Sequence record: MN871446.1
Source of the DNA: Klebsiella phage KpLz-2_45
DNA length: 64,000 bases
Strand: one strand, 5' to 3'
Shown: in pieces, positions 1-64,000 of the stretch
Layout of the letters: each line of letters begins with the position of its first letter
Position numbering within the stretch: position 1 is the stretch's first letter
Made by a program: the position numbers and the translations under genes
The notes under the pieces: generated by a model
Databases searched by the model: none
The model's input: only the letters and a program-made list of their open reading frames with translations
What the model was told of the DNA's origin: nothing

Positions 1-517
1 GGTTTGTTGGGTAAGCTAAACCGTCGAGGTCTTTGTTCCGAATAACCGTATCGATGGCCTTTTTCGGATCGCCGATGTTGACTTCCAGAATCCCCGTAAA
101 CGCCGGACAGGTTGGGCGAATACGAATCTGGGTCACAGTCGGAACGATGCTGAGGTTGAGTACTTCGTCGTAAATGTCTTCTGCGGCTAATTGAAAACCA
201 AAGTTAAGATTGATCTCTGGTAACAGATCAGATTTCTTAAACTTGTTGCTGGCGGAGACATAAACGTCAACTTCAGCAAAGATTTCAGCGATATCTGGAC
301 GGTTCCAGGTCAGGGCAATTTCCCCTTCGCGGCCCATCCCTAAGATCGCAACAAGTTTACCCGCGGTGTTGCGCTTGGGATCCCCGTTTGTATTTTCGGT
401 AAAATTGGTCAGGCGGACCTGATCTTGCGTAAAGTCGCTTTCTGGGTTCGCTTCTTTGATCAAATCAAAGACGAGTTCGTCGGTGGGTTTATTGTAGTAA
501 CCGTTCGGTGTGGCCAT
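1..517 (-). CDS. hypothetical protein, 3'-truncated by window edge (N-terminus MATPNGYYNKPTDELVFDL...; 172 aa visible)
   Basis: Open minus-strand frame from ATG at 515-517 to window start with no stop. The ORF track omits it because it is partial. A downstream hairpin and T-run separate it from the preceding gene. Confidence 0.6.
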   Translation of the reverse strand, partial: MATPNGYYNKPTDELVFDLIKEANPESDFTQDQVRLTNFTENTNGDPKRNTAGKLVAILGMGREGEIALTWNRPDIAEIFAEVDVYVSASNKFKKSDLLPEINLNFGFQLAAEDIYDEVLNLSIVPTVTQIRIRPTCPAFTGILEVNIGDPKKAIDTVIRNKDLDGLAYPTN

Positions 518-551
518 TATAGACTCCAAGTGAAAACTGTTATGTCATAAC

Positions 552-575
552 AAAAAAGGCGGTGACCCGCCTTTT
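552..575 (-). terminator. rho-independent terminator after gene 592..3036
   Basis: Minus-strand read GGCGG-GTCA-CCGCC followed by TTTTTT. Confidence 0.6.
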
Positions 576-591
576 CCGTAGCACAATCTTT

Positions 592-3036
592 TTATTCGAA
601 AGGCAATAAAACCGACGTCGGGAAAAACTCATCGAGTAACAGCGGCTCAGTGAACCCCAAGAGTCTATCTGGCATAACTTGCCACAACTGAACACGCGGG
701 ATCTTCCTTACCCATATACCGTCGAGAGTCGTTTCCCCTAAAACAATCTCAGGATCACGTTCGATCTTTTTCACCCAGAGACCGTCCAGATTTCGAACGA
801 GGACTTCCGTTTGAAGCAGGTCGTCGGCTTCCGGCGGGTAAACCCAAAGACCGGGGAGCGCCAATGTTTTAATGATGTCGTCAAGAGGACGGTAATCGAC
901 ATGGTACAGCCACAACCCATTGAGCTCGGTGTTCTTCACGTCAATAGTGATATCTTCTGTCAGACTTCCTTTAAAGCGTACCTCGGCAATCGGGATTCGA
1001 TGAATCGTTTTGATCGCTGTATCGCAAAGTAATCCGATACCCCAATCCAGTCGGTAATAGTAGTTAGCGTAGATCTCTTTAACATTGAGATCAATCGCTT
1101 TAAACGACGGGATCACCGTACTACTTTTTCCTTTCTGTTTTTGACCAATGACCTCTACACGCGAAGGCAGCTGAACTTTACCGTACCCCTTACTTTCCAC
1201 TTTACCGTAACGGACTGCCAGGTTGTCTAAAACGATACCCGGAGCAGCGATCGTTTTGTGGACGTACTGAACGCCGTAAGAAGAAAGTTGAGTCATGATC
1301 CCGATCATTGCGCTGTGAATATCCGAGATACTGATTGTCGACCGGAGATCTGAACCTGTCGCAATAGTGAATATACTCAGTGCAAAATCTGACCATTCCT
1401 GCGGGGTTGACATGGACAATGTCCAGTTCTTTTCTTTAAACCACGTCGCGTATGTTGTCGGTTGATCGACCAGCGTACAAGGTTCGTCACAATAGAATTT
1501 CCGACAGAGGACTTCCCACTCACCACGTTGGTAAAGATCTTCCATTGACGTATACATCATCCGGTGGGCTGACAAGTTCCCTTGTATAGCAACTGCCGTG
1601 GAATAAAAGGCTTCCGTAGAGATGATCGTACTTACTGAGGTCGTCTCTGTCATTGCCACTTGTATTCCGAGTTCTGTCACATACGTTTTCTGCGTTGCTT
1701 TACGCAGCTCTGAGAACGTTGGACTTGGAATACGTTGCGCGAAAAAAGCGGTCAGCTTAGGAATGTCCGTGAGCGTTATTTCAAACTGCTGCATCACCGC
1801 GTAGACCCAAAGTACCAATGCCTCCTTCACTGACATTGACATCGCTTCCTGCGAAATAGGGTCAGTTAAGATAATATTGGCAGTGTACTTTCCGTGAGAG
1901 GCGAGGTAGATCCATTCCGTTAATAACGTATCGGTCAGCTTCCGCGGCATGGCATCAGACTGGTCGACCATCACCGATTCGAGTACCTTCGTGGGGAGTA
2001 TGTTTGTGATCGCGTTTTTGACCATATTCGGCACGGTAGATTTTTGCGTCTCAAGATAATCGGCGTTATCTTTTGCGGAGTCGACTTCATTCTCTAACGC
2101 GTCTTCGATCGTGATATACTGAATACCGCTGACAGATTCAGCCAACGTATTCTGCGGGATCTTAGCCACGGTACCGGTGCTGTAAATCCCTTCGCCGATA
2201 CTTGACGTATCTTGTTGTAATTCGTACGCGGTGAGCGGGATACGTCGCTCCGTCAGGATGTTCGCGATAAGATCAACAAAGGTACTGGTTTTCCCGGCGT
2301 GCGCCTCGATGTATTCAATGTTACGGTACAGGTACAGCGCCTGTTTGAGGCTCGTGTAGTCTTTGAACTTATTGAGTCGACCATGCGACCCCAGATAACA
2401 CCAAAGATGATAACTGTGCACTTGGGGCGTTCTTACGTACCGATTTCGGATATTAATAATTTCGCCAGGAAGGTGAGAAAACATTAAACCGAAAAAGGTC
2501 GCCGGATATTGCAGTTGTACACGAGCAGGGAGCGGCATGTACCAGCGGTTGGTAAAATTATTAATCCACTCTTGCAGGTCGCTGATTAAATACACCTCTT
2601 GTGACTCAACGTGCTCTGAATCGTAATAGAGGATTTCCCAACTCTTCGCGCTCAGAATCGTCTCCATGGGAACCGGGTTGAGAATCCCACGTATCAGCGT
2701 TTCTTGATTAGGGTAACGGGAGAGTAGATTCTGATAATAACTTGTCCCGTACGCGTAGGCTTTACGCGTGGCGCGGTGTAATAGTAAGTTATCATATGTG
2801 AACTCGATCGTCTCGAGTGTATCTAAAGAAACAACCGTCATTGGGGTATCGCTGGCATGGTATTGTCCTGCCAGATTCATATAGTACGCCCATGTGCTAG
2901 GTGCACTTGGGTCGACGTTATACCCGATAAGTGAAAGGTATTCGTTACGCATCGTGGCGGCGGCAGGAAATTTAATCGTCAATGTCTGTGCCAATGCCAT
3001 AACGCTATCTAAATATAACTTCTGCGTGGTATCCAC
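592..3036 (-). CDS. large hypothetical (probably virion) protein, 814 aa, C-terminal LxGLW repeats
   Basis: Long ORF. The C-terminal 100 aa contain four copies of L-x-G-L/I-W-V/L (LNGLWLY, LPGLWVY, LDGLWVK, LDGIWVR). No catalytic motif recognised. Confidence 0.8.
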   Translation of the reverse strand: MDTTQKLYLDSVMALAQTLTIKFPAAATMRNEYLSLIGYNVDPSAPSTWAYYMNLAGQYHASDTPMTVVSLDTLETIEFTYDNLLLHRATRKAYAYGTSYYQNLLSRYPNQETLIRGILNPVPMETILSAKSWEILYYDSEHVESQEVYLISDLQEWINNFTNRWYMPLPARVQLQYPATFFGLMFSHLPGEIINIRNRYVRTPQVHSYHLWCYLGSHGRLNKFKDYTSLKQALYLYRNIEYIEAHAGKTSTFVDLIANILTERRIPLTAYELQQDTSSIGEGIYSTGTVAKIPQNTLAESVSGIQYITIEDALENEVDSAKDNADYLETQKSTVPNMVKNAITNILPTKVLESVMVDQSDAMPRKLTDTLLTEWIYLASHGKYTANIILTDPISQEAMSMSVKEALVLWVYAVMQQFEITLTDIPKLTAFFAQRIPSPTFSELRKATQKTYVTELGIQVAMTETTSVSTIISTEAFYSTAVAIQGNLSAHRMMYTSMEDLYQRGEWEVLCRKFYCDEPCTLVDQPTTYATWFKEKNWTLSMSTPQEWSDFALSIFTIATGSDLRSTISISDIHSAMIGIMTQLSSYGVQYVHKTIAAPGIVLDNLAVRYGKVESKGYGKVQLPSRVEVIGQKQKGKSSTVIPSFKAIDLNVKEIYANYYYRLDWGIGLLCDTAIKTIHRIPIAEVRFKGSLTEDITIDVKNTELNGLWLYHVDYRPLDDIIKTLALPGLWVYPPEADDLLQTEVLVRNLDGLWVKKIERDPEIVLGETTLDGIWVRKIPRVQLWQVMPDRLLGFTEPLLLDEFFPTSVLLPFE

Positions 3037-3100
3037 CGAGCAGTCTCCTCAATAGAACAATCGATTCCCCTTTTCAGAGTGAGAGAAGGATTCTGAATTT

Positions 3101-5899
3101 ATGAATAGTTACGAAAAGAAAACGGTGAATCCTACCGGGATCAAAGTTTCCAGTCGTCCACAGGATTGGCTCCAACGCACCCCTTCGGCTACGGCAATTA
3201 TGTCGAAACTGGTTCAGGATGCGGTACATCGTACGACTACACCTGGAAATGGTGTCGATGTTCCCGACCCAACGATTTTCGACCGTCTCGTCAGTCGTCG
3301 CGCCAGAAAGAACCTGGACGCAGAAACAATCATCTCTTTAGCGCCCGACATTAAATTGATTAAACAGATGATTGTTTCCACTACCCTTTCTCCGGTCGAT
3401 ATGACCCAAGGAGAGTTAGGATTTAAAACCGAGGCGTCAGAGATCCCGCCAAGCGTCCTCAATCAAGTCACAGAGGTCATACGGGATCATTTTGAGTCAT
3501 ACTACCCCTTACGCGATAAACTCCCTGAGATCATCGGAGAGGCGTTATTTGAAACAGGTGCGTGGGTCGGTGTAATTGTCCCGGAAGCTGTTATCGATGA
3601 CATCATCAACCTTCGCGAAGTCGGCAGTTATCTGGCCACGGAAAGTTTCAACGAGAAACTGAAAACGCATTTCGTTGACGGAACCTTAAAATCTGTCGGC
3701 ATCTTAGGTGACCCAGGAATTACCGATCAGGAAATCCGTGATGCGAATAAAGGTAAAAAGAACATTCGCAGTAGTGCACCGGCACCGTCTTTAGAAAGCA
3801 TGTTCTCCATGCCGGTTATGAACCCTAATCAGGTTCGTATTAATGACAGTGCCACCATCACCGATAACCTCGGAATTATGGGTTTGAGCCATATCCGTAA
3901 CCAGATTAATGAAGAGCGTTTGAGAAACAAATACCGCTACGGACGTAGCGGAGCAGGGATGGAGGCGTACCGGTCAAGAAACGGTCATAACAACGTCTCG
4001 ACGGTCGCGAGAACGCTTTACAACTCACGGTCTGGTCAAACTAGCGTTAACCCTGTTAAAGTCATTCCTGCGGCCTCAGAAGCCAGCAGAAGCAGTATTG
4101 GTCATCCGCTGGTCATTAAGTGCCCCTCAGAATCGGTGATTCCGTGTTACCCGAAAGGCGATGAGCGAAACCACATCGGTTACGTCATTGTCCTGGATGA
4201 GCTGGGTAACCCGATCAACTTAACCGATGAACTGAACCAGGCGGCCACTAATGGTCAGATCGGTACAATGGGTGCTCAGCAACAACTGGACATGACCTCC
4301 AGTTTAATCCAGCAAACCCGCATTGCGCAGAACGGTATCTGTATGGATACCGACAAAATGGCGGCGGAAGAACGTATTCGCGTCTATAACCAGGTCTTAG
4401 AGGAAAACATCCTCAACCGTATTAAAAACGGTTTGATCGGTCGTAACGTGAAGATGGCCTGGAACGAAGATATCATGCGTATCATGATGTTCCGTCAGTT
4501 TGCGAACCAACGTACTAACCTCGTCTTTGTCCCTGCTGAACAAGTCGCGTATTTCGCTTACGACTACGACAGTAACGGGATGGGGAAATCGTTGCTTGAT
4601 GACATCAAACAGGTCTCTGCACTGCGAGCCATGACCACCTTCGCTAACTTTATGGCGGGCGTGAAGAATGCGGTAGGACGAACCAAAGTAACGATGAACA
4701 TCGACCCGCGTACACCTGACCCCGAGAAAGCTTATGCGATCTTGATTGATGAGTATCAACGAATGACCAGCACCGTTACTCCTACGGATGTCAGTTCTTC
4801 GGCGGAAATGTTCCGCGTACTCAGAATGATGGGGACGACGATTGAGGTACAGGGTAACCCACGTATCCCGAATACCACTGTGGACATTAATGAGTACCAA
4901 TCTCAGAAACAGATCATTGATGAGAACTTTACCAATGATCTTCGTCGTCAACAGTATATGGGTCTCTTTGTTACACCGGCGATGGTGGACATGACTGACG
5001 AGGCAGACTTTGCTATCACCCGTTGGACGTCTAACCAGCTCTACGCTAAACGCATCATGATGATTCAAGACGACACCTGTAAGCACGGGAAGAAGCTCGT
5101 CAGATCATACGTGAACTCGGACGGTGTTTTAATCGGACGTATTCAGAAGATCTTTGCCGAGAACAACGATAAGCTCCCTGAAGAATATCGTCTCGATAAA
5201 GAAAGTCAAATCCCGGAAGATTTAAAATACCTCGATGCGATCGACGCTTATTTTGACGCATTCTACCTTGAGTTACCTCGTCCGGAAAATAACCGGATTG
5301 AGAAACAAAAAGAAGAATTCGACAAAGTGAAAGATATGATTGACGACATTGTCGACTGTTACATCTCGAGCGAACTTCTGGGGGCATTTGCACCGGAAGA
5401 TCAATCTAAGATCGATATGCTCAGGGCACACATGACAGCGTACCTGAAACGCGACTGGTTACAGAGTCAAGGCTTCGATATGGGCTTTGTGAAGATCCTG
5501 TCGCCGGTCACGGAAGAAGATCCATCGCTGGATATGATCAAAGTCTTTACTACCGACATTGTCAATATGCTGCATAACTTTGGCGATTTCAGTTCGGCAT
5601 TGGCGGCCACCCGTGACGCGTTACTGAAACGGATGGAAGTAGAGAACCCGAAACAACATGAGATCCTTACAGCCAATAATGACGCTGGCGGCGGTTGGGA
5701 CAATGGCAGTTCCGGAAACGATTGGGACAACAACGATTCCGGTGGTGGCGACGCCTTTGGCGGTGGCGACTTCGGTTCCTTCGAAGATACCGAGGAAGAT
5801 CCTTTCGCCACGGACGAGTTAGAAGGAGGAGGAGAAACTTCCACTGAAGAGGAAGCAGATCCTTTCGCTACACCAGAAGAAACAAACGGACCTGAATAA
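3101..5899 (+). CDS. large virion protein, 932 aa, acidic Gly/Asp-rich C-terminal tail with EDPFAT repeats (portal protein candidate)
   Basis: Long ORF with SD AAGGA 8 nt upstream of ATG. The C-terminal 80 aa are a GGG/D/E low-complexity tail with two EDPFAT copies. Size matches ~900-aa portal proteins of phiKZ-like phages. The function call is inference only. Confidence 0.8.
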   Translation: MNSYEKKTVNPTGIKVSSRPQDWLQRTPSATAIMSKLVQDAVHRTTTPGNGVDVPDPTIFDRLVSRRARKNLDAETIISLAPDIKLIKQMIVSTTLSPVDMTQGELGFKTEASEIPPSVLNQVTEVIRDHFESYYPLRDKLPEIIGEALFETGAWVGVIVPEAVIDDIINLREVGSYLATESFNEKLKTHFVDGTLKSVGILGDPGITDQEIRDANKGKKNIRSSAPAPSLESMFSMPVMNPNQVRINDSATITDNLGIMGLSHIRNQINEERLRNKYRYGRSGAGMEAYRSRNGHNNVSTVARTLYNSRSGQTSVNPVKVIPAASEASRSSIGHPLVIKCPSESVIPCYPKGDERNHIGYVIVLDELGNPINLTDELNQAATNGQIGTMGAQQQLDMTSSLIQQTRIAQNGICMDTDKMAAEERIRVYNQVLEENILNRIKNGLIGRNVKMAWNEDIMRIMMFRQFANQRTNLVFVPAEQVAYFAYDYDSNGMGKSLLDDIKQVSALRAMTTFANFMAGVKNAVGRTKVTMNIDPRTPDPEKAYAILIDEYQRMTSTVTPTDVSSSAEMFRVLRMMGTTIEVQGNPRIPNTTVDINEYQSQKQIIDENFTNDLRRQQYMGLFVTPAMVDMTDEADFAITRWTSNQLYAKRIMMIQDDTCKHGKKLVRSYVNSDGVLIGRIQKIFAENNDKLPEEYRLDKESQIPEDLKYLDAIDAYFDAFYLELPRPENNRIEKQKEEFDKVKDMIDDIVDCYISSELLGAFAPEDQSKIDMLRAHMTAYLKRDWLQSQGFDMGFVKILSPVTEEDPSLDMIKVFTTDIVNMLHNFGDFSSALAATRDALLKRMEVENPKQHEILTANNDAGGGWDNGSSGNDWDNNDSGGGDAFGGGDFGSFEDTEEDPFATDELEGGGETSTEEEADPFATPEETNGPE

Positions 5900-5905
5900 A
5901 AAAAA

Positions 5906-5961
5906 AAGAGGGCACAAACCCTCTTCCCTCCCACAGAGAGCGAAAGCTCTCTGTGGGAGGG
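5906..5961. terminator. bidirectional intrinsic terminator (two tandem hairpins flanked by A-run and T-run)
   Basis: A9 run, then hairpin AAGAGGG-cacaaa-CCCTCTT, then a 16-bp hairpin CCCTCCCACAGAGAGC-GAAA-GCTCTCTGTGGGAGGG. Lies between convergent genes 3101..5899(+) and 5972..8191(-). Confidence 0.75.
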
Positions 5962-5971
5962 TTATTACCGA

Positions 5972-8191
5972 TTAGTCTTGACGACGCAGAGCCAGTACAA
6001 AGCTATCGGATTTAGCATCCTGATAATCTTTGCGGACTTCTAACCAGCTGTTATCGGCGAACCAGATATAGTTCAGGCACGCGATATCGCTACCGGCATT
6101 AAAGTTCATGGCTTTCAGCGCGTTATGCAGTTTAGGTGAGGTTTCTTGGGACACGAAGAAGATTTCACCCGGCTGAGCATCAGCACTGATTCTCAGTTTC
6201 AGGTCGTTAACCAGCATCGGGGCGATAACCATATTGATACGTTTTACCACATAGATGGTACGCGCATCGGTGGTTTCGTTGACACCGGCACCAATAATCC
6301 CTGAACCCAATTTAAACATCTGGAAGTTAGCCAGGTGGAACGAGAACGCGCCAGCCAGTTTCTTCGCAAACTCAGCGCCACGTGCTTTAGTGACGTCATC
6401 CGCCAACGTCGCCAGATCTTCAAAGCTTTCAATGCGCAGACCGCAACCCATTTCCAGACGGAAGATAGAGTTCACCAGTTCGACGATATGGCGTTTCGCA
6501 GCCACTACCAGCGCAACAGGAACACGATCGATGACACGCTTCAGGTTATCGTGGATATCCTGAATATAGCTCAGTTCAATATTGTCATTGAAGTTGAGGC
6601 CCGTCATCTCCAGTTGACGCAGCGTGAACCGTGCTTCTTCCGGCGTAGCGCAAGTGTAAATCGGTTCGTAGGATTCCGCGGCGGTTTGGAACGCATTGAA
6701 GTTGGTGTGCAGGTGACCGTTCTGATCGTTGGTCATTTCTTCGGTACGAGACATTTCCTGCATACGGATATGACCCAGACCGAACCCCTTCACCGTTTCA
6801 TCTGAACGGAGAATATTCTCGAACGAGATTGTTCCCGCGTTCGGGGCTTCAGGAACCACCTTCTGTTCTTCCGGCGGCAGGGCGCTGTTTTCTTCCTTGA
6901 TACTGGCAACCACGGCTTCGTACTCCTGACGGTCCTGGTCACGAAGTTCGCGGTTAGCTTTCACGTTAAAACGTGGGCCGGCGATCGCTTTACGGATCTC
7001 GGCGTTTTTCGGGTGATAACGATTATCGGCTTCTTTTGCGCCGATGACGTTCAGTTCGTGAATTTTACGATCCACTTCTTTTACCTCTTCAGCGGTTAAC
7101 GGTTCAAACGCCATGTAACGATAACCGTCACTGGTGATGTCCCATACAGGGCGAACAGAGTCCACTTCCCATGCGATTGGGCGGTGGTTATTCGCTTCGT
7201 TCGGATGGAGCGGGATAGACATGACCACTTCGTAATCGTCTAATTTGATCAGACCCGATTCAATGTCTTCACGGGTAATAGGACGATTCGCTAAGCGGTT
7301 ACCTTTTGATGAGTAACCCGGTGCAGATTCAGCCGGCGCGGCTTTCTTTTTACTGAATGAAGCGGGGCGAGTGACTTCATGCGGTTCTACTCGCTCGTAC
7401 GCCGGCGCGGCGTTCGCAGTGCGTGGGTCTGGCATTTCGAAATCGTCACGTTCGTCACGATTCACTTCATTCCCATTTGCTTGTTCGCGCATACGGGCGG
7501 TGGCGACATACGGGTTAACACGACGGCGATTGTTACGGGCAGCATTAATATCTACCGCAGGTTCCCGACGAGAGTCGGCACGACCACGAGTAGGGATAGC
7601 GCTTTCGTAACGGCCGGGGCGAGAACCGAAACCACCGGAACTTCGTCCACGATCATCGCGATCTTCGTAACGACCTCTGCGTTCATCACGACCACGGCCT
7701 TCATAACGCCCACGACGCTCTTCTTCGCGTCCACGACCGAAGCCGCCACTGCTACGACCAAAACCACCACGACGGTCGTCGCGTCCACGGTCACCAAAGC
7801 GACGACCACGATCAGCTTCTTCCGCATACTCTTCCAGTGCACGACGCAGTTTATTAGCATTGTCAGCCAAAAACAGCATGTCGTCTTCTGTACGGCGATC
7901 GGGGATATCGACACTACGGTCTTCTTTGATCAGTGCCCCGGCAAAGAATGAGGCGAGTTCAATTGCTCCTTCCCAAAGGTCATCTGGTTCTTTACGGAGG
8001 TCAACTAACATTTCCATGGAGTCGAAAACGAAGTTGATTAAGTTTTCACGGGTCTGACGACTGCGACGAATCGCATCGTCAAGGTATTCGAAGAACGGAT
8101 CGTCACGGGACAGTTCGCTGATGCGTTCATCCAGGAAAGCAGCCAGGTTGCGATCGTTAAAATCCATCTCATTACGACGACGGTTATACAT
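5972..8191 (-). CDS. hypothetical protein, 739 aa, with internal RG/RGG-rich low-complexity segment (aa ~125-200)
   Basis: Long ORF. Segment RGRDDRRGGFGRSSGGFGRGREEERRGRYEGRGRDERRGRYEDRDDRGRSSGGFGSRPGRYE. CGT/GGT codon bias. Confidence 0.8.
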   Translation of the reverse strand: MYNRRRNEMDFNDRNLAAFLDERISELSRDDPFFEYLDDAIRRSRQTRENLINFVFDSMEMLVDLRKEPDDLWEGAIELASFFAGALIKEDRSVDIPDRRTEDDMLFLADNANKLRRALEEYAEEADRGRRFGDRGRDDRRGGFGRSSGGFGRGREEERRGRYEGRGRDERRGRYEDRDDRGRSSGGFGSRPGRYESAIPTRGRADSRREPAVDINAARNNRRRVNPYVATARMREQANGNEVNRDERDDFEMPDPRTANAAPAYERVEPHEVTRPASFSKKKAAPAESAPGYSSKGNRLANRPITREDIESGLIKLDDYEVVMSIPLHPNEANNHRPIAWEVDSVRPVWDITSDGYRYMAFEPLTAEEVKEVDRKIHELNVIGAKEADNRYHPKNAEIRKAIAGPRFNVKANRELRDQDRQEYEAVVASIKEENSALPPEEQKVVPEAPNAGTISFENILRSDETVKGFGLGHIRMQEMSRTEEMTNDQNGHLHTNFNAFQTAAESYEPIYTCATPEEARFTLRQLEMTGLNFNDNIELSYIQDIHDNLKRVIDRVPVALVVAAKRHIVELVNSIFRLEMGCGLRIESFEDLATLADDVTKARGAEFAKKLAGAFSFHLANFQMFKLGSGIIGAGVNETTDARTIYVVKRINMVIAPMLVNDLKLRISADAQPGEIFFVSQETSPKLHNALKAMNFNAGSDIACLNYIWFADNSWLEVRKDYQDAKSDSFVLALRRQD

Positions 8192-8233
8192 GTAGAATTA
8201 CTCCTGCGAGATTAGTTAATTATTTAAAATGGT

Positions 8234-9850
8234 TTATTCGGTAATTTCCCGCTGTACCATATCGAGGAGTTCAATGTTTTTCGGATTACGAATAAATTTC
8301 CCAGCGTCGTCGGTGTGGGCGTAAACGTTTAGACGTCCACGGCCGTCGGGGATACCTTTCGCAAAGTTGCACACTGAACCACATTCCATGATACTTGAAT
8401 GCAGGTGGTAAGCCGTTTCGTTAGGTTTGAAACTTTTTGTCTTACCTTTACCGATAACAGCATTGACTTGACGGATAGCGATACACGTGTGTTTGAAAAT
8501 CATGTTATCGCCCGGGTACTGAACAGAGTTAAGTTCGCCGTGTCCCCGTTGGATACCGAGGAATGCGTTAGTGGTTAGGAAACTAGACAGCTTCCATGTT
8601 AACCGCTTCAGTCGCAGCGTTTTCTGTTCTTTTTCTAACTGCCAGGTAAAGTTAAAGATACTCTCCGTGATGCCCGATAACGCATACCGTTTCACCAGGA
8701 GATATTTCCCCCACATGTTACCCGAATTATCGTCTTTCAGTCGATCCTGGATTGTTTCAAGGATATGGATAAACAACTCGTAAAGGTCATTGGCCATGAT
8801 CCCTTCTTGACGAAGATTTTTCTTCGTCTCGCCATCGACGTAAGAGTCGAGCGACTTAAGATGGAGATCAACCTTGTTGAGCAGTTTCCCTTCGTTCTCG
8901 TTCCCCTGATGCAGAATAAAACCCATGATAATGCGCCACGTGTCTGGCATATCGATGTACTGCAAATTGAAGCGTTGCGGGTAACGATCGACGACGTAGA
9001 AGAAATGCGTCGCCAGTAACTGAACACCTATGTTGTTCAACACCGCTTCACGCGGAATGATCAACGCCAGGTTCGTGGGTTTCCAATCGCTGATTGCGCG
9101 GCGGCGTTCCGGCGGCGGTAACCCTTGCGTGGTAAAGATCACGTAGTCTTGCTCTGGGTAATCCTCACGTAAGTTGTGACGGTTCTCTTCGATCACGACG
9201 TCAATGTCGTAGAAACGTTTAAAGGTTTCCGTTACGCCATACTTACAGAACAGGTAATGACCCAGCGTCGAGTTAAACGACGATTTCTTCCCTTCGTTCC
9301 CTGTTTTACCTTGATAGATATTTCCGTAGACTACAAAGGACGGGATTGATTCGCCGTCTTGTAGGACACTGTAAATACTCCGTTTCAAAGTGAACTTCGC
9401 TCGGAAGAGGATCGTGAACAAATCATTCCCGGCTACCGAGAAAACCAAATCCGCCAGGATCGGATGAATTGTTGCACGTGAGCCGCCTAACCATAACGTC
9501 CCTGCTTCCCTGACAAACGGAATATTGATGTTCCGTGGTAGGATGTGGATTTTCTGAAAACGCAGTTTCATTTCCGACATCACCGCGTCAGTTTGCGCAA
9601 TATCAACTTCCCCGCGACGTTCCGCCTTTTCATTCCCTTTAATGATCGCCTGAGACTCTTCGTAGGGCGTCAGTCTACGCATCCCCAGGTATTCGACATC
9701 GGGAGGAAAGTCCTGTGCCGCACAATGCGCAATTCGATCGATATACTGTTCGGCATCCTCTAAATCCTTAACAGCAAATCCACCGGCAATGTCTTTGTTG
9801 AACTTGGGTAACGGTTCAACAATGTCATTAAACAATGCTATATCAGCCAC
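8234..9850 (-). CDS. hypothetical protein, 538 aa
   Basis: Long ORF in an operon-like arrangement with short gaps to its neighbours. Confidence 0.75.
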   Translation of the reverse strand: MADIALFNDIVEPLPKFNKDIAGGFAVKDLEDAEQYIDRIAHCAAQDFPPDVEYLGMRRLTPYEESQAIIKGNEKAERRGEVDIAQTDAVMSEMKLRFQKIHILPRNINIPFVREAGTLWLGGSRATIHPILADLVFSVAGNDLFTILFRAKFTLKRSIYSVLQDGESIPSFVVYGNIYQGKTGNEGKKSSFNSTLGHYLFCKYGVTETFKRFYDIDVVIEENRHNLREDYPEQDYVIFTTQGLPPPERRRAISDWKPTNLALIIPREAVLNNIGVQLLATHFFYVVDRYPQRFNLQYIDMPDTWRIIMGFILHQGNENEGKLLNKVDLHLKSLDSYVDGETKKNLRQEGIMANDLYELFIHILETIQDRLKDDNSGNMWGKYLLVKRYALSGITESIFNFTWQLEKEQKTLRLKRLTWKLSSFLTTNAFLGIQRGHGELNSVQYPGDNMIFKHTCIAIRQVNAVIGKGKTKSFKPNETAYHLHSSIMECGSVCNFAKGIPDGRGRLNVYAHTDDAGKFIRNPKNIELLDMVQREITE

Positions 9851-9873
9851 ACATGCATCCTTATTTCAATCAA

Positions 9874-10872
9874 CTATAACACAACCGCGGCCGCGGTCGC
9901 ACCCAACACCGCCTTCTTCGTCAAGAAAGACAGTAACCATTTTCCGGCTTTCATCATAGTCGGTAGAATGGATTTAATAAATTCTCCGCCGGCTTTAATC
10001 CAGGCTGAGACCACTTTCGCTTTCTTCTCTTTATCTTCGCTTTGCTTCCCTTCCTTTAACGACGCCTTTTCCATCTCAAGTTCTTTCAAAGCTGCTTCTC
10101 GGGACGTATGGAACTTAATCCCTAACGGATTGTTTCCCGATATTGCATCTTCGAAAGAAAAGAAGCTTTTAGTCGCTAATAAGCGAAGTCCCTCCTTAAT
10201 TTTGCCGTAGTTTTGAACAGTGACGCCATCGGGCTCGTTAGACGCACGAGAGATATTGACTTTCAATACCTGGTTACCGATGGTATAATAAAGCCCTTCG
10301 ACAAATCGTTCTTTGTCGACAGCACTCACGACAATACCTGACACCTTACTGATTTTACACCCGATATCATCCTGGACAATATCGTGAATGGTTTCTTCAC
10401 GATCAACCAATGACGCTTTAGAAATCCGCATCCCTAAACCCGGGACGCTAATCTCCGACCCTAACGTATCGAAATCGCTTTCGTCTATCAAGAACACCAT
10501 ACGGTATTTGTAATGGTTTCTCGAGCAACGTAGGTCCTCGTCAAAGTGCACCATGCAGTTACCTTTGACAGCATCATAAAGGCCGAAGCTCGCCTCAGCA
10601 TAATTATTCTTCGGGTCGTCAATATTGACCGTATCAGTGCAATAGAGTACGGTAAGGTGGATGATCAAATACCCACGTAACTTTGCCGTTCCGTGAGAAA
10701 ATACAACATTGTCAGTCCCATCGGATTTCTGTACAGCAAGATCGTACCGATAGTTGTTAGTGATCTCCATGGTAACGGATAAATCACAATTCCCTGTACG
10801 GTAATCATTTGCCATCACTAGAAACTCATGGGGCATCTTTTCTTTTCGAGGATTATCTCTCTTATAGACCAT
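9874..10872 (-). CDS. hypothetical protein, 332 aa
   Basis: Long ORF with SD AGGAAG upstream. Confidence 0.75.
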   Translation of the reverse strand: MVYKRDNPRKEKMPHEFLVMANDYRTGNCDLSVTMEITNNYRYDLAVQKSDGTDNVVFSHGTAKLRGYLIIHLTVLYCTDTVNIDDPKNNYAEASFGLYDAVKGNCMVHFDEDLRCSRNHYKYRMVFLIDESDFDTLGSEISVPGLGMRISKASLVDREETIHDIVQDDIGCKISKVSGIVVSAVDKERFVEGLYYTIGNQVLKVNISRASNEPDGVTVQNYGKIKEGLRLLATKSFFSFEDAISGNNPLGIKFHTSREAALKELEMEKASLKEGKQSEDKEKKAKVVSAWIKAGGEFIKSILPTMMKAGKWLLSFLTKKAVLGATAAAVVL

Positions 10873-11002
10873 CCGTACTTCCTGTTAGTGAATTGAAATG
10901 GAACTTTCGTTCCGGCCAGTTTGGATCTTTCTCAAGGATCCTTCTATACACTCTCAATAAGGTAATATAGGTCTGAACATTTTTCGATTTGACGGACATA
11001 GA

Positions 11003-11032
11003 CCCAGTCTCCCGCCGAAGCGGGAGACTGGG
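11003..11032 (-). terminator. 13-bp perfect hairpin (CCCAGTCTCCCGC-CGAA-GCGGGAGACTGGG) downstream of capsid-candidate gene; terminator or RNA processing site
   Basis: Perfect 13-bp stem with a CGAA tetraloop 35 nt after the stop of 11067..13352. It lacks a clear U-tract. Confidence 0.4.
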
Positions 11033-11066
11033 CTAAGAGTTAGTAAACTAACTTACGCGCGTTAAC

Positions 11067-13352
11067 TTAGGACGCAGGAACAACCTGAGTTTCGTTAACG
11101 TCGAGCGCGGTACGCTGTGCGATCGCTTCTTCCAGGTTGACCACGTTGATGACCAGCATGATCGGCAGGAAGTTGAAATAGCGGTAGCGCGGGGTCAGGC
11201 GGATTTCTTTACCGATACGTTGGTTACGGATCATGTTGAAATCAACCAGGTATTCCGGGATGAAGCCCAGAACGCCGTGCTGCAGCGGATGCGGTTCAGA
11301 CTCGTTCGGCAGGATGAAAGTCATGACGATCTTGTCTTTCATACGCAGATCGGAGATACGCGCGATGGTGTAATCGTAACCGATACCCACGGTGCGGTCG
11401 TCGCCGTTGATCTGGATGTACTGCGGCAGACGCATGTCAGTACCGATCGCTACGTGCGGCTTCGGAGAACGGCCAGAGAAGGCAGCTTCCAGAGCAGCGG
11501 TGTAACCGGTCAGCTGATCTGCGGTGTAAACCATTTCGTTGATCTTGGACACGATCAGGCCCTGAATATCGCTCTGTTTTGCAGCAGAGGTCAGGCTGTT
11601 CAGATCGTTCAGAACATCGATGGTCGCTTCGTTGAAGTACGGACGCACGTAATACTGACCAACACCTTCCAGGCCCAGGTTGGACTCGATCGGGTGCGGA
11701 ACGCCAACGCCCAGATAGGACTTCAGGGTGTCTGCGCGGTTCAGCAGGGTGGTTACGGCGTTGTTACGCATCTGGATACGATACGCGGTGGTCAGAGCTT
11801 CCAGGCGCGGATAGGTTTTGTCGTCTTCAACCATGGCCGGTTTAACGATAACCAGCGGCGGCAGAGTCGGGATCATGAAACCTTGTTTCTGTACGTCGGA
11901 GTCAATCAGCAGACCCATTTCCAGCTGGTTGATGTTGGTCAGACGAGCTTCCAGGCTATAGCCTTCGCCTTTCACTTCCAGACCGGACAGTACCGCAGCA
12001 ACGCGCGAATCGGTCAGCGCGATTTCTTTACCGTCTTTGTCGAATACGCGAGCAACGCGCAGAGAACGCAGAGAGGTGTCGCCATTACCGTTTTCAACGT
12101 TCATTTCGCCGTCGATTTTCACGTCCAGCTCAACGCGATAACCCTGATCGAACAGAGAACCGAAGAGTTGGGATTCAGCGCCGTTCACCAGACGAGTCTG
12201 ATCGCCCAGACCGATAGCGGTGTGGAATTTCAGCTGCATCTGACGGAAGTTGTATTCGCGGGTCGCGGTGTACGCAGCGTACTGGTTCTGGTTAACGTCC
12301 AGCGCCAGCAGTTCAGTGGTGCCGCCTTTGGTGACGGAGACCAGCAGTTGTTTCAGGGCAATACGGCTGTCCAGGGAGTCGGTAAAGGTCATGGAACCTT
12401 TTTTCAGACGGGACGGCGTTTGCGCCAGCATCAGCAGGTTGAAGCCTTCGCCATTTTCGCTGAATTTCAGGAAGTTGGTATCGAAGGTGTCTTTACCCTG
12501 TTTCACGGTCTGCGCAGCCAGAACCGACGGGGCGATGAACTGGTCGTCGTTTTCGCCAGACTGGATAACCGGGATCAGCTCGGTGCTGTTGGTTTCCAGA
12601 GTGGTGTAATCCAGCAGGCCCTGCAGGATGTTACGCTTGATGATTTCTTGTTTCTCGCCGCCCAGACCTTCACCGGTCCAGCCTTCCCACACCATGTTAC
12701 GACGGATAGACAGCTGGAAGCCAGCCTGGTCCGGGGTCACGATATAGGTGCGATAGAACAGTTCAGCGAACTCGTGTTGTTTCGCTACGATCATGTTGAT
12801 CGCGTAGGAGTGTTCGCGCCATTTTTCGGTTTCTTTCTCGTCGAAAGATTCCAGAGACGGCAAGGAACCGGCCGGCAGGGTCGCGATGGAACCGTTAGCA
12901 CCCGCAGAAACGAATTCGTTAACACGAACGTCGTTTTCAAAGGACGGAATGCTGTAACCGTCACGGTAGTAAGCACGCGGTGCGTTGTGAGACATCGCCA
13001 GGACAGCAGCTGCTTCAACTGCAACTTCTTTCTGGTGTTCACGCAGTTCTTCACCGCCGTCAACAAAGCCTTCGCCTTCGCCGTCTACTGCATCAGCAGA
13101 TTCGGTGATGGAGCTGATCTGATCGACCGCGTCGTTCAGGGACTCTTTGACCGCTTCCAGGGTGGATTCTACTTCTTCCGGGTTTACGCCCAGTTCACCG
13201 TAGCTTTCCAGCGCAACAGACATGACACCAGCGGCAGCGCCCTGCGGCAGCAGGGTGTGGTTCTTTTCAACGGACTGGCGAACGCTGTCGACCAGTGATT
13301 TAATAGCACCAGCAGCGCCGGCGCCCAGTAGACCTTTTTTAGGACGTGCCAT
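11067..13352 (-). CDS. candidate major capsid protein, 761 aa
   Basis: Size is typical of phiKZ-like MCP (~750 aa). Codon usage is strongly optimised (CTG/GGT/CGT/GAA) unlike its neighbours, producing long spurious antisense ORFs. SD AAAGGAAC upstream and a strong hairpin downstream. No sequence-level verification was possible. Confidence 0.8.
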   Translation of the reverse strand: MARPKKGLLGAGAAGAIKSLVDSVRQSVEKNHTLLPQGAAAGVMSVALESYGELGVNPEEVESTLEAVKESLNDAVDQISSITESADAVDGEGEGFVDGGEELREHQKEVAVEAAAVLAMSHNAPRAYYRDGYSIPSFENDVRVNEFVSAGANGSIATLPAGSLPSLESFDEKETEKWREHSYAINMIVAKQHEFAELFYRTYIVTPDQAGFQLSIRRNMVWEGWTGEGLGGEKQEIIKRNILQGLLDYTTLETNSTELIPVIQSGENDDQFIAPSVLAAQTVKQGKDTFDTNFLKFSENGEGFNLLMLAQTPSRLKKGSMTFTDSLDSRIALKQLLVSVTKGGTTELLALDVNQNQYAAYTATREYNFRQMQLKFHTAIGLGDQTRLVNGAESQLFGSLFDQGYRVELDVKIDGEMNVENGNGDTSLRSLRVARVFDKDGKEIALTDSRVAAVLSGLEVKGEGYSLEARLTNINQLEMGLLIDSDVQKQGFMIPTLPPLVIVKPAMVEDDKTYPRLEALTTAYRIQMRNNAVTTLLNRADTLKSYLGVGVPHPIESNLGLEGVGQYYVRPYFNEATIDVLNDLNSLTSAAKQSDIQGLIVSKINEMVYTADQLTGYTAALEAAFSGRSPKPHVAIGTDMRLPQYIQINGDDRTVGIGYDYTIARISDLRMKDKIVMTFILPNESEPHPLQHGVLGFIPEYLVDFNMIRNQRIGKEIRLTPRYRYFNFLPIMLVINVVNLEEAIAQRTALDVNETQVVPAS

Positions 13353-13394
13353 TTTATTACGTTCCTTTAATAACGTTATTTTAGAAACTCTCTC

Positions 13395-13406
13395 GACAGC
13401 GCTGTC
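13395..13406 (-). promoter_or_regulatory. perfect 12-bp palindrome GACAGCGCTGTC overlapping a TTGACA hexamer upstream of the capsid-candidate gene (promoter/operator candidate)
   Basis: Minus-strand read ...TTGACAGCGCTGTCGAGAGAGTTTCTAAAATAACG...AAAGGAACGTAATAAAATG. TTGACA, 17-18 nt, TAAAAT arrangement. Confidence 0.3.
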
Positions 13407-13466
13407 AAGAAATTGTCATATGATTCAATAAACACGAATGCAGTAATGTTTCATAATATACTACAA

Positions 13467-14027
13467 TTAGCCGGATACCGCTACACGAAGGTAACGTTTA
13501 AAGAATTCGTATTGTTTGAATTCCCCGTACTCCAATTTACCACCGACGGTTTCCAATAAAGCATTGAAGAAAGCACGCTCATCCTGAAAAACCGGGACAC
13601 GGCTCCCTATAAGAACTAATGTATCGGAATCCACCAGTAACGGCAGGTAATACTCTTTCGCCATCAAACCCGTTGCCTGGAATGAGAGCGGCGATTCGTT
13701 CTTTTCGGCTAGAGCGTCTGACACATTAACAGAGATACGCACGTTCTCAACCTTTTTACTGCGATCGGCGAGGAACAGCGCGTTGGCATCGGTCGAAGCA
13801 ATAGAAGGAATATCTTCGAAAGCGCGATCCGTGAAGGCATTCACGAAATTCTGCGTCAGCGCATAAATAATGACTTGCTCCTCTGATAATATAGAAGACT
13901 TCGTCTCCAACAATTTAGAAAAGCAAAGAAGATCTTGATAGCTGAGGTCCGGGGATGCGGTGACTACCTCATCCAACCAACTCGGAACCACCGCGACACG
14001 AAGACGTTTTATTGGTGTGATCTTCAT
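13467..14027 (-). CDS. hypothetical protein, 186 aa
   Basis: ORF immediately upstream of the capsid-candidate gene on the same strand. Confidence 0.65.
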   Translation of the reverse strand: MKITPIKRLRVAVVPSWLDEVVTASPDLSYQDLLCFSKLLETKSSILSEEQVIIYALTQNFVNAFTDRAFEDIPSIASTDANALFLADRSKKVENVRISVNVSDALAEKNESPLSFQATGLMAKEYYLPLLVDSDTLVLIGSRVPVFQDERAFFNALLETVGGKLEYGEFKQYEFFKRYLRVAVSG

Positions 14028-14084
14028 AACGGCCCCTGTGGGTGAAAAATATTTTTTAACATAAAATTTGAGTGAGATGGAACC

Positions 14085-15644
14085 ATGAATTATAAAATGA
14101 CGATTGTGAACGCCTTGGCGCTGTTGTTCTGGGAAAACCAGATTAGTTCAGGAAGCGATAGTAAGGCACTCGTCAAGAATATCATGCAGTATGCTAACCC
14201 CGGTAAAAACTCCACCGACAGTGACAGAGTAAAAGAAATTTACGAAGGGTTACAAGTTCTCATTCTTAAGATGACGTCACGTCAGGATCTTTGTAAGAAT
14301 AGAGAACTCATTGTACAGAACGTCAGAATGATTGCAGCGGATGAACCTTACGTTGTCGACATTGTTGAAGGGGCACTCGATTTACACTTAGACGAAGCCG
14401 CCATCAAAAACCATTGTCGTCTCCTGATTCAGGAGTTAAACGACGTCATACGTAAAGCAGAGTTTCGCAAACGCTTCCAAGAATTCAGTAAAGATGTGCT
14501 TTACGGTGACGGGGAATTTCAGCTGAACGAAGTCGCCAGAAGCATGATCACGCATTTTGAAGGTTATGCGCACGATAAAAGTGATAAGCCTGAACATACA
14601 CCAGGCGTTATGGATTTCGTTGACTTCAACGATGAAGAATCCCTGAAAGCAATCTTCACCCGAGCCCGTGACCAGATCTCTCCGGACGAGATTATCAAGT
14701 TTGGTCTCCAGGGGCTCAACCGGATGTTTGGTGAGCAAATGGGTGGTCGTCGCGGTGAGATGGTTTTAGTCGGGGGTTTACAACACCATTTCAAATCGGG
14801 TCTGACAATGATGATGACTCGGGGCGCAGCACTTTATAATATCCCTAAATTAAAAGACCCGACGAAGAAACCGGCAATCGTACTGATATCGTCTGAGAAC
14901 GACCTGCCGATCAACATGCAAACCATGTATAAGCAATGTGTTGAACCGACGTTAGGACGTCAGATTAAGAAGAACGAAATTGATCCTAATATTGCAGCAC
15001 AGTTCATGAAAGAGAAGTTTGCCGAGAATGGTTGGCATTTCTTGATGTTCCGCATTAACCCGGATGAATTCACTTTCTCTTCACTGCAATCGTTGACGTT
15101 AGGTCTCGAAGCAGACGGTTACGAAATTGTCGTCATGACGTTCGACTATTTGGCGATGATGTCCAGTAAAGGTTTTGATAACGGTGGAATCACTGGACGT
15201 GAGAAACAAGCCATGTTTAAACGCACCCGTAACTTTATGGTCATGCGTCATGTTCTGTTTATCACGCCTCACCAGTTGTCAACCGAAGCCTTGAGCATCG
15301 AACGTGATCGCCCTGGGCAGTTCCTTAATGAGATACTTAACCGAGCTTACTATAACGAATGTAAAACCATCGCTCAGGAAGTAGACTTTGAAGTCAATAT
15401 CCAAAAACAAATTGTCGATGGCGTCGCGTATTTAAACTTGGGGCGCGGTAAACACCGTGGGGTAGATAACACACCAATTCAGGATCAACGTTGTACCTAC
15501 CGCTTTACGGACATTGGGATTCCTGATGACATTTACACCGAAGACCAATCGATGAAAAAACCAGGTGCCCAGACCGCAGGACAGGGTGGGGGTGCAGCTT
15601 GGTTCCAAACTAACGACCAACTCAACGATTTCGTACTCAACTAA
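14085..15644 (+). CDS. hypothetical protein, 519 aa
   Basis: Long ORF divergent from 13467..14027 and followed by an intrinsic terminator. Confidence 0.8.
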   Translation: MNYKMTIVNALALLFWENQISSGSDSKALVKNIMQYANPGKNSTDSDRVKEIYEGLQVLILKMTSRQDLCKNRELIVQNVRMIAADEPYVVDIVEGALDLHLDEAAIKNHCRLLIQELNDVIRKAEFRKRFQEFSKDVLYGDGEFQLNEVARSMITHFEGYAHDKSDKPEHTPGVMDFVDFNDEESLKAIFTRARDQISPDEIIKFGLQGLNRMFGEQMGGRRGEMVLVGGLQHHFKSGLTMMMTRGAALYNIPKLKDPTKKPAIVLISSENDLPINMQTMYKQCVEPTLGRQIKKNEIDPNIAAQFMKEKFAENGWHFLMFRINPDEFTFSSLQSLTLGLEADGYEIVVMTFDYLAMMSSKGFDNGGITGREKQAMFKRTRNFMVMRHVLFITPHQLSTEALSIERDRPGQFLNEILNRAYYNECKTIAQEVDFEVNIQKQIVDGVAYLNLGRGKHRGVDNTPIQDQRCTYRFTDIGIPDDIYTEDQSMKKPGAQTAGQGGGAAWFQTNDQLNDFVLN

Positions 15645-15684
15645 TTCATTCATAACCTTTTCACTCAATAACGGCATAGTGCCG

Positions 15685-15724
15685 CTCCCATGGATAGCGA
15701 AAGCTATCCATGGGAGGCTTTTTA
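15685..15724 (+). terminator. intrinsic terminator (CTCCCATGGATAGC-GAAA-GCTATCCATGGGAG + TTTTT)
   Basis: 14-bp stem with GAAA loop followed by a T5 run, directly after the stop of 14085..15644. Confidence 0.75.
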
Positions 15725-15726
15725 GT

Positions 15727-16089
15727 TTATACGCTTTTTAGCGGATTCAGTTTGTCTACTTCGGGGTTACACGGGTACTGCTGTTTGAGCTTGCGGTAAA
15801 GACACCCTTTATACCGTGTCAGGTTATCCTCCACCAACTTCAGTAATTCATCGCCGGTATAGTCCGCACCTTCGTCTCCCGTAAAGAAACCGACGTAGAT
15901 CAGATGGAGACAGATAGCGGCGGTACTGTCCTGCTGTTGATGTTTGTATTTGAGCAGTTCTAACATTTCACTGGCCGACTTGATCACGAAATGATCTATT
16001 TTATCGATGAGTCGGTAGACGTGTTCTATCTGTTCTGTTGTTGTCATACGTTCCATACGACGTTCGCCAAGATTAATCAAGTCAGCCAT
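15727..16089 (-). CDS. hypothetical protein, 120 aa
   Basis: ORF with SD AAGGATAA upstream of its ATG. Confidence 0.6.
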   Translation of the reverse strand: MADLINLGERRMERMTTTEQIEHVYRLIDKIDHFVIKSASEMLELLKYKHQQQDSTAAICLHLIYVGFFTGDEGADYTGDELLKLVEDNLTRYKGCLYRKLKQQYPCNPEVDKLNPLKSV

Positions 16090-16092
16090 AGA

Positions 16093-16266
16093 TTATCCTT
16101 CAGTTAGTTCTGCATACCGTTGTGCGATTTGATTGTCAGACATATTGGCCAGTTGAGCTTCGGTATAACCGAAACGATACTGTAACACGGTTTCCTGGTA
16201 GGCACGTGGAGAGAGTTCAACCTCACCGCCCGCGTCGATATGGTAAGATACCTTATTATCGCTCAT
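16093..16266 (-). CDS. small hypothetical protein, 57 aa (MSDNKVSYHIDAGGEVELSPRAYQETVLQYRFGYTEAQLANMSDNQIAQRYAELTEG)
   Basis: Short ORF below the ORF-track threshold, found by manual translation. Its stop lies 4 nt before the start of the next gene on the same strand. Confidence 0.35.
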   Translation of the reverse strand: MSDNKVSYHIDAGGEVELSPRAYQETVLQYRFGYTEAQLANMSDNQIAQRYAELTEG

Positions 16267-16298
16267 TCTCGTGATTCCTCATTAAGAAATAAAAAGTC

Positions 16299-16324
16299 CA
16301 CTGGTGAGGAAACCCTCACCAGTG
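16299..16324 (-). terminator. intrinsic terminator after 16348..17175
   Basis: Minus-strand read CACTGGTGAGG-GTTT-CCTCACCAGTG followed by GACTTTTTATTTCTT. Confidence 0.65.
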
Positions 16325-16347
16325 TAACCAAATGGTTTCTAATCTCA

Positions 16348-17175
16348 TCAGAAGTCGAAACGTAGGATATACGACAGAACAGGATTGCAGTAAACTGCCG
16401 CATCGGTCAATACCGCTAAACGCCGTGACCAGAATTGCTTTGTCAATTTCGTTTTATCGGTTAAGGCTTTCGCCATTACCCCATAAAGCGAATAAGCGAT
16501 GCCTCTGGCCTGCGACTGCATTTCAAATGCAGCACGTTCTTTACCGAAACTATAACCTTGTCCTGGGAAGTAAAGACTGAAGCTTTCTTCCTGATACGGG
16601 AAACGATTGACGGCAAAAGCCGACCAATCATCGATCTTCGTTAACCACGTTTCAATTTCATAATAATCCTTCCCGCGTAAAAAGAAATCCGGGGATTCAT
16701 TATTCACTAACGCAGCACGTTCCGCGTAAGTGGGTGGATCGTTACCGAACAGCACTTTGACACAGATATCTTCCGGATGAACTTTGTCTACCCAGACCAA
16801 CTCCGTATTCCACGCATAGAGCCATGAAAAGAGTTTTTGAATATGGGTACGAATGAGTTCATCGCTTTGATCGGTATCAAAACTGACGGTCTCCAAAAAG
16901 TTAACAATTTCTTGCGTGGCTTCGATAGCCATAGGGTAACGATCAAGTAAAGGTTCGTAGACCCCGTCCTTTGGAAACGTCGGCATGATATAGCCATCGA
17001 CTAATGAAATCGCGTAATTGATCGTGTTGTGTCCCCACGGGTCGCTGAAACACGGATTCAGTACTTCGTCGATAGTGAGAAGCTGGCGTTGATTGTACGT
17101 CTTGGTTCGGGCCAAGGAGTCAGTAATCCATTCCTTGACCTTCGGTACCCATTTCTGGTTCTCGGGATAAAGCAT
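16348..17175 (-). CDS. hypothetical protein, 275 aa
   Basis: Long ORF. Confidence 0.75.
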   Translation of the reverse strand: MLYPENQKWVPKVKEWITDSLARTKTYNQRQLLTIDEVLNPCFSDPWGHNTINYAISLVDGYIMPTFPKDGVYEPLLDRYPMAIEATQEIVNFLETVSFDTDQSDELIRTHIQKLFSWLYAWNTELVWVDKVHPEDICVKVLFGNDPPTYAERAALVNNESPDFFLRGKDYYEIETWLTKIDDWSAFAVNRFPYQEESFSLYFPGQGYSFGKERAAFEMQSQARGIAYSLYGVMAKALTDKTKLTKQFWSRRLAVLTDAAVYCNPVLSYILRFDF

Positions 17176-17755
17176 AAAGACTCCTGTCTGACGACAAAGG
17201 CGGGAAAATGATTAAGTGCGTAAAACGAGAAAGATGATCAAAGTCAACGAAGCCACCTTGGGCGAGATAGAACCCTAAAGCAACCTTGTCTTTGCGCACA
17301 ACGATTAACTTGATTGCGTGATTCTTTTTCGCCGCTCGAATCGATTGGAGTAATTTAGTTCCTAATCCTTGTCCTCGATATTTTTGACCGATGATCAATG
17401 TGTCGATGACGGGGTGTTGATCAATCAAACTGACTGCATACCCGACGACTCTTCCGCCATCGCGCAGCAGCCATAATTCAACTGATTTCTGATGGACGTC
17501 CATCACCTCAAGTACGGCTTCAGTAAACGTCTGGATTTGTAACCGATGACAATTGACTTTATTAAGATGCTGTTGTAGTTCCGACGTGAGTTTATTCAGC
17601 TGGGCGAGTTCACTCCCGTTTAAATTAAATTCTTCGTCTGGATTTAATACCCTGTGCTCTACCTGTAGTTCGGTTAAGGTTTCGCCAGGAAAAAGGTGAG
17701 TAAAGCGGCTGATACTTGTAATTTTTGCATCAGCCCTGGAGTTTCCGTGTTCCAC
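17120..17755 (-). CDS. GNAT-family N-acetyltransferase (start uncertain; the listed frame overlaps the upstream gene by 82 nt)
   Basis: Acetyl-CoA binding motif IGQKYRGQGLGTKLL (R/Q-x-x-G-x-G/A) followed by FYLAQGF. Confidence 0.65.
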   Translation of the reverse strand: MEHGNSRADAKITSISRFTHLFPGETLTELQVEHRVLNPDEEFNLNGSELAQLNKLTSELQQHLNKVNCHRLQIQTFTEAVLEVMDVHQKSVELWLLRDGGRVVGYAVSLIDQHPVIDTLIIGQKYRGQGLGTKLLQSIRAAKKNHAIKLIVVRKDKVALGFYLAQGGFVDFDHLSRFTHLIIFPPLSSDRSLYALSREPEMGTEGQGMDY

Positions 17756-19017
17756 TGTTCTTCTGCCCGTATAAGTGTACCTTCAAGGATCGTTGTCACT
17801 GACCCATTGTCGTAGTAAACGCGAACTGGCATTCCGGGGGTAAGTAACCGGATGTCAGACCGCTCCCATTTCACTGCCATGATCAGCCCGTCGTACGCAG
17901 CGATACGCGATTGTTCTCTCGCTAGGTTATCCGTAATAGGATTATCTGAAACATGGGCAATTGTTAACCCGTCGCTACGGGGCTTGCGCATGATATCGAC
18001 AGAGACCGCTTCACGGTTGTAAACCGCGCGGTTATCGCCATCAACCACCACCGGACTCTCAAAGAAATTACTGGCTTTCTGGAAGTGAACACCGTTACCA
18101 GACGACACGTTACCGGAGACAGAGATATCTTGTGTCTTTGCGCCACCGGTGGCGATGACCTTTAACGTTGACCCTTCCCACTTATACGTGCAATCTGCCG
18201 TGGGGAGTTTTAGCGAATCCGCCACAAAGACCGAGAGGCGTTTTTCGGTTTTAGTAAACCGTTGCGTGTTGTACAACGGGAAAATAAACCACCGCTGATT
18301 CTCAATAAACGAACCGATACCGTGGTTATACAACCCGCCCTCTTTCACCTGAAGATAATGCGGTAAACTCGTCATCTTCACTTGATGGTCAACGATGATC
18401 TGTTCACGGATCGCGCTTTCTCCGGTGACATCAGCATCAACCATCTCCAGCCCTAAGAGCGGCGGAAGACCCGCTTGCTTGTCCTCGTTCGTTTTCGCAA
18501 TGATATACGCCCGTAGGACGTCACTGGCGGTACTGAAGCGGAATACACCCTGTGCCGATTTAGCCGACATGCTCAATGCGATCGGGTCGACTAACTGTAC
18601 GTGAAAGATTCGGAGATCATCAGAACCGTCTGTGTAAGGCGTCGATTGTAATCCGGGTGTCCCGCCTAATGAGGCGATTTCGTTATTCGAAAAGAATGCC
18701 CGGTATGTCGTCTGAATGGTAAGGCCATTACTGAACTTCACTTCGGACACCGCATCCACCTGTTCCTGGAACAGTGTCAGGTAGAGATTGTCTCTGACTG
18801 CAAAGAGCTGATTAAAGTCTTTTGTAATCATGGCAATCTCAAGGGTGATATTCGAACAAAAACGCTCACCGTACTCCGATCGGATTCGTTTCCCGATAAC
18901 AGCCTTTACGGGATACTGAACGCCTTGCACCGTAAAGATTGCCCGGAGTTGGTAACGAGGGTTGGCGCCACTCGCCGCCAATGTCATGATTTGCTGGCGA
19001 AGTAATTGAGTATTCAT
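17674..19017 (-). CDS. hypothetical (structural-module) protein, 447 aa
   Basis: Long ORF in a tightly packed minus-strand block. Confidence 0.75.
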   Translation of the reverse strand: MNTQLLRQQIMTLAASGANPRYQLRAIFTVQGVQYPVKAVIGKRIRSEYGERFCSNITLEIAMITKDFNQLFAVRDNLYLTLFQEQVDAVSEVKFSNGLTIQTTYRAFFSNNEIASLGGTPGLQSTPYTDGSDDLRIFHVQLVDPIALSMSAKSAQGVFRFSTASDVLRAYIIAKTNEDKQAGLPPLLGLEMVDADVTGESAIREQIIVDHQVKMTSLPHYLQVKEGGLYNHGIGSFIENQRWFIFPLYNTQRFTKTEKRLSVFVADSLKLPTADCTYKWEGSTLKVIATGGAKTQDISVSGNVSSGNGVHFQKASNFFESPVVVDGDNRAVYNREAVSVDIMRKPRSDGLTIAHVSDNPITDNLAREQSRIAAYDGLIMAVKWERSDIRLLTPGMPVRVYYDNGSVTTILEGTLIRAEEQWNTETPGLMQKLQVSAALLTFFLAKP

Positions 19018-19715
19018 GAACGGTACCTCTTACGTTTCTTGAGGACGTCGTAATCAATACGTTCTTCGATAGGGATATAATCCGCCGCACTGCGTTTAGA
19101 GACCACCGCTTTTTGACCGAAAGGATCGAGGCCGATCGCGGGTGCAGCACTCTTGATAACCTTAGCCAATCCAGTGACGTTATCGTCTTTGCCGTGTTGA
19201 CGGACTTTGTTGTAAATCTGGCGAGCGAATTCGTCCATCTTACGAAGATCTTCTAAACGCTGCTGTGTGACACTTGGGTCTTCTCTGCGAAGGCCGTACT
19301 GCTGCGATTGGTGCCAACGCGTACAGTCTGCTAAATGTTCCTGTATGATTTTGTTGATCTTCTCGGCATCAACCATACCGTTGACCAGCTCCATCGCCAC
19401 GCCGTCATGCCATAACTCCACCATCTCCGCAATCGTTCGCCAGACCACGGTAGGACGTTTTGCTGCCTGTGCATCAATATCCGCATAACCGGTTGTAAAC
19501 ATCCCGCGAGAATGAACATCGTTTTCGTCCATGGCATCCACAACGGACATCCTCACGCTAAACATTTTGTCAAAGATAATCTGACCTGCAGTTTTTGGTT
19601 TGGTGCGTGCGGTTTCAATGACCACGGTTGTCGTCATTACGATAACCCTCTTAAAGCGGCAGGGATCAACGCGTAAAGGATCGGCAAGTAATAGAACTGG
19701 TTCAAGTCGTCCCAA
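19014..19715 (-). CDS. hypothetical protein, 233 aa
   Basis: ORF whose start (ATGA) overlaps the upstream stop. Confidence 0.7.
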   Translation of the reverse strand: MGRLEPVLLLADPLRVDPCRFKRVIVMTTTVVIETARTKPKTAGQIIFDKMFSVRMSVVDAMDENDVHSRGMFTTGYADIDAQAAKRPTVVWRTIAEMVELWHDGVAMELVNGMVDAEKINKIIQEHLADCTRWHQSQQYGLRREDPSVTQQRLEDLRKMDEFARQIYNKVRQHGKDDNVTGLAKVIKSAAPAIGLDPFGQKAVVSKRSAADYIPIEERIDYDVLKKRKRYRS

Positions 19716-21010
19716 TTGCGTGCGTCGTTAAACAACGCCATAACGTCCTGTGCCGATACTTGTCCTTTTTCGATGGCCTGCCAAACTAACGTTTCGAGAA
19801 CGGAAAGTTCCCCTGTCCGACGTCCGTAGAAGTCTTCACTAAAAATGTAGTAATCGTCAATCGTAACGTCTTTGATCCCTTTGTTCCATCCCTGGGAATA
19901 CGGAATGAGCACCTCTTCCGGGAAATACTGCTCAAGGGTATAACGTACTTTTGGTCGGGTACGGTAGCCTTGTTTCAACGAAACTGCTTTCGGTTTCACC
20001 TCCCAACTGTTCCGATACCGGTCAGACCGATTAGGGAAACAGACATACGGGATACCCATGTACTGTGGGCCACGGAAGAACGGATCATTCAAAAAGAAGT
20101 TTGAAGCGACGGCAGGGATCTTCGTCTCGACGATATCCATCATGATATCTTCTTGATCTAATAGCGCATCGAATACGGTTTTGATCTCTCTGATGGTACC
20201 GTCCATCACGTTAAGGAAAGCCATCCCGTGAAACGAGCCGATATTTTCATGGGACCAGAGCGCTGCTACAAAGGTGGTCAGGAAAGGATCGTAAATGACA
20301 TTCCGTCCTTGACCCGGTAAGGTCAGCGTGGCGTATTCCTTATCGTAGAACTTACTGAGATGGAACATCGGGATCTTTTCTCGCCATTCCATCAGACTTT
20401 GGTAGTCGCCATGCGCAGAGTCTGAAATAACGGGGTTAATCCCGGAATCCAGGAAGCTGGGAATAAAGAAGTATTCTTCGACCGTTTTGTCAGCGAGCTT
20501 CTTTGCGTAATCAGCGTTAAGGAAATCCCGCATGACGTATTCAATGCGGTACGTGGACTGCATGTAGATAGAGCGTTGCTCCGGTGGCGCTGACACTTGG
20601 AAAATCCCTACACGCCCGTCTAACAGAGTTGCCGTGAAAAGGTCTCCCACGTTTGGCCGTACGCCCGGGTACATGTTCGCTCCACCACGAACAGTGAATT
20701 CCTGGATTTCTGGTCGGAATTCTGGACTGACTTGAATAGGTTCTGTTACTTTCAGTTCAAGGTTATTGATCTTCTTGTACTGTTGGTTGATTTCAAGACG
20801 AGAAACCTGTAAGCCCGCTGGCGCGTTATCGCCGTTCAGAATTTGACTGTACCACGTCACCGGCCAACGTTTCCCTTCTATCGTCGTCAGGATTGTTCCT
20901 ACGGGCGTATAGGCGGTATCGATGGCAATATCCCGATACGGGGTTTTGTTCGCTTTAAACTGGGGAAGGGGCTGTGACGGTGCATCGTCTTCTTCGTTAA
21001 ACAGGGACAT
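19637..21010 (-). CDS. hypothetical (structural-module) protein, 457 aa
   Basis: Long ORF. Confidence 0.75.
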   Translation of the reverse strand: MSLFNEEDDAPSQPLPQFKANKTPYRDIAIDTAYTPVGTILTTIEGKRWPVTWYSQILNGDNAPAGLQVSRLEINQQYKKINNLELKVTEPIQVSPEFRPEIQEFTVRGGANMYPGVRPNVGDLFTATLLDGRVGIFQVSAPPEQRSIYMQSTYRIEYVMRDFLNADYAKKLADKTVEEYFFIPSFLDSGINPVISDSAHGDYQSLMEWREKIPMFHLSKFYDKEYATLTLPGQGRNVIYDPFLTTFVAALWSHENIGSFHGMAFLNVMDGTIREIKTVFDALLDQEDIMMDIVETKIPAVASNFFLNDPFFRGPQYMGIPYVCFPNRSDRYRNSWEVKPKAVSLKQGYRTRPKVRYTLEQYFPEEVLIPYSQGWNKGIKDVTIDDYYIFSEDFYGRRTGELSVLETLVWQAIEKGQVSAQDVMALFNDARNWDDLNQFYYLPILYALIPAALRGLS

Positions 21011-21021
21011 TTACCGTGCTC

Positions 21022-22563
21022 CTATTGGAATGTGAATAAAGTGTTGAGTTGAGTCGGGAGAAGAATGTACCGGTATTTTGGCGAGTAGAACCTTCTGGCG
21101 GTGACGGCCAGATTACGGGCGGCGTCAACATAGTCCAGTTTCGATACTAATCTCCCCGGTTTAGCCGTCGGGTAGCTATATTTCTTACCGTACTCTGGGT
21201 CAAGACCATCGATGGCCATTTTAAGGTACTCAGGACGTTTTCTAAGAAGATCTACGGCAAAAGGCTGTAATGACATCAACTGAGTAAATAAACTGATTCT
21301 GACGTGATACAGGGACCTTAAATCAAGTTCTGTGTCCACCCAGATAGTCAGGTCTTCGTCAATCGTTATTGAACGAGGATCTAAAGGACGGTCATTTTGG
21401 TAGACGGCGACATGCACCCAACTACCCGTACGTTTGGTTAAGTACGCACGAGTTTCCTTCATGTATTCGACCAGTAGCGGATCGAAAGACATCTTAGGGA
21501 GGTCCGTGAGCGACAAGACCTTCTTCCGGTTCGTGGTATCGACTTGAATCAGGAACTGGGTCAGGTTCGCAGTATCGGCAGCCACCTGTGTCGGCATCCA
21601 GTCGTCAAACGAAGGGACAATGTTCCCTCTGTTTAAATTCTTGTAGAAATACTGCTCCTGGAATAGTTTACGGTAACGGGTCGAACTGATTGACCCGCGA
21701 CCCGTTAGAGGGTCAGCGTCATACCACGAAGTTTGAGTCCGGTGAGTTCTCGGAACAATCTGATTGTGGATAACTAACGGGTGTTTCATCATAAAGCCGA
21801 TAGGACGGTCAAAACCAAATCGATAACTGAACTCGATTTCGTACGCGGTACCGTCATCGACCTTATCTTCAATGGGTGGGGTATCAAACTCAAAGTTCCC
21901 TAAGATATCGAGCTGGGTCTCACGGAAAACGAACTGAGGTTTTTCAGCCCCTTGCGTAACCAGTACGGTGTTGTCAGCCAACAGTCCTTGTTTGAACCAC
22001 TCGCTAAAGCTGTCACCGTAACCTTCGACCTTTTCTCGCATTTTGTAAAAGAGATCGAAGAAGTCAAACAGTGTGTACGGTAATACGTAATTGAAATCGG
22101 CGTAGAACGATTGGTCGATAAAATGGTTGCGCATTAGTTTACGCATTCTACTTTGCCAATTCTTGGCTTCGTTTTTATCTTTAGTTCGGTAAGTAAACGT
22201 CAGGCGTGCTTTGACCGGTTCACGGAAGGTGGTCAGGTACGTGTTGATTTTGGGATCCGCCCAGACAATGTTATTGTCCGGGTAGTAGTACGCACTGGTT
22301 AGAATGTTATCCGGTTCCGGTTCTTCGCTGTAGGCGACCTTTACCTTCCCGTAGAACCCAAACCTTGCGGTATCAGTAGGATCCCATTCTTGCTGATTGA
22401 GCGTGGTTCGCCAAGTGGGGATTCCTCGCTCATCGCCCGCGTATTCGATAAAGGTGTCTTCGGGCATACCGGTTACACCGATGATCGAGCGAGTGACCGC
22501 CATCACGATTGGGCGGGTAATCATGACGTCAACGTCAGGTAACTCATATGTGAAACGTGGCAT
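21022..22563 (-). CDS. hypothetical (structural-module) protein, 513 aa
   Basis: Long ORF. Confidence 0.75.
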   Translation of the reverse strand: MPRFTYELPDVDVMITRPIVMAVTRSIIGVTGMPEDTFIEYAGDERGIPTWRTTLNQQEWDPTDTARFGFYGKVKVAYSEEPEPDNILTSAYYYPDNNIVWADPKINTYLTTFREPVKARLTFTYRTKDKNEAKNWQSRMRKLMRNHFIDQSFYADFNYVLPYTLFDFFDLFYKMREKVEGYGDSFSEWFKQGLLADNTVLVTQGAEKPQFVFRETQLDILGNFEFDTPPIEDKVDDGTAYEIEFSYRFGFDRPIGFMMKHPLVIHNQIVPRTHRTQTSWYDADPLTGRGSISSTRYRKLFQEQYFYKNLNRGNIVPSFDDWMPTQVAADTANLTQFLIQVDTTNRKKVLSLTDLPKMSFDPLLVEYMKETRAYLTKRTGSWVHVAVYQNDRPLDPRSITIDEDLTIWVDTELDLRSLYHVRISLFTQLMSLQPFAVDLLRKRPEYLKMAIDGLDPEYGKKYSYPTAKPGRLVSKLDYVDAARNLAVTARRFYSPKYRYILLPTQLNTLFTFQ

Positions 22564-22631
22564 TATTCTTCCCTCTGGGGCCCGAAAAAGTCATAGGAAT
22601 GCAAGGCCAGAAGCCTTGCATTCCGGGTTTC

Positions 22632-23531
22632 TTAGAGGTAGATACGGCCTGGGACTTCTTTTCCTGGGAGATATTCTTCCCGACCAAACTCGGTGCCTTC
22701 CAGCGCGTTGTGGTCTTGTACTGCGGAACGGATCAAGTCCTCGAAACGGGACGCTTGTGCCTCAGAGACTGCCAACAGACGACGTCCGTTATCGGCCGTG
22801 GTGAGGACACCGTTCTGATCGAGATACCCTTTTAGTGTCTCAGCGAATGCAGTGGTCTGAAGACGATGTGCGATAGGGGAACGCAGCACAACTTCAATGA
22901 TAGGGTTTCCGATCCGACAAACCAGAATCCCTAATTCCTGCATTTTCTCTTCGCGTTGAGCGGCGACAACAGGGCGACCGTTTTTTACTTCCACCGGCAC
23001 ACGAGGCGCGACTTCAGTCTCAGGAGTGAAGAGAGGTTCTGCTGCCGGTGCTTCTTTTGGTACCGGGGGCACAGCGGTGTCCGCAGGGAAATCGTTACGA
23101 ACGGAGATCAGGAATTGCTCGAAGATCTCAAACATCGCTCGAGAACCTCTGATGTAGTTCAGGACATGATCGACAGAGTTCTGCGAATTGATTTGACAGG
23201 TAAATGAATCGATCCCGCCAACTTTGAACTGGTACGTATAAAGACCGTTATCTACGCTGGTGTTTCCTTCGAACTGGTCGTTCTTAATTCGAAGAAGACG
23301 AGGGTCAGCTTTACTGACCAGGTCGAACAGTTTCTTGTACAGCGCCGACCCGCTCACACCAAACTCAGTGGAGATACCTGACGGAGTAACGTTAAAGATG
23401 TTTTCCCCGGCTTTGTCGACGTTGACCAAATTACGGATAGTATAAATCCCCCTTTGGAATTCCTCGATGGTACCTTCGTAGGAAAACGATTGCTCAAAGG
23501 GAGCGGCGATAAAGTGAATAACAATAGACAT
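22632..23531 (-). CDS. hypothetical protein, 299 aa
   Basis: Long ORF. Confidence 0.7.
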   Translation of the reverse strand: MSIVIHFIAAPFEQSFSYEGTIEEFQRGIYTIRNLVNVDKAGENIFNVTPSGISTEFGVSGSALYKKLFDLVSKADPRLLRIKNDQFEGNTSVDNGLYTYQFKVGGIDSFTCQINSQNSVDHVLNYIRGSRAMFEIFEQFLISVRNDFPADTAVPPVPKEAPAAEPLFTPETEVAPRVPVEVKNGRPVVAAQREEKMQELGILVCRIGNPIIEVVLRSPIAHRLQTTAFAETLKGYLDQNGVLTTADNGRRLLAVSEAQASRFEDLIRSAVQDHNALEGTEFGREEYLPGKEVPGRIYL

Positions 23532-23587
23532 AGTGTTTCCTTATTGAACGACGTGTCAAATTAAACTGATAAAAAGTCAAAAATAAC

Positions 23588-23609
23588 AGAAGGACCTAAC
23601 GGTCCTTCT
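23588..23609 (-). terminator. intrinsic terminator after 23612..24841
   Basis: Minus-strand read AGAAGGACC-GTTA-GGTCCTTCT followed by GTTATTTTTGACTTTTTATC. Confidence 0.6.
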
Positions 23610-23611
23610 GC

Positions 23612-24841
23612 TTATGCTTTTAATAGTGACTCTTTTGCAAGCTGTTGCAAGGTGCGGGAAACATCGAGCAGTAAACTCGACAGTTCTACAGCCGGCGTTT
23701 TGACCCAGCGACTATAAGCGATCGGATAATCGATCAGGGTACTTAGCCGAACGTTCCTCGGTTCCTGAAGACCGTCTAGTTTCCGGTACGCGTCTTTCGT
23801 GAATTGTTTCACGCGACGCTCTAACCCAGTGAAGTTTTGATCCTCGATAAAACCGAGTACCGATAACCCAACCGATTTCACGTCGTCCATCAAATCGATT
23901 ACCTCTTGCGGTTGGAAAGGCGTAAAGGCGATCTTTTCTTTATCGATATAATCGGGGTCAGAGATCATGATCACTTTCTGTCGTTGGAGTTCTTTTGCGA
24001 GTTCCAACGTAGAGGCGGCCACAACATCCGTTCGGTCTACGACTAACGAAACACCCCCTAAGAGCGAGAGTGGCGTCTGGAGTTCACGTGGGAGTTTCTT
24101 CCAGAGTTCCTTAGCGAGTTCGTTCTGGTGCTCAATTGCGTTCAGTACGTTCTCGTGGCCTTCACTGGTGATTTTTTCAACAGACTTTTCACCTTGGTCA
24201 GCGACGTCCTTACACCACCCTTTGAGAATATCCAATATGGTTTTTTGGAGGGTACTATACTGCTTACGGACAGCACCGAAATCCTTAACCGTATTATTGC
24301 CAACAGAAAGGTGACGGATTGTTTTACCGGAAACAATCGACAATTTCTTATTAGAGTAGGATCGACCGATCTTCTCTTCTGCCATATTACGAATGGCGGT
24401 AGAGAGGTTAATCATACCGCGAATACGAATACGGTGGTGTTCCCAATAATCTGTGAGTTTCCCCCAGAGCGTATCGAGTAAAGCAGCGGCGGCTTTCAAG
24501 AGCTCCGAGAGTAATGAATTCAGTGACTCTAATGCAGGGTGACCCGATAATGCCGATTCTGAAGAAGGCATCACGGCGGCGTACTGTGCACCGGTGCCTT
24601 CAGCAAGGGATTCAGTGAATGCGAGGATAATATCCATTTCTTCTTGGGTAATTTCCTCAGGGGCGATTTGCAACCGCCCCTTCTGTTCTTCCTGGGTCAA
24701 ATAACGTTGACCCAGTTCTTCGCGTTCACGTATTTCGCTTATTTCAGAATCAATCTCATCAAGATCACGGCGGGTTTCAACACTGCCTTCGGCAGCGGTG
24801 ATCTCCTCCTCAAGAGAAGGAGCGCTAAATTGATCTTGCAT
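23612..24841 (-). CDS. paralog-array protein 1 (409 aa), candidate internal head / inner-body protein
   Basis: One of four consecutive minus-strand genes sharing architecture with the next three. Ends in terminal Ala. Confidence 0.75.
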   Translation of the reverse strand: MQDQFSAPSLEEEITAAEGSVETRRDLDEIDSEISEIREREELGQRYLTQEEQKGRLQIAPEEITQEEMDIILAFTESLAEGTGAQYAAVMPSSESALSGHPALESLNSLLSELLKAAAALLDTLWGKLTDYWEHHRIRIRGMINLSTAIRNMAEEKIGRSYSNKKLSIVSGKTIRHLSVGNNTVKDFGAVRKQYSTLQKTILDILKGWCKDVADQGEKSVEKITSEGHENVLNAIEHQNELAKELWKKLPRELQTPLSLLGGVSLVVDRTDVVAASTLELAKELQRQKVIMISDPDYIDKEKIAFTPFQPQEVIDLMDDVKSVGLSVLGFIEDQNFTGLERRVKQFTKDAYRKLDGLQEPRNVRLSTLIDYPIAYSRWVKTPAVELSSLLLDVSRTLQQLAKESLLKA

Positions 24842-24853
24842 TTTACCTCCCGA

Positions 24854-26113
24854 CTACGCTGGCGCGTTCAGGCGCATCGAAGTTGAGACCGCCTCTGGCG
24901 CAGTAGACTCAACAGAAGCAGAAATATACCGGAGCGAAGCCCTTACTGTTTTAACAACGTAACGGTAGGTTTTAAAACGGTCGCCTTCGATCAGTTTCAC
25001 CGAAGAACGCATTAAAGAACCCAGTCGAGAGATATTAATACTGGTTTGACTTTTCTTGTCTTCCAGAGTCTGAATAATAGCTTTAAACTGTTTTTCTACT
25101 TTATCGTAGCTACCTGAACTTTCGCGGCTGTTTTTTACGATATTGAGTAAATTTACCCCTTCGTCAATAATAATTTTTGCTTTGGCGGCGTTCAACGGTG
25201 CGCCGGAGAAAGTAATTCCACTTTGATATACTTTCACAAGGTTAGGTGAGAGCCCATCGAGCATTTTTATTAATGTATCAACAGCATTAACGAAAGAGTC
25301 GTCCATGCCCATAAAACCTTGACCGTTGATCTTTTTAACTAAAATAGAAGTCACTGCATAACCACCCGGTAATGGGAGGGATGCGACGTCTTGTACTTTT
25401 TCAAAGTTTCTACCGCCGAAGATAGCTTCGTTATGTGCGCGATTAGGGCCCGAAAATGTTTTTGATTCATTAGGTTGAGTCAGCACTCTCGAAATAGGTT
25501 CAGCGACTTTGGCGTAGCTCTGAATGACTGCGGCGGCTTCTTTCGATTCCTGGCCCGTGAAATGATCCTCTGCGTTAATCCATTTTTCAGCGACCGCCAT
25601 CGCGTTCTCGGCCAAGTCGGACAAACCATCGCGAACGTTAACCATCATTTCAAGTACGCCGCGAAGATTTACAAACTTATTCGGGAAGCTTTCATCTAAA
25701 GAACCTTGTACAGCTAACGCTCCTGTCACCGTTGGCAATAACGTAATCTTTTCTGTTTTAAAGTTACGATGCTCTGACAGCAGACCTTTTGCGGCTTCAA
25801 TTTCTTTTTCCGCCTGCTCTACGCCAATCAGATACGTTCTGGCCCAGTCTTTGAAATCACGGAAACGTTCCATGACCCACTCGATGAGGTTTTTGAGTGT
25901 TTCTTTGATTCTACTCGAAATTTTACCGAGTGTGCTATTTTTATCCCCATCGATTGTCACGGATTCGCGGTCGGCTTCGACAGATACTTCTGAACGCTCG
26001 CCCATGAAAATACCCAGAATTTTTTGGGCATCGGTAGGAATCGCTTGACAGGATTCCAAAGAAGCCTTTACTTCGCTGTAAACCGCTAAGTCTTTTAAAA
26101 GTTGTTCGCTCAT
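24854..26113 (-). CDS. paralog-array protein 2 (419 aa; ILGIF motif), candidate inner-body protein
   Basis: Shares the ILNIF/ILGIF N-terminal motif and a C-terminus ending ...NAPA with paralogs 3 and 4. Confidence 0.75.
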   Translation of the reverse strand: MSEQLLKDLAVYSEVKASLESCQAIPTDAQKILGIFMGERSEVSVEADRESVTIDGDKNSTLGKISSRIKETLKNLIEWVMERFRDFKDWARTYLIGVEQAEKEIEAAKGLLSEHRNFKTEKITLLPTVTGALAVQGSLDESFPNKFVNLRGVLEMMVNVRDGLSDLAENAMAVAEKWINAEDHFTGQESKEAAAVIQSYAKVAEPISRVLTQPNESKTFSGPNRAHNEAIFGGRNFEKVQDVASLPLPGGYAVTSILVKKINGQGFMGMDDSFVNAVDTLIKMLDGLSPNLVKVYQSGITFSGAPLNAAKAKIIIDEGVNLLNIVKNSRESSGSYDKVEKQFKAIIQTLEDKKSQTSINISRLGSLMRSSVKLIEGDRFKTYRYVVKTVRASLRYISASVESTAPEAVSTSMRLNAPA

Positions 26114-26130
26114 TTTTTCTACCTTAAGAA

Positions 26131-27618
26131 TTAATTTGGTTTCTGGCTATTTTCGTTTTCGTCTTGCTTCTCACCTTCAAGGGAAGCTTTAGCGTATTTC
26201 AACGCAGCACGCGAAGTGGAACCGAAGAAACTCACTAAGCTACTGGTCACTGAGGATGGCATACTTGCAACGGTAGAAACGATGGAGCGTAACGCTGAGG
26301 AGATACTGCCGCCGCCTTCGCTGGTTTCGTTAATGTTCATGTTAGCGATGTTCTGGCCAGCCTGATCAACGGCGCGATCGACTTGGGACTTCTTACTTCC
26401 CGAGTTCTTCAGTTTTAACATCGCGTTCGCTACCGCCAAGGCACCGTCTGCGATCTTCGCGGCGTCTGTCGGGGAACAGCGTGAGACTTCTTTGTCCTCA
26501 ACCTGGTGGTTACGTGAGTTCCAAAGTTTATTCTCTGCCGACAGATCAACTACGATAACCTTAGAGAACTTATACGCCTTTTCCAGCGCTCTGATTCCTT
26601 CGATCGGATTTTCTGTCGGGTTAACGGTGACCACAACTGCCGCTAATCGCGCGTTACCTAAGAAAGGTTCGGACGCTTCAACAACGGCATTAACAGAATC
26701 GTCGCCTTTGAGTAACACTTCATTAGCATCGCCTGGTAAACGAATGGTGAGTTCACCTGCAATCGCTTCGGACGGATGTTTTACGCTTTCGGCGAGCGTT
26801 TTAAACAATTGATTGAACGACGCTTCGCCGCCCGGCTGGTAGCTACCAATCGCGCTTGCTACCGCCTGTGCGTTACTGTAGGTATCCTCGATGACATTGT
26901 TCAATACCATGTCGGAGATACGACCCAGGCGCATCATTTCATTCGGAACATTAGGCCAGTTACCCTCGATGAGCAGTTTACCTTTCTCAGAGAATTCAAT
27001 GTCACCAGAGCCGGGCCTGGCGTGGGTGACTTCTTCTTTGAGTTGTTCAGCTAAACTCTTAAGTTGTTCAGCGCCGTTAAAGGCGTTTTCAAGCCAGTGA
27101 CCGAACCGACTGCGGGCTTCTTTCAAAAAGGCGGAGAATTTCTGCCACCATTCACGAAGGACTTCTTTAATCCCTTCCAGTGCAACTTTCGATTCATACG
27201 GCGTGATATGCGACGCAGACTCATTGGCGACAAAGGCACGGGCAGTTTGGATACCCATGCTGTTCGAGAAAATATTCAGAATCACAGCGGCTTCGGTAGA
27301 GAGAGATTGCCCTGCATTGATCTCTGGCGCGATGGCGTCGTAAACCGCTTGGTATTTATTCGTGGTTTCAGTCAAAGACGTCAAGCCCATGATGTCGGCA
27401 TCTACCGGATCAAGAGCGTTATCAATTTCGTCGGGTAATTCGCTTTCATTGGAGTCGAAGCCGATGGGACGTTCGTCGAACGATTCGACGGATTGTTTTT
27501 CTGGTTCTACAACGGCGGACTCAATCGAGACTTGTGGACGTCGTGCGAGGACGTTTTTAATCTTGGTCATTTTAAGTATTCCTTTCCCGGGAGAAGGCGT
27601 GTTAGGAAGAAAAGTCAT
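26131..27618 (-). CDS. paralog-array protein 3 (495 aa; VILNIFSNSMG motif), candidate inner-body protein
   Basis: Aligns by eye with 27670..29928 from the ILNIF motif onward. The N-terminal region is acidic. Confidence 0.75.
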   Translation of the reverse strand: MTFLPNTPSPGKGILKMTKIKNVLARRPQVSIESAVVEPEKQSVESFDERPIGFDSNESELPDEIDNALDPVDADIMGLTSLTETTNKYQAVYDAIAPEINAGQSLSTEAAVILNIFSNSMGIQTARAFVANESASHITPYESKVALEGIKEVLREWWQKFSAFLKEARSRFGHWLENAFNGAEQLKSLAEQLKEEVTHARPGSGDIEFSEKGKLLIEGNWPNVPNEMMRLGRISDMVLNNVIEDTYSNAQAVASAIGSYQPGGEASFNQLFKTLAESVKHPSEAIAGELTIRLPGDANEVLLKGDDSVNAVVEASEPFLGNARLAAVVVTVNPTENPIEGIRALEKAYKFSKVIVVDLSAENKLWNSRNHQVEDKEVSRCSPTDAAKIADGALAVANAMLKLKNSGSKKSQVDRAVDQAGQNIANMNINETSEGGGSISSALRSIVSTVASMPSSVTSSLVSFFGSTSRAALKYAKASLEGEKQDENENSQKPN

Positions 27619-27669
27619 ACAAACCTACCGTCCACCAGGGACGGTAGGTTTGGAAGTATGCATGTTTAA

Positions 27670-29928
27670 TTACGCAGCGGTTTTCGCTGAGGCTACAGCA
27701 TAATTCAGTGCTGCATTCACTGTACGAATAGACAGAGAGACCGTACTAGAACTGAACGCGTTCAAGAAACTAACGGTGTTTTGGAAATATGCGCGCAGCG
27801 CAGTGATTTCCTGTTTAACGTTTTCACCGGTCCCTTCAACGTTGTTCGACAGTTTCAGTAAACGATCGAGGTCGGGGAGCAGCGCACTCTCAGTTTTGCT
27901 GATATCGTCTGCCAGAGAAGAGTTTTTGATTTTCTTCAGAATCTCAATAGCGCTCTCGGCAACGGCGTTGATATCAGCCACAGAAAGCGCGGGCGCTTCT
28001 TTGACTTCACTACTTTCAGTGGCGACACGGAAAGCAGGTTCTTTCGCCCACTCGTGACCAGTGACGATGACAGTAAACACGTTGCCGCCTAACAGATTAG
28101 CGGTGTATTTAAACCCTTCGCCATCGACGTCAAACGGGCCGCGTTTAAGTACGTTGCTGTATTTCTCGTAAAGAGAGCTCAGGACTTCGCGTGTACCGCC
28201 ATTACCGCTGTAGTCTTCACCGTTCATGACTTTATCAAGAACGTTCTGACGAACCGCTTTGTGGATTTCGTTAGACGCGTCAATGACAAACCCTACGGTA
28301 TCGATCATGCCGGTTGATTTGTTTTTGAACTCATTGAACGCTTTAGCGAAGTTACCGTCAACTTTCCCGCCGGTAGTTAACTGAGAAAGAAACTCGCCTG
28401 AGACAGATCCGTTTGGTGTTTTACCCTGGTCGAGACCTTTCAGCGCTTCTGCTTTACGAATCAAAATGTCAGTGCGGCTAAAGGCGGAACGGATGAATTC
28501 TTTCCCTTTGGCCATTTTATCTTTGATGAACGCGATAATACGTTCGAACCACACTTTCATGTCTTCTTGAATTGACTCAACCGCTAAGCGAGTCTGGGTA
28601 CGAGAAGTGAAGTTGTAGTTCTCCAGGGAGACATCAGACTGCAGCGGGTTACCGTCGCGTTTCATGAAGATGTTCAGAATCATCATGGCTTCAACAGAAA
28701 CACCCTTACCGTCGAGGGATTTTTCCAGGACGTCAACCACCTGAGGATAGGTGTCAAGGGCTTCGGTCAGGATACTTTCTTCATCTTCGGTGCCGGTGGT
28801 GAAATCTTCAATCACCAGGTCGCCGTCGTCAGATTCCGGTGACAGGTCAACGGGTTCTTCCGCAACCGCTTCGACAACACCTTCTGCCGGTGCTTCCGCT
28901 GCCGGGGTCTCTGCTTCCGGGGTCTCGGTGACGACTTCTTCGACTACCGGGACTTCGCCTTCCACAACAGCAGCAACTTCTTCTGGGGTGTTTTCAGACG
29001 GCGCATCAACAACCTGCTCTTCCACAACCTCAGCACTTTCAGCGGAAACAATTTCGCCATCGTGCGTGTTTTCGCCTTTACCTTCGTCCACCACTTCACT
29101 TTCGCACGGTAGAGTTTCTTCACCCTGACCTTCTGCGGCAGGTTTTTCCTGGTCGACTTCGATATCGGATTCACCGGTGCCTTCGTCTACCGGTTTTTCC
29201 TGGACGGGTTTAACTTCTTCGCCTTTACCTTCGTCGACTGCAACCTGTTCAGACGGGAGATGCTGTTCACCCGCACCGGTACCGCCTTCATTCGGCGGAT
29301 TAGTGCCGTCAGATTCACACGCGCAATCTTCAGAGGAAACTTCTTCCACAACTTCTTCGGTATCGCCAACCACTTCGTCACTTGAAGGGACTTCGCCTTC
29401 TGGGGTGACGTCAGCAACGTCAACTGGCGCTTCTTCGGTTTCGGTCAGTTCTTCGGTGGCTTCTGGGGTGACATCGACTTCGTCGGTTTCCGCCGGTGCT
29501 TCCGCTTCGACTTCTTCTGCTTCCTCGATCACTTCTTCAGCAGTGGTGTCACCGCCTTCTGCGTTGTCGACTTCTGCAACAACTTCAGCAGCTGCTTCTG
29601 GGTCGCCTGCGGCGATGGCTTCAACCTGATCGACTGTGGCTTCGCCTGAGTCAGTTACCGGAACCACCTGCGGGGGTTCGATCGGCTCAATACCGTCTAC
29701 CGGGGCATCAGTCGCTACTGGCTCTTCTACGGTGGTTTCTTCCACAACTTCTTCGGCAGGGTCTTCGCTAACAACCGTTTCATCAACGGTGACGTCATCG
29801 GATACCGGAATATCTTCAGACGGCTGGGCATCGATAACTGCTTGATCGACGACTTCTTCCGTGTTCTCATTCTCAAGCGCTGGGCTTGCTTTACGTGAAA
29901 GAACACGTTGAGTGTAAGATAATTTCAT
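27670..29928 (-). CDS. paralog-array protein 4 (752 aa) with ~330-aa acidic E/V/T/D low-complexity N-terminal expansion; candidate inner-body/ejection protein
   Basis: The C-terminal 400 aa are paralogous to 26131..27618 (MMILNIFMKRDG...). The N-terminal half is a degenerate repeat ...VDEGKGEEVKPVQEKPVDEGTGE.... Confidence 0.75.
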   Translation of the reverse strand: MKLSYTQRVLSRKASPALENENTEEVVDQAVIDAQPSEDIPVSDDVTVDETVVSEDPAEEVVEETTVEEPVATDAPVDGIEPIEPPQVVPVTDSGEATVDQVEAIAAGDPEAAAEVVAEVDNAEGGDTTAEEVIEEAEEVEAEAPAETDEVDVTPEATEELTETEEAPVDVADVTPEGEVPSSDEVVGDTEEVVEEVSSEDCACESDGTNPPNEGGTGAGEQHLPSEQVAVDEGKGEEVKPVQEKPVDEGTGESDIEVDQEKPAAEGQGEETLPCESEVVDEGKGENTHDGEIVSAESAEVVEEQVVDAPSENTPEEVAAVVEGEVPVVEEVVTETPEAETPAAEAPAEGVVEAVAEEPVDLSPESDDGDLVIEDFTTGTEDEESILTEALDTYPQVVDVLEKSLDGKGVSVEAMMILNIFMKRDGNPLQSDVSLENYNFTSRTQTRLAVESIQEDMKVWFERIIAFIKDKMAKGKEFIRSAFSRTDILIRKAEALKGLDQGKTPNGSVSGEFLSQLTTGGKVDGNFAKAFNEFKNKSTGMIDTVGFVIDASNEIHKAVRQNVLDKVMNGEDYSGNGGTREVLSSLYEKYSNVLKRGPFDVDGEGFKYTANLLGGNVFTVIVTGHEWAKEPAFRVATESSEVKEAPALSVADINAVAESAIEILKKIKNSSLADDISKTESALLPDLDRLLKLSNNVEGTGENVKQEITALRAYFQNTVSFLNAFSSSTVSLSIRTVNAALNYAVASAKTAA
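28750..29650 (-). repeat. coding low-complexity / degenerate tandem repeat region (acidic E-V-T-D rich)
   Basis: Recurring GAAGAAGT/GTTGAA-type units encode a VEE/TEE/VDEGKGE repeat. The region generates spurious antisense Ser/Thr-rich ORFs. Confidence 0.6.
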
Positions 29929-29953
29929 TTACAAATTCTCCTGGAGAGGGGGT

Positions 29954-30511
29954 TTACCGGCTACTACCGGCGACGTGACTTATTTCGCCGAAGATGACGT
30001 TGACGGTCGCCAAGAGGTCTTCAAAGCCGTTATCGTGCTTCAACCAATGATACATATAATCTTTGCCGTCGATATTCAACATCATTTTAAGTTTTGGTGT
30101 TGAACGACCACGGCGGTATTTTGGTTTGTTCGGTAGCTCTCGTTCTGCCTGTAGACAGTAAGCGCGAGAGACGATTGCCATCCGGCGACGACCTGTATTA
30201 ATAAAGGAAAGTGTATCCTCTAAAAAGGCGCGCATATGAGGCGTGAGTTTTGGGTTTTCTTCTTGCGCCTGTAACCACTCAGGGAAGAAACGGAACAGAT
30301 CCATCGCCCGGTTAATAACCTTACGGCGAAATTCCCAGGAACTGGCGTCACCTTTCGGGTCAGTCGTCAACTTTTCCCATGCGGCAGTAATCAGGTCATC
30401 CGGTTCAGGTTCGGTTTTACCCCCCTCATAGAGGGGGGAGCGGAAGCCAATCGGACTGAATTGGTAAGACTGAATGTTCATCGTACTTACACTCCGTATT
30501 CGCGTTCCCAT
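29954..30511 (-). CDS. hypothetical protein, 185 aa
   Basis: ORF overlapping the next gene by 25 nt. Confidence 0.65.
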   Translation of the reverse strand: MGTRIRSVSTMNIQSYQFSPIGFRSPLYEGGKTEPEPDDLITAAWEKLTTDPKGDASSWEFRRKVINRAMDLFRFFPEWLQAQEENPKLTPHMRAFLEDTLSFINTGRRRMAIVSRAYCLQAERELPNKPKYRRGRSTPKLKMMLNIDGKDYMYHWLKHDNGFEDLLATVNVIFGEISHVAGSSR

Positions 30512-31392
30512 TTGGAAATCTTATAGTTAAGGTCACGGAGCCGTTGTTCGGTGACTTCAATGACTTTATCCTGTGCAGCGTCGCCTTGACCTTGTTTTGC
30601 CGCCATCATCTGTGCCAGACGAAGTTCCAGCGCACGACGTTCTTCTTTGGCACGTTTGAAGCTCTCGGCCTGGTACTCAACGTAATGGGAACCGATGAAC
30701 CAGATGATGTCAGAGACAACAGGAACGAATCCCATGCGCAGCGGGTCGACTTTCTGTTTCCCAACCATCGCATTCACGTCGTCTTCTTTACCCGGATCGT
30801 AAACGATATCGGGCACGGACTCAAGGGTGTTCAGAACCTGGCGCATAGGTTGCGCAAAGACTTTCGCACAACGGCAGAAGTTCACTAGGTGATCTTCGAG
30901 CCATTTCACTTCGCCTTTGGTAAACGGTTCAACCGTAGCACCATAATCTTTACCCAGCTCCGGAATCTCTTTACCGTAAGTGTACAGCAGTACCCGGCGC
31001 GAGTAGAGACTGAAGAAATTGATCAGACTGACAACGCGCATCAACGAGATCTTGTTGTACGTCAGACCATTTTTCATAATGGCTTCGGTTTTAAACGACG
31101 AATCTAAAGCAGCCTCTAAATTCGGCATCCCTTCAGCCAGGTTACTGATAACCATCGCCAGTGAATTCACGAAATTAGAACGCGCACCCGTTTCACGAAC
31201 GTACAAAGCGTTGATACGTTTGATCGCTGGTGATTTAAACGGGTTGTTCCCGATGAAGAGTTTGTTCTCTGCGGCTGTTTTATACGGCGGCAGGGTTTCT
31301 TCAATAAGGCTCTTTCTGGCCAGCTCATATTCTTCGATAATGCGCGAGCGCTCGAAGTTAGGGACCAGTGATCTGAAAAAATCTTTCAACAT
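30487..31392 (-). CDS. hypothetical protein, 301 aa
   Basis: Long ORF. Confidence 0.7.
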   Translation of the reverse strand: MLKDFFRSLVPNFERSRIIEEYELARKSLIEETLPPYKTAAENKLFIGNNPFKSPAIKRINALYVRETGARSNFVNSLAMVISNLAEGMPNLEAALDSSFKTEAIMKNGLTYNKISLMRVVSLINFFSLYSRRVLLYTYGKEIPELGKDYGATVEPFTKGEVKWLEDHLVNFCRCAKVFAQPMRQVLNTLESVPDIVYDPGKEDDVNAMVGKQKVDPLRMGFVPVVSDIIWFIGSHYVEYQAESFKRAKEERRALELRLAQMMAAKQGQGDAAQDKVIEVTEQRLRDLNYKISKWEREYGV

Positions 31393-31406
31393 GATTTTGC
31401 TCTCCC

Positions 31407-32657
31407 TTAGAAAGTAGGCGCTTTCATTGATTTGTACATCTCGAAAATCTTCATGACGTCTGGCCCGGTATTCTTCGAGGCATTTTTCATGGCGTTGATT
31501 GACAGCTCAGTAGACCCTTCAATCCCGCGGTGGAAGATTTCAACTTGTTCGAAACTCCGATCAACGACGACCAATAACATAATACCGGAGTTACGTTCGA
31601 GCGTACGGCGACCTGCTAAAGTGGAGAGTTTAATGTTCAGTTCGCGTTCCAGGATTACGCGCTGTTCCTCTGTGATGACCACGATGTTTGAAGCGGAGGC
31701 AACGGACGGACGACCGGAGATCAGACCAGCCAGGGTGTTCTTACGCTTCTGCTGAATCTGTTTCAGGTAAAGGCCGGTTTCATCTTTAATGATGTTTTTA
31801 CGGTGCTCGTCTAACAGATCGCGGACGCCAATCAGGTCAGCGAAGAAAGTCAGTTTATCCGCTTTGAATTCGTACCAGCGTTCTTTGAGGTTGCGGTTCT
31901 GAGCGCCAGCGGTCAGGAAGAGAGTCATGCTGCGCGTGGGGACCGGGACAGTCTGCAGACGAACGTTGACCGGAACTTTTATTTGGCTCTCGTCAACTGC
32001 CACAGTGACTTCGAGCATTTTACCCACTGCCAGGTTACTGTTGTCACGTAACGCCTGGAGAGTTTCTTTCGATACCAGTTCAGCGGAAATCGGTTTAGCG
32101 CCGCGGGCTGGTTTGTCGTTTTGTTCGTCGATACCCTCATTACTCATCGGATTAGGGTTGTGACCGACGCGCATTGCCTCGGTACTATGAACCGACCAGT
32201 TAATGGCCCCGACTTGATTGGCCTTAGCCAAGACATTCATGTTCTCTAAAGACGGCAAACCAAACTTGGTACCGTCCTCAAGCGCGACGGCACCGATGAC
32301 GGCGTCAGCAAGGTTGTTCAACGGATCACGTTTCGGATTAAAACGTTCTAAACGTTTAGTGACCGAGATCCCTTTGATTTCGGCAGCAAGGGCGACAGCC
32401 TGCATGTAATACCCAGAGAAGATGTTGAGCAGGGTCTGCATCAGATCTTCCATATACGGTTCACGCCATAGATTTTGTTCTACTAACGTGAGTGGCTCAA
32501 TACGGGTCGGCTGAGTGTATTCAATGAGTGAATCAGAAAAAACATCACTGGCTCGGTTATTTTTGGCTTCTGCCTTCCAGTTACTACCCGCTGCACCCAC
32601 TGCAGTCATCACCGCGGTCATAGTAGGAATGGCAATACTTTCTACTGACAGTTTCAT
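31407..32657 (-). CDS. hypothetical protein, 416 aa
   Basis: Long ORF, first gene of the minus-strand block that diverges from 32693(+). Confidence 0.75.
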   Translation of the reverse strand: MKLSVESIAIPTMTAVMTAVGAAGSNWKAEAKNNRASDVFSDSLIEYTQPTRIEPLTLVEQNLWREPYMEDLMQTLLNIFSGYYMQAVALAAEIKGISVTKRLERFNPKRDPLNNLADAVIGAVALEDGTKFGLPSLENMNVLAKANQVGAINWSVHSTEAMRVGHNPNPMSNEGIDEQNDKPARGAKPISAELVSKETLQALRDNSNLAVGKMLEVTVAVDESQIKVPVNVRLQTVPVPTRSMTLFLTAGAQNRNLKERWYEFKADKLTFFADLIGVRDLLDEHRKNIIKDETGLYLKQIQQKRKNTLAGLISGRPSVASASNIVVITEEQRVILERELNIKLSTLAGRRTLERNSGIMLLVVVDRSFEQVEIFHRGIEGSTELSINAMKNASKNTGPDVMKIFEMYKSMKAPTF

Positions 32658-32692
32658 CTAGTTTCCTCTGTGTTAAATAAAGGAGTGGAGTA

Positions 32693-33868
32693 ATGGCTTC
32701 ATATAACCAAATCATGCAAGACAACCTGGACCTCGTTTTTCGTGCGGGTGGTCTGGGTTCTCGTCGTGCTGCGGCCTATGAAATGTTGTTCGGGTTAAAT
32801 TATCGAGCAAGAGGACAGGTCGTTCCGGCGCAACGAGATCAGGTAGGTCTCACATTTTTTACTCGTCCAGACCTGAACTTACACAGGGACAACGTTACAC
32901 AAGATAGGACGCTGACCGATTTGATTTCCACTGACGAGATCACGTATCCTCGTGCGATTCGTGCGATTCTCGACCCCGTGGGCTCAAGTGATCCTAACTT
33001 TGATTACAGTTGTAAGTTGGTCAATCCACGTAACCCTTTCATGTGCGTTTTAACGAATACCTTAAAAAGCGTTTCAGGTTTCCCTGACAACGCCATTGGT
33101 AAATACACCAGTAATGAAGGGATTGCCGGTGAACAATGGGGGATGGCAGACGGCTATTACAACATCCGTGGTAACTATCAATTGACAGCTTCATTCGCTA
33201 ACGTTGACGGTTCCCCGGTTCTCAGACTCTTCGATGTCTGGGAACGCTATATGGAAAATATCCGCACCAAAAAGATGAAGCCGTGGAGCCGAAATATTTA
33301 CCGTAATCGAATGGATTACACCACACGTATTTATCGTCTGATATTGGACCCCGGTCGGCGCTTTGTTCAACAGATTGGAGCCACCGGTTATGCGTTCCCT
33401 ATCACTAACCCACGTGGCGGTGTCATGAACTTTGATGCGGACGATAACTACGACCGCAGTACGGATCTGATTTCCATTCAGTTTGACGCTTACGGTGCGA
33501 TTTATGACGATCCGTTATTGATTCGTCAATTTAATAAAGTCGTGGCCATGTTTAACCCGGATCTGCGTATCATCAATGAAACCAGTTTAAACAAAAGTAA
33601 TATCGCGGTGAAGAGTAACAACTATTATCGTGTCACTCCCGATCAACGAGAATACCTGAACTATTATTGTTACCCTCTCATTCATCCGTATACTCGAGAA
33701 CTCTGCTGGTTTATCGAGAAACCGATTTACGACTTAATCATGGCGAACAATTACGCTGTTCCTAACTACGACTATAACGCACTCCCTAACGATACTGATG
33801 ACACTTATACCGGTTATCAGTCTAATGTTTGGGATACCCTTGACCTCACGAAATCAGGAGACAATTAA
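32693..33868 (+). CDS. hypothetical protein, 391 aa
   Basis: ORF with SD AAGGAGTGGAG upstream. Its stop overlaps the next start (ATGA coupling). Confidence 0.75.
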   Translation: MASYNQIMQDNLDLVFRAGGLGSRRAAAYEMLFGLNYRARGQVVPAQRDQVGLTFFTRPDLNLHRDNVTQDRTLTDLISTDEITYPRAIRAILDPVGSSDPNFDYSCKLVNPRNPFMCVLTNTLKSVSGFPDNAIGKYTSNEGIAGEQWGMADGYYNIRGNYQLTASFANVDGSPVLRLFDVWERYMENIRTKKMKPWSRNIYRNRMDYTTRIYRLILDPGRRFVQQIGATGYAFPITNPRGGVMNFDADDNYDRSTDLISIQFDAYGAIYDDPLLIRQFNKVVAMFNPDLRIINETSLNKSNIAVKSNNYYRVTPDQREYLNYYCYPLIHPYTRELCWFIEKPIYDLIMANNYAVPNYDYNALPNDTDDTYTGYQSNVWDTLDLTKSGDN

Positions 33869-36774
33869 TGTCTGATTACGACGTTAGTGCGGCGTTAGCG
33901 CGCGCACCGATTAACCCGGAATCCTTTCAGCGTGTAGGGATCGAATTCCTGACGAGCAAATTGAACGGTGACTCGTTAGTGGATGTAAATGCGCCCGCTA
34001 TTCACTTGCTCGAAGCGAGCAGTTCGATGGCGGCTTATCATATCCAAGAAAACTTTGCGTTAGACCGTCGCCATTATCGTTTACTTGCGCAGAACTACAT
34101 GGACCTTTATGGCCATCTTTCTGACGTTGATTACCTCGGTCGTTTTAGTTCACCGGGGAAAGTCACCATGCGGTACACTGTGAGCTACGATGACATTATT
34201 GCCAGCATGATCGAGGTCCCTGACACCAACCTGAAACGCGTGGTGATTCCGCGTTACACTGAAGTCAGACCAGGCGGTGATTACCCGTTAACGCTTCTCT
34301 ACCCGATTGAGATTCGACAGCTCCCGCATGACGGTTTACAAGTGGTGTTCAACACCGACGAGACCAGTCCGATTCAAACTTTGACTGATAACGTTCTGAA
34401 CTGGCAGTTCTTAAAAGACGCCACGAGCGATCAAGCAACTTATTTGCAGATTGAGATCCCCATGTTCCAGTTGGCCAGGAACAGTATCATCGAACAGATC
34501 TCCGACGGTAATTCTCGTTTCGCGGTACCGTTCACTGACAAATATTACTACGCCCGTGTTTTCCAGGGAACAAGCGGAAATTGGAAAGAACTCGGTACTA
34601 CGCACTCTCTTCAGGTTTACGACGCATCGTCTCCCACGGCGGTATTGCAAGTAGGCGACGGGGTTCTTAACGTTACGATCCCGCCTATCTATTACACAGC
34701 GGGCTTAGTCTCTGGTAACCTTCGTATCGACGTTTATACTACGCAAGGCGAGATCTACGAAGACCTGACTAACTTCGCAACCGAGAAGTTTCAGATCACC
34801 TGGGGAAAAGACGCCGAGATTCCTGATCTCGACAACTACTCATCGAGTATTCCTAACCTCCCTTATGCGTGGACGTCGACAGAAGCGATCACTGGGGGAT
34901 CAGACGGTTTGACGTTTGAGGAACTTCGTGAAAGAAGTATTTTTAACGTTTCTAATAGCGTAGATAATACTCCTATTACTCCGGCACAAATTTCTGCACG
35001 CTTGAATTTGTTAGGGTTTGATATTGTCAAATCCAGAGATGACATTGTTGATCGTCTTTATCTGGCGACCACGAATATGCCTACTGCACCGGAATCAATT
35101 CTCAATGCAGGGATTCCCGCAGCGATGACGACGCTTCAAACCAGTATTGAAAAGTTAACGAAAGTCCAGGGTGTTTACGATAACGGTGATCGTATTACGT
35201 TATCGCCGGAAGTGCTCTTCTCGTTAACTAACGGGGTGTTATCACTGGTCGATAATAACATGCGACCGGAAGTACTGTATAAAACCCCGGAAACATTTGT
35301 CAATGGAATCAACCAAGCGAACTACGCGTTTACTCCGTTCCATTACGTATTAGATACGAGTTCGAATGCGTTCTCATTACGACCGTATTACCTGCAAAAC
35401 CCGGAACAAACCAAACGCCGTTTTATCCGTGACAACGCCACGCTCCTGATTGACGTCAGTACAACCGGTTTCAACATCACCCGTACGACAACAGGCTACC
35501 GACTGACCATTGCTTGCACAGTGGGGCAGAGTTACTTAAACATCGAGGCAAGTAACCGTCATGTTCAGTTGGCCTTTATCCCTGCCGGGGAAAACGCTTA
35601 TGCTTATCTGAACGGAACCTTTATGGGGATTACCGGGAAAACGGCAGTCTGGGCGTTTGACTTTAAAACCAACTTCGATCTGGACAGTGACAACAATCTC
35701 ATTATCACCAACTTCAGTATCTTTGAGGAAGAACCGCGTAAACTGGCATTACCGTTAGAAACGGAGTTTATGTTATTACATGCGGTCAGCGGTGATGTTG
35801 ACGACGGTTATCAGTATTCGGCGATCGACGGATTGCTCGGTGAGTTTTTACTCCCTGACGACACGAAAGGGATCTCGCAAGAGTTTGTTACGCTGAAATT
35901 TGGTACAGCGTTAGAACGACTCTGGCACGGTGCACGTAACGTAGCCGGTTCTTACGTTTATCAGACCTACGCAAGTGACGTCTACGATTATTACACCGCA
36001 GACATCCCGGAATACGATGCAAACGGTGTCCCGGTCTTTGTCATTGAAAATGGTCAACCGGTGATCTCTTATGCTCACAAATCAGGGGATCAAAAAGTGG
36101 ATGGTTCGGGTAACCCGATTGTCTTACATAAGGCGGGCGACCCCGTTTTAGACAGTGGCGGTAATCCGGTTCCCGTATCCGCAAGACCGGTACTTCGTCT
36201 CATCGATCTCTTGATCTTTGACGGTAACTACGCCTACGTCTCTCAGGATACGGATTTGACAGATTTGAAATGGACAGCAAATAATCTGGCTAATACACAA
36301 CTCGAGAAATTAGCGGAATTAGGAAACGCAGTCCTGGAGAAAACCAATATCTACCTCTACCCGAAACGCGGCTTCGGTCCAATTTCGGTTGTCGTTGATG
36401 ACGGGGTGGAGAAAGTTATTGACTCGTCACTGACCTTTTCCGTGAAGTTCTATTTAACTGGGACGGCGTATCGTGATATGGACTACCGGGCTGCGTTACA
36501 AACGTTGACTGCGAAGATTCTGAACGATGGTATCCGAAACGAAACCGTTTCTGTCTCAACACTGGTTACGTTGTTGAAACCACAGCTCGATGAGAACGTA
36601 GTCGGCTTTGATATCAACATGTACGCACAAGGGACGGAGATGACCACCTTCACGCTTTCTGACGCATCGGTTCAACCTACCATTGATCGGGTGATTGAAT
36701 ACACCGAGGACGGTAAATACGCCGTGAAAGAAAACATTGAGTTTCTGTTTAAAAACCATACGGTAAGTAACTAA
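33868..36774 (+). CDS. large hypothetical (virion) protein, 968 aa
   Basis: Long ORF translationally coupled to 32693..33868 and followed by a terminator. Confidence 0.8.
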   Translation: MSDYDVSAALARAPINPESFQRVGIEFLTSKLNGDSLVDVNAPAIHLLEASSSMAAYHIQENFALDRRHYRLLAQNYMDLYGHLSDVDYLGRFSSPGKVTMRYTVSYDDIIASMIEVPDTNLKRVVIPRYTEVRPGGDYPLTLLYPIEIRQLPHDGLQVVFNTDETSPIQTLTDNVLNWQFLKDATSDQATYLQIEIPMFQLARNSIIEQISDGNSRFAVPFTDKYYYARVFQGTSGNWKELGTTHSLQVYDASSPTAVLQVGDGVLNVTIPPIYYTAGLVSGNLRIDVYTTQGEIYEDLTNFATEKFQITWGKDAEIPDLDNYSSSIPNLPYAWTSTEAITGGSDGLTFEELRERSIFNVSNSVDNTPITPAQISARLNLLGFDIVKSRDDIVDRLYLATTNMPTAPESILNAGIPAAMTTLQTSIEKLTKVQGVYDNGDRITLSPEVLFSLTNGVLSLVDNNMRPEVLYKTPETFVNGINQANYAFTPFHYVLDTSSNAFSLRPYYLQNPEQTKRRFIRDNATLLIDVSTTGFNITRTTTGYRLTIACTVGQSYLNIEASNRHVQLAFIPAGENAYAYLNGTFMGITGKTAVWAFDFKTNFDLDSDNNLIITNFSIFEEEPRKLALPLETEFMLLHAVSGDVDDGYQYSAIDGLLGEFLLPDDTKGISQEFVTLKFGTALERLWHGARNVAGSYVYQTYASDVYDYYTADIPEYDANGVPVFVIENGQPVISYAHKSGDQKVDGSGNPIVLHKAGDPVLDSGGNPVPVSARPVLRLIDLLIFDGNYAYVSQDTDLTDLKWTANNLANTQLEKLAELGNAVLEKTNIYLYPKRGFGPISVVVDDGVEKVIDSSLTFSVKFYLTGTAYRDMDYRAALQTLTAKILNDGIRNETVSVSTLVTLLKPQLDENVVGFDINMYAQGTEMTTFTLSDASVQPTIDRVIEYTEDGKYAVKENIEFLFKNHTVSN

Positions 36775-36780
36775 AGCACA

Positions 36781-36810
36781 TAGACTGAGAGGCGAATGCC
36801 TCTCAGTCTA
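36781..36810 (+). terminator. intrinsic terminator (TAGACTGAGAGGC-GAAT-GCCTCTCAGTCTA + TTTAT)
   Basis: 13-bp perfect stem immediately after the stop of 33868..36774. Confidence 0.65.
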
Positions 36811-36814
36811 TTTA

Positions 36815-38050
36815 TCACGCATCGGTAGATTCGGGTTGTGCACTAACCATGTAGATGTAAAGCCGTTTCAACCAGCGGCGGTTGTCATCGTAAAAATCCA
36901 GTGAGACGTCCGTCACAAATTGCAGAATGGTCAAACATTCATGGACATGTTCACTGACGTGACGGATCTGCTGAACAACGGTTTTATCACGGTCGTTATA
37001 CTTCGACTGCTCAACTAACTTCTCGGTCGCTGACAATGAAGCATGTACCCGCTTTGAAACCGCAATGATTCGATCACCATCGGCATCGCTGAACAGTAAC
37101 GGGGAGGTTTCGACTTTTAAGTTATCGTACGCATGTTTACAAAGGTCGGCGATCTTGGTGCTGTCAAAAGCAATATCATTATTGACGGCGACTTCTTTAA
37201 GATCGGCCAACGTTTGATAACCGCTTTTGATTTTTTCCAGCGTACTATCACCTTCTGCGTTCAACAACTTAAAGATCTTCTCGAGATCCGTTGACTTAAA
37301 CCCGGTGCTCTCTGCGGAAGTGATCTCGTGACCCTCGTCCCACTTCCCAGTTACTACAGCCTTCACTAACGCTTCAAGGCGGTCCACGTTCGTCTCGAGA
37401 TAGTCAACGATTTTACCCGGATGTCTAATAAAGGCACCGAGTGCTTTGTGCAAGTTTGTATCCGTGATCGCCCTGGCGCTATATTGGCTGTAGTTATCGT
37501 TGATGGCGGCAGCGATAGGGGAAAGCTTTTCGTCGTTAACGATTTCTTCTTTGCTGCGCATCTTAAACTGGAAGCCCAGTTCGTCAACCTTTTTCAGAAA
37601 CGCATCAGTCTCTTCCCGTTTGACCTTCCCGATTGCCTTGTTAAAAAATTCACCAAAGGCTTTGATTTTCTCACCCACCCATTTTAACGCCCGTTTGATC
37701 ATGCTTAAAATGGAATGACCGATCTGTTTAATGATCTCTTCACAGGCGACGTTCTGTTGTGTTTTGGAACGCTTCAGGGTATAGGAGTTAGTCGGGTAAT
37801 GATCGGGGAAGGGGAGAATATTCAGAGCTTCCACTGCCGCCATACTGGCACGATCAACACCGTTCTTCTCCACGTCTTCGAGTGTCTCTTCCAGTGCCTC
37901 AAGTTGCGCATCGTCACCCACACGTTTCACCATGTAAAATGACCACTGGTTATTTAACTCCATGACGATATCGCGGAGATTTTTACCGTCCTCACCGACA
38001 AACGTGAATACGCCGGGTACCGGCTTCACAATTTGATTATTCGTTTCCAT
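36815..38050 (-). CDS. hypothetical protein, 411 aa (K/E-rich, predicted helical)
   Basis: Long ORF. Contains FSDADGDRI (a D-x-D-G-D triad); see noticed_but_rejected. Confidence 0.7.
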   Translation of the reverse strand: METNNQIVKPVPGVFTFVGEDGKNLRDIVMELNNQWSFYMVKRVGDDAQLEALEETLEDVEKNGVDRASMAAVEALNILPFPDHYPTNSYTLKRSKTQQNVACEEIIKQIGHSILSMIKRALKWVGEKIKAFGEFFNKAIGKVKREETDAFLKKVDELGFQFKMRSKEEIVNDEKLSPIAAAINDNYSQYSARAITDTNLHKALGAFIRHPGKIVDYLETNVDRLEALVKAVVTGKWDEGHEITSAESTGFKSTDLEKIFKLLNAEGDSTLEKIKSGYQTLADLKEVAVNNDIAFDSTKIADLCKHAYDNLKVETSPLLFSDADGDRIIAVSKRVHASLSATEKLVEQSKYNDRDKTVVQQIRHVSEHVHECLTILQFVTDVSLDFYDDNRRWLKRLYIYMVSAQPESTDA

Positions 38051-39056
38051 TGTCTTGGTTCTCGCTTAAAATGGGTTTCAGCTTAATCATAATGACGGCT
38101 TTGAGAGCGGTATCTTTCTCTGCGTCTAATTGTAATTTTAGATATTGACGCTGGATCGTTAAAGCGCTCTCTTGGACAGAAAGGTGCGTATCCAAAAGGA
38201 ACATTAAAAGACGAATCTGTTCGGCTGTCCGTGTCCAAGCTTGGAGCAACGGTGTTTTCGCTTCGGCCAGTAAAGTTTTAATTAGCGTGTTTTTTACAAT
38301 ATTGAAACGAAGCGCCAAAACCTGGGATTTAACTTCATCTACGCCTTCTCGAATAACTTCCGGGATAAACTCTCTGAGGTTCTGAATAGGGTCATTGGTC
38401 AAATAACTGTTTGGCCAACAGACCTCGTTACCTGAGGTTGGGATGAAGTTTTCTTCGATAGTAGGGAGAAGCGATTCGCTGACGTCACGGTTCCGTAATT
38501 GACGGCAATGTAAATCAAAATGTTTGTGGTAATTCTGGTCGCGGCATTTCTCTAAATTCGAGAAGGTTTCCGCAATGAGTTCTGGGTCGTTATCGAGTAA
38601 CGGATGGATTACCCCGGAAGAAAAACTTCGTGTTCCTTGAATAAGGTCAGGGAGATCCATGTAGATCGTTTTAACGGCCGAAAAATACTCTTCAACCAAA
38701 ACACCGTTACGATAAAATTGATCAGTGAACCCAGTGCGTTTCGCATTGAGTGCCTGAATCGCAACTTTTAAACCCGGATCATCAATCGGCGTATGCGGGC
38801 GAACCGTTCGCATGTACACCAGACAATCATTGATTAAGGTATTCTGTTCGATAAGATTATCGAGTGCTTTCTTGGCGCTAAAGAATAACGCAAGTCCCTC
38901 ATCTACGTAATGTATCTTCGGTAAAAAGACATCGAGCACTGAAGCGCTCGATTGCGCTTCAGTATCCGTAGATTTATCACTGACCATCTCCGCGATTCGA
39001 CAACGAAGACCAGGAGGGAAATGCGGGCGCTGATATTCCAACGTAGTGATGGTCAT
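38037..39056 (-). CDS. hypothetical protein, 339 aa
   Basis: Long ORF overlapping the downstream gene by 14 nt. Confidence 0.7.
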   Translation of the reverse strand: MTITTLEYQRPHFPPGLRCRIAEMVSDKSTDTEAQSSASVLDVFLPKIHYVDEGLALFFSAKKALDNLIEQNTLINDCLVYMRTVRPHTPIDDPGLKVAIQALNAKRTGFTDQFYRNGVLVEEYFSAVKTIYMDLPDLIQGTRSFSSGVIHPLLDNDPELIAETFSNLEKCRDQNYHKHFDLHCRQLRNRDVSESLLPTIEENFIPTSGNEVCWPNSYLTNDPIQNLREFIPEVIREGVDEVKSQVLALRFNIVKNTLIKTLLAEAKTPLLQAWTRTAEQIRLLMFLLDTHLSVQESALTIQRQYLKLQLDAEKDTALKAVIMIKLKPILSENQDNGNE

Positions 39057-39068
39057 CTTTTTAAACCC

Positions 39069-39530
39069 TTATTTCACTGCCGCTCCCGGACGCGACATAT
39101 CGAGAATAACCGGGGTGATCTTGTCCTTCAATAAGAAGGCGGCATTTGCAACAACCGAGTAGTCCATCCCGTCACCTGCGTATTGCGCCAGGAATACCGC
39201 AGCAGGCGTATTACCGGTCAGTACCGCTTCCACCTCGGCTTGGGTATGGACATGACAGGCACGGTAGCGCCCTAACCACACTTCGTGAACGCCGGCCTGT
39301 ACCAGATTAATATCCACCAGGAAACGTTCGTTAAATTCAGAAACAAACTGGGTGACCTTCCAGCGGTATTGTTCCTGGTACCAAACTGCCGGGTTTTCAA
39401 CGGCGGCATTAGGTAAAGGTAAGGCGTACCCCAAACCGATAGCCAGCGCCAGAGAAAGTCTGACTTTGTCGACACCAACCACTTTAGTCAGCGGTTCAAC
39501 GATGTCTTGGACGAATTGACGATTCATCAT
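39069..39530 (-). CDS. hypothetical protein, 153 aa
   Basis: ORF in the same operon-like block. Confidence 0.6.
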   Translation of the reverse strand: MMNRQFVQDIVEPLTKVVGVDKVRLSLALAIGLGYALPLPNAAVENPAVWYQEQYRWKVTQFVSEFNERFLVDINLVQAGVHEVWLGRYRACHVHTQAEVEAVLTGNTPAAVFLAQYAGDGMDYSVVANAAFLLKDKITPVILDMSRPGAAVK

Positions 39531-39536
39531 TAATCC

Positions 39537-40838
39537 TTATTTCAACGTGTTGAGTAAATTCGCAGCAGCGAAGAGATTGTTATTCGCCACGGCTTGGAGA
39601 TCTTGCAGTAAGATACGTTTTTCTTTTTGGTCGCGTAACTTACTCGAGAAGAACAACCAGAGTTTTTCATAATAGCTTTCTTCATCGAGATTACTTTTCA
39701 GATTGGCAATAACATCGATATTCTGACTCAGCTCCACACGTTCTTCAGGCAGAAGACCAGGTTCTTTCATCCGTTGGATAATATCCTGACGTAACCTTTC
39801 TAAACGCTCGTCTGCTTTATCGTAAACGCGATCTACGGGTTTGATTAAAAGTACCAGTAGTTCAATGTATTTACGGAAGTTAAAACCGAACTTGTTTACC
39901 GCAAAACCAAGAATGAAGAAGAACCGAATAATTTTCATTCCCCATAACTGGAAATGATCTTTGAGTGTTTTCTCGGTCATGTTCTTTTGGATTTTATCCA
40001 ACCCAGTGGCCAGCGGTACGGTCAAACCCATACGGGAAGAAAATTGGTCGGACAGACTCTCCCATGATCGCATGTCGTAAATGCTGGCACCGAATTCAGA
40101 CTTCGTTTGGTCGTAAATATCAGAGAAAATCGAAATGGCCAATACGTCAGGATTGATGTCTTCCTCGGCGACGACATCAAGATTGCTGATTTTAATCCCG
40201 GAGAAGTTTTCCACGCCCATCAGAATTTTGACTTTTTCTTCTGGTGAATTCGATTTCTCAAGACGTTTAACTGTATCAACAAGGATAAAGCAGGTACTGA
40301 AAGTATAAGCCAGGGTCTCGAGATACGTAAAGATGTGACCGACTTCATGGAGAATGATAGCGACCACTTCGTCTGGGTTAACATCCGGGCTAGAGATTAA
40401 CTCTTGGGTCACCATCACCGAACACGGCATTTCCTGGAAAAACCCGCCTACTGTCGCTGTGGCACGGTTCACCCAACCTACCCCATTATTGAGGTTCTTA
40501 TCTATTGCGGCTTTACCGGCACCCGCGTGACCAAGTTGATTGCTGTACGTTCTGACCATCACGCTGTTTTTAACAATAGACGGGGTTTGGGCGATGGCGT
40601 TGAAACCTCTTTCCGGGATTATTTGGAACGTGAGTCCTTTCAGTTTGAAACGGTCTCTCAGGATTCGTTGAAAAATCGTGCAGAATGCTTTGTTTACTTT
40701 TTCATTTACCTCACCGTTACTCTCTGTACGGTAGTCTTCTATCGTAATGATCAGTTTCTTACAAACAGGGTCGTAGCCCTGAAAATCAATTGACTCAAAT
40801 GCAGGCAGTGAGAGTCGGGTAATTTTTTCATCTAACAT
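39537..40838 (-). CDS. putative zinc metallopeptidase (HExxH), 433 aa
   Basis: Motif AIILHEVGHIFTYLE (H-E-x-x-H) in an otherwise unrecognised protein. Confidence 0.7.
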   Translation of the reverse strand: MLDEKITRLSLPAFESIDFQGYDPVCKKLIITIEDYRTESNGEVNEKVNKAFCTIFQRILRDRFKLKGLTFQIIPERGFNAIAQTPSIVKNSVMVRTYSNQLGHAGAGKAAIDKNLNNGVGWVNRATATVGGFFQEMPCSVMVTQELISSPDVNPDEVVAIILHEVGHIFTYLETLAYTFSTCFILVDTVKRLEKSNSPEEKVKILMGVENFSGIKISNLDVVAEEDINPDVLAISIFSDIYDQTKSEFGASIYDMRSWESLSDQFSSRMGLTVPLATGLDKIQKNMTEKTLKDHFQLWGMKIIRFFFILGFAVNKFGFNFRKYIELLVLLIKPVDRVYDKADERLERLRQDIIQRMKEPGLLPEERVELSQNIDVIANLKSNLDEESYYEKLWLFFSSKLRDQKEKRILLQDLQAVANNNLFAAANLLNTLK

Positions 40839-40964
40839 TTCGTGGCTCCTCAGGGGAAAGCGCTACCATAAAGGAAGGGTTACACAAGAAAGCGACACGC
40901 TCCAAAAAGAAGACGCTATCTATTCCTGTAGACCTTGAAAGTTTGACTCAGGAACCAGCCCGTT

Positions 40965-42701
40965 ATGAAAAATATTAAGCGCGATGACATTGAAGGTTAT
41001 GAGTTTAAAAACTCCTTTTTTGTTCAGTCTGCCAATACGCCTGGAAGCGACCTATTAGTCGTTAAAGAAATTATTCATCTTAAAAATAAAGAACAAGTCC
41101 CTAATCTTCGTTTTATCAAAGACTTTAAACGTCCTTATTACGTTACTCGTGAGAGCCAACGTAAGTACAAAGAAAAACGTGTTTGGGAAAGCCTTGATAA
41201 TCTGCGCCGTTACGAGTGCACGCAATCAGCCTTAGCCTCTGATATTCAACGCAAATTAAAAACCGGTAGAGGCGGCGTAAAAACACTCAATCGCAACCCA
41301 TATCTTTTTGGTACTGATATCACTAGTTCTGTTCTGATCAAACATCAGTACATGACGAAATTCCCGCACCTTAAAAGTTTATACCGTGTCGCGCATCTCG
41401 ATATTGAATTTGACGTGGTCGACGGAACGAACAGTATCAACATGATCTCGGTGTCCTGTGGTGACCGTGTCTTTCAAGCGATCACTAAAGCCTATATCGG
41501 AACGAGTATTGATTTCGTTGAGAAAGTCAAACAGTGCTACGAAAGGGAAGTTGTCCCTATCCTTCGCGAAGTCGATCAGAAGATAAAGCAGTTTAAAGAT
41601 AAAAAGATTCATCACCATTTTGACCTCGAAATCTACGAAGCCGCTGACGAAGCTGATGCGGTACAATGGATCTTTAATATTCTCCACAATGTCTTAAAAC
41701 CTGATATGCTATCGATTTGGAACCTGCCTTACGATACCAAAAAGATGATGCAGGCATTAGACCGGAGGAATATCCCACGTGAGTACGTTTTCAATGATCC
41801 TTCTATCCCTGACGAGTTTAAGTTCTTTAACCTCAAAGAAGGCGAAGCGAAGATCTTTGACGCGAACGGCGTAGGGGAATCAAAAGACCCATGTGACCGT
41901 TGGCACCGTGTTCAATCTCCAGGGCACTTCTTCTGGGTTGACCAGATGTCTGTTCGTCGTGCTGTTCGTAAACACCTGAACAAAGAACCCTCTTATGCCT
42001 TAGGCGACATTCTGTACAAGGAATTGGGTTTTGGTAAGTTGAAAGGCGATAAGGGCGTTCGTTCCACCGGGATCGACTGGCACAAACACATGCAGCGCGA
42101 AGAAAAAGTTTTCTACTGCGTTTACAACATGTTCGATAACATCGGTGCCCAACTCCTCGACGAGAAAACAGAAGACTTACGTTCTACGTTTCCTGCTCAA
42201 TGCGGATTCAGTGAACTGCAGTCGTACGGTTCTCAAGGTCGTAAACTTGCTGATGACTTTTACTTTGATCTCTTAGAGAAAGGGTACGTCTTAACGGGTA
42301 CGTCCGATAAGATGGAGAAAGAGCTCGACAAGCATCTGGTTCCACTCGATGGTTGGATCTCTACGTTAGCAGCGCATCTTATCCACGAAGAGATGGGGAA
42401 CAAAGTCCTTAAAGAGCACCCGGGTACATTCACTAAGATCGTTAAGTGGGTATTGGACATCGACGTTAAGTCTTCCTATCCTTCTACTGGGGTATGGATG
42501 AACCTGTCGCAAGAAACCACGAAACGGGCGATGTGTAAAATCATTGGGGTCGATTTCGAGGAACAAAGACGGGCAGGGTTGAACTTGTGTGCAGGGAGGG
42601 TCAACTCCGTCGAAATTGTGACAAAGCTCTGTAAAGCGCCTACTCAATTACAGATGCTTCAGCGCTTCTGTAAGGCGAAGGGAATTAAACTTGAGGATTG
42701 A
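40965..42701 (+). CDS. family B DNA polymerase, N-terminal fragment (3'-5' exonuclease domain + polymerase motif A); split polB
   Basis: Exo I: VAHLDIEFDVV (D-I-E). Exo II: YCVYNMFDNIG (Y-N-x-x-F-D). Pol motif A: LDIDVKSSYPS (D-x-x-S-Y-P-S) about 70 aa before the stop. No motif B (KxxxNSxYG) or C (YxDTDS) before the ORF ends. Confidence 0.8.
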   Translation: MKNIKRDDIEGYEFKNSFFVQSANTPGSDLLVVKEIIHLKNKEQVPNLRFIKDFKRPYYVTRESQRKYKEKRVWESLDNLRRYECTQSALASDIQRKLKTGRGGVKTLNRNPYLFGTDITSSVLIKHQYMTKFPHLKSLYRVAHLDIEFDVVDGTNSINMISVSCGDRVFQAITKAYIGTSIDFVEKVKQCYEREVVPILREVDQKIKQFKDKKIHHHFDLEIYEAADEADAVQWIFNILHNVLKPDMLSIWNLPYDTKKMMQALDRRNIPREYVFNDPSIPDEFKFFNLKEGEAKIFDANGVGESKDPCDRWHRVQSPGHFFWVDQMSVRRAVRKHLNKEPSYALGDILYKELGFGKLKGDKGVRSTGIDWHKHMQREEKVFYCVYNMFDNIGAQLLDEKTEDLRSTFPAQCGFSELQSYGSQGRKLADDFYFDLLEKGYVLTGTSDKMEKELDKHLVPLDGWISTLAAHLIHEEMGNKVLKEHPGTFTKIVKWVLDIDVKSSYPSTGVWMNLSQETTKRAMCKIIGVDFEEQRRAGLNLCAGRVNSVEIVTKLCKAPTQLQMLQRFCKAKGIKLED

Positions 42702-42732
42702 TATCAAAAAAGAAAAGTAACGGCACAGAGAG

Positions 42733-42764
42733 GCTACTGGAACCCTTAACGGGGTTCCAGTAGC
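42733..42764 (+). terminator. intrinsic terminator after polB fragment (GCTACTGGAACC-cttaac-GGTTCCAGTAGC)
   Basis: 12-13 bp stem 30 nt after the stop, followed by GATTGTGTCTTTAG. Confidence 0.55.
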
Positions 42765-42810
42765 GATTGTGTCTTTAGTATCGACAAAGAACCGTTTTTC
42801 TATTGCGGGT

Positions 42811-44184
42811 TTACTTCAATGCACTCTTCCAGTCAAACTTCTCCACTTTCAATGACCTTCCATGCATCGCACTCATCTGGATACCCATAATTATCGATCC
42901 GACCTCTGTAGCCAGTGCCCCTAAAGCGGTCTTCGTATTCTCGAAACGTTTCCCGATACACTTCACGCAGAAGTTACCGTCGGTCGTGTGGCAAAAAAGC
43001 GGTGAGCGGAACAGATAACGTTTCCCATGTGAGGCAGCGGCGATCTCTGGCGTCATGAGAGTGAGTACGTTCTTCTCATCAAAGAAGTAAGACCAATGAA
43101 AACCTTCCTCATTCTCTTTCGTTACCGTGTGCTCCAGCCCAAGTCTGGAACCGCAATCGTCTTCTGCAATAGCCGTGTTCATGAAGAAGCGACCAATGAA
43201 CTTAGCGGCCTCGCCCCCTAAGGCGGTCATAGCGCCTCGGTTGAAGGAACCGTCGATAAGGGAGTTCGCCATCTCCGGAAGTTTATTGATATCCCATTGC
43301 TCTGACAGCGGGTTTTGAATAACCGTGATTTTGTTTCGGTTTTCAAAGTCGTATTCGATAGCGTGGGAGATATAAGCCTTAGCACGGACGACGTCGAAGT
43401 CTTTAGAACCGGGTCTCAGGAATCCTTTCTCGGGGTCTTGGGACTGGAATTCGATATCGTACTTGATCAGTTCGGACATGATTTTGGCGACAATTGCAGG
43501 ATCGTCAAGTTGGTCCTTATACTGTTCGTACAGTGCCGTACGGCGTTTTGCCATGTCAGGGGCAGTAACGATCGTGTAGGGTGTTGCAGCGGGTGTTGCG
43601 AGCTGACACCAGCCCGTTAAAGAGAAAGCGGCCGGATAGTATTTACTTTCCAGTTCATCGGTGTAGATCTTCTGTGGATCGCGTTCACTGGGGTCTTCCG
43701 GGGGTGTTTCTAACAGTTCGGCAATCTTATCTTCGATCTTGCCTATTTTGATCTCACCCGCTATAAAAGGAATACGGTCTTTGAAAGGGTAACAAAGTAC
43801 CGTTTGATTAACCATGACATTCCCTACAAGTGTAGTGACTTTCTCTTTTACGTTGACGAGGTCGCCTGGTTCTAAATCAATTTTGTCTTTGAACCGGAAA
43901 GGGGCGATACCTGGTTCAGCACCTTGAAGAACTTCCCATTCTTTACTGAAGGGATTAAAGAAGACTACCTGACCGTCTTCCTGGAAAAGTTGAAAGGGGT
44001 ATTCCTCGAAATCTTCGCGACGGGGTTCATCTTTAAAGTAAAGCGGGTACTTCCCGTTCGGTCTGCGCTCAGGGTCTTTCTCCGGGTAGTTGACGATACC
44101 AAAAGCATCGATGACCCATCCTTTATAAAGGAAACTGCCGTAGTTCAGAGCAGTTAATAAATAATCGCGTTTAAGCATGGTCAA
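42811..44184 (-). CDS. multisubunit RNA polymerase beta-prime subunit, C-terminal fragment homolog (phiKZ-like split RNAP)
   Basis: [30 protein letters not shown] aligns to bacterial beta-prime ...[57 protein letters not shown] aligns to ...[21 protein letters not shown]. A stand-alone 457-aa ORF. Confidence 0.8.
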   Translation of the reverse strand: [457 protein letters not shown]

Positions 44185-45010
44185 ACTCCGGGAGTGGTAA
44201 TTTAGTCACAATTCTTGAAATTGTTAATAGCGTTTTCGGGTCGATGAAATAATGCGGCAGTTCTTCGCCAATACGCTCTTTGATTTTATCGTTCGGAATA
44301 CCAGCAGCAATCGCAGAGAAAACTGCTAACTTACCAATAACCTCCGGTGTATTCTTTTCCTCTGAAAAGTAATAATCCAGGAAATTAGTTAATGGCTCAC
44401 CTACACTACCGCCGTCTTTGAAGAAACGCACTGCTCGTTCGATCCCGTAGAAATTCAGGGCGTTCTTTGTTCTTTCAACCAGGGCGGTGTCGACGGAATC
44501 GTCTTCGGGGAAACGATAGGTCATTTCGTTGAGGTAATCTCGGAGACGATAGAGTAATGAAGGTGAGACTTCGGCGGTGAGTTCAAGGATCTGATTAGTG
44601 TCGAGCGTATTGTCCACCACGTGCAGTACTTCGGCGATTTTTTCTTTTGGGTCCTCGGCGATTTCTAACGCGTACTTAACCGACTGAAGATCCTCGTGTG
44701 AATCGACGTGATATAAAGCCTGACAGATCTTTGCGAGGAGTTCGAGTTTACCGTAAAGCGGTTGGTCATCGCTCAGGTATAGACCGAACTCTTCAATACC
44801 TTCTACCAACAAGTCGGTGACGATCTGGTCGAATTGTGCGACGTTGTCTACTGTCGTAAATTCATCGAGGTAGGTGGTAAACTGATTAAACTGTAGTTCG
44901 AAAGTACCTGGGTCTAAACGATACAAAAACGGCAGTACAACTTTATATGTTGAAACTCTGGCTTCTGACACCGTACGTGTCAGATAGTTGAGTAAATTGT
45001 CGATCAGCAT
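44171..45010 (-). CDS. hypothetical protein, 279 aa
   Basis: ORF overlapping the RNAP fragment start by 14 nt. Confidence 0.7.
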   Translation of the reverse strand: MLIDNLLNYLTRTVSEARVSTYKVVLPFLYRLDPGTFELQFNQFTTYLDEFTTVDNVAQFDQIVTDLLVEGIEEFGLYLSDDQPLYGKLELLAKICQALYHVDSHEDLQSVKYALEIAEDPKEKIAEVLHVVDNTLDTNQILELTAEVSPSLLYRLRDYLNEMTYRFPEDDSVDTALVERTKNALNFYGIERAVRFFKDGGSVGEPLTNFLDYYFSEEKNTPEVIGKLAVFSAIAAGIPNDKIKERIGEELPHYFIDPKTLLTISRIVTKLPLPEFDHA

Positions 45011-45052
45011 TATTGAGCCCTTATGTAAATTTTAATTCACAGTAAGCGTAAT

Positions 45053-45517
45053 TTGAATGAAAATCTTTTTCTAACTGAGGCAAATGACATGTCTAAAGCA
45101 CGTAAGAAGAAACCCACTAAAAAGCCCGGTTACATGAAGTTACACGGGTTTCAATACATCAATGACATTATTCGGAAATCACCGAAGTTACTCTCCGAAG
45201 CCGCCACTATAGTAGTGCAGTTCGACGCCTTAGATGAAAAAACTCTTTCTTTAGGGGAAATCCTGAAAGGGAAAGAAGAGATCAAGAAGATCGCAGAGAA
45301 AGCACCCTCTATTCGAACGACGCTCGAAGAACTGAAAACCGATTTCGAAACGCTGGTTGCGACACCGGGTAAAAAGGAAGAAGAGCACTTCGCCGATTTG
45401 GTTGGACGTGCTGCTGAATTTATTTCAATGATCACCGAAGACGTGATTGCTCCGATGGCAGAGATCGCGGAGATTGTAGAAAAACGCATTAACCAAAAGG
45501 AAACTGTCAATGTCTGA
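45053..45517 (+). CDS. hypothetical protein, 154 aa (alternative start at MSKARKK, 45089, with SD TGAGG)
   Basis: ORF with K-rich N-terminus. Confidence 0.6.
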   Translation: MNENLFLTEANDMSKARKKKPTKKPGYMKLHGFQYINDIIRKSPKLLSEAATIVVQFDALDEKTLSLGEILKGKEEIKKIAEKAPSIRTTLEELKTDFETLVATPGKKEEEHFADLVGRAAEFISMITEDVIAPMAEIAEIVEKRINQKETVNV

Positions 45518-47234
45518 TTTTGAAAACGAACAGTCCGGTACTGAAGAAACCCCTACTATTCCTACCACGGGTGTAGGTATTCCGGTCACCAAACACGTTA
45601 TCACTGACGACGTGTTTGAGGAAGCGCCGGTAGCAGTCTCCGATGAGACTGTTCAGGAAGACACTGTCACTCCGGCGGAAGAAGAAACCAAACCGGAAGA
45701 AGAGACGGAAGAAAAAGAAGAAGAAGAACATCTTCTCTTTGACGTCGAACCGAATAAAATCGTGATTGATCCGACTCGCCCTATCTTTGTCAGGATCGAT
45801 CCTAATCAACGCGGCATTGCAGCGTTAAGTGTATTACCCACGACGCGTGCTGATGCAGAGACGTTTGAAGAAAGTTTGAATAACGTCACTAACGAAGACC
45901 TTGAATGGATTCTCTCGACTCGTAACGCGACGGATTCAGCGTATCCCGGAAACGGTCTTCTGAAAGCGGCGATACGTAACGGAGCAAAGTGGAAGACTCA
46001 GATCGAGAACCCGACGACAGCAATTCCGCTTTGCGATTACCGCAGTGCGTATAAGATCTTTGATCAACCGGCTACCAAAATTTCGGGTATTGATGCAATC
46101 GATATGTTCACTGCCGGAACTAACCTGGGTCGTCCTGTCACGGTACCGCTGTGGCACTCTGGTTTTTGGGTGAAACTCCGTGCACCGTCGGCTGCATTCT
46201 TAGCGGATATCGACCGTGCCTTAGCCTTCTCGCGTGAAGAGCTGGGTCTGGAAGTCTTTGGGGCGATTGGGGCCAATGACCGTTTGATCTTTGACGAGAT
46301 TCTCGTTGACGCGGCGTTGAAACTCGTTGTAGAAACCAATATCCCGATTGCGAAATCCCCGATGGAATTAAAAGAGGTTATTGACTTCTTTGATATCGAC
46401 AACCTGATCTGGGGTATGGCATTAGCAGCATTCCCGGACGGTTGTGAGATCGCCATTCCGTGCCCGAGCTGCCGTGGTGTGAGTCACGTCAAAGCAAACC
46501 TTCTCCGTATGCGTTTTGTCGACGAGTCGCGTTTGACGCAGGTTCAGATCCGTCAGATGGCCAAAGGGATTAGCCATAAGACAACGCTGGAAGAACTGAA
46601 AAAATACAAAGAAGAGTTCCAAATTCTCAATACCCAGAAATGGGAATGGAACAAACGTACCTTCACCTTCCGTTCGCCGACGATCGAAGAGTACTTAACG
46701 TCAGGTCGAGAGTATATCACTTCGGTTTCCCGTGCGTTAACCGAAACGCTGCGCGATGATATCACCGATGACTACCGTCGCGGTCAGAGCATGAAGTCAA
46801 TCCTTAACACGGAAGAGACAGCGCGGTTCATGCACTTCATTCGTGAGATTCGTATCCCGAACACCAATGAAAAAGGTAATCCGGATAACTACGGGATTGT
46901 TACCGATTCCCATGCTATCCTCGATATCATGCGTTATATTTCGGGTGACTTCGAAGCCAGTGATGGTTTAATCGTGGCAATCAATGATTTCATCAATGAC
47001 GCCATCTGCACTATCATTGGATTCCCTAACGTCAATTGCCCGGCCTGTGGTAAATTCTATCTCTCGAAGACCGGGGAAGCGACAATCATTGTTCCGTTTA
47101 ACCCTGCTGTGGGTTTTTTTATCCTTGCGCAACACAAGATTACGGAAGCGGGGTCGGAGCCACTGACGAATTTAATGACGTTAGGTCTGACCGGTTTGCT
47201 ATCCAAGGTATCGGCCAGCGAGGCTCAGGGTTAA
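45510..47234 (+). CDS. hypothetical protein, 574 aa with acidic N-terminal ~90 aa
   Basis: Long ORF. Start overlaps the previous stop. The N-terminus is E/T-rich (EETKPEEETEEKEEEE). Confidence 0.75.
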   Translation: MSDFENEQSGTEETPTIPTTGVGIPVTKHVITDDVFEEAPVAVSDETVQEDTVTPAEEETKPEEETEEKEEEEHLLFDVEPNKIVIDPTRPIFVRIDPNQRGIAALSVLPTTRADAETFEESLNNVTNEDLEWILSTRNATDSAYPGNGLLKAAIRNGAKWKTQIENPTTAIPLCDYRSAYKIFDQPATKISGIDAIDMFTAGTNLGRPVTVPLWHSGFWVKLRAPSAAFLADIDRALAFSREELGLEVFGAIGANDRLIFDEILVDAALKLVVETNIPIAKSPMELKEVIDFFDIDNLIWGMALAAFPDGCEIAIPCPSCRGVSHVKANLLRMRFVDESRLTQVQIRQMAKGISHKTTLEELKKYKEEFQILNTQKWEWNKRTFTFRSPTIEEYLTSGREYITSVSRALTETLRDDITDDYRRGQSMKSILNTEETARFMHFIREIRIPNTNEKGNPDNYGIVTDSHAILDIMRYISGDFEASDGLIVAINDFINDAICTIIGFPNVNCPACGKFYLSKTGEATIIVPFNPAVGFFILAQHKITEAGSEPLTNLMTLGLTGLLSKVSASEAQG

Positions 47235-47251
47235 TTGAGAAGACAGGCGGA

Positions 47252-47638
47252 TTGGGGAACCTTTCCGCCAAAGTGGCGTTGCGCAGGGCGTACGACCTCG
47301 ATAACGGGATTTACTCTGAAGCAGTAGATGCCAAAGTCCCATTCTCTCTTATTGCGATGCATGAACCTGAAGCGGCTGCAAACAAAGGGAAATGGGATGA
47401 GTTACTCGAAAAATATCACACGCACCAGATTAAAGATTACTTCAACTTTACGTTTACAGATTGGGTGAGTCAACCTAATGATATGGTTGAAAAGCAAATC
47501 AACACTTCTATTCGGTGGCGTGAACGAGAAGTCAATGCTAAATCGGAAGAAACGAAAGAGTTAGAGGCACAACTTTCCCAACAGGGTATTACGGTCCCTA
47601 ACGTTCAAATGATGAAGGAAAAAGGCCATGGCCAATAA
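47252..47638 (+). CDS. hypothetical protein, 128 aa
   Basis: ORF. Confidence 0.6.
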   Translation: MGNLSAKVALRRAYDLDNGIYSEAVDAKVPFSLIAMHEPEAAANKGKWDELLEKYHTHQIKDYFNFTFTDWVSQPNDMVEKQINTSIRWREREVNAKSEETKELEAQLSQQGITVPNVQMMKEKGHGQ

Positions 47639-48266
47639 GTTTGATAAAATCCAAAAGAAATCTCAGGAACTCTCTGACGCAGCAGATGCGGTAGCAGAAA
47701 CGGCTGCTTCGGGTGAGAACGACAACGCTCCTGTTTCAGCAACCGTGGCAACCGAGTCTGCGGTAGGTGGCAGCGTGAAAGTAAGCACGGTCTCTGAAAC
47801 TGCGGCTAAGACTTCAGCTGATGTTTACGCTGGAGAAAGCGATGCGGTCAAATTGATCATTGCACACCTCGAAGACTACGTTCTGAAAATGGCGCCAGAA
47901 AAAGCGCAGACTGAATCTTCACTGAAAGAAAATCAGAGCGTGCTCTATCGGACACTGGAACAACTGGTTAATCTGGACAATGTTGCGGATTTTGCGGTCT
48001 GTATGAAACGTCTGTTTGCGCTGGTTCGCAAATACGAAGACGGAGCCTTTGCGCCCAATATGCGTTTTCGCCGTCTGAGCCTTTTAGCGAAGGGTGATAA
48101 ACAACTCGACAAATACATCGCGTTCGTCGACATGGTTTGCGCGTTTGCTACTCCTGCAGTGCGTAAAACTATCATTCAGCGTTACAACTTGGCACGAGCG
48201 GCAGAATTCGCTAAACCGGATTACCGTGAGCGTCTGATTGAATTCGTGAAGGCGATCAGCGGTTAA
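47628..48266 (+). CDS. hypothetical protein, 212 aa
   Basis: ORF with start overlapping the previous stop, followed by a terminator. Confidence 0.7.
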   Translation: MANKFDKIQKKSQELSDAADAVAETAASGENDNAPVSATVATESAVGGSVKVSTVSETAAKTSADVYAGESDAVKLIIAHLEDYVLKMAPEKAQTESSLKENQSVLYRTLEQLVNLDNVADFAVCMKRLFALVRKYEDGAFAPNMRFRRLSLLAKGDKQLDKYIAFVDMVCAFATPAVRKTIIQRYNLARAAEFAKPDYRERLIEFVKAISG

Positions 48267-48273
48267 GTTATAA

Positions 48274-48307
48274 CTCCCCTCTTCCCGTAAACACGGGAAG
48301 AGGGGAG
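48274..48307 (+). terminator. intrinsic terminator (CTCCCCTCTTCCCG-taaaca-CGGGAAGAGGGGAG + T-rich)
   Basis: 14-bp stem directly after the stop of 47628..48266. Confidence 0.65.
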
Positions 48308-48324
48308 AATATATGTTATTTCAA

Positions 48325-49281
48325 TTAATTCGTTTTATCCCATTCCAACAGAATAAGGTCTACCAACTTTTCTTTTTGAGTCTGGTTAAGACCATCTCCC
48401 AAAAAGAAATAAATAAGGTCTTTTACGACGACTTCTTTTTTATTATCGTAATCAGGGGCGAGGAGAGCGACACGACGTTTTATCTCATCTGGATTAGTCA
48501 GAGAGAGGTCAATGAGAGGTGAATTGATATTAATGAATTTTTCTGTCAAAAAATTCAGTTCAGCAGGGTCATTAAGATCTATCACATACTTATTTCGCGA
48601 GCTTTCATTTACTGGGGTGGGTGTAAAACTCGGATCAGGGCGGTCGTTTGGCATTAACCCAGTTACCGTGAATTGCGGTGTGCGATACGATGAAAGATCT
48701 GGGGATTTACATTTACCAAAAATATCATTGATTTTTTCAGTAATATGTTCTTCATGAGTTGGTTGAGGGGCAATTTCCAACTGGTCGCTGATATATCCGT
48801 TAAAAATAAGATCGAATCCGGTAATGTTAACATTACCATTATTTCCCTCGGCTTCTTTACTCGTGTCTAATGCAGGATAAATATAACGTCCATTGACGGA
48901 TAAACGCGGATAAAAACTGAATTCACCGTCACGTAATCCGTTTGCATATTGGAGGAAATGTTCGTGTGGGGTATTGGGGTTCAGTAATGTGATTTTGACC
49001 GAATAAATTGTTCCGGAAAGATCGCCCTGAAGCTGATGGGTATTTAGGGTGAATTTGGCTTCGGATAAAGAAGGGAAATAATCCATTTGGTTATTTTTAT
49101 TTTTAGCTTCTTCACGAGACACAACGGAAACATAAGCCAAAATAGGCGGAGTAGTTTGTTTTACGGCGCTTATTACCTGGGCTACTTTTTCGATGGGCAG
49201 CAGGCAGGCTTTAGCGACATCCTGCAATGAGAAATAAACGATCATGGAGTCGTTACTTACAATTTTTACTTGATGGTTCAT
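48325..49281 (-). CDS. hypothetical protein, 318 aa
   Basis: Long ORF. Confidence 0.7.
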   Translation of the reverse strand: MNHQVKIVSNDSMIVYFSLQDVAKACLLPIEKVAQVISAVKQTTPPILAYVSVVSREEAKNKNNQMDYFPSLSEAKFTLNTHQLQGDLSGTIYSVKITLLNPNTPHEHFLQYANGLRDGEFSFYPRLSVNGRYIYPALDTSKEAEGNNGNVNITGFDLIFNGYISDQLEIAPQPTHEEHITEKINDIFGKCKSPDLSSYRTPQFTVTGLMPNDRPDPSFTPTPVNESSRNKYVIDLNDPAELNFLTEKFININSPLIDLSLTNPDEIKRRVALLAPDYDNKKEVVVKDLIYFFLGDGLNQTQKEKLVDLILLEWDKTN

Positions 49282-49383
49282 CTTGACCGTACCTTTTCTT
49301 TGTTAGAGCCTCCTAGCGGGCTCATAATAGCTGTGGGTACGTATTTTTTGTTATGAGATCAATTTATCACGAAGGGTCAGATT

Positions 49384-51348
49384 ATGTTTAATTTTGCTAA
49401 AGCCGCATTTGGAATGGTTGAAGTAGAAGAATCGAACGGAAAGATTAAGATCACCGCTATTCGTTCTAAGGACGCTTTAGGGGAAATTTATAATACCTGG
49501 CGTACCTCTCGTATCGAACAAAGTATGTTCACTAAGATTACGCCTTACAGTATCGAATTTTACAGTTTCTTCGCGGTAGAGTTTGTTTACATTCTCGATC
49601 AGATTATCGCCAAACAGGGGCGAAGTATGATTGCGAAGAAAACATTGAAACAAGTGAAAGAAGGTATTCTCACTAATACTTGGATGCGGTCTACTCAGGT
49701 AGATCACGACCCTATTTTGGATCGCAGTAAACTGAGCCTGTTTACCAAAAGCCCGCTGCGCCATCAAATGGAATTCATTGATCATTACGATACTGTTGTT
49801 CCTAAATGGCAGCTCAGCGGTTACTGTATGGCTATGAATACTGGGTCCGGGAAAACCTTGTCTTCGTTAATGATCGCAGAAATGCTCAATGTTGATATCA
49901 TTATCATGGTATCATTAAAAGCGTCTATTTATCGTGTCTGGGAAGATGCGATGCAAAATGATTACAAAAAGACGCCTGAGTACTGGGTTCAGGCACGAGA
50001 TGGATCATTGCCCTCGGGAACATTACCGAAGTATTTAATCTACCATATGGAAGCTATTGGTAAATTACTGGAAGATTCCGGGCGATTCACTGGTAAGAAA
50101 ATTGCATTAATACTCGACGAATCTCACAAACTGAATGAGCTTAGTTCTCAGCGCACTCAAGATATTTTACAATTTTGTAAGCGTATACAACCCGTTACAA
50201 CGCTATGGGCTTCCGCAACACCGATCAAAGCGTATGGTTCAGAAGCTATCCCAATGCTGGCGACGTTTGATAAGATGATGACGTTAGAGGCCATGGAAGC
50301 CTTTAAGAAACTATACGGGAAGTCAAGTAAAAAATGTTTTGACATCATACGTCATCGTATGGGCAATGTCATGTTTAAAGTGGAAATTGTTAAAACCAAC
50401 CCAATCATCGAGAATGTTCCGATCAAACTGAAAGACCCGGATAGGTTTTTACTGTCTACGTTGAAAATGGACATGAAAGACTATATTCTGGAGCGGATTG
50501 AGTACTGGAAAAAACTTGAGCCGCAAGTTAAGTTAGGTTACTATTCTGGCGTAGACAAATATGCTCGTACTGTTAAGACTAAAGAACAAGAAGCTCAACT
50601 AAAACAATACCGACGTTTTGTTGAGCAAATCTCTAAAACCACCGATTACCAAATGGTGAAAGAAGAGATGATGTTCTGTAATAAGTTTGAAAAGAATTTA
50701 ATCGAGCCCTTGCTGCGCGGAGAAGATTTAAAGAATTTCCGTAGTTACAAATCAGTGATCAAATATTTACCGTTAAAAGTTCGTGGTGAGTGTTTAGGTA
50801 ACGTCGTAGGGAAGCGCAGAGAAGAAGTTACACTTGCTTTAATTGCGGAGTGTGATCTTCCTAAATACATTAAAGCGGCAGAGAAGAAAACTATCATTTT
50901 TACTAGCTACGTGAAAGCGGTAGAAATGACAGAAAACTATCTGGTGTCGAAAGGATTCAAACCTGTAACCGTTTACGGGGAAGGTGAGGATTTAACTAAA
51001 CAAGTGAAGCGATTCTTTGATGATAGTAGTATTAACCCATTGATTGCAACCTATCAAAGTTTATCTACTTCGGTTCCCTTGATCGCAGCGAACGTTATTT
51101 TAGCCATCAACGCGCCATTCCGCGATTACATCATGGAACAGGCTATCGGTCGTATCGACCGTATTAACCAAAGTGCCCAAACCTATGTCTTTAAGTTCTA
51201 TTTGGAGACATCGGAACCTAACATCAGTAGTCGAACACTTGATATCTTAACCTGGTCGGAAGAACAAGTGAACCAAATACTTGGTGTGAAAGAGGAGGCG
51301 GTAGCCCTGGAAGCTTGGTCACTTGAAGCCATTCCGCAATACACGTAG
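49384..51348 (+). CDS. superfamily 2 (DExH-type) helicase, 654 aa
   Basis: Motif I MNTGSGKTLSS. Motif II LILDESHKL. Motif III WASATPI. Motif VI QAIGRIDRINQ. Confidence 0.8.
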   Translation: MFNFAKAAFGMVEVEESNGKIKITAIRSKDALGEIYNTWRTSRIEQSMFTKITPYSIEFYSFFAVEFVYILDQIIAKQGRSMIAKKTLKQVKEGILTNTWMRSTQVDHDPILDRSKLSLFTKSPLRHQMEFIDHYDTVVPKWQLSGYCMAMNTGSGKTLSSLMIAEMLNVDIIIMVSLKASIYRVWEDAMQNDYKKTPEYWVQARDGSLPSGTLPKYLIYHMEAIGKLLEDSGRFTGKKIALILDESHKLNELSSQRTQDILQFCKRIQPVTTLWASATPIKAYGSEAIPMLATFDKMMTLEAMEAFKKLYGKSSKKCFDIIRHRMGNVMFKVEIVKTNPIIENVPIKLKDPDRFLLSTLKMDMKDYILERIEYWKKLEPQVKLGYYSGVDKYARTVKTKEQEAQLKQYRRFVEQISKTTDYQMVKEEMMFCNKFEKNLIEPLLRGEDLKNFRSYKSVIKYLPLKVRGECLGNVVGKRREEVTLALIAECDLPKYIKAAEKKTIIFTSYVKAVEMTENYLVSKGFKPVTVYGEGEDLTKQVKRFFDDSSINPLIATYQSLSTSVPLIAANVILAINAPFRDYIMEQAIGRIDRINQSAQTYVFKFYLETSEPNISSRTLDILTWSEEQVNQILGVKEEAVALEAWSLEAIPQYT

Positions 51349-51372
51349 CAAAAAAAAAGAATATAGCGGATA

Positions 51373-51404
51373 GTTTCCCTACTGCCACTAGGCAGTAGGG
51401 AAAC
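51373..51404. terminator. bidirectional intrinsic terminator (GTTTCCCTACTGCC-acta-GGCAGTAGGGAAAC) between convergent genes
   Basis: 14-bp stem flanked by an A9 run on the 5' side and TTATATTAGTTTG on the 3' side. Confidence 0.7.
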
Positions 51405-51409
51405 TTATA

Positions 51410-51793
51410 TTAGTTTGCGTCTGTCAAATCAAGGAATTCAATTCCCATGAAAACACAGAGAGAAGGGTTAGTAGTCGATGAGTTAGCGTACATGACCCGT
51501 ATACGCGTATCATTGAATCGTGAGACGGCCGCGGTAAACTCGATAGGGTGAATGTATTGCTCTGGACGAACCGGGTTCTTGAACGCTTTAGGGAACGCTG
51601 GGGGAAGGTTATCAACCTGATCGTAATTCCATTCTCCCATCGCCGCGTATGTCTTGAGCATGATCGCCGCTTTTTGTTTGGCTTCCGCGACACACGGTTT
51701 AGCATATTTAACATCAGGCGATGCGTATCCTTCTGCTGCAAAGGAGGTGGCGGAAATGACGGAGAGAATCAACGCGATAAAAATGTTTTTCAT
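51410..51793 (-). CDS. small secreted/periplasmic protein with N-terminal signal peptide (MKNIFIALILSVISATSFAAEG...), 127 aa
   Basis: Classic signal peptide (basic residue, hydrophobic core, AxA-like cleavage site). Function unknown. Confidence 0.65.
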   Translation of the reverse strand: MKNIFIALILSVISATSFAAEGYASPDVKYAKPCVAEAKQKAAIMLKTYAAMGEWNYDQVDNLPPAFPKAFKNPVRPEQYIHPIEFTAAVSRFNDTRIRVMYANSSTTNPSLCVFMGIEFLDLTDAN

Positions 51794-51834
51794 TTATGAA
51801 TTCCTTATTGACTGAAGTAAGTAGGAGGGGGTGT

Positions 51835-52380
51835 TTAAACACTAACGGCGAAATTAACCATGCCAAGTTCTAAAATTATTTCAGCCAACTTTTTACAGTT
51901 AGCGTAACTTGAATGTTCAAACGTACGAACCATGTCGATGGTTAAGCCATCGATGTTTTCATAGTCTTTCACGTTGAAGGTTTTAAAATTAACTTTACCT
52001 GCATCCGGGTCGTTAACGTAATCAGGTTTAACTGGCAAAACAGAATCGATAATGTCGGAATAAAGTTCCTTAATTACACTCACCGCCATTGCGTCAGTAT
52101 CGTAGCTACTAGTCTCAGTGATGATAGGTCCGATAAAATACAACGTTCCGTCATTGATGCCATAGCTAAAGGCTTGGACGCCGAGTGCTTCAAAAAATTT
52201 TAAGAAGTGACCCCAATGTTCATTTTCATTGTTTTCACGATACGTGTGCGTCGGACAAAATTTGTATTCAATACCCTTATTGTAATGAAAATTACAGTCT
52301 TTAATCTCTGACCCCAAAAATATTTTTGCACACGCTTCAACATATTTTTCGATTACGACTTCAGTTAATTTAATCCGCAT
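51835..52380 (-). CDS. hypothetical protein, 181 aa; tandem paralog of 52455..53099
   Basis: Shares motifs CNFHYNKGIEYKF versus CNFYYTNMYDFKF, and GVQAFSYGINDGTLYFIGPIITE versus GVKGFSYCFDRNELYFISPIISE. Confidence 0.7.
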   Translation of the reverse strand: MRIKLTEVVIEKYVEACAKIFLGSEIKDCNFHYNKGIEYKFCPTHTYRENNENEHWGHFLKFFEALGVQAFSYGINDGTLYFIGPIITETSSYDTDAMAVSVIKELYSDIIDSVLPVKPDYVNDPDAGKVNFKTFNVKDYENIDGLTIDMVRTFEHSSYANCKKLAEIILELGMVNFAVSV

Positions 52381-52454
52381 TTTAAATTCCTTAATATTAG
52401 TTTAGTTTGTTTATATTCACTAAATGAAAAATAAATTTCACTTTGACCGGAAAC

Positions 52455-53099
52455 TTAGCCACTGTACTCGATGGAAGTAATGCCAAGATCTCGATAGAGA
52501 CTGGCCGCTTTAAGCGCTTCGAAATACGTTAAGGTATCAAACCTTTCACCGAGAGCGTGAGCAAATTCGGTCGCAGAAGCGTAGCGCTGTGGACAGAACT
52601 CTTTGTAGAATAACCGCTGCTGTTCTGCGATATCGAAATGGCTCGCGGCACAATTACGAAGATACGGTTCGGTGAATAGTTCCCGTATCGTAACTATCGC
52701 GGTTGTATTAACTCGATGTGACGGAGCTTCGCTAATGATCGGGCTGATAAAGTAAAGTTCATTGCGGTCAAAGCAATAACTGAAACCTTTGACGCCGATG
52801 AGATTAAGGTGGTAAAGAAAGTTTTCCCAGGGTGTCTTTTCACCTGGGGTTGGTGCAGACGTCGACTGGAACTTAAAGTCGTACATGTTGGTGTAATAAA
52901 AATTACACGCTGTGACATTCTCAGATAAAAATCTTTTCGCGGCGAGTTCAACGTGTTTCTTAACTTGGTCTTCTGTCAGGACAGTGTTCATTTCCTTTCC
53001 TTTGTTATCGGATTTCAATAGCGTGATATATACACAAAACAGATTGGAGACTGATGTCTCCAATCTGTCAGTTATAAGTAAGGTTTTACTACCGCCCAT
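52455..53099 (-). CDS. hypothetical protein, 214 aa; tandem paralog of 51835..52380
   Basis: See the paralog motifs listed for 51835..52380. Confidence 0.7.
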   Translation of the reverse strand: MGGSKTLLITDRLETSVSNLFCVYITLLKSDNKGKEMNTVLTEDQVKKHVELAAKRFLSENVTACNFYYTNMYDFKFQSTSAPTPGEKTPWENFLYHLNLIGVKGFSYCFDRNELYFISPIISEAPSHRVNTTAIVTIRELFTEPYLRNCAASHFDIAEQQRLFYKEFCPQRYASATEFAHALGERFDTLTYFEALKAASLYRDLGITSIEYSG

Positions 53100-53303
53100 C
53101 TTTCTTCTTCTGTTAGTTCGTCTAAATCACGACTAGTCGACCCTCTGCTGAAGTTACGACTAAACTTCTCACCTGCTTTATCATCGTCTCCCAAACAAAC
53201 AAATTCGTAGGGAAGTAATAATAACTGTTGTTTCAGTTGAGGGGAAAGGTCAGAACCTAATGCGCTCCAGCTATTTAAGTCCAGGACATGAAGACTGGCT
53301 GAT

Positions 53304-53573
53304 TTAAAGACAGACTCCGTTAAGAATACGGGACCGGGTTTCAGTTCTAATTTCTAAACCAAAAACACCGGCATTACCAAGAAGTCTCGTGAAATAACGG
53401 GCTTCTTTTGGGTTCTTTGTTTTCTTGGGGGCGTCGGGTGTATATACCTGATAACCGCGCAGTTTATAATCGAAACCAAACAAAGGTACGGTAAGACTGG
53501 TTTCTGTTAACCAATTAGTCGGGTAGCGGTTTACGTCGTAATGACGTTCGAGCAAGTGTTCGGTTAAGTTCAT
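53304..53573 (-). CDS. hypothetical protein, 89 aa
   Basis: ORF. Confidence 0.5.
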   Translation of the reverse strand: MNLTEHLLERHYDVNRYPTNWLTETSLTVPLFGFDYKLRGYQVYTPDAPKKTKNPKEARYFTRLLGNAGVFGLEIRTETRSRILNGVCL

Positions 53574-53680
53574 GACTTGGTCTCTCTTTTATCTTGAGCT
53601 GAGTGTTTTCATACGGGTTTGCAGTAACTGCGGAAAACAGATTTAATCTTTGCATCCCGATAAAAATAGTAAGTGCGTTC

Positions 53681-53881
53681 TTAGCGAACATAATTCCTCC
53701 TTTGGTTTAATTCTGTTCTGGTCGGTTTTTCAGCATCGATAGGTTCTAGCCAAAAATGTTTACATTCCCTACATTCCCAAGTTATTTCATTGTCGTCCTC
53801 ATCGTATACTTGAGAGCAGTGCATAGCTTGGCACATAGGGCAATCCATCCCGGTCCACTGGAACGTCATGGTTTTGCACAC
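53681..53881 (-). CDS. small Cys-rich zinc-ribbon protein, 66 aa
   Basis: C-x2-C ... C-x2-C spacing (CPMCQ ... CRECKH). Confidence 0.5.
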   Translation of the reverse strand: MCKTMTFQWTGMDCPMCQAMHCSQVYDEDDNEITWECRECKHFWLEPIDAEKPTRTELNQRRNYVR

Positions 53882-54342
53882 AGGTATTTGGTCTGCTCCA
53901 GGAAACCCTGAGACTCATAGAATTTCTGGGCAGTGGTGTTGTACAGGTGGACGGACAAACTAACTTGATCAACGGCTAAATGCTTTGCGAACATCCTAAC
54001 CTGATTCAGTAATGCTTTACCGTAACCATTACGACGGTATAGGCGTTTAACGTAAAGATAACTGATCGACATCCAGTTAATGCTGCCATTAGCGATAGGG
54101 TGCGTATACTCAACAAACCCTACGACATTCTCTTTATCCACTACCAGAAGAATGTTAGTTTGGTCAGTCCAACGATCAACGAGTCTTTCTGTTTTTAACT
54201 CGTTAGTAAGGATGTCGAGATTACTTCTCGATTTCCATAAAGTCGCTTCATTTTTATCCATGACATGAAACATGTCTAAAAGTTCTTTTTCATACTTGAT
54301 AGCTTCCGGATCTTCAGGACCCAGTAATAAAACAAATTCCAT
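53866..54342 (-). CDS. GNAT-family N-acetyltransferase, 158 aa
   Basis: Motifs VGFVEY, RRNGYGKALL (R-x-x-G-x-G/A) and FYESQGF. Confidence 0.7.
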   Translation of the reverse strand: MEFVLLLGPEDPEAIKYEKELLDMFHVMDKNEATLWKSRSNLDILTNELKTERLVDRWTDQTNILLVVDKENVVGFVEYTHPIANGSINWMSISYLYVKRLYRRNGYGKALLNQVRMFAKHLAVDQVSLSVHLYNTTAQKFYESQGFLEQTKYLCAKP

Positions 54343-54539
54343 AGTTTCTCTCCTGAATTGATGGCATAAAGGGAAGAGCTTCCGCCCTCCCCTTAGCCCG
54401 ATTATTTGAATGTCTCACGACAAGCAAAGTCGTATTGTTGCCACGCTGATTTCTCAGACGAAGCTACCGCGCTGGCATCGCGATTCGGTTAACAGGTGGT
54501 GCTGTTTACATAATAACAGGTCACCGCTGTTAATTTAAA

Positions 54540-54692
54540 TTAGCTGCCCAGTTTATCGCTAACCTTGTCTTTCACTTCGTTAAATTTTTCCGCTACTTTG
54601 TCCAGCGCCGGATCCATTTTAGCTTTGTGTTTACGATAAACAAAGATCGCAATAATTGCAACTACTACTACACCGAGAATAGTACCGATCAT
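54540..54692 (-). CDS. small membrane protein, 50 aa (MIGTILGVVVVAIIAIFVYRKHKAKMDPALDKVAEKFNEVKDKVSDKLGS)
   Basis: Found by manual translation. N-terminal transmembrane helix followed by a charged tail. Preceded by a terminator and followed by a pair of similar hairpins. Confidence 0.4.
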   Translation of the reverse strand: MIGTILGVVVVAIIAIFVYRKHKAKMDPALDKVAEKFNEVKDKVSDKLGS

Positions 54693-54751
54693 CTTTTTGC
54701 GCCTTCAATTGATGAAAAAGAAAATGTATGGTTCATAAAATTAACAGCATA

Positions 54752-54775
54752 AAGAGAGGGTCTTTCGACCCTCTC
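54752..54775 (-). terminator. intrinsic terminator (AGAGAGGGTC-GAAA-GACCCTCTCT + TTTATGCTGTTAATTTTATG) ending minus-strand transcription from the tRNA region
   Basis: 10-bp perfect stem followed by a U-rich tract on the minus strand. Confidence 0.6.
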
Positions 54776-55815
54776 TCGTACTGACTAATAGTCAAAAGGA
54801 TCTCAGTGTTTAGCTCATAGATGACTTATCGCACATCATCCTTTTCATGTTAAGGTCGCCACCGAAACATGTTTATTCTCGGCTATACGAGTTAGCTTAA
54901 TTTCCAGATTTTTAATACCCGATCCCTTCTACGTTGGAGAAATGGATCGAATAGGGTGACGCCCCCGGACATTTTTGCCGGCTCCTTGCACCTCTTTCGC
55001 CGGAATCCCCGGCTGAGGTCTATGGTCTATGGCCGCCTATTTTCGCTCTAAGGCGTAGGCCGCCGAAATTGACAGGCGTCATAATTAGTACCCCTCGGCC
55101 GATTCCGCGGCGCGTTTAACCGGCGGGTCGCCGAAGTCTTTGTCTCACGAGAGTTACCAATAAGTTATTGCTTATTGGACAAATCATTCGGATACGATTC
55201 CGAACTCCCTTCCTACCGAGCCTCTACTACCGAGCAGGAGTCGAACCTGCACTCTCTGTAAACAATATCACTTGACTAGAGCAGTATTGTAAAGGTTACG
55301 TGGACTTTAAAAGTGTAGAATGGGTATCAGTTAATTTGTTGCGGCCGCATACCGGTAACTGACTTCTTCTACTAGCGCCACCACTGACTCCGGTGTCTCG
55401 CCTAGTGGCGTTGTGCGACCCATTAACTCGCACTCTCTCTTTTAAGTCCAACTTTGGTTGATAGGTACCGAATCGAACGGCTATCTCAGGCTCCCATGTT
55501 AAGGCGCCCCTCGTATGAGAGGGGGCCTAATGCCCGCGCTTTACCTTTAAGCTAGCCTATCATTGAATAGGTTCCCTAGCACTCAATGAGTATCATCTAC
55601 ACCAGCAGCGCCCGGTGTTTAGCCGAGATGCAATTATGCTTAAATGGGTCGTATTTAACGGCTCATTTATTCGTCGATGATTTACGTAGGGATAACAAGG
55701 AGACATCCCCCTCAGCACGCCGAGGTCAACTTTTTCCTTAGGTCAAGATTAACTCTCCGCAACATTAAGTCGCCTGGTTAACCCCTGCCTTTAGTCTAAG
55801 CAAGATGTCATTATT

Positions 55816-55905
55816 TGGCAGAGAGTGAGAGATTCGAACTCTCGGTACCCTTTCGGATACACTCCCTTAGCAGGGGAGCGACTTAAACCGCTCATCCAAC
55901 TCTCT
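55816..55905 (-). tRNA. tRNA-Ser (anticodon GCT), class II, CCA encoded
   Basis: Folds manually: acceptor AGAGAGT/ACTCTCT, anticodon arm CTCCC-CTGCTAA-GGGAG (same sequence as the E. coli Ser-GCU tRNA arm as I recall it), long variable arm, T-arm GAGAG-TTCGAAT-CTCTC. Confidence 0.85.
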
Positions 55906-55912
55906 ATTAAAA

Positions 55913-55989
55913 TGGCGACTCTTCCAGGACTTGAACCTGGGACCTACAGCTTAACAGGCTGCCGTTCTAACCAACTGAACTAAAGAGTC
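55913..55989 (-). tRNA. tRNA-Asn (anticodon GTT), CCA encoded
   Basis: Acceptor GACTCTT/AAGAGTC, anticodon loop CTGTTAA, T-arm CCAGG-TTCAAGT-CCTGG. Confidence 0.85.
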
Positions 55990-55995
55990 ATTATT

Positions 55996-56070
55996 TGGCG
56001 GTGCTACGGAGAATCGAACTCCGGTCTCCTCCGTGACAGGGAGGTATCCTTTCCGCTAGACGATAGCACC
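55996..56070 (-). tRNA. tRNA-Asp (anticodon GTC), CCA encoded
   Basis: Acceptor GGTGCTA/TAGCACC, anticodon arm CCTCC-CTGTCAC-GGAGG, T-arm CGGAG-TTCGATT-CTCCG. Confidence 0.8.
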
Positions 56071-56081
56071 TTTTGTTTGGT

Positions 56082-56178
56082 TGTTCCCTTCCGGATTTGA
56101 ACCGGCAACCTCCTGCTAAGCAGTGGGCGGCGCAGTGGCCGCCGATGCAGGCGCTCTACCTAGTTGAGCTACGAGAAC
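56082..56178 (-). pseudogene. tRNA-Ala-like gene with 30-nt insertion in the anticodon loop (disrupted or intron-containing tRNA); no encoded CCA
   Basis: Minus-strand read GTTCTCG-TA-GCTCAACTAGGTAGAGC-G-CCTGC[ATCGGCGGCCACTGCGCCGCCCACTGCTTA]GCAGG-AGGTT-GCCGG-TTCAAAT-CCGGA-AGGGAAC-A. The backbone resembles enterobacterial tRNA-Ala (..AGAGCGCCTGC..GCAGGAGGT..). The insert contains a perfect hairpin GGCGGC-CACTGC-GCCGCC. Confidence 0.5.
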
Positions 56179-56186
56179 ATTGAATC

Positions 56187-56262
56187 TGGAGCAAGCAGCG
56201 AGGTTCGAACTCGCGACCTATGACTTGGAAGGACATCGCTCTACCAACTGAGCTATACTTGC
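56187..56262 (-). tRNA. tRNA-Gly (anticodon TCC), CCA encoded
   Basis: Acceptor GCAAGTA/TGCTTGC, anticodon loop CTTCCAA, T-arm GCGAG-TTCGAAC-CTCGC. Confidence 0.85.
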
Positions 56263-56340
56263 TTTGAATTTCGTTCATAAGATGATGAAATTACTTAATT
56301 TTTGATCCGCGCACCAGTATTCTCGTTAACCAACGGGGAA

Positions 56341-56796
56341 TTATATCTTTGGTTTCTTATTAGCCTTTTTACAGGCAGCTCTGTAACCGACCGTATCAAA
56401 AATACCATTGATGGAATGTTTAATGATTATACCCTGAGAAAGTCCGGTAAATAACGCGGCATCTCTAATCGTGTCATAGATCCACCCATCAATAACCCAA
56501 CAAGTTCTCCGTTTCACGTCGGCGTAATAATGAACTTCTTTACTATCATGATAATTATCACGATCCGTACCAATAGACAAATGCTCAGGATTACAGCAAC
56601 GGGTGTTATGGCAAGAATGTCTTACTACTTTACCAATTGGCACTGGCCCATAAACTGTAGTGAAGACAAATTTATGAGTTGTCCAATATTTACCGTTCCG
56701 TGTAAACTGGCCGTAACCAGCGCTATTGCAAGATTTATTCCAATTCCAGCAACCGGTTACTTTATCTACCGTTGTATTTTCTTTAATAAATTCCAT
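56341..56796 (-). CDS. HNH homing endonuclease, 151 aa
   Basis: Motif GCWNWNKSCNSAGYGQF...HKFVF...GPVPIGKVVRHSCHNTRCCNPEHLSIGT, the canonical C-W-x-W...G-Y-G...H-x-C-x-N...C-x-N-P-x-H-L HNH signature. It sits between two groups of tRNA genes. Confidence 0.75.
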   Translation of the reverse strand: MEFIKENTTVDKVTGCWNWNKSCNSAGYGQFTRNGKYWTTHKFVFTTVYGPVPIGKVVRHSCHNTRCCNPEHLSIGTDRDNYHDSKEVHYYADVKRRTCWVIDGWIYDTIRDAALFTGLSQGIIIKHSINGIFDTVGYRAACKKANKKPKI

Positions 56797-56894
56797 GTGT
56801 TTATAATCTCTTTCTGTTAATTGTTTATCAACAGAGTGATATATATTTTAAGGAATTTTGGTTGCTCTATCCTGCTGAGCTAAGAGGACGTAGA

Positions 56895-56979
56895 TGGTGC
56901 CCAGGGCGGGGCTCGAACCCGCACGCGATAAAGCGAGGGATTTTAAATCCCTTGTGTCTGCCGATTTCACCACCTGGGC
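56895..56979 (-). tRNA. tRNA-Leu (anticodon TAA), class II, CCA encoded
   Basis: Acceptor GCCCAGG/CCTGGGC, anticodon arm AGGGA-TTTAAAA-TCCCT, T-arm GCGGG-TTCGAGC-CCCGC. Closely resembles E. coli Leu-UAA tRNA. Confidence 0.85.
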
Positions 56980-56984
56980 AAATA

Positions 56985-57060
56985 TGGTGGGTCCAGCAGG
57001 TTTTGAACCTGCGACCAAGCGATTATGAGTCGCCTGCTCTAACCACTGAGCTATGGACCC
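56985..57060 (-). tRNA. tRNA with CAT anticodon; anticodon arm and body match enterobacterial tRNA-Ile2 (ileX, lysidine) rather than elongator/initiator Met
   Basis: GGGTCCA-TA-GCTCAGTGGTTAGAGC-A-GGCGA-CTCATAA-TCGCT-TGGTC-GCAGG-TTCAAAA-CCTGC-TGGACCC-A-CCA. The GGCGACTCATAATCGCTTGGTC block matches E. coli ileX as I recall it. Confidence 0.8.
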
Positions 57061-57279
57061 GAAAACGATGTTTTATTAAGAGCACATAAATGTACCCTTT
57101 GTAAAATACCGTCAGCTCGATTGTTTCTTTTTCTTTCTGAAAGCAAGCTGCACATAAACGGCAATTGCACCAGCAAGAATAATAAGCAGGACAATATCAA
57201 TCAATACGCCTGCCATTCGAAACAACACCAAAAAGATGACGGCCAGTAATATTAACCAGCCGATCTTTTTCAGCATAAC

Positions 57280-58143
57280 TTATTTTCCCGACGCTGTACC
57301 CTGAACGCGCGCAGAGTTCTTCAGAAGAATTGTAGAGGCATCTTCAAGGAACTGGTCGCTGTCGCCTGAGGTATTCGCTACCACCAGGGTTTTAGTGCAA
57401 GGGACTTTTACTGTCGAATTGAAAAGGATGCCCGAGTCGGTTGTTGCTTTTTCGATCGTGTACACCGCTTTACCGTTCGGCAGTTTTGCATCAGCATTCC
57501 AGGAGTTGAAATCAATGATCTCGAGTCCCGAGTCTTTTTGCATGACTGCGTCCAGGAATTTATTATTCCGGTCGGGTGCAGAAACCCAAAGGAACGCGTC
57601 GTATTCGCCAGTATTCACTTTAGCCAGGGAACGGATACCGCCTTTGGCATACGTTTCAACTTTCGCGTAGTTTTTCTCCAATGTCTGGAGATACTGCCAC
57701 GAAGCGTAAGATCCAGAGGTAGGTTCGCCCACAGCGATCTTCGTACCTTCTTTTAAATCACCTTTACTGGTGACCTTACCGTCTTTCTTGACGGCGACAA
57801 AGACGCACTCGCTGGCCAATTCGCCAATGATATCAACGTTCTGTGCTTCATTGGCATGACGCGAACGCCAGAACTGATAGGCATCAGCTTGGGTAAACCC
57901 GATAGTGGCTTCTCCCGAGGCTACACGATCAAGGTTATCGAGTGAGCCTTTAGAAGGGACAACCGAGGTCTGGTAACCGTACTCACCCAGAGCACTGGCT
58001 AAGTTTACACCATAAATGGCGTTATAGGTTAAACCTTGTTGACCGGTGGTAATAACAATTTTGCCATCGGCCGCGGATACGCCAGCACTCATGCAAAGTA
58101 ACGCTACCGAAATCACGGCAAAAGCAAGTTTCTTCATTTGCAT
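57280..58143 (-). CDS. periplasmic solute-binding protein with signal peptide, TAXI-family (TRAP-associated) like, 288 aa from MQMKKLAFAVISVALLCMSAGVSAADG
   Basis: Signal peptide followed by KIVITTGQQGLTYNAIYG, resembling the TAXI consensus (TIGTGGxxGxYY). SD AAGGGA 5 nt before ATG at 58143. The ORF-track start at 58227 is an upstream in-frame extension. Confidence 0.6.
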   Translation of the reverse strand: MQMKKLAFAVISVALLCMSAGVSAADGKIVITTGQQGLTYNAIYGVNLASALGEYGYQTSVVPSKGSLDNLDRVASGEATIGFTQADAYQFWRSRHANEAQNVDIIGELASECVFVAVKKDGKVTSKGDLKEGTKIAVGEPTSGSYASWQYLQTLEKNYAKVETYAKGGIRSLAKVNTGEYDAFLWVSAPDRNNKFLDAVMQKDSGLEIIDFNSWNADAKLPNGKAVYTIEKATTDSGILFNSTVKVPCTKTLVVANTSGDSDQFLEDASTILLKNSARVQGTASGK

Positions 58144-58248
58144 TCCCTTTAAGGAAAGTATGGGTGTCAAGCGGCATAACCGCCACAGTGAATTTGAGAG
58201 GCTGACAAGTTGGCCCAACATGTGCATTAATCATGTCACGGAATAAAG

Positions 58249-58466
58249 AGGCGCCTTTGTTTCGTGCTACCTGTAAGGGTTTAAGATTAAGTTAGTTGCA
58301 AGTCAGCCCCTCAAAAGGGGCGATGACATCTACAAACTTTCAGCTTTCCTATCTTTGGATTCCGGGCCACAGTAGGAGTAAGTTGAATTATGCCGATTTA
58401 AGGTCAGCCTTATCTGTAGATGTCATCTATTGTAAAAAGACAGGCGCCTGAATTAGCTAGGCGCCT
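58249..58466. promoter_or_regulatory. palindrome-rich putative regulatory region upstream of the TAXI-like gene
   Basis: Three copies of the 8-bp palindrome AGGCGCCT (58249, 58442, 58459). A 13-bp perfect inverted repeat GATGACATCTACA (58322..58334) / TGTAGATGTCATC (58415..58427) with an 80-nt spacer. A GCCCCT-CAAA-AGGGGC hairpin at 58305..58320. Confidence 0.4.
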
Positions 58467-58672
58467 GCGTCGGTGAAGAAGTGTCGTCGTCTCTCCATTC
58501 ATGGAAAGAACCTTGAAAAAGGAATCACCTGTTTATCTTACCAGCCAGCCCGCATTGAGATAAAAGAGTTGTTGTGATTCCCTTGGCGTTCATTCGCAAC
58601 GACAGGGGTTTACTACCGTGAAAAGGAACCTGAAGGTTGGGTTCATAAATGACTGACCAGAGTATTTTTTGA

Positions 58673-58876
58673 TCAATTCGAGTCTTCAGGTAAAGGAGTT
58701 TGCTGGAAATCATCCGACCCGCAGTTCTTACAAAGTAGTGGTTTATCTTGCAGTTTAAATTCCTTTAACTGCTTATCTGTTGGGGAGGTCAAGCAATTTT
58801 TGCATTCGTATTCGTGATGCTTTTTCATAACCTGTCCCTCCTTGAAGGGAATTAAATAAAGTTCCACTCTGCCCAT
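58673..58876 (-). CDS. small zinc-ribbon protein, 67 aa (CKNC ... CKNCG)
   Basis: Two C-x2-C pairs. Confidence 0.5.
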   Translation of the reverse strand: MGRVELYLIPFKEGQVMKKHHEYECKNCLTSPTDKQLKEFKLQDKPLLCKNCGSDDFQQTPLPEDSN

Positions 58877-59739
58877 TCTGGTCGTTTAGAATAGCAACGG
58901 GCGTAAACTTCTCTCGGTTGAATAGATTCTCCCTGAGAGCATTTGAAAGCGTTTTGGTACTCTTTCTTACCTACTTTCACTCTTCGCTTGTAATCCGGGT
59001 TATTCGGATTTTTACTTTTTGGCTTCTGACGAGACTCGGCGAATTTATCACGCCAAACCGGTTTGGTTTTTCTTTCCTGTCCGTAGTCGTCGCTCTGATC
59101 TTCAGTAACCGTAGGGTAACCTTGACGAGTGTCTTTCCACCACATAGAGAAACCTTTTGAAACTGCCCAGCATTTCTCATGGTCGTTCACTAACAAGAAT
59201 CGTGACGCCAGTAAATTGATAGGGGTAGCATCAAAAGCGTTCTGAAGGACTTTGCTACTATGGATACCCAGGCGAAGAAATTCTTCTGTTTGTACTACTG
59301 CGTGCCTTGGCATTCGACTGACTTCACTATAGTACACCGCGGAGTCTTTCGGATGGTAAACTACAACGCCCTCTATCGTCTTATCATTAACGTCGGGAAT
59401 CTTCAATCCGTTAATGATAGTCCAATCCGGGAAATGTTTAGGGTCACGATTTGCAAAGTGTAACCAAACCGTGTCATCTTTCCATTCTGCTTTTTGTAAC
59501 CCGTAACCCATCCGAACCTTAAAGAATTCCTCTTCGTGCTCTTTGAGAAAGCGTTCGTAGAGATCTTTGAAGATAGGGATCAATTCTACCGGTTTACGTG
59601 AAACAAATTGTTGCACCGACCATTCCAATAGGCAATGGGAGAGAATCATCCAATCGCTATTCTCATTAGCCAGTGTAGTCATTGATTTACGGAGCCTATG
59701 GCTCAACGTCAAAATAATGACAACGGTTGAGTTATCCAT
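58852..59739 (-). CDS. hypothetical protein, 295 aa, basic C-terminus
   Basis: Long ORF. Confidence 0.7.
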   Translation of the reverse strand: MDNSTVVIILTLSHRLRKSMTTLANENSDWMILSHCLLEWSVQQFVSRKPVELIPIFKDLYERFLKEHEEEFFKVRMGYGLQKAEWKDDTVWLHFANRDPKHFPDWTIINGLKIPDVNDKTIEGVVVYHPKDSAVYYSEVSRMPRHAVVQTEEFLRLGIHSSKVLQNAFDATPINLLASRFLLVNDHEKCWAVSKGFSMWWKDTRQGYPTVTEDQSDDYGQERKTKPVWRDKFAESRQKPKSKNPNNPDYKRRVKVGKKEYQNAFKCSQGESIQPREVYARCYSKRPEWAEWNFI

Positions 59740-59797
59740 AAATTCCTCAATTAAAAAGTGTCTTCTACATTAAAACGGTTTACCGTAAAAAAGCATA

Positions 59798-59826
59798 GGA
59801 GAGAGGAGGGAATTCCCTCCTCTCTC
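59798..59826 (-). terminator. intrinsic terminator (GGAGAGAGGAGGG-AATT-CCCTCCTCTCTC, then CTATGCTTTTTTACGG on minus strand)
   Basis: Perfect palindromic hairpin centred on GAATTC, with a T6 run on the minus strand. It closes a short minus-strand transcription unit that contains the permuted tRNA-like element. Confidence 0.6.
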
Positions 59827-59992
59827 GATTAATTCATTTATCAAAAAGTGATCTCTTTGAAAAAGAAACTTTTGTGGTAAGAAGGGCGGAGGTAAGGATA
59901 TAACCATCCCCAACACCGCCCATAGCCATTCAGCTATAAACAGAATTTAGCGCGACCTATCTAAGAATAAGATTGGAAGTTTTATTTTATAA

Positions 59993-60087
59993 TCTAGTGC
60001 TCTACCGGCTGAGCTATCTGCCTCCAAGAAACACTCTGTGAATGTGTCCAGGTAGGCAGAGCGGAATTCGAATCCGCGACCTCTAGA
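59993..60087 (-). ncRNA. circularly permuted tRNA-like element: tRNA 3' half (anticodon-stem 3' strand + variable loop AGGTC + T-arm + acceptor 3' strand + A + CC) located upstream of the matching 5' half (acceptor, D-arm, anticodon-stem 5' strand), 27-nt spacer
   Basis: Minus-strand read TCTAG-AGGTC-GCGGA-TTCGAAT-TCCGC-TCTGCCT-A-CC | TGGACACATTCACAGAGTGTTTCTTGG | AGGCAGA-TA-GCTC-AGCCGGTA-GAGC-A-CTAGA. Acceptor strands (AGGCAGA/TCTGCCT) and anticodon-stem strands (CTAGA/TCTAG) are perfectly complementary but in permuted order. Confidence 0.45.
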
Positions 60088-60235
60088 ATTCTTTCCGTAA
60101 AAGAAAGAAAGTTCAGTCCGCTATTTTACTGTTTACTCTTTATCTTTAAGCGTGTGAGGCGATAAGATAAAGTTAACACTAACCATCTGGGTCGCATTAT
60201 GGGTGCATTGATGACTGCGTCTACCAATTCCGCCA

Positions 60236-60276
60236 TTCTCCCATAGTTTGGTGGGAGAAGAAAGAGTCGAACTTCC
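60236..60276 (-). ncRNA. tRNA 3'-end-like minihelix (T-arm GGAAG-TTCGACT-CTTTC + 7-nt acceptor strand + A + CCA) whose acceptor strand pairs with an immediately adjacent downstream segment
   Basis: Minus-strand read GGAAGTTCGACTCTTTC-TTCTCCC-A-CCA-AACTA-TGGGAGAA. No D or anticodon arm is detectable. Confidence 0.3.
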
Positions 60277-60309
60277 AGTGGGGTCATCACACCTGCAACA
60301 CGGACTAAC

Positions 60310-60350
60310 AATAAAGATAAGGTTGGCCTCAATCTTTATTATCAATGGGC
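60310..60350 (-). terminator. intrinsic terminator after gene 60379..61146 (AATAAAGAT-13 nt loop-ATCTTTATT)
   Basis: 9-bp A/T-rich stem whose 3' side is U-rich on the minus strand. Confidence 0.45.
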
Positions 60351-60378
60351 ACTCGTGAGAATACCCATTACTAACACA

Positions 60379-61146
60379 TTAAGCAGTGAAGTTTTTCAGA
60401 ATCACGTTGGTCAGTACTTCGCCGATAGAACCCTGAACAACTTCGGTGCAGTTTGCACGCATACGTGCATTAGTGACTTCAACGATCAGTTCGTCGATAT
60501 CACGCAGTGCGTTGGCTTTCTGCATCGGGGTGCAGGCGCCGGAATAACTTTTACGGGTGAAGCTACCAATTACGACGGTGCTTTCCGATTCTTTCACCTG
60601 TGCAGGGTGGTGGTCGGTAGCCGGCGCCAGGATAACCGGAGTGAGTACTTTCTCGGTTTTCGTCGTGACTTCGTCCGTCACGGTACGGAATCCGTAGGTG
60701 CTGTTGCTATCGCGTTCCCATTGTTTGGACGAATCCAGAGTAGGGGCAGCGGCGATCAGTTTGCGCAGTTCCGCCAGGCGTTTTTCCAGGCCCAGGAGTT
60801 CATCTACCGGCACTCCAGAAACGAGGACTTCGCCTTTGAACATGATGTCTGCTTTTGCGACCTGGTTAGTCAGGGCTTTTTGCAGGCGAAGGTCTTCTGC
60901 CGTGGCGAAATATTCGAAGAGGTACTGCAGCGTTTCGGCAACAGTGGTGATCACTGCCTTGCTGGTACTTTCGCTTTTTTCGATCGCGGCGTTGGCGTCG
61001 TTGTCTTCGTGCAGTTTCAGGGTTTTATCAAACCCGCTGAAATATTCAGCCGATTTATTGAATTTTTTACTGGCGTCTTCGATCAGGACTTGCACTTGTT
61101 TGGTGCGAGTGGGTTCTGCTGCCAATACTTCGTGTAACTTAGCCAT
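60379..61146 (-). CDS. hypothetical protein, 255 aa (codon-optimised, probably abundant)
   Basis: Natural-looking protein sequence, SD AAGGAAA upstream, terminators on both sides. The antisense 260-aa ORF is Phe-rich nonsense. Confidence 0.8.
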   Translation of the reverse strand: MAKLHEVLAAEPTRTKQVQVLIEDASKKFNKSAEYFSGFDKTLKLHEDNDANAAIEKSESTSKAVITTVAETLQYLFEYFATAEDLRLQKALTNQVAKADIMFKGEVLVSGVPVDELLGLEKRLAELRKLIAAAPTLDSSKQWERDSNSTYGFRTVTDEVTTKTEKVLTPVILAPATDHHPAQVKESESTVVIGSFTRKSYSGACTPMQKANALRDIDELIVEVTNARMRANCTEVVQGSIGEVLTNVILKNFTA

Positions 61147-61216
61147 TTGATTTCCTTACGATAAGAGTGAAAATAAAGTTTGTTCATAAACTAGTTAACG
61201 ACGTAAAATAAAAAAA

Positions 61217-61239
61217 AAGAAAGGGCGTACCCTTTCTTT
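61217..61239 (-). terminator. intrinsic terminator (AAAGAAAGGG-TACG-CCCTTTCTTT flanked by A9/T9)
   Basis: Hairpin followed by a T-run on the minus strand, downstream of 61248..61826. The plus strand also carries a T-run. Confidence 0.7.
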
Positions 61240-61247
61240 TTGGCAGA

Positions 61248-61826
61248 TTAATCTACCATAGCCAACCGTAAAACCACCCCGCTGTAATGACCGCCTAAAT
61301 CCATACGACTGGCCAAAATCCACTGGAAGCCAAACGCTCTCGCAATGTAGCGAAACCCTGCGACATTAACGGCCGGTTCGTACCGATCACCGTCAACATC
61401 ATCCGGCAGATTACGTTGGTGAACTTGTGCCATTAAAGAATCGAAATCTGGGAGTAGCTTATAAGCGTACTCGACTAAAATATCTTTCATCCAGACGACG
61501 TACACCTCGCAGTCAAAACTTTCCATTACCGGAGTAATAGATAACCGCGTAATATTGCGCGCTTTATCTTCCAGCGTATATGCTTTGATTTGACGCACTC
61601 CGGCGGCATAAAGTTCGTCGAGTGTTTCGTTGAGTTCGTAATTAAAAGGGAGATCAAACCCAAGGATATTTTTAGCGTCATTCTCTACGTCCAGGTCAAC
61701 GATGCTCGTTCCAGGGGGCGAGATATGGGTAACCGTGATAAGAATGTGTTTGGCAGTGGAAGCAGAAACTTTTCCGGCCAAGTTAAACGCAGCAACAAAT
61801 TTTCCTAACGAGATTAATTCTGACAT
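61248..61826 (-). CDS. hypothetical protein, 192 aa
   Basis: ORF. Confidence 0.7.
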   Translation of the reverse strand: MSELISLGKFVAAFNLAGKVSASTAKHILITVTHISPPGTSIVDLDVENDAKNILGFDLPFNYELNETLDELYAAGVRQIKAYTLEDKARNITRLSITPVMESFDCEVYVVWMKDILVEYAYKLLPDFDSLMAQVHQRNLPDDVDGDRYEPAVNVAGFRYIARAFGFQWILASRMDLGGHYSGVVLRLAMVD

Positions 61827-61854
61827 GTTATTCTCCTAAAACAAAATAAGGGCA

Positions 61855-61876
61855 GGTAGGGGTCGAAACCCCTACC
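61855..61876 (-). terminator. intrinsic terminator (GGTAGGGGT-TTCG-ACCCCTACC + TGCCCTTATTTTGTTTT)
   Basis: Hairpin followed by a U-rich tract on the minus strand after the stop of 61884..62336. Confidence 0.6.
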
Positions 61877-61883
61877 CAGTAAA

Positions 61884-62336
61884 TTATTCGGCCATCAGTA
61901 CGTTTTTGCAGGAGAACAAATATTCCTGCTGATCAAAATGATCCCAGTCAACTTCGACATAGATTTTGATCGCATTGGTACGGGCTCCAACTTTGCCCTT
62001 CATGGCGATGTGAACACGCACTGTACCTAAGCCGCATTTACAAACACGGTCAATTGTTTTTGCGACATCCAGCGCGCGAGCACCTTGACCAAAAAGAGAA
62101 ACAAACTCTTTTGCATCAAAACGATCACCATGGGAATGAATGCGATTAGACAAAAGGATACGAGCATTGGCCGCGAAAGCTAACTGTTCGGCTTCTTCCA
62201 GGGTCTCAACGAATTTCACTTCGGGGAGATAACCTGTACTTTCGGCTAAGCCTTTGGTTTTCAGAATGACACGTTGAATCTTGATCTTTTGTTCTTCGGT
62301 AATCATGTACGTACGAATCCTAATTGAGAGTTGCAC
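61884..62336 (-). CDS. hypothetical protein, 150 aa; weak resemblance to T-fold (dihydroneopterin aldolase FolB-like) proteins
   Basis: The segment VRVHIAMKGKVGARTNAIKIYVEV resembles FolB VRIKLSKPGAVARAANVGVIIER. This is an unverified by-eye similarity only. Confidence 0.65.
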   Translation of the reverse strand: MQLSIRIRTYMITEEQKIKIQRVILKTKGLAESTGYLPEVKFVETLEEAEQLAFAANARILLSNRIHSHGDRFDAKEFVSLFGQGARALDVAKTIDRVCKCGLGTVRVHIAMKGKVGARTNAIKIYVEVDWDHFDQQEYLFSCKNVLMAE

Positions 62337-62364
62337 AAAGAATAATCACAACGTTAAACTTTGA

Positions 62365-62652
62365 TTAACGAAGCGCAGCATTAAAACGCTGTTTAAATAA
62401 CTTCTGGAAACCCGTTTTCACCATCGGATTAAAGCCGGTTTCGGTACGGTGACGGAATTCAATTGTCGATCCGTTAACGATCAACAGGAGTTTTTGATAG
62501 GGTTCCAGGCCGTCTTCTACCGAGAACGACATCGCATCGACGTTAATAAGATCAATCGCGTGGAACGCGTTATCGGTTTCAATCGTAACGACGTTTCCTT
62601 TTTCGCTGGCCTGGGAATCTACTTTGAAGAGATGTTTGGTATAAACAATCAT
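62365..62652 (-). CDS. hypothetical protein, 95 aa
   Basis: ORF. Confidence 0.55.
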   Translation of the reverse strand: MIVYTKHLFKVDSQASEKGNVVTIETDNAFHAIDLINVDAMSFSVEDGLEPYQKLLLIVNGSTIEFRHRTETGFNPMVKTGFQKLFKQRFNAALR

Positions 62653-62664
62653 TTTACCTCCGGA

Positions 62665-63834
62665 TTAAATAAAACTTGTTTTGATCATACTTTCAGTTTC
62701 GATGAAGGTCTCCCAGTTTAATGCTTCCGCCAACGTGATTTTCTCACGACCAGCGAAATCTACCGGTTCGAGATCAACTGCGCTCCGGGCCTTCGCTGCT
62801 TCGGTTTCGTTTAACGTTCTGAATGACAGGGCTTTAAACAAACGGCCGGGGCGAATAATTGCATTATCGACTGACTTGAGGTTAAGTAAGTTAGTTGAGA
62901 TAATGAATTTGACGTTACCGGAAGTGATCCCCTCTGCGGCGTTTAATAAACCGGACATTAAGCTATTACCGTTTTCGCGACGCTCCAGCATAACTAGCTG
63001 GTCTTCGGTGACGAGCCAAGTACCGTCATCCAAATCATGGATATACGGAACAATAGATGGCGAATTGAGTACGTCTGCAGTATCCGCTACAACGACGTTA
63101 TCATTTTTTTGTTCATTTTTCCACCGTATCATTTCACGAATGAACTGACTCTTACCTAACCCTGGTGCACCATAAAGGACTAAAACATTATTGTTTGATT
63201 TATCAAATGCTTCCGCCAATTCCGCAGGGGATAATGAGAAATAAGGCCAGAATCCCTTAAAGTCTTTTATCTCTTTTTTATCTTGCAGTCGTTTGTTCCG
63301 CGCAACGACATTACCGGCAGCATTCAGCGACAAACGAGAAACCGTTTCCGGTAAGCGGGCCGTGAAGAACGTACTGATGATTTCCCCGAACCCTTGACAG
63401 AGATCGTCAGGCCCGTAACAGAATACAAAGTTTTCTGAGACACCGGACCCAAAATAGAGCATCCCTACAATCTCTCCTCGTAGGTTAGCGAGAAGGAATG
63501 CCCCAGGAATAATTTCGGTGTAAACAAAAGTGTCGAATTTCGAGAGGTAATTACGTAACTGATTGGAAAGCAGTTCCTCAACACTTTTCCCTAAGTCGCG
63601 TGCATTCCCTGTTAACCAAAACCCTTTCCTTGAGAAACCCATAGGGCGATTATTGACCCCCAAGAAAATTTTGATCGCTTTTTTAACATGGTCGCCGTTA
63701 CTTCGACCTTCAACATTTATCCGGCAGTAAATATCGAAAAATTCCATCATTTCTTCTTTGAGCTTACCTGAATCGGCGCGTGCATTTGACGTAAAATCTT
63801 TAGTCAAAACATTGTTTTTACTTTCATTAGCCAT
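62665..63834 (-). CDS. P-loop NTPase (putative AAA-type ATPase), 389 aa
   Basis: Walker A LVLYGAPGLGKSQF. Candidate Walker B NDNVVVADTAD. Confidence 0.75.
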   Translation of the reverse strand: MANESKNNVLTKDFTSNARADSGKLKEEMMEFFDIYCRINVEGRSNGDHVKKAIKIFLGVNNRPMGFSRKGFWLTGNARDLGKSVEELLSNQLRNYLSKFDTFVYTEIIPGAFLLANLRGEIVGMLYFGSGVSENFVFCYGPDDLCQGFGEIISTFFTARLPETVSRLSLNAAGNVVARNKRLQDKKEIKDFKGFWPYFSLSPAELAEAFDKSNNNVLVLYGAPGLGKSQFIREMIRWKNEQKNDNVVVADTADVLNSPSIVPYIHDLDDGTWLVTEDQLVMLERRENGNSLMSGLLNAAEGITSGNVKFIISTNLLNLKSVDNAIIRPGRLFKALSFRTLNETEAAKARSAVDLEPVDFAGREKITLAEALNWETFIETESMIKTSFI

Positions 63835-64000
63835 TTAGATTTCCTTATTAAACAAAGTTAGTTATTGACAAGTACAACCACCAGAGAAAATACTCCCGTA
63901 GCACTTTTCGCAGATGACATCTTCAATGGTCAGTATAATCATTTCTTTTTCCTACTTGGGGATTTCATCCCGGTTTCCAAAATACTGAGTTGTACTTCCA

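Follow-up and report, generated by a model that had tools for sequence, protein, structure and literature searches.

A conserved hyper-acidic tract in the predicted propeptide of a giant internal head protein paralog of a Klebsiella jumbo phage

The window analysed here, 64,000 nucleotides of Klebsiella phage KpLz-2_45 (MN871446.1), belongs to a Klebsiella jumbo phage of ~300 kb that is related to phiKp24, and carries four tandem genes that, judged by profile matches and gene order, encode phiKZ-type internal head, inner-body or ejection proteins (PF12699). The hyper-acidic stretch of the largest, g752, most likely belongs to a pre-piece cut off during head maturation. The assignment of this tract and of the ILNIF motif to a predicted propeptide is new, as is the observation that the tract is conserved. 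We consider it probable that the internal head precursors are cut at conserved Glu residues and that the tract is part of a propeptide, most likely serving prohead assembly.

Gene layout and family membership

The four consecutive minus-strand genes described in the earlier note are open reading frames (ORFs) at exactly the coordinates given here, listed with their flanking elements.

29954..30511, minus strand: g185, context gene, matching PF25618 PhiKZ_gp91 (E 1.4e-54)
27670-29928, minus strand: g752, ORF of 752 aa (80 kDa, pI 4.05), first gene past the gp91 homolog
27620..27652, minus strand: terminator-like hairpin, 14-bp stem, then TATGACTTTT, directly 3' of g752
26131-27618, minus strand: g495 as long ORF, 495 aa
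26131..27570, minus strand: g495 with corrected start, 479 aa
24854-26113, minus strand: g419, ORF of 419 aa
23612-24841, minus strand: g409, ORF of 409 aa
23585..23612, minus strand: terminator-like hairpin, 12-bp stem, closing the g495-g419-g409 unit

The context gene g185, with which the conserved array begins, is homologous to phiKZ gp91, a minor capsid protein that binds the vertex; its own start is probably Met11 at 30481, and a 175-aa gene is annotated for its counterpart in relatives. The 495-aa protein reported earlier corresponds to an intact ORF, but its start is most likely Met17 (27570), giving 479 aa: an AAGGA ribosome-binding site lies upstream of this ATG, orthologs begin at the same Met, and the upstream ATG (27618) falls inside the T-tail of the 14-bp terminator hairpin. 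The same hairpin divides g752 from the three smaller paralogs, and phiKp24 and Moabite have annotated terminators at the equivalent spot 3' of the giant gene.

All four proteins exceeded the Pfam gathering score of 27 bits for PF12699, the phiKZ-like internal head proteins (g409, 43 bits, E 4e-11; g419, 47 bits; g495, 97 bits; g752, 87 bits over aa 381-745). All four also matched PHROG families annotated 'internal head protein', among them PHROG 2497 for g752 and g495 (E 1e-31 and 9e-27) and PHROG 12254 for g409, whereas seven neighbouring or unrelated virion proteins gave negative bits with a family HMM. The proposed paralogy of the four is thus upheld at the profile level, but BLASTP among them is significant only for g495 with g752 (1e-11) and g419 with g495 (2e-4), and g409 has no pairwise match to the other three. 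Likewise, the ILNIF/ILGIF motif ascribed to all four is present in g752 (aa 417), g495 (aa 113) and g419 (aa 32) but reads IILAF in the aligned column of g409, and the C-terminal Ala is found in three of the four, g495 ending in ...QKPN.

The array lies directly after homologs of phiKZ gp89, gp90 and gp91, at the position of phiKZ gp92-97, and is the counterpart of phiKZ gp92-97, SPN3US gp53/54 and Goslar gp53-58; the window shares with phiKZ, SPN3US, Moabite, PhiEaH1 and Goslar the order gp87-88-89-90-91 ahead of the array. Phages phiKZ (gp92-gp96, gp162 and gp163) and SPN3US ('paralog family A', gp53/gp54) have members of the same PF12699 family, above the gathering score, that likewise sit behind the gp89-90-91 homologs in the genome and have precursors of the same layout: an S/A-x-E-ended leader, an acidic linker, two internal sites and a helical C-terminal domain. 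Profile and synteny together bear out the earlier assignment to the inner-body/ejection family of phiKZ-like phages. The comparison with phiKZ gp93-97-type proteins agrees, the family profile matching gp93 and gp97 matching the family HMM. PF12699 proteins are virion proteins at high copy, proteolysed while packaging proceeds and injected; for the source phage, cleavage, copy number and ejection are extrapolated from relatives, the phiKZ and SPN3US members being about 15-30% identical to the four paralogs. Paralog number varies (2-7 reported across phages, 3-4 in the source phage's clade), and the four ortholog types (752, 479, 419 and 409 aa) are stable, their order being kept in the L014 lineage at 25-37% identity. 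The phiKp24 papers make no mention of these internal head genes.

The acidic tract of g752

The N-terminal part of g752 comprises the following elements, in which a slash marks a predicted cut.

29872..29928, minus strand: N-terminal leader MKLSYTQRVLSRKASPALE, aa 1-19, ending at the predicted site ALE19/N
28774..29871, minus strand: hyper-acidic tract, predicted disordered, aa 20-385
aa 20-36 of the tract: block VVDQ.VID..P
aa 85-133 of the tract: block PPQ..P.T..GE.TVDQ...GD...AE.V.E.D
29317-29325 (aa 202-204): CxC motif of the tract
29071-29238 (aa 231-286): DEGxGE x4 of the tract

The leader is conserved across seven acidic-giant representatives, P1 of its column is Glu in 133 of ~138 family representatives, and in the profile it lines up with KLSLE13/S14 of phiKZ gp93, a cleavage confirmed by proteomics and cryo-EM (PMC11297242). 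The stretch behind it, described earlier as ~330 aa of acidic low complexity, is indeed acidic and measures about 366 aa, with 24% Glu, 9.6% Asp, 16% Val, 5 Lys, no Arg and a net charge of -118; a charge-hydropathy test puts it on the disordered side of the boundary. The degenerate repeat seen there holds locally, as four VDEGKGE-type units at a spacing of 16-17 aa that occur as a DEGxGE island in the source phage's lineage only, but the tract as a whole is conserved, and no tandem repeat was detected in it at the DNA level.

The acidic 'expansion' does not turn out to be peculiar to one paralog. The tract is 76% identical to that of phiKp24, against a shuffled baseline of 29%, and six divergent giants share conserved tract blocks and have 63 invariant positions, a CACE motif among them. 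Among 150 family representatives, clustered at 50% identity, all nine long members are hyper-acidic, and the acidic giants span at least nine such clusters, with phiKZ gp97 as a further case of this layout. By its sequence conservation, the tract is an old feature of a distinct giant-paralog subfamily and not a set of repeats that expanded recently. Replication slippage within a single paralog, yielding functionally neutral low-complexity filler, would fit the biased composition and the indels that change pro-region length between relatives (451 aa vs 510 aa), but the lack of DNA tandem repeats and the breadth and depth of conservation make such an origin extremely improbable; the conservation data effectively refute it.

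Orthologs of g752 occur in phiKp24 (gp015, 808 aa), Centimanus (814 aa), MJ359 (756 aa) and Serratia phage Moabite/2050HW (757 aa). The giants of Moabite, phiKp24 and Centimanus and the metagenomic giants P0011, P0013, P0014, P0018, P0022 and P0023 are true orthologs or close relatives: like g752, they come first behind the gp91 homolog and precede a terminator, and they share the leader and the ALDTYPQV...LNIF...SLE..ALE module, with net charges of -77 to -131. Annotated merely as hypothetical or 'internal head protein', these acidic giants differ in tract length (about 220 to 490 aa), in their mature domains, which are of different types with 24-39% identity, and, in P0018, by a ~120-aa hydrophobic/basic insertion.

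An abundant, ejected and non-essential inner-body protein, phiKZ gp97 (816 aa, net charge -151) resembles g752 in design, with an SLE13 leader, about 450 hyper-acidic disordered residues, the sites AME513 and SLE532 and a ~280-aa helical domain. Others have assigned it to the PF12699 fold family, and the family HMM is matched from end to end, over aa 412-816 of the protein (E 5e-7), yet it falls below the Pfam PF12699 threshold whereas g752 reaches 87 bits. It is the last gene of its array and g752 the first of its own; moreover, the two acidic tracts are not alignable, gp97 being without the VVDQ, TVDQ and CACE blocks and the MK.YT.R.L leader. The resemblance may reflect shared ancestry or convergence.

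Predicted cleavage sites and the role of the propeptide

The remainder of g752 is divided as follows.

28576..28773, minus strand: pre-cleavage module, aa 386-451, ALDTYPQV...SVE413/AMMILNIF...SLE436/NYNFT...AVE451/S
28666-28680, minus strand: ILNIF, within the pre-cleavage module
27670..28575, minus strand: predicted mature helical domain, aa 452-752 plus stop codon (32.6 kDa, pI 6.2)

In the module, 22 of 84 columns are invariant in seven giants. A search for the prohead-protease motif (S/A/G-x-E) raised in the earlier note gave two near-invariant sites: hmmalign places SLE436 in the column of SPN3US gp54 E124 and AVE451 in that of gp53 E125 and gp54 E137, and ANE133 and ALE148 of g495 and SSE95 and ALE105 of g409 share these two columns. 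The SPN3US cleavages, including the gp53 mature N-terminus E125/GWKETLKDLFER, were mapped by mass spectrometry (PMC10052503), and the alignment of the family's conserved Glu sites with them is new. Across the 150 representatives, P1 is Glu in 147 and 143 and P3 is Ser, Ala or Gly in 144 and 135, the background S/A/G-x-E rate in mature-domain windows being 15%; in a 48-sequence alignment, only four columns are near-invariant, two of them being the site Glu residues. Both phiKp24 and two relatives nearly identical to the source phage have a prohead-protease homolog (E 1e-20).

ILNIF and the whole acidic tract lie inside the predicted 451-aa propeptide, and since the tract is located entirely upstream of two nearly invariant sites, head maturation is predicted to detach it from the domain that is packaged and ejected. 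Such separation is no proof of leaving the virion, because phiKZ and SPN3US heads keep some propeptide: the N-terminal segment of phiKZ gp93 remains on the capsid after cleavage (PMC11297242), and some SPN3US propeptide peptides are still detectable in heads, while in mature particles most of the propeptide regions can no longer be detected (PMC10052503).

The position of the tract disfavours the earlier suggestion that it tunes packaged DNA or ejection. Were it kept covalently or physically in the mature head as part of the inner body, the polyanion could repel DNA and so tune spooling, internal pressure or ejection. The strong conservation shows that the tract is functional, lists of abundant inner-body proteins include phiKZ gp97, which is ejected, and the residual SPN3US peptides and the small acidic internal peptides that T4 keeps from its core proteins set precedents. 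We nevertheless regard retention as unlikely: the two sites part the tract from the helical domain, most SPN3US propeptide regions give no signal in mature particles, the phiKZ ejection experiments relied on C-terminal tags and hence cover the C-terminal domain only, and about -118 charges per copy in a DNA-filled head would be energetically unfavourable.

In the preferred propeptide reading, each precursor would consist of a short N-terminal leader with S/A-x-E at its end, an acidic linker whose length varies greatly, a helix-containing ILNIF module between two nearly invariant S/A-x-E sites and an alpha-helical domain of ~300-370 aa. A gp175/gp245-type prohead protease would cut after the conserved Glu residues during prohead maturation (E436 and E451 in g752, E133 and E148 in g495, E95 and E105 in g409, E46 only in g419), freeing mature helical domains of ~33-41 kDa that would remain inside the head alongside the DNA and, if phiKZ, SPN3US and Goslar are a guide, accompany it into the host. 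The 366-aa polyanion would most likely act in prohead assembly instead of in the mature virion. Its conserved blocks near the N-terminus may dock the precursor to shell or core, like phiKZ gp93 residues 14-84, and the disordered polyanion, to judge from its composition and position, may take up space as a bulky, DNA-like filler or scaffold that is broken up by the end of packaging or before it starts. In giant phages, no T4 gp22-type scaffold has been confirmed, and long propeptides have been raised as a possible scaffold (PMC5694885). S/A/G-x-E motifs in the tract are as frequent as composition predicts (20 observed, 19.6 expected) and thus give no sign that it is designed for shredding.

The T4 core/scaffold proteins gp22, gp67 and gp68, which are acidic, prohead-internal and degraded by the prohead protease, with most fragments exiting the head, are a possible functional analogue of the propeptide. 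They have no homology to g752, however; T4 has its scaffold gp22 as a separate protein whereas the g752 tract is fused to a retained cargo domain, and the tract is Pro/Val/Thr-rich and predicted disordered, not coiled-coil. T4 IPI/IPII/IPIII and Alt are similar in that an N-terminal capsid-targeting sequence (CTS) is cut after Glu by a gp21-type prohead protease and the proteins are packaged with DNA and ejected, but they are not PF12699 members, have no sequence or fold relationship to the array, and carry a CTS of 10-20 aa as against array propeptides of 46-451 aa.

Alternatively, g752 aa 20-36 and/or 85-133 could act as capsid cement once the leader is gone, binding between capsomers on the inner capsid surface, with the acidic spacers as cut-away tethers. 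Two phiKZ family members behave exactly so in cryo-EM, gp93 through residues 14-84 and gp162 through residues 19-134 (PMC11297242). The family profile matches both in PDB 8Y6V (2e-13 and 1e-5), its N-terminal region aligning with gp93 residues 9-110, and the VDQ-core blocks are invariant in six divergent giants, the gp93 helix-loop-helix holding AEVDQIENNP. Against this, the likeness of the g752 blocks to gp93 14-84 is short and was drawn by eye, phmmer with the single window proteins finds no PDB match, and about 250 aa of conserved-length polyanion are left unexplained, and we give cement little probability as the explanation of the tract. The cement and propeptide readings are compatible, not exclusive.

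Predicted mature domains and the smaller paralogs

The predicted mature domain of g752 is 39% identical to that of phiKp24 and 30% to that of MJ359, whereas the pro-region reaches 76% and 99%, respectively. Homology to MJ359 at the DNA level is lost across 27661-28554, the exchange breakpoints fall 7 and about 50 residues beyond the predicted cut, and the domain is swapped between phages that are otherwise 98-99% identical. These sequence comparisons identify the mature domain as hypervariable and exchanged by recombination behind a conserved pro-region, which is new. The domain would then be exchangeable cargo and the pro-region a conserved assembly handle, a contrast that resembles the conserved handle and variable cargo of T-even IP loci. 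An AF2 model of the domain is all-helical but of low confidence (pLDDT 54), and its Foldseek neighbours are jumbo-phage internal head or virion proteins.

This arms-race-like turnover, the DNA-like charge density of the adjoining tract (about -0.32 per residue) and the injection of the protein family with DNA would suit an ejected DNA-mimic decoy that shields the incoming genome from host DNA-binding defences, akin in principle to acidic anti-restriction proteins. The tract, however, is the conserved part and not the fast-evolving one, it is predicted to be disordered instead of a folded mimic, and conserved protease sites lie between it and the domain that is known to be injected, all of which makes a decoy very unlikely; Pfam and PHROG scans gave no similarity to known anti-defence families.

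Mature domains were also predicted for two smaller paralogs.

26131-27174, minus strand: predicted mature domain of g495 (37.4 kDa)
23612-24526, minus strand: predicted mature domain of g409 (34.3 kDa, pI 8.9)

The best-conserved, canonical PF12699 paralog of the array is g495, with a mature domain 75.5% identical to that of phiKp24 and predicted sites, in long-ORF numbering, at SIE33/S, ANE133/S and ALE148/G. The most divergent is g409, with 42% identity to phiKp24 over the mature domain and predicted sites at SLE11/E, SSE95/S and ALE105/S. The short-leader paralog g419 has ILGIF at aa 32 and a predicted site at SVE46/A; its second site is without Glu (TLG63), so that only the upstream one is kept, whereas the L014 ortholog still has a second site, SME58/S. 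Finally, g419 is missing from MJ359 and Centimanus and is therefore dispensable. The deletion boundaries differ, and a ~100-nt 3' remnant of the gene remains in Centimanus, a sequence pattern that indicates two independent losses of the 419-aa paralog, likewise a new observation.

The internal head protein array

The array of four minus-strand genes described in the earlier note coincides exactly with the ORF coordinates of the window; the genes are named here by ORF length in amino acids (aa).

Genes of the array
23612-24841, minus strand: g409, ORF of 409 aa
24854-26113, minus strand: g419, ORF of 419 aa
26131-27618, minus strand: g495, ORF of 495 aa (long-start version)
27670-29928, minus strand: g752, ORF of 752 aa

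All four products exceeded the PF12699 gathering score of 27 bits (43.2 for g409, 46.9 for g419, 97.2 for g495 and 87.1 for g752), with the reference members phiKZ gp92-96 and SPN3US gp53/54 scored in the same way, and they also matched PHROG 'internal head protein' families. A family HMM built from 150 representatives (from 1.84 billion proteins clustered at 50% identity) gave negative bits for the neighbouring window genes g299, g301, g416, g513 and g185 and for phiKZ gp89 and gp90; the PF12699 membership of the array is therefore specific. The proposed paralogy holds for all four proteins by the PF12699 profile, but pairwise BLASTP was significant for two pairs only (g495 with g752, 1e-11; g419 with g495, 2e-4), g409 matching none of the other three. 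Likewise, the shared ILNIF/ILGIF motif occurs in three of the proteins but not in g409, which has IILAF at that column, and a C-terminal Ala is found in three of the four.

In the PDB, a 48-sequence family profile matched phiKZ gp93 (2e-13) and gp162 (1e-5), both within the capsid entry 8Y6V. Only this profile reached gp93 and gp162: single-sequence phmmer with g495 and the g752 C-module gave no PDB match, and a word-indexed homolog search with the g752 C-module was equally negative. AF2 models g752 aa 380-752 as all-helical, at low confidence (mean pLDDT 53.8, pTM 0.54), and the top Foldseek matches of this model are jumbo-phage internal head or virion proteins (TM 0.4-0.5); PDB searches found no experimentally solved helical domain of the PF12699 family.

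Directly upstream of the array, g185 is a homolog of phiKZ gp91 (PF25618 PhiKZ_gp91, E 1e-54), and the array, preceded by g416, g301 and g185 in this order, lies in the conserved head-gene block directly behind the gp89, gp90 and gp91 homologs. The gene order gp87-88-89-90-91 followed by the array is common to phiKZ, SPN3US, Moabite, PhiEaH1 and Goslar. PF12699 scores above the cut-off, the PHROG matches and this synteny with phiKZ uphold the assignment made in the earlier note: judged by sequence, the array encodes PF12699 phiKZ-like internal head (inner-body or ejection) proteins. No T4 internal-protein match was found for them by Pfam and PHROG; T4 IPI-III/Alt and CTS share neither sequence nor fold homology with the array, and the resemblance is functional only.

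The source phage is a ~300-kb Klebsiella pneumoniae jumbo phage. Across the 6.3-kb array region it shares 97.5-98.5% identity with 'Serratia phage KpXa_1' and relatives as well as with Klebsiella phage LPKP23, and 97% at 65% coverage with vB_kp_MJ359 (MJ359). Its nearest named species is phiKp24 (vB_KpM_FBKp24, Maaswegvirus), which has genes for PhuZ tubulin and a phage-nucleus shell protein and is thus a phiKZ-type nucleus-forming phage. A metagenome contig (L014) that is only 25-37% identical keeps a giant gene and 487-, 387-, 415- and 321-aa genes in the order of the window, indicating that the four paralog types are old.

PF12699 proteins correspond to SPN3US 'paralog family A', with 2 to 7 paralogs per phage; SPN3US gp53 and gp54 are present at >600 copies each, and their 125- and 137-aa propeptides are cut off by the prohead protease gp245 at A-x-E (PMC5694885, PMC10052503). 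In phiKZ, gp92-97, gp162 and gp163 have a domain or fold in common and undergo proteolysis in the course of packaging; of these, gp92, gp93, gp95 and gp97 are co-injected with the DNA, and knockouts of gp93 and gp97 are viable. Ejection into the host has been shown for Goslar gp58, and high copy number inside heads for family members of phiKZ, SPN3US and Goslar (thousands of copies in the last); across chimallivirus heads, PF12699 proteins number hundreds to thousands and are injected with DNA. The inner body was unseen in recent phiKZ and Goslar cryo-EM reconstructions, and a 2026 structural study calls the role of these proteins 'a key unsolved mystery'. The kind of family and a giant acidic paralog in phiKZ (gp97) are already known, and the locus leaves the family definition unchanged; added here are a predicted processing map, a conserved acidic propeptide with motifs and a cassette-like exchange of mature domains.

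Predicted processing and predicted acidic propeptide

Prohead-protease motifs (S/A/G-x-E), a check proposed in the earlier note, were present at positions mapped from SPN3US and phiKZ gp93: at the leader and at an upstream site in all four proteins, and at the main maturation site in three. The mature N-terminus of SPN3US gp53, determined by MS, is (E125)|GWKETLKDLFER (PMC10052503); in MAFFT and hmmalign alignments, E125 shares one column with SPN3US gp54 E137 and three sites of the array.

Maturation sites predicted by alignment to SPN3US
g752: AVE451, then SIQEDMKVWFERI
g495 (long-ORF numbering): ALE148, then GIKEVLREWWQKF
g409: ALE105, then SLNSLL

The upstream-site column holds the MS-proven SPN3US gp54 E124 together with SLE436|N of g752, ANE133|S of g495, SVE46|A of g419 and SSE95|S of g409. 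Among the 150 family representatives, the P1 Glu is kept in 147 (upstream) and 143 (maturation), P3 is Ser/Ala/Gly in 144 and 135, and the leader site has Glu in 133, against a motif background of only 15% (maximum 37%) in comparable mature-domain windows. The only near-invariant columns of the 48-sequence alignment are Met1, the two site Glu residues and one Gly. At the downstream site g419 has lost the Glu and reads TLG. The P1 Glu is lost from the 419-type proteins of both the window (24854-26113) and phiKp24 (STLG and STLS), and the distant L014 ortholog (2971-4134) keeps the site, SME|SIGSKIKE; in the Klebsiella clade, processing of the 419-type paralog may differ.

The predicted mature products (g752 32.6, g495 37.4, g419 41.0 and g409 34.3 kDa) are close in size to the 31-kDa SPN3US products, and the array precursors would presumably be cleaved by the prohead protease. 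A homolog of this enzyme was not found within the 64-kb window but lies elsewhere in related genomes: tblastn with SPN3US gp245 matched phiKp24, KpSz_1 and KpLz_1_41 (E 1e-20), the latter two near-identical to the window phage; in the phiKp24 record the homolog occupies 245263-245826. A candidate C-terminal trimming site (S-x-E behind the AAL.Y..AS helix of g495 and g419) was dropped, since the closest g495 ortholog, phiKp24 gp014, lacks it and reads 'ECLTS' there.

In the aligned proteins, the acidic tract of g752 (aa 20-385) lies wholly N-terminal to the two conserved sites. Because these sites fall downstream of both, the ILNIF motif and the entire tract belong to the predicted propeptide (pro-region, aa 1-451), leaving aa 452-752 as the predicted mature domain. 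With 24% Glu, 9.6% Asp, 16% Val, 8% Pro and no Arg, the tract reaches a net charge of -118, and the charge-hydropathy test places it on the disordered side. Its earlier description as a degenerate repeat expansion was abandoned: it aligns full-length with phiKp24 and Centimanus, and Tandem Repeats Finder gave only a 15-nt x1.9 match in the tract DNA. The pro-region is 76% identical to that of phiKp24, against a shuffled-composition baseline of 29%, and four blocks are invariant among six divergent giants.

Invariant blocks of the giant paralogs (g752 numbering)
aa 1-36: leader and VVDQ.VID..P
aa 85-133: PPQ..P.T..GE.TVDQ...GD...AE.V.E.D
aa 200-205: (E/D)xCACE, in tracts otherwise Cys-free
aa 388-451: ALDTYPQV...S.EAM.LNIF..RDG...SLE.YN.T...A.E module

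Specific to the window lineage are the four DEGxGE units at aa 231-286. A hyper-acidic N-extension (net charge -77 to -118) is carried by every one of the nine family representatives of at least 560 aa. As compared here, the acidic tract is a conserved predicted propeptide with embedded motifs, and, beside this conservation, the idea that it is neutral filler is scarcely credible. Enrichment of S/A/G-x-E within the tract was rejected (20 observed, 19.6 expected by composition, P = 0.51); with the count at the composition rate, a tract 'designed for shredding' is not supported. In the papers on the PF12699 family covered here, the propeptides are nowhere termed 'acidic'. Searches of viral contigs with the pro-region, and then with an alignment of the conserved module, gave phiKp24 and 2050HW themselves and nothing else, and a metagenome scan added one contig. 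The metagenomic giant P0018 (870 aa) has a ~120-aa hydrophobic/basic insertion mid-tract (aa ~270-395, just before the CACE motif), with GFLGGLVGFLIGGTGWTPFVGAAVNGAV ahead of a Lys/Arg-rich helix; P0013 has a shorter helix at this position, preceded by an S-N-E|G site.

A similar design is that of phiKZ gp97 (816 aa, net charge -151): its leader ends in SLE13, ~450 acidic residues follow, the sites are AME513/SLE532, and the family HMM matches the C-domain end to end (E 5e-7). Like the g752 tract, gp97 aa 14-460 score as disordered in the charge-hydropathy test, and both proteins combine a hyper-acidic, predicted disordered N-terminal tract of >300 aa with a PF12699-type domain that is predicted to be helical. 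However, the two genes occupy opposite array ends, their tracts are not alignable, and gp97 lacks the conserved blocks and leader type. The comparison with phiKZ gp93-97 thus bore out the family and a gp97-like design, but orthology of g752 with gp97 is not supported by the tracts and the array positions. The first Moabite paralog (757 aa, net charge -108) has the same layout as g752, whereas Goslar gp53 (1,125 aa; L011 15118-18495; ~330 copies per virion) is a giant unlike g752 and gp97, in which a moderately acidic N-region is apparently followed by a tandem pair of PF12699-like helical modules (aa ~475-745 and 817-1060).

We propose that the precursors would enter the prohead via N-terminal targeting regions and be cut by the prohead protease at the leader and the two conserved sites, after which the helical domains would remain with the DNA and then be ejected. 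The g752 polyanion would work in assembly, through docking and a space-filling or scaffold-like action, and be separated from the cargo. For the source phage, we infer cleavage, fragment fate, copy number, ejection and this assembly role; ejection of the array proteins into the host would follow the analogy with phiKZ and Goslar. The tract lies on the propeptide side of the predicted cuts, and we regard its retention as an inner-body polyanion as unlikely. In phiKZ gp93, cleavage at E13|S14 releases the helix-rich domain, and residues 14-84 stay on the inner capsid surface, cementing hexamers (PMC11297242); that part of the g752 tract is similarly kept as capsid cement is a doubtful alternative. 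An ejected DNA mimic would draw on the charge of the tract and on the injection of family members, but the conserved sites separate the tract from the injected domain; we consider it highly improbable.

Exchange of predicted mature domains among relatives

Neighbouring structural genes of the window phage and phiKp24 are 83-91% identical, which sets the baseline for comparing giant paralogs.

Identity of giant paralogs (pro-region; predicted mature domain)
Window and phiKp24: 75.7%; 38.7%
Window and MJ359 (genomes ~98% identical): 98.7%; 29.8%
phiKp24 and Centimanus: 99.2%; 32.5%
MJ359 and Centimanus: 75%; 71%
P0011 and P0018 (metagenomic): 58%; 24%
P0019 and metagenomic P0022: 58%; 32%
L014 and P0011: 90%; 49%

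These identities imply that at least three mature-domain types (A in the window, B in phiKp24, C in MJ359 and Centimanus) are distributed irrespective of the genomic backbone. Between the window and MJ359, DNA homology ends at 28555, in codon 458 and thus 7 residues beyond the predicted cut, and is back 10 nt after the g752 stop codon; between phiKp24 and Centimanus it ends ~50 residues past the site and returns 41 nt before the stop. Since the boundaries differ, the two exchanges were separate events. The giant paralogs of MJ359 and Centimanus have one mature-domain type in common ('type C'), and both phages lack the 419-type paralog. The deletion boundaries are unlike: MJ359 has a clean deletion (7231-7265), and Centimanus retains a ~100-nt remnant (10992-11092) homologous to the 3' end of phiKp24 gp013, so the gene was lost twice. 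An origin of the MJ359 replacement domain from the missing g419 paralog was rejected for lack of similarity. In both cases, the g495-type gene between exchanged domain and deletion is somewhat more diverged than its flanks; a single imported block may explain the co-occurrence of type C with loss of the 419-type gene. The mature domain is fast-evolving in g409 (42% identity to phiKp24) and conserved in g495 (75.5%).

A bolder reading, which we hold only tentatively and think improbable as a whole, casts the pro-region as a chimallivirus scaffold and capsid-targeting handle, and the helical domain as swappable ejected cargo diversifying under host sensing. As a DNA-like polyanion, the pro-region would serve as a placeholder, filling and organising the giant prohead before being shredded; recombination just past the maturation site would swap the cargo, and Juk-like systems, by which hosts sense ejected phage proteins, would drive its diversification. 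On this reading, PF12699 arrays would be platforms for modular delivery, and the breakpoint-at-cleavage-site pattern the first genomic signature of their modularity. The locus yields concrete testable predictions for therapeutically relevant Klebsiella jumbo phages, including exact maturation sites for four proteins and a 451-aa polyanionic propeptide whose VVDQ, TVDQ and CACE blocks are candidate shell or core contacts. Close relatives with different mature domains or one paralog missing constitute a natural experiment, usable to ask where the helical domains act, inside the capsid or in the host, and whether host immunity targets them.

Gene starts, hairpins and neighbouring genes

Several annotations can be corrected, among them the start codon of g495 and, in LPKP23 and phiKp24, genes labelled 'hypothetical protein'. 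For g495, the true start is almost certainly Met17 (27570), which makes a product of 479 aa, because an AAGGA ribosome-binding site is present there and ortholog starts agree; the upstream ATG (27618, minus strand) has no ribosome-binding site and lies within the T-tail of the terminator hairpin behind g752. Hairpins behind g752, g409 and g299 point to three transcription units, [...g185-g752], [g495-g419-g409] and [g299], and phiKp24 and Moabite have annotated terminators directly behind the giant gene, in the same place as the window hairpin.

Strong intergenic hairpins with the following decamer
27610-27652, minus strand: 14-bp stem after g752, then TATGACTTTT
22586-22624, minus strand: 13-bp stem after g299, then TATGACTTTT

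The decamer is identical at both sites, with the next gene 32-49 nt on, and the combination could be a terminator plus re-initiation signal. A general intergenic signal was rejected, as both features are combined at only these two window sites.

The array is closed by the orphan gene g299 (22632-23531, minus strand; 299 aa), which had no match in Pfam and PHROG scans. It is only 60% identical to phiKp24 gp011, compared with 83-91% for neighbouring genes, and similar-sized genes occupy its position in Moabite (358 aa) and L014 (321 aa); g299 may be another fast-evolving head-internal protein. At the other end, the 185-aa mechanical ORF of g185 overlaps the end of g301 by 25 nt (30481-30511, minus strand); its start is probably Met11 at 30481, since relatives annotate 175 aa. 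Long, Ser/Thr/Ala-rich plus-strand ORFs lie antisense to the acidic tract (28751-29128, 29177-29629 and 29496-29771). They are not genes but a side effect of the many GAA, GAG and GTN codons on the coding strand, and the same coding bias accounts for the strongly negative AT skew of 28001-30000.

Follow-up and report, generated by a model that had tools for sequence, protein, structure and literature searches.

Here we report that an open reading frame (ORF) of Klebsiella phage KpLz-2_45, located at positions 40965..42701 on the plus strand of a 64,000-nucleotide stretch of sequence record MN871446.1 (hereafter, the window), is a real and intact gene for one piece of a split family B DNA polymerase (polB). 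It is quite probably the N-terminal subunit of a two-subunit replicative enzyme with a composite active site in this chimallin-encoding (phiKZ-like) Klebsiella jumbo phage. The argument draws on homology to known family B polymerases, conservation of individual residues, complementary coverage of a polB profile by two separate pieces, the absence of fused forms from the homologs scanned, and the position of the partner gene. Publications have described the split polymerase of phiKZ-like phages since 2011-2012, and the KpLz-2_45 protein is already deposited and named; the value of the present analysis is that of a worked case, and as a discovery it is small.

The ORF extends from an ATG to a TGA stop codon at 42699-42701 and specifies a product of 578 amino acids that is 100% identical to the GenBank entry "DNA polymerase" of KpLz-2_45, a phiKZ-like jumbo phage of ~300 kb. 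It matches the phrog_3011 'DNA polymerase' profile end to end (E 2.9e-196; ORF residues 3-575 against profile positions 3-571 of 576). A Pfam search with the models DNA_pol_B_exo1 and DNA_pol_B, which the original prediction had suggested, left the ORF unmatched at E<=1, and no other Pfam family matched it either. Single-sequence phmmer against the PDB gave noise only, and searches of the PDB found no close entry for either piece of the polymerase. Detection of the N-terminal piece as polB requires PHROGs or profile-profile methods. With hhalign, its profile aligned colinearly to six T4-type family B polymerases (97.4%, E 1e-11), residues 39-525 corresponding to RB69 20-436 and the alignment ending with motif A and the NISPET segment. 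A HMMER comparison of the same profile with the PDB recovered RB69 (E 2e-5), where Exo II, Exo III and motif A aligned in their correct order, and Foldseek matched the structural model of the piece to family B polymerases, namely the archaeal Tgo and KOD enzymes and Pol epsilon, at E 2e-9. The assignment of 40965..42701 (+) as the gene for the N-terminal piece of a split polB is based on the ORF itself, phrog_3011, the GenBank identity, hhalign and Foldseek; the profile and fold searches agree in placing the product in family B, and as had been predicted it is a polB fragment carrying the exonuclease and motif A. Its 578 residues comprise an N-terminal domain, a 3'-5' exonuclease, a first palm segment with motif A and a piece-specific tail of 53 residues.

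Residue conservation was counted over 146 representatives sharing <=50% identity, and the Exo I and motif A residues were also invariant in 39 homologs. Exo I (D146-I-E148, within HLDIEFD; 41400..41408, +) aligns to FDIEV of RB69, whose Exo I carboxylates we take to be D114/E116 in the usual numbering, and both D146 and E148 are invariant (146/146). Exo II is N253-L-P-Y-D257, within IWNLPYD (41721..41735, +), aligned to RB69 WNVESFD (D222); position 253 is N in 140 representatives, while D257 is conserved in 140 and replaced by E in the other 6. Exo III is Y387-N-M-F-D391, within YNMFDNIG (42123..42137, +), aligned to RB69 YNIID (Y323...D327), with Y387 and D391 present in all 146. Of the exonuclease labels given earlier, that of Exo I (HLDIEFD) stands, whereas YNMFDNIG, which had been called Exo II, is Exo III (YxxxD), the true Exo II being NLPYD.

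The recognition of DIDVKSSYPS as polymerase motif A was sound. This segment (D498-I-D500-V-K-S-S-Y505-P506-S507; 42456..42485, +), followed by NLSQETT, aligns to D411-LTSLYPS and NISPETI of RB69. D498 is conserved in 146/146 representatives, D500 in 143/143 and both Y505 and P506 in 138/138 of the ungapped rows; N513 is also invariant alongside these residues among the representatives at <=50% identity. In phiKZ-like phages, the so-called 'exonuclease' ORF makes up one half of the polymerase itself and has an invariant motif A.

The ORF ends 71 residues past S507, close to the roughly 70 residues estimated beforehand and ahead of motifs B and C; since these motifs are missing, the ORF alone is a fragment, an incomplete polB. 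By ordinary standards a polB that stops at this point is truncated, as would be expected if sequencing had introduced a frameshift, if the assembly were faulty or if the gene were the pseudogene of a polymerase that had once been full-length. The chance of such an artefact is close to nil: the gene length is unchanged across eight phage genomes at 98% identity, the FBKp24 ortholog, at 79% nucleotide identity, is also 1737 nt long, and 52 of 52 homologs share the profile end position; the ORF has no in-frame continuation. Among 601 phrog_3011-type representatives at E<=1e-30, those listed (150) have lengths mostly of about 550-620 aa, with a few longer ones of up to 894 aa, and they end at the end of the N-piece profile, the shorter ones (~490-525 aa) stopping earlier. 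The artefact reading is further opposed by the lack of any similarity to the C-terminal piece across all frames of the window (best E 1.8 with tblastn and 0.35 with the profile), by the presence of that piece as an intact and conserved gene elsewhere in the genome, and by what follows the stop codon, namely a strong hairpin and then a convergent gene.

That hairpin (42733..42764, with no strand assigned), which has a 14-bp stem and was found by a scan for terminator-like structures and by direct reading of the sequence, lies between the convergent polB-N and RNA polymerase (RNAP) beta genes; its trailing T run is weak by the criterion of the scan, and it is likely a bidirectional terminator. 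The next gene, on the opposite strand as stated in the original prediction, encodes part of the beta subunit of RNA polymerase (42811..44184, -). Immediately upstream of the stop codon, residues 526-578 (42540..42698, +) form the C-terminal tail, which lies beyond the last RB69-aligned residue and is without counterpart in canonical polB. The tail is kept family-wide, the profile being covered to its end, and has a pLDDT of 50-70 in isolation; it may be a docking segment for the C-terminal piece.

Other genes of the window belong to the wider replication and transcription apparatus of the phage. The SF2 helicase proposed at 49384..51348 is borne out by matches to Pfam ResIII, DEAD and Helicase_C and to phrog_62, and it tracks with the phage RNA polymerase rather than with the DNA polymerase (Iyer et al. 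2021). A divergent DnaB (divDNAB) is encoded at 14085..15644. The 538-aa ORF at 8234..9850 (-), annotated as 'polymerase' in the related genome MJ359 (phrog_2943), was considered as the missing polymerase half and rejected: it is the homolog of phiKZ gp123, a subunit of the nvRNAP (PDB 7ogp_E, E 2.4e-147).

The palm and thumb remainder had been predicted to lie elsewhere in the genome, in an ORF recognizable by KxxxNSxYG and YxDTDS motifs. These motifs occur in no window ORF of >100 aa, and the remainder was located in MJ359, a genome 98% identical to the window. There, kpMJ359_082 encodes a 738-aa protein that matches Pfam PF20286, divDNApol (E 1.3e-232), and carries motifs B and C; its gene lies about 52 kb from the N-piece gene, on the other strand. 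It is preceded by kpMJ359_081, a small gene that encodes SH3DP (PF20287, E 1e-36), and is adjoined by the gene for the 'nuclear shell protein' (chimallin), and the protein P0111 from KpLz phages is 99% identical to the MJ359 partner. Motif B (K153...N157..S160-G161) and motif C (S401-D-T-D-S405) of this C-terminal piece are invariant in 52/52 sequences; the piece also contains fingers residues R123/K127, a helical insert of ~200 aa, a KxY motif and a thumb, and the best fold matches of its model are RB69 and T4 gp43. Fused forms were absent on both sides, the C-piece profile finding no match in 146 scannable N-piece representatives and no exonuclease domain appearing among 120 listed C-piece homologs.

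The two pieces cover complementary parts of the polB profile phrog_262 (856 positions), the N-terminal piece spanning positions 36-425 and residues 107-190 of the C-terminal piece positions 460-554. Against RB69, in alignments that are weak for the C-terminal piece (E between 1e-4 and 1e-2; probability of 38-47% in hhalign, on a shallow six-sequence template), its profile positions 80-149 correspond to RB69 437-507, its residues 109-172 to RB69 468-579 (hhalign local mode) and its residues 482-529 to RB69 706-755; local mode was used, and a greedy hhalign run (-mact 0.1) returned a global alignment (7%) that is meaningless. On this evidence the break is placed after motif A and ahead of the fingers, near RB69 437-467, and it apparently cuts the catalytic palm domain. 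When modelled separately, each piece is well folded save for the portion of the catalytic beta-sheet that it contributes. In the N-piece model, residues 1-450 have a pLDDT above 90, values fall to 40-60 over residues 457-578 and stand at 40-50 in the motif A region; in the C-piece model (mean pLDDT 83), the motif C segment 379-410 is a coil at 58-63 and the motif C hairpin is unformed. The N-piece fold came from a chimeric chain that included the non-partner nvRNAP ORF (8234..9850), and this chimera doubled as a negative control. We found no biochemical or structural data on this clade in the literature, including the CRISPRi-ART and RAY core-genome work.

A different division of labour has been implied by published domain assignments. 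According to it, the ORF would be a stand-alone proofreading exonuclease with motif A as a relic, and divDNApol would be complete in itself, supplying all catalytic carboxylates, for example D284 or D222 (equivalent to EL D229), the two proteins being perhaps only loosely associated at the fork. Kazlauskas & Venclovas 2011 (PMC3201878) and Iyer et al. describe the proteins in this way. The former assigned both catalytic aspartates, EL D229 as well as D398, to the polymerase ORF, and two published analyses (PMC3201878, PMC7824862) treat the C-terminal piece as a polymerase that lacks only the exonuclease. D284 is in fact invariant (52/52), a point in favour of this reading. However, the column of D222 reads D44/N6/E2 in the 52 sequences and comes after motif B in the chain, contrary to the order in a polB; both D222 and D284 fall within predicted alpha-helices of the insert rather than at the end of a beta-strand, and N-terminal to motif B none of the acidic residues is invariant in the 52 sequences. 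The unformed motif C hairpin in the model of the lone C-terminal piece also speaks against its self-sufficiency. On the side of the N-terminal piece, the invariance of D498, D500, Y505, P506 and N513 across representatives this divergent makes the status of a relic implausible, and we regard the stand-alone exonuclease as unlikely.

It could also be imagined that a split intein links the translated pieces, as in the protein trans-splicing of cyanobacterial DnaE, into a single-chain polymerase. The junction extensions specific to each piece, namely the 53-aa tail of the N-terminal piece and the head of about 90 aa of the C-terminal piece, would agree with this, and inteins and homing elements are frequent in phage polB genes, e.g. 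in MIJ3 (PMC6892783). Against it, neither protein matched the Hint or intein families of Pfam at E<=1. An N-intein is about 100 aa long, and the tail is shorter than that; a C-intein is a beta segment of ~35 aa ending in HN, followed by C, S or T, and is unlike the head of the C-terminal piece, which is predicted to be alpha+beta with helices at 21-36, 40-52 and 81-90 (pLDDT 82-95). Trans-splicing is in our view highly improbable.

We favour the two-subunit enzyme. The N-terminal subunit would contribute the polB N-terminal domain, the complete proofreading exonuclease and a first strand of the palm that bears D500, the aspartate of motif A, and the invariant D498, and the second subunit (divDNApol) would contribute the fingers, motif B, the helical insert, motif C, KxY and the thumb, both polypeptides co-folding as one enzyme. 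The two metals would be bound in a composite active site, with one chain supplying the motif A carboxylate and its partner those of motif C. Given such a site and co-folding, proofreading and synthesis would stay physically coupled, like in an ordinary polB. Sequence mapping and the low local confidence in the two separate models point indirectly to the composite palm.

In practical terms, the presence of motif A on the 'exonuclease' ORF calls for co-expression: work on the chimallivirus replicase should produce both pieces together, probably along with the SH3DP protein. Two cautions apply to annotation, the first being that Pfam polB models overlook the N-terminal piece, and the second that the neighbouring gene whose only annotation is 'polymerase' encodes a subunit of RNA polymerase and not the missing half.

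With respect to known systems, the ORF belongs to the split polB of phiKZ-related, chimallin-encoding jumbo phages (PHROG 3011 plus PF20286) and is nothing new in kind. As the original prediction had noted for phiKZ-like jumbo phages, a 'split subunit DNA polymerase' is described for phiKZ-related phages in PMC5105663 and PMC5694885, both citing Cornelissen 2012; published splits are those of OBP, phiKZ and SPN3US (gp18 + gp44), and the system also takes in EL (gp021 plus an 'exonuclease' ORF) and the PolBrPhiKZ clade. The phiKZ-type system is recognized here by the PF20286 partner with SH3DP upstream and chimallin adjacent, a layout that is the same in EL, and by a shared background of split multisubunit RNA polymerases (the gp123 homolog and the beta piece) and a divergent DnaB. 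In contrast to the 2011 analysis (PMC3201878), which put both aspartates on the other piece, motif A resides here on the exonuclease-bearing piece, and whereas the 2021 survey (PMC7824862) described the first piece simply as a 3'-5' exonuclease, it holds motif A too. It is conceivable, though on balance doubtful, that three points are both true and not yet explicit in the literature: a catalytic centre built in trans, a break unlike the other natural polB splits in PMC3061061, and the need to correct published domain assignments.

Among other phages, the gp43A/gp43B splits in relatives of T4 that infect Aeromonas and Acinetobacter (Petrov et al. 2006, 2010, summarized in PMC3061061) are likewise two-polypeptide family B polymerases with the exonuclease and motif A on the N-terminal piece and motifs B and C on the C-terminal one. 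In Aeromonas phage avDM7-IJDJ, the split polymerase consists of 498 + 391 aa with a 48-nt gap between the genes, and the break is at RB69 512/514. This fingertip position differs from the break before the fingers described here (about RB69 437-467). The spacing differs as well, gp43A and gp43B being separated by 2 bp to 3 kb, against ~52 kb on opposite strands; and the gp43A/gp43B pieces are canonical in sequence, while the N-terminal piece studied here belongs to a clade that has diverged far enough for it to escape the Pfam polB models.

The split PolB of Methanothermobacter thermautotrophicus, whose pieces are encoded 85 kb apart and reconstitute one enzyme with a break inside the palm (Kelman et al. 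1999, again as related in PMC3061061), resembles the present case in the distance between its genes and in its palm-domain break. That break, however, lies ~83 residues C-terminal to the fingertip, after motif B (PMC3061061), and not before motif B as here, and the sequence is canonical and from a cellular host rather than viral. Finally, an engineered split Pfu polymerase is fully active, and folding of its C-fragment requires the N-fragment (PMC3061061). It too is cut between motifs A and B, and by analogy the jumbo-phage pair may behave in the same way, although the Pfu construct is artificial, bicistronic and cut at the fingertip.

The 578-aa product of the ATG-to-TGA ORF at 40965..42701 (+; stop codon 42699-42701) is the front half of a split family B DNA polymerase (polB), referred to here as the N-piece. 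It belongs to a known system and its gene is already annotated, being 100% identical in product to the GenBank entry 'DNA polymerase [Klebsiella phage KpLz-2_45]'. The split-gene observation in the original prediction is confirmed apart from one mislabelled motif, and its interpretation is supported. The region is 98-98.5% identical to KpLz_1_41, KpXa_1, LPKP23 and MJ359 (Klebsiella jumbo phages of ~300 kb) and 79% identical to FBKp24 (Maaswegvirus). Downstream of the stop codon lies a hairpin (42733..42764; 14-bp stem), and the next gene, on the opposite strand as had been stated, is a convergent split RNA polymerase beta subunit piece (42811..44184, -; phrog_2962, E 2e-129). Hallmarks of phiKZ-like, chimallin-encoding phages in the window include a homolog of the phiKZ nvRNAP subunit gp123 (8234..9850, -; PDB 7ogp_E, E 2.4e-147), a divergent DnaB-like replicative helicase (14085..15644, +; Pfam divDNAB PF20307, E 8e-112; phrog_3213), reported to travel with divergent polB (Iyer et al. 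2021, PMC7824862), and the SF2 helicase, found at 49384..51348 near the polymerase ORF as predicted.

Several further features of the window were recorded. Just upstream of the N-piece gene, inside a 433-aa gene with a weak M48-peptidase-like HExxH stretch (39537..40838, -; phrog_2767), there is a local mosaic boundary at ~40000..40752, since megablast matches of window 40000-45000 to LPKP23 and MJ359 begin only at query 753-756, whereas the KpLz, KpXa, KpSz and KpZh genomes match from position 1. A 739-aa ORF (5972..8191, -), the next one downstream of the gene for the nvRNAP subunit, has no PHROG and no meaningful Pfam match and carries an Arg/Gly/Asp/Glu-rich, RGG-like low-complexity stretch at approximately residues 125-215 (e.g. 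GRGREEERRGRYEGRGRDERRGRYEDRDDRGR). ARAGORN identified a cluster of six tRNAs (Ser-GCT, Asn-GTT, Asp-GTC, Gly-TCC, Leu-TAA, Met-CAT) at 55816..57060 (-); annotations of the same region in MJ359 and FBKp24 list further tRNAs, including Tyr, Gln, Arg and two 'tRNA-OTHER', and that of FBKp24 adds a suppressor-like tRNA-Sup-TTA.

Pfam gave no match to the N-piece at E<=1, and a single-sequence phmmer search against PDB returned noise alone. Four other approaches agree on its identity. PHROG 3011 'DNA polymerase' matched at E 2.9e-196 (residues 3-575 on profile positions 3-571/576); a 39-homolog profile retrieved RB69 gp43, the polymerase used here for residue numbering, from PDB (E 2e-5), the alignment running in order through Exo II, Exo III and motif A; hhalign against six T4-type polBs (97.4%, E 1e-11) placed residues 39-525 on RB69 20-436, ending with DIDVKSSYPS...NLSQETT over FDLTSLYPS...NISPETI; and Foldseek matched model residues 1-450 to the family B polymerases Tgo, KOD, 9°N and Pol epsilon (E ~2e-9; 460-510 aligned columns).

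A frameshift or pseudogene as the cause of the short product is ruled out, because short length is the norm across the family. All 52 of 52 homologs drawn from 90% clusters measure 481-653 aa, and the FBKp24 ortholog is identical in length (1737 nt). Among 1.84 billion proteins, the family comprises 601 representatives at E<=1e-30; most of the best 150 of these are ~550-620 aa long (range 489-894 aa), with all full-length members ending at the profile end and the shorter ones (~490-525 aa) stopping earlier. A few members carry extra regions, none resembling the missing half: an acidic, alanine-rich C-terminal tail of ~330 aa without Pfam match (protein P0234), an N-terminal DUF4326 domain (P0364; E 6e-14) and an N-terminal extension of ~130 aa (P0285).

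All peptides quoted in the original prediction are present in the ORF, but YNMFDNIG, labelled Exo II, is Exo III, as Y387...D391 aligns to RB69 Y323...D327; Exo II is IWNLPYD (N253...D257), aligned to RB69 WNVESFD. Across 146 representatives with pairwise identity <=50%, D146 and E148 (Exo I) and Y387 and D391 (Exo III) are invariant (146/146), while D257 (Exo II) is D in 140 and E in 6; from this conservation the exonuclease is predicted to be active. Motif A shows D498 in 146/146, D500 in 143/143 ungapped and Y505 and P506 in 138/138 ungapped sequences, followed by N513 in 136/138, and selection on it is as strong as on the exonuclease centre.

The ORF indeed ends before motifs B and C, neither of which occurs in canonical form in any window ORF. 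Similarity to the partner protein (the C-piece) was likewise absent from the window in any frame (tblastn best E 1.8; family profile best E 0.35). The 538-aa, GTG-initiated gp123 ortholog (phrog_2943, also matching AR9 nvRNAP beta, E 6e-10) is named just 'polymerase' in MJ359 and could easily be taken for the missing half; as a phiKZ gp123-type RNAP subunit, it was rejected as partner. The remaining part is, as anticipated, encoded elsewhere: in MJ359 it is kpMJ359_082 (738 aa; 49900..52116; PF20286 'Divergent Family B DNA polymerase', E 1.3e-232), whose gene is separated from that of the N-piece by ~52 kb and runs in the opposite direction; this spacing would place its counterpart ~31-33 kb past the window's right end. 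An SH3DP gene (PF20287) precedes it and the chimallin ('nuclear shell protein') gene lies one gene beyond, the same SH3DP/divDNApol/chimallin layout as in Pseudomonas phage EL.

The C-piece family has 937 matches, and the 120 listed homologs span 704-877 aa, with PF08719, in one protein, as the sole Pfam domain beyond divDNApol and DNA_pol_B. Invariant in 52/52 sequences are R123 and K127; K153, N157, S160 and G161 (motif B, KxxxNxxSG); T180...R184; D284; S401-D402-T403-D404-S405 (motif C); K467-N468-E469; and K482...Y484. In structural comparison of the C-piece, RB69 and T4 gp43 rank first (E 1e-4, probability 1.0), followed by Pol alpha, HSV and poxvirus polymerases. A helical insert of ~200 aa (residues ~185-395 of P0111, the KpLz-phage copy; L005:7900-10116) separates the TxxGR helix from motif C and contains invariant G200, R202, H203, Y204, P238, Y254, R276, Y281, D284 and N292. 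This is the 'long multi-helical insert' of Iyer et al. 2021, who speculated that it stands in for a sliding clamp (PMC7824862).

Both pieces were mapped to phrog_262, a generic polB profile of 856 positions, of which the N-piece covered 36-425 and C-piece residues 107-190 covered 460-554. On RB69, 436 is the last residue aligned to the N-piece, and C-piece profile positions 80-149 fall on 437-507, residues 109-172 on 468-579 (R123~R482, K127~K486, K153~K560) and residues 482-529 on 706-755, the KKRY region; these C-piece alignments are each weak (E 1e-4 to 1e-2), yet colinear and mutually consistent. The break thus maps between motif A and the fingers. Piece-specific extensions comprise a 53-aa tail on the N-piece and a ~90-aa head on the C-piece. 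A split-intein origin is not supported: no Hint families were found, and the junction extensions are wrong in length and secondary structure.

Kazlauskas and Venclovas (2011) placed the metal-binding aspartates D229 and D398 both in the EL polymerase ORF (PMC3201878). D398 of EL gp021 is the second Asp of SDTDA in motif C, and that assignment holds. The identification of D229 (LQFAD) as the motif A catalytic aspartate looks wrong, because its column, that of C-piece D222, varies unlike a metal ligand (D44/N6/E2; N or E in 8/52) and because the order would be wrong for polB, D229 lying C-terminal to a near-perfect motif B (K160-IFN-N164-S-Q-S-G168; EL locus 22489..24591). The model of the C-piece (mean pLDDT 83, pTM 0.77) places both D222 and invariant D284 in helices of the insert and shows the motif C segment (379-410) as coil with no beta-hairpin (pLDDT 58-63); in the N-piece, modelled with an irrelevant protein, residues 1-450 exceed pLDDT 90 and residues 457-578, with motif A, drop to 40-60. 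As modelled, each piece alone leaves exactly its own share of the catalytic sheet unfolded. These complementary unfolded segments and the invariant motif A support an active site shared by two chains, to which the N-piece would contribute motif A and the C-piece motif C. Such a mechanism is feasible, since a Pfu polymerase engineered as two fragments, with the cut between motifs A and B, retains full activity, and its C-fragment depends on the N-fragment for folding (PMC3061061). The residue-level argument placing motif A on the exonuclease-bearing piece is the sole, modestly new point, and it would render two published domain descriptions imprecise.

The precedent invoked for the split, that of phiKZ-like phages, is established in the literature: recognition of the 'split subunit DNA polymerase' of phiKZ came ten years after genome sequencing, and the SPN3US subunits are gp18 and gp44 (PMC5105663 and PMC5694885, which both cite Cornelissen 2012 on OBP). 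The phiKZ-related polymerases form a divergent polB branch (PMC3201878, PMC7544198, PMC7824862). In Acinetobacter phage AB-Navy4, the annotation of the T4-type gp43 gene (1161..4294) gives an intron interruption with several small ORFs. The phiKZ-type break differs in position from other natural polB breaks, namely those of T4-like phages, split at the fingertip (PMC3061061), as in Aeromonas phage avDM7-IJDJ, where gp43 comprises adjacent ORFs at 1197..2693 and 2742..3917 (498 + 391 aa; break RB69 512/514); of M. thermautotrophicus, where the palm is split after motif B and the genes lie 85 kb apart; and of RM378, split between the N-terminal and palm domains (PMC3061061).

Follow-up and report, generated by a model that had tools for sequence, protein, structure and literature searches.

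Over-long tRNA genes have been described in the Lak phages, an unrelated group of Prevotella megaphages, where 'enigmatic introns' form a conserved insertion in the anticodon region and standard bacterial tRNA prediction fails (PMC6784885). Once the insert is removed, the anticodon and the tRNA type of the Lak genes become recognisable, and one of the inserts could hold a tRNA (PMC6784885). Element A, the phage gene analysed here, is similarly over-long, but differs in that no conserved anticodon can be recovered from it; the two were compared by description only. Irregular tRNAs such as the (8/4) allo-tRNAs, which are found in bacteria and phages, also occur in phage tRNA clusters, and a role as regulatory RNAs has been proposed for them (PMC5389517). 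What the non-7/5 tRNAs (tRNA-His with its G-1, tRNA-Sec with 8/5 and allo-tRNA with 8/4) have in common with A and its paralogue, element B, is a possible 8-bp acceptor stem. B is possibly 8/4 with a C7.A66 mismatch, and the A of the relative Centimanus is possibly 8/5 and fully paired. However, tRNA-Sec and allo-tRNA usually have a long variable arm, tRNA-His has a G-1:C73 pair and all of them have a normal 7-nt anticodon loop, whereas A and B have a short (5-nt) variable loop, a U-1:A73 pair and no anticodon loop.

[quoted passage not shown] YrlA and the Y RNAs (RF02553) belong to the Rsr-RtcB RNA-repair neighbourhood and occur in RtcB-carrying genomes, including those of phages. As is proposed for A and B, they are non-decoding and have a true D-arm/T-arm elbow and an acceptor-like stem. 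They are, however, circularly permuted: a loop closes the acceptor stem, and the two ends emerge through the stem on the anticodon side. In A and B the topology is that of an ordinary tRNA, the acceptor ends being free and the anticodon arm closed and enlarged. The stable RNAs C and D (species 1 and 2) of T4 also lie in a phage tRNA cluster, beside a homing endonuclease gene, and have no assigned function. T4 rnaC has a tRNA-like T-arm. Unlike A and B, neither T4 RNA has a cloverleaf, and there is no sequence similarity; the Rfam tRNA model did not match rnaC or rnaD, the best result being tRNA-Sec at 17.5 bits (E=0.9).

Intron-containing archaeal and eukaryotic pre-tRNAs, which are spliced by EndA and RtcB, likewise contain a helix within an anticodon-loop insert and are encoded in the same genome as an RtcB-family ligase. 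A and B differ from them in having no bulge-helix-bulge, no recognised endonuclease gene, no conserved exon edges and a bacterial host. A tRNA shape serves processing and stability, without decoding, in mascRNA (MALAT1) and in the tRNA-miRNA TMERs of MHV68, and the engineered 'tRNA scaffolds', in which a cargo hairpin replaces the anticodon arm, have the same topology as A and B. These RNAs are eukaryotic or artificial and are not homologous to A and B. The one match of the Rfam mascRNA-menRNA model, to the neighbouring tRNA-Asp, is below threshold.

Element A and its anticodon-loop insert

The window, that is the whole stretch of 64,000 nucleotides of Klebsiella phage KpLz-2_45 (MN871446.1) that was analysed, comes from a ΦKp24-like (Maaswegvirus) jumbo phage. 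On its minus strand ARAGORN and Rfam find six canonical tRNA genes (Ser, Asn, Asp, Gly, Leu and Met/Ile2; 55816..57060), all six with N73-CCA in the normal register. Element A lies inside this cluster, as the first-pass annotation had stated, between tRNA-Gly and tRNA-Asp and separated from them by 7-8 nt. The Rfam tRNA model (RF00005) matches it end to end at 56082-56178(-) with 38.9 bits, where 29 is the gathering score; E is 5e-6 when 3 kb are searched and 1e-4 for the whole window, and 28 nt within the anticodon loop are left unaligned. The tRNA-shaped element on the minus strand is thus real. ARAGORN misses it by default and calls it when introns are allowed, and a purpose-built covariance model, R1, scores it at 129.6 bits.

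Element A consists of U-1, a 7-nt acceptor 5' strand, the D-arm, an anticodon stem (CCUGC/GCAGG), a 30-nt insert, the variable loop AGGUU, the T-arm, the acceptor 3' strand, A73 and ACCA. Its 3' end reads GGGAAC-A-ACCA. The earlier statement that no CCA is encoded therefore holds for the canonical register only, as ACCA is encoded one base further 3'. U-1, the base that precedes G1, can pair with A73, which results in an 8-bp acceptor stem followed by a discriminator A and CCA, and this is how ARAGORN draws the element. With U-1 and the ACCA one base later, the complete gene extends over 56078..56179 (minus). The imperfect acceptor reported earlier is also found here; the G7.A66 mismatch is accompanied by a second one, G49.A65.

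The resemblance to tRNA-Ala turned out to be partial. The AGAGCGCCUGC...GCAGGAGGU stretch of A is identical to E. coli alaT in a direct comparison, but the agreement is confined to the D-stem 3' strand, G26, the anticodon stem and the variable loop, and a BLAST search of A against E. coli genomes yielded nothing at E<=1. The identity element of AlaRS is G3:U70 in the acceptor stem. As noted in the first-pass annotation, A lacks this mark of a tRNA-Ala, and so does B: U3:A70 takes its place in every variant of both. Since G3:U70 is absent, A would not be expected to be charged by AlaRS. Both elements retain the tRNA tertiary core (U8, A14, G18G19, A21 and the T-loop U54-U55-C56...A58). ARAGORN called no tmRNA, and A has neither G3:U70 nor a reading frame in its insert.

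The 30-nt insert (56117..56146, minus) occupies the place of the 7-nt anticodon loop between the two strands of the anticodon stem and reads AUCGGCGGCCACUGCGCCGCCCACUGCUUA. It is composed of AUC, GGCGGC, CACUGC, GCCGCC and CACUGCUUA, the middle three of which form the perfect 6-bp GC hairpin GGCGGC/GCCGCC with the 6-nt loop CACUGC (56126..56143, minus). Insert, hairpin, anticodon stem and variable loop all agree with the first-pass description. The 19-nt core of the hairpin occurs once in the window, with 0 occurrences expected by chance. The loop sequence CACUGC recurs in the 3' tail of the insert, but this repeat was rejected as a conserved feature of A, as it is not conserved in L099, the most divergent relative, and is the site of a deletion in another relative, L106.

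In the thermodynamic model of A, the anticodon stem has a pairing probability of only about 0.1, the cloverleaf (-36.1 kcal/mol) is no better than an alternative fold (-36.7 kcal/mol), and the z-score of the whole-molecule fold is -0.9, all of which counts against the tRNA-mimic reading given below. In the predicted minimum-energy fold the insert pairs with the T-stem; we discarded this pairing, as a comparison of the variants by hand showed that it is not kept in Centimanus.

Paralogue B and conservation among relatives

Element B (55455..55562, minus), a paralogue of A with the same build, was found with the Rfam tRNA model, ARAGORN with introns allowed and fold prediction. RF00005 matches it over its full length with 34.4 bits (gathering score 29) and leaves 36 nt unaligned. 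It has U-1:A73, a C7.A66 mismatch, a 4-bp T-stem and an ACCA displaced by one base. The 40-nt insert (55492..55531, minus) consists of AUUA, a 9-bp bulged hairpin and UUAACAUGGGA. The predicted fold has z=-2.27, and its centroid is a cloverleaf plus the hairpin. A and B have an identical D-arm, an insert that starts with A and a pyrimidine, a 7:66 mismatch with A66, the U-1:A73 pair and a CAACCA tail. Double compensatory changes distinguish their stems in 4/7 acceptor pairs, 2/5 anticodon-stem pairs and 1/4 D-stem pairs. Judged from their sequences, A and B form one family.

We compared 18 related loci, among which the make-up of the tRNA cluster differs. B is present in all 18 and A in 13, one of which has a 12-nt deletion that removes the hairpin. 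A is absent in at least two lineages (L107-109 and L113), and several canonical tRNAs are likewise dispensable. The bodies of A and B are 97-100% identical in relatives that show 66-85% DNA identity in the flanking genes and 46-67% identity in the neighbour protein. In ΦKp24 and Centimanus the B sequences are 97% identical although the B flanks are unalignable there. The displacement of ACCA by one base is found in all A and B variants. The comparison with homologous phages, which the first-pass annotation had proposed as a check, hence showed both elements to be conserved among related loci, and random decay was not seen.

The insert is the most variable part of A, with 8 variable columns among relatives compared to 0 in the 5' body. 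In L099, all 72 body positions of A are unchanged, whereas 8 of the 30 insert positions differ (Fisher p=2.7e-5). The hairpin is present in 5/6 variants and is interrupted in one of these by a single A.C mismatch. In L106 it is gone, as a 12-nt deletion between the two CACUGC repeats has reduced the loop to 18 nt, and yet the body is kept and its pairing is even improved. Centimanus A has regained pairing as G7-C66 and A49-U65. The tertiary T-loop pair 54:58 was swapped from U:A to A:U twice independently, in A of Centimanus and in B of L106. In B, the hairpin stem is unchanged across 7 variants, all the anticodon-stem changes convert G.U to G-C or the reverse, and the changes in the loop and tail of the insert strengthen an alternative helix, CUC(U/C)CAU/AUGGGAG.

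Owing to the close similarity of the sequences, covariation within the family is statistically weak; the observed score was reached by 77/500 shuffles for B and by 45-180/500 for A. Recent exchange could also inflate the apparent conservation, given the mosaic genomes and the homing endonucleases in the cluster. Nevertheless, the conserved body, the variable insert and the 54:58 swaps lead us to reject decay. Judging by where the substitutions fall, selection on A and B acts on the tRNA body and not on the anticodon.

A DNA-pattern search of IMG/VR returned only ΦKp24 itself and one 10.5-kb contig, and that of the JGI metagenomes one further copy of B. Other pattern matches in the metagenomes and genome collections were due to chance or tandem tRNA genes, and the IMG/VR scans with neighbour proteins led to the same clade or to host-like TAXI genes. 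The Erwinia jumbo phages Huxley and Kwan have syntenic tRNA clusters with odd tRNA-like genes, none of which is of the A/B type, and we did not find such elements described in the literature that we searched. A CRISPR-repeat mimic, that is an RNA anti-CRISPR, was considered as well and dropped, as plasmid searches with either insert gave no matches resembling a repeat array.

Alternative explanations

The first-pass annotation had raised a small non-canonical intron, in which case an endonuclease would cut out the insert and the phage RtcB would join the halves into a decoding tRNA. This reading keeps some room because an RtcB ligase is encoded: the related ΦKp24 has both RtcB (Pfam, 402 bits), a member of the ligase family used for tRNA splicing in archaea and animals, and Tpt1/KptA (145 bits). 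Permuted tRNA-like modules lie nearby, and the Lak tRNA genes were reported to contain introns (PMC6784885). ARAGORN guesses GCU as the anticodon of A and UGG (or UAG) as that of B. Excision of 33 nt from B would leave AUUGGGA or AUUAGGA, both with U33 and G37, and the first of these is a close match to the loop of E. coli tRNA-Pro(UGG). The A insert ends in the 7 nt CUGCUUA, which have one mismatch to CUGCUAA, the loop of the phage tRNA-Ser(GCU). With its class I body, A would not be a serine acceptor. Furthermore, every possible excision from A leaves a pyrimidine at position 37, and none gives U33 together with a purine 37. The edges of the A insert vary between relatives (AUC, ACC or GCC at the 5' side; CUGCUUA or ACGCCUA at the 3' side, the latter in L099, without U33 and with a different triplet), so that no anticodon is conserved, and the deletion in L106 leaves a loop of 18 nt. 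A bulge-helix-bulge has a 3-nt bulge, a 4-bp helix and a 3-nt bulge at the exon-intron junctions; the internal loops that flank the hairpin of 6-9 bp are instead 3 x 9 nt in A and 4 x 11 nt in B. No splicing endonuclease is found among the annotated genes of ΦKp24, most of which encode hypothetical proteins, and elongator tRNAs do not typically have an extra base in front of CCA or a mismatch at 7:66. In the absence of both a bulge-helix-bulge and a conserved anticodon triplet, splicing into a decoding tRNA is unlikely. A group I intron was rejected because it needs about 200 nt or more with a P1-P9 core; the inserts are 30-40 nt long and match no Rfam intron family.

It is equally improbable that the tRNA shape is only a cleavage signal for RNase P and 3'-end processing that separates precursor RNAs, much as mascRNA defines the 3' end of MALAT1. 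B in particular would then set the 5' end of the following conserved non-coding RNA of about 1 kb. Such a role needs no decoding function, and B is universal while canonical tRNAs come and go and is always directly upstream of a partly conserved non-coding stretch (54750-55454). This stretch ends in a terminator and is 76-98% conserved, with at least one compensatory change. However, any canonical tRNA would do equally well, and A, which lies between two ordinary tRNAs, would add a signal that is not needed. The odd features common to A and B (8-bp stem, displaced CCA and structured insert) and the invariant hairpin stem and tail of B would also remain unexplained. The first-pass annotation had listed a pseudogene too, and disabled tRNA genes could hitch-hike in a cluster that is frequently exchanged between phages, mosaic and populated by homing endonuclease genes. 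The acceptor/T-stem junction of A contains two mismatches, the anticodon is missing, the insert varies and a deletion variant exists, and some lineages have lost the gene altogether. We nevertheless consider a pseudogene very unlikely, given the L099 body that is unchanged beside an insert with 8/30 changes, the retention of the element in relatives with far more divergent neighbouring genes, the compensatory T-arm changes and repaired mismatches in Centimanus and L106, the repeated 54:58 swap, the universal presence of B and its conservation where the flanks cannot be aligned, and the unusual architecture that both paralogues retain. The least probable explanation, to which we attach hardly any weight, is that the RNA is irrelevant and that the insert acts in the DNA, either by breaking a homing-endonuclease target and thus conferring immunity or as a small mobile hairpin. 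HNH genes do occupy varying sites in the cluster, in L107 and L113 the very position of A, and the A insert is made of two 12-nt direct repeats. On the other hand, no second copy of the hairpin was found in the window or in 300 kb of ΦKp24 and nothing similar in plasmids, and an effect on DNA would explain neither the conservation of the tRNA body nor the compensatory changes.

A putative tRNA mimic and its genomic surroundings

The explanation best supported, mainly by the elimination of the other readings and by the conservation pattern, is that A and its paralogue B are a functional tRNA-derived non-coding RNA, a non-decoding tRNA mimic, to which we give about an even chance of being correct. 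It retains the tRNA-derived part of the regulatory RNA suggested in the first-pass annotation, but not the 'regulatory' part. In a decoding tRNA the anticodon loop has 7 nt, among them U33, the anticodon triplet and a purine 37. Its counterpart measures 30 nt in A, 18 nt in A of L106 and 40 nt in B, and no triplet is conserved at either edge of the insert. A and B almost certainly cannot decode.

As a mimic, A would be transcribed from the minus strand within a polycistronic tRNA precursor, and RNase P would free its 5' end. The cut is probably made before U-1, since U-1 can pair with A73, CCA lies one base further out and the established rules of RNase P apply; the acceptor stem would then have 8 bp, as in tRNA-His and tRNA-Sec. 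The encoded ACCA would provide a tRNA-type 3' end without CCA addition. The D-arm and T-arm probably form a normal tRNA elbow, as the comparison of relatives suggests, and the tRNA-Ala-type anticodon stem would close an insert of 18-40 nt, usually with a GC-rich hairpin, and leave no usable anticodon. The most likely role, which is conjectural, would be an interaction, outside decoding, with proteins recognising the tRNA body or the CCA end. A and B may be decoys or competitors for host defence enzymes that target tRNA, or they may be partners of the RNA-repair set of the phage (RtcB, Tpt1 and YrlA-like RNAs), although nothing physically links either element to RtcB or to any defence system.

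The reason why phages carry tRNA genes is still debated, and recent work ties these genes to escape from tRNA-cleaving defence. A and B have kept the tRNA body and the CCA end and given up the anticodon, which implies a tRNA-shaped function outside decoding. As decoys or repair cofactors, they would represent a new kind of RNA-based counter-defence; splicing of A and B would be a case of protein-dependent tRNA splicing in a bacterial virus. A broader proposal, which we regard as doubtful, takes A, B and two permuted modules of the same window together. All four would be substrates of a protein-only cut-and-rejoin pathway via the phage RtcB, amounting to tRNA splicing or re-arrangement in a bacteriophage and perhaps triggered by host anticodon nucleases, or they would be dedicated 'anticodon-armoured' tRNA decoys that neutralise, by binding them, host tRNA-targeting defence enzymes recognising the body or the CCA end.

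The two permuted YrlA-like modules lie 4 kb upstream of A. The one at 59966..60093 (minus) is arranged in the order T-arm, acceptor 3' strand, ACC, spacer hairpin, acceptor 5' strand and D-arm, and the Rfam YrlA model matches it with 37.6 bits (E=1.2e-6 in a 641-nt search), which is below the gathering score of 69. Weaker YrlA matches (22.5 and 18.1 bits) overlap tRNA genes, and one of them spans the 5' end of A. No Ro60/Rsr (TROVE) partner is annotated in ΦKp24. A gene of 563 aa beside rtcB has no match in Pfam, PHROG or PDB, and its homologues have no Pfam domains. Within the cluster of the window, a free-standing HNH endonuclease gene (56341..56796, minus; Pfam HNH_3, E=1.8e-11) sits where relatives have tRNA-Arg, Tyr and Gln.

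Standard annotation overlooks elements of the A/B type or labels them 'tRNA-OTHER'. The published 'suppressor tRNA' of ΦKp24 is probably a mis-called Y-RNA-like module. As a consequence of both, the tRNA counts of these therapeutic Klebsiella phages need correcting.

Two tRNA-shaped genes with enlarged anticodon loops

Element A (56078-56179, minus strand) reads, 5' to 3' from 56179 to 56078, U GUUCUCG UA GCUC AACUAGGUA GAGC G CCUGC, then a 30-nt insert, AUC GGCGGC CACUGC GCCGCC CACUGCUUA, and then GCAGG AGGUU GCCGG UUCAAAU CCGGA AGGGAAC A ACCA; AGAGCGCCUGC...GCAGGAGGU matches E. coli alaT exactly. Its first-pass annotation as a tRNA-like gene with an anticodon-loop insertion was borne out. 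The segment 56082-56178 matches the full length of the Rfam tRNA model with 38.9 bits (gathering score 29; E = 5e-6 for a 3-kb search and 1e-4 for the entire window), and ARAGORN calls the gene only with introns allowed. The anticodon stem, the 30-nt loop replacement, the perfect 6-bp GC hairpin, AGGUU and the G7.A66 mismatch are all as first described, and G3:U70 is indeed absent, the pair being U3:A70. The statement that no CCA is encoded holds only for the normal register: ACCA is encoded, but shifted outwards by one base. U-1 could pair with A73 and so extend the acceptor stem to 8 bp, ahead of A-CCA. The cluster's six canonical tRNAs all have CCA in the normal register.

A paralogue, element B, occupies 55455-55562 on the same strand; its Rfam tRNA match (55459-55561, 34.4 bits) leaves 36 nt of the anticodon loop unaligned. 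The two genes have identical D-arms and share the 7:66 mismatch with A66, U-1:A73 and the tail CAACCA. Double compensatory changes separate them at four of seven acceptor pairs, two of five anticodon-stem pairs and one of four D-stem pairs. Both inserts begin with A and a pyrimidine, continue with a hairpin (9 bp with one bulge in the 40-nt insert of B) and end in a single-stranded 3' tail of 9-11 nt. When the window and 300 kb of a related genome were scanned with a covariance model based on A, it matched nothing but A, B and ordinary tRNAs. The predicted fold of B is a robust cloverleaf plus hairpin (z = -2.3; pair probabilities ~0.8-0.99). The anticodon stem of A is predicted to be marginal (probability 0.1), with the cloverleaf at -36.1 vs -36.7 kcal/mol for an alternative.

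Over alignable parts the window is ~97-99% identical to Klebsiella jumbo phages of the ΦKp24 (vB_KpM_FBKp24, Maaswegvirus) group, whose ~300-kb genomes encode a chimallin-like protein, tubulin and a multisubunit RNA polymerase. One GenBank record (MJ359) labels both A and B 'tRNA-OTHER'; in the others they carry no annotation. Nine tRNAs are listed in the ΦKp24 genome paper, which mentions neither, and our literature search found no paper describing them. The same MJ359 record gives the CAU-anticodon tRNA at 56985-57060 (minus strand) as tRNA-Ile2 (lysidine type); most pipelines call it tRNA-Met.

Conservation of body and insert among relatives

Pattern scans of IMG/VR, JGI metagenomes and GTDB genomes gained only two more copies; the more divergent relatives came from Logan assemblies and were found via a neighbouring 295-aa protein. 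Among the 18 loci covering the region, B is present in all (seven sequence variants) and A in 13 (five full-length variants and one deletion variant). Four loci without A (L107-109 and L113) have an HNH endonuclease gene at its position. Nor was A seen in L072, a short contig with an HNH-like reading frame immediately upstream of B. Gain and loss also affect the canonical tRNAs of this cluster (Arg, Tyr, Gln, Gly, Asp, Ser, even Met and Asn).

In divergent relatives the flanking protein genes retain 66-85% DNA identity to the window and the neighbour protein 46-67% identity; the bodies of A and B, i.e. the parts outside the inserts, are 97-100% identical, comparable to tRNA-Gly (99%). In the most divergent relative, L099, A has no changes in the 72 positions of its body vs 8 in the 30 of its insert (Fisher p = 2.7e-5). 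Across all variants of A, eight variable columns fall in the insert and six in the T-arm/7:66 region; the acceptor stem, D-arm and anticodon stem are invariant. Several changes preserve or improve pairing. G7.A66 and G49.A65 become G-C and A-U in the related phage Centimanus, and G-C and G.U in L106. The T-loop UUCAAAU of A becomes AUCAUAC in Centimanus and UUCAUAC in L106, and UUCGAUU of B independently becomes AUCGUAU in L106; the changes in A of Centimanus and B of L106 swap the tertiary pair 54:58 from U:A to A:U. The anticodon stem of B exchanges only G.U and G-C. With so little diversity, formal statistics for covariation are weak (the observed score was reached by 77 of 500 shuffles for B and 45-180 of 500 for A). 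The compared genomes are mosaic. The strongest argument for selection, as opposed to recent transfer, as the cause of conservation is the contrast between body and insert within one 102-nt gene.

The hairpin with its CACUGC loop is retained in five of six A variants, once with CACUGU and once with an A.C stem mismatch; the 5' edge varies (AUC, ACC or GCC), as does the tail (CACUGCUUA, AACUGCUUA or AAACGCCUA). A of L106 lacks exactly one 12-nt repeat unit between two CACUGC copies, which leaves an 18-nt loop without a hairpin, an intact body and improved pairing. The selected function would therefore be carried by the body, and in A it appears to be mainly the presence of the insert that is needed. 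The hairpin stem of B and its CAUGGGA tail show no variation. Of the five variable positions in its insert, four leave the hairpin fold unaffected, and three of the four strengthen an alternative helix, CUC(U/C)CAU/AUGGGAG, which is the predicted minimum-energy fold in L099. A two-state arm is only a suggestion from these predictions.

The tRNA cluster is a recombination mosaic. Free-standing HNH endonuclease genes occur at differing places (window 56341-56796, minus strand; L003 1465-1926; L107 12465-12926 and 14183-14638; L113 13242-13697), and in L107 a truncated tRNA 5' fragment adjoins one. Whole tRNA genes are lost or replaced by divergent alleles (tRNA-Met, 12/67 differences; tRNA-Asn, 9/76).

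Neighbouring tRNA-like modules and the RNA-repair genes of ΦKp24

Two circularly permuted tRNA-like modules lie 4 kb upstream of A in a small-RNA unit (59830-60340, minus strand; especially 59966-60093 and ~60222-60300) that is bounded by a promoter, annotated in ΦKp24, and by a strong terminator (~59800-59830). Their order is T-arm, acceptor 3' strand, ACC(A), spacer, acceptor 5' strand and D-arm. One scores 37.6 bits against Rfam YrlA (Y RNA-like; local E = 1e-6), short of the gathering score of 69. The window and the relative L102 differ by a U.G to G.U double change in the leader-trailer helix of the other. The unit is 93-94% conserved in relatives and absent from L099. The published ΦKp24 'suppressor tRNA-Sup-TTA' is part of a permuted module, where ARAGORN also places a 'tRNA-Stop(tta)' in relatives; both are probably mis-calls. 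YrlA RNAs are tRNA mimics encoded near rsr and rtcB, and those of M. smegmatis are cleaved by RNase P and receive CCA (PMC4201824). ΦKp24 encodes an RtcB RNA ligase (record positions 174955-176199, L046 24955-26199; Pfam 402 bits), a Tpt1/KptA RNA 2'-phosphotransferase (191106-191669, L046 41106-41669; 145 bits) and macro-domain proteins. No Ro60 gene was recognised in that genome, and no family was detectable for the 563-aa gene directly downstream of rtcB. Taken with A and B, the permuted modules and the repair genes of ΦKp24 thus suggest a phage with several tRNA-shaped, non-decoding RNAs beside RNA-repair enzymes.

Between B and a terminator at ~54750-54785 lies a GC-rich, highly structured non-coding stretch of ~700 nt (54750-55454, minus strand) with T-arm-like pieces, e.g. 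at 55225-55250 (GCAGGTTCGACTCCTGC) and 55410-55435. Its make-up is modular, with a ~170-nt segment present in some relatives and absent from others. Parts of it show 92-98% conservation. There is at least one compensatory change, from CGCCAC...GUGGCG to UGCCAC...GUGGCA in L099, and the stretch matches no Rfam family.

Proposed mimicry, its alternatives and known tRNA-like RNAs

Comparison of relatives supports the tRNA fold and its conservation, as well as the lack of any conserved anticodon. We favour, with moderate confidence, the reading of A and B as functional, non-decoding tRNA mimics that are processed like tRNAs. They would undergo RNase P and 3'-end processing, carry an 8-bp acceptor stem and escape charging by AlaRS. 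Conjecturally, they might act as decoys or competitors for defence enzymes that recognise the tRNA body or CCA, or else as cofactors in RNA repair by the phage.

Splicing into a decoding tRNA, the small-intron option of the first-pass annotation, is not the best reading. Excision could leave AUUGGGA (UGG) or AUUAGGA (UAG) in B, and both RtcB, with a strong match, and Tpt1/KptA are encoded by ΦKp24. However, A and B lack bulge-helix-bulge geometry, the insert is far below group I intron length, no endonuclease for it is among the annotated genes, the insert edges of A differ between relatives, and every possible excision of A leaves a pyrimidine at position 37. We consider it unlikely, and give similarly little weight to a tRNA shape that serves purely as a processing signal. 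A hitch-hiking pseudogene is more doubtful still, as the unchanged body of A in L099 disfavours the decay proposed earlier, and a role at the DNA level is the least probable of all.

In function, the mimics would be closest to tRNA-mimic non-coding RNAs such as YrlA and T4 RNAs C and D, and they also resemble mascRNA-type scaffolds. They belong to none of these families: YrlA has a different topology, and T4 RNAs C and D, unlike A and B, are unmatched by the tRNA model. With allo-tRNAs, tRNA-His and tRNA-Sec they have only the possible 8-bp stem in common (PMC5389517). The nearest published phenomenon is the 'tRNA introns' of Lak megaphages, whose genes, unlike A, yield recognisable anticodons (PMC6784885).

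As far as could be searched, A and B are restricted to one clade. Unrelated bacterial tRNA-like genes have 23-28-nt insertions in or beside the anticodon loop in Streptomyces sp. NPDC091377 (L081 6107-6203, with a tRNA-Ala-like D-arm and AGGUU variable loop), Sinimarinibacterium sp. (L092 6384-6485) and a metagenome (L063 964-1076). These genes suggest that annotation understates how widespread enlarged anticodon loops are among tRNA-shaped genes. Erwinia phage Huxley (L049), a distantly related jumbo phage, has a syntenic tRNA cluster. One unannotated tRNA-like gene in it is non-canonical (7177-7248; 38.9 bits in Rfam), its loop CCCAUAC lacking U33; the cluster also contains a 'tRNA-Ile(AAU)' of 94-97 nt that has a long extra arm (7250-7341; 31.4 bits). 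A TAXI-family gene adjoins the tRNA cluster in Erwinia phage Kwan and in the window alike.
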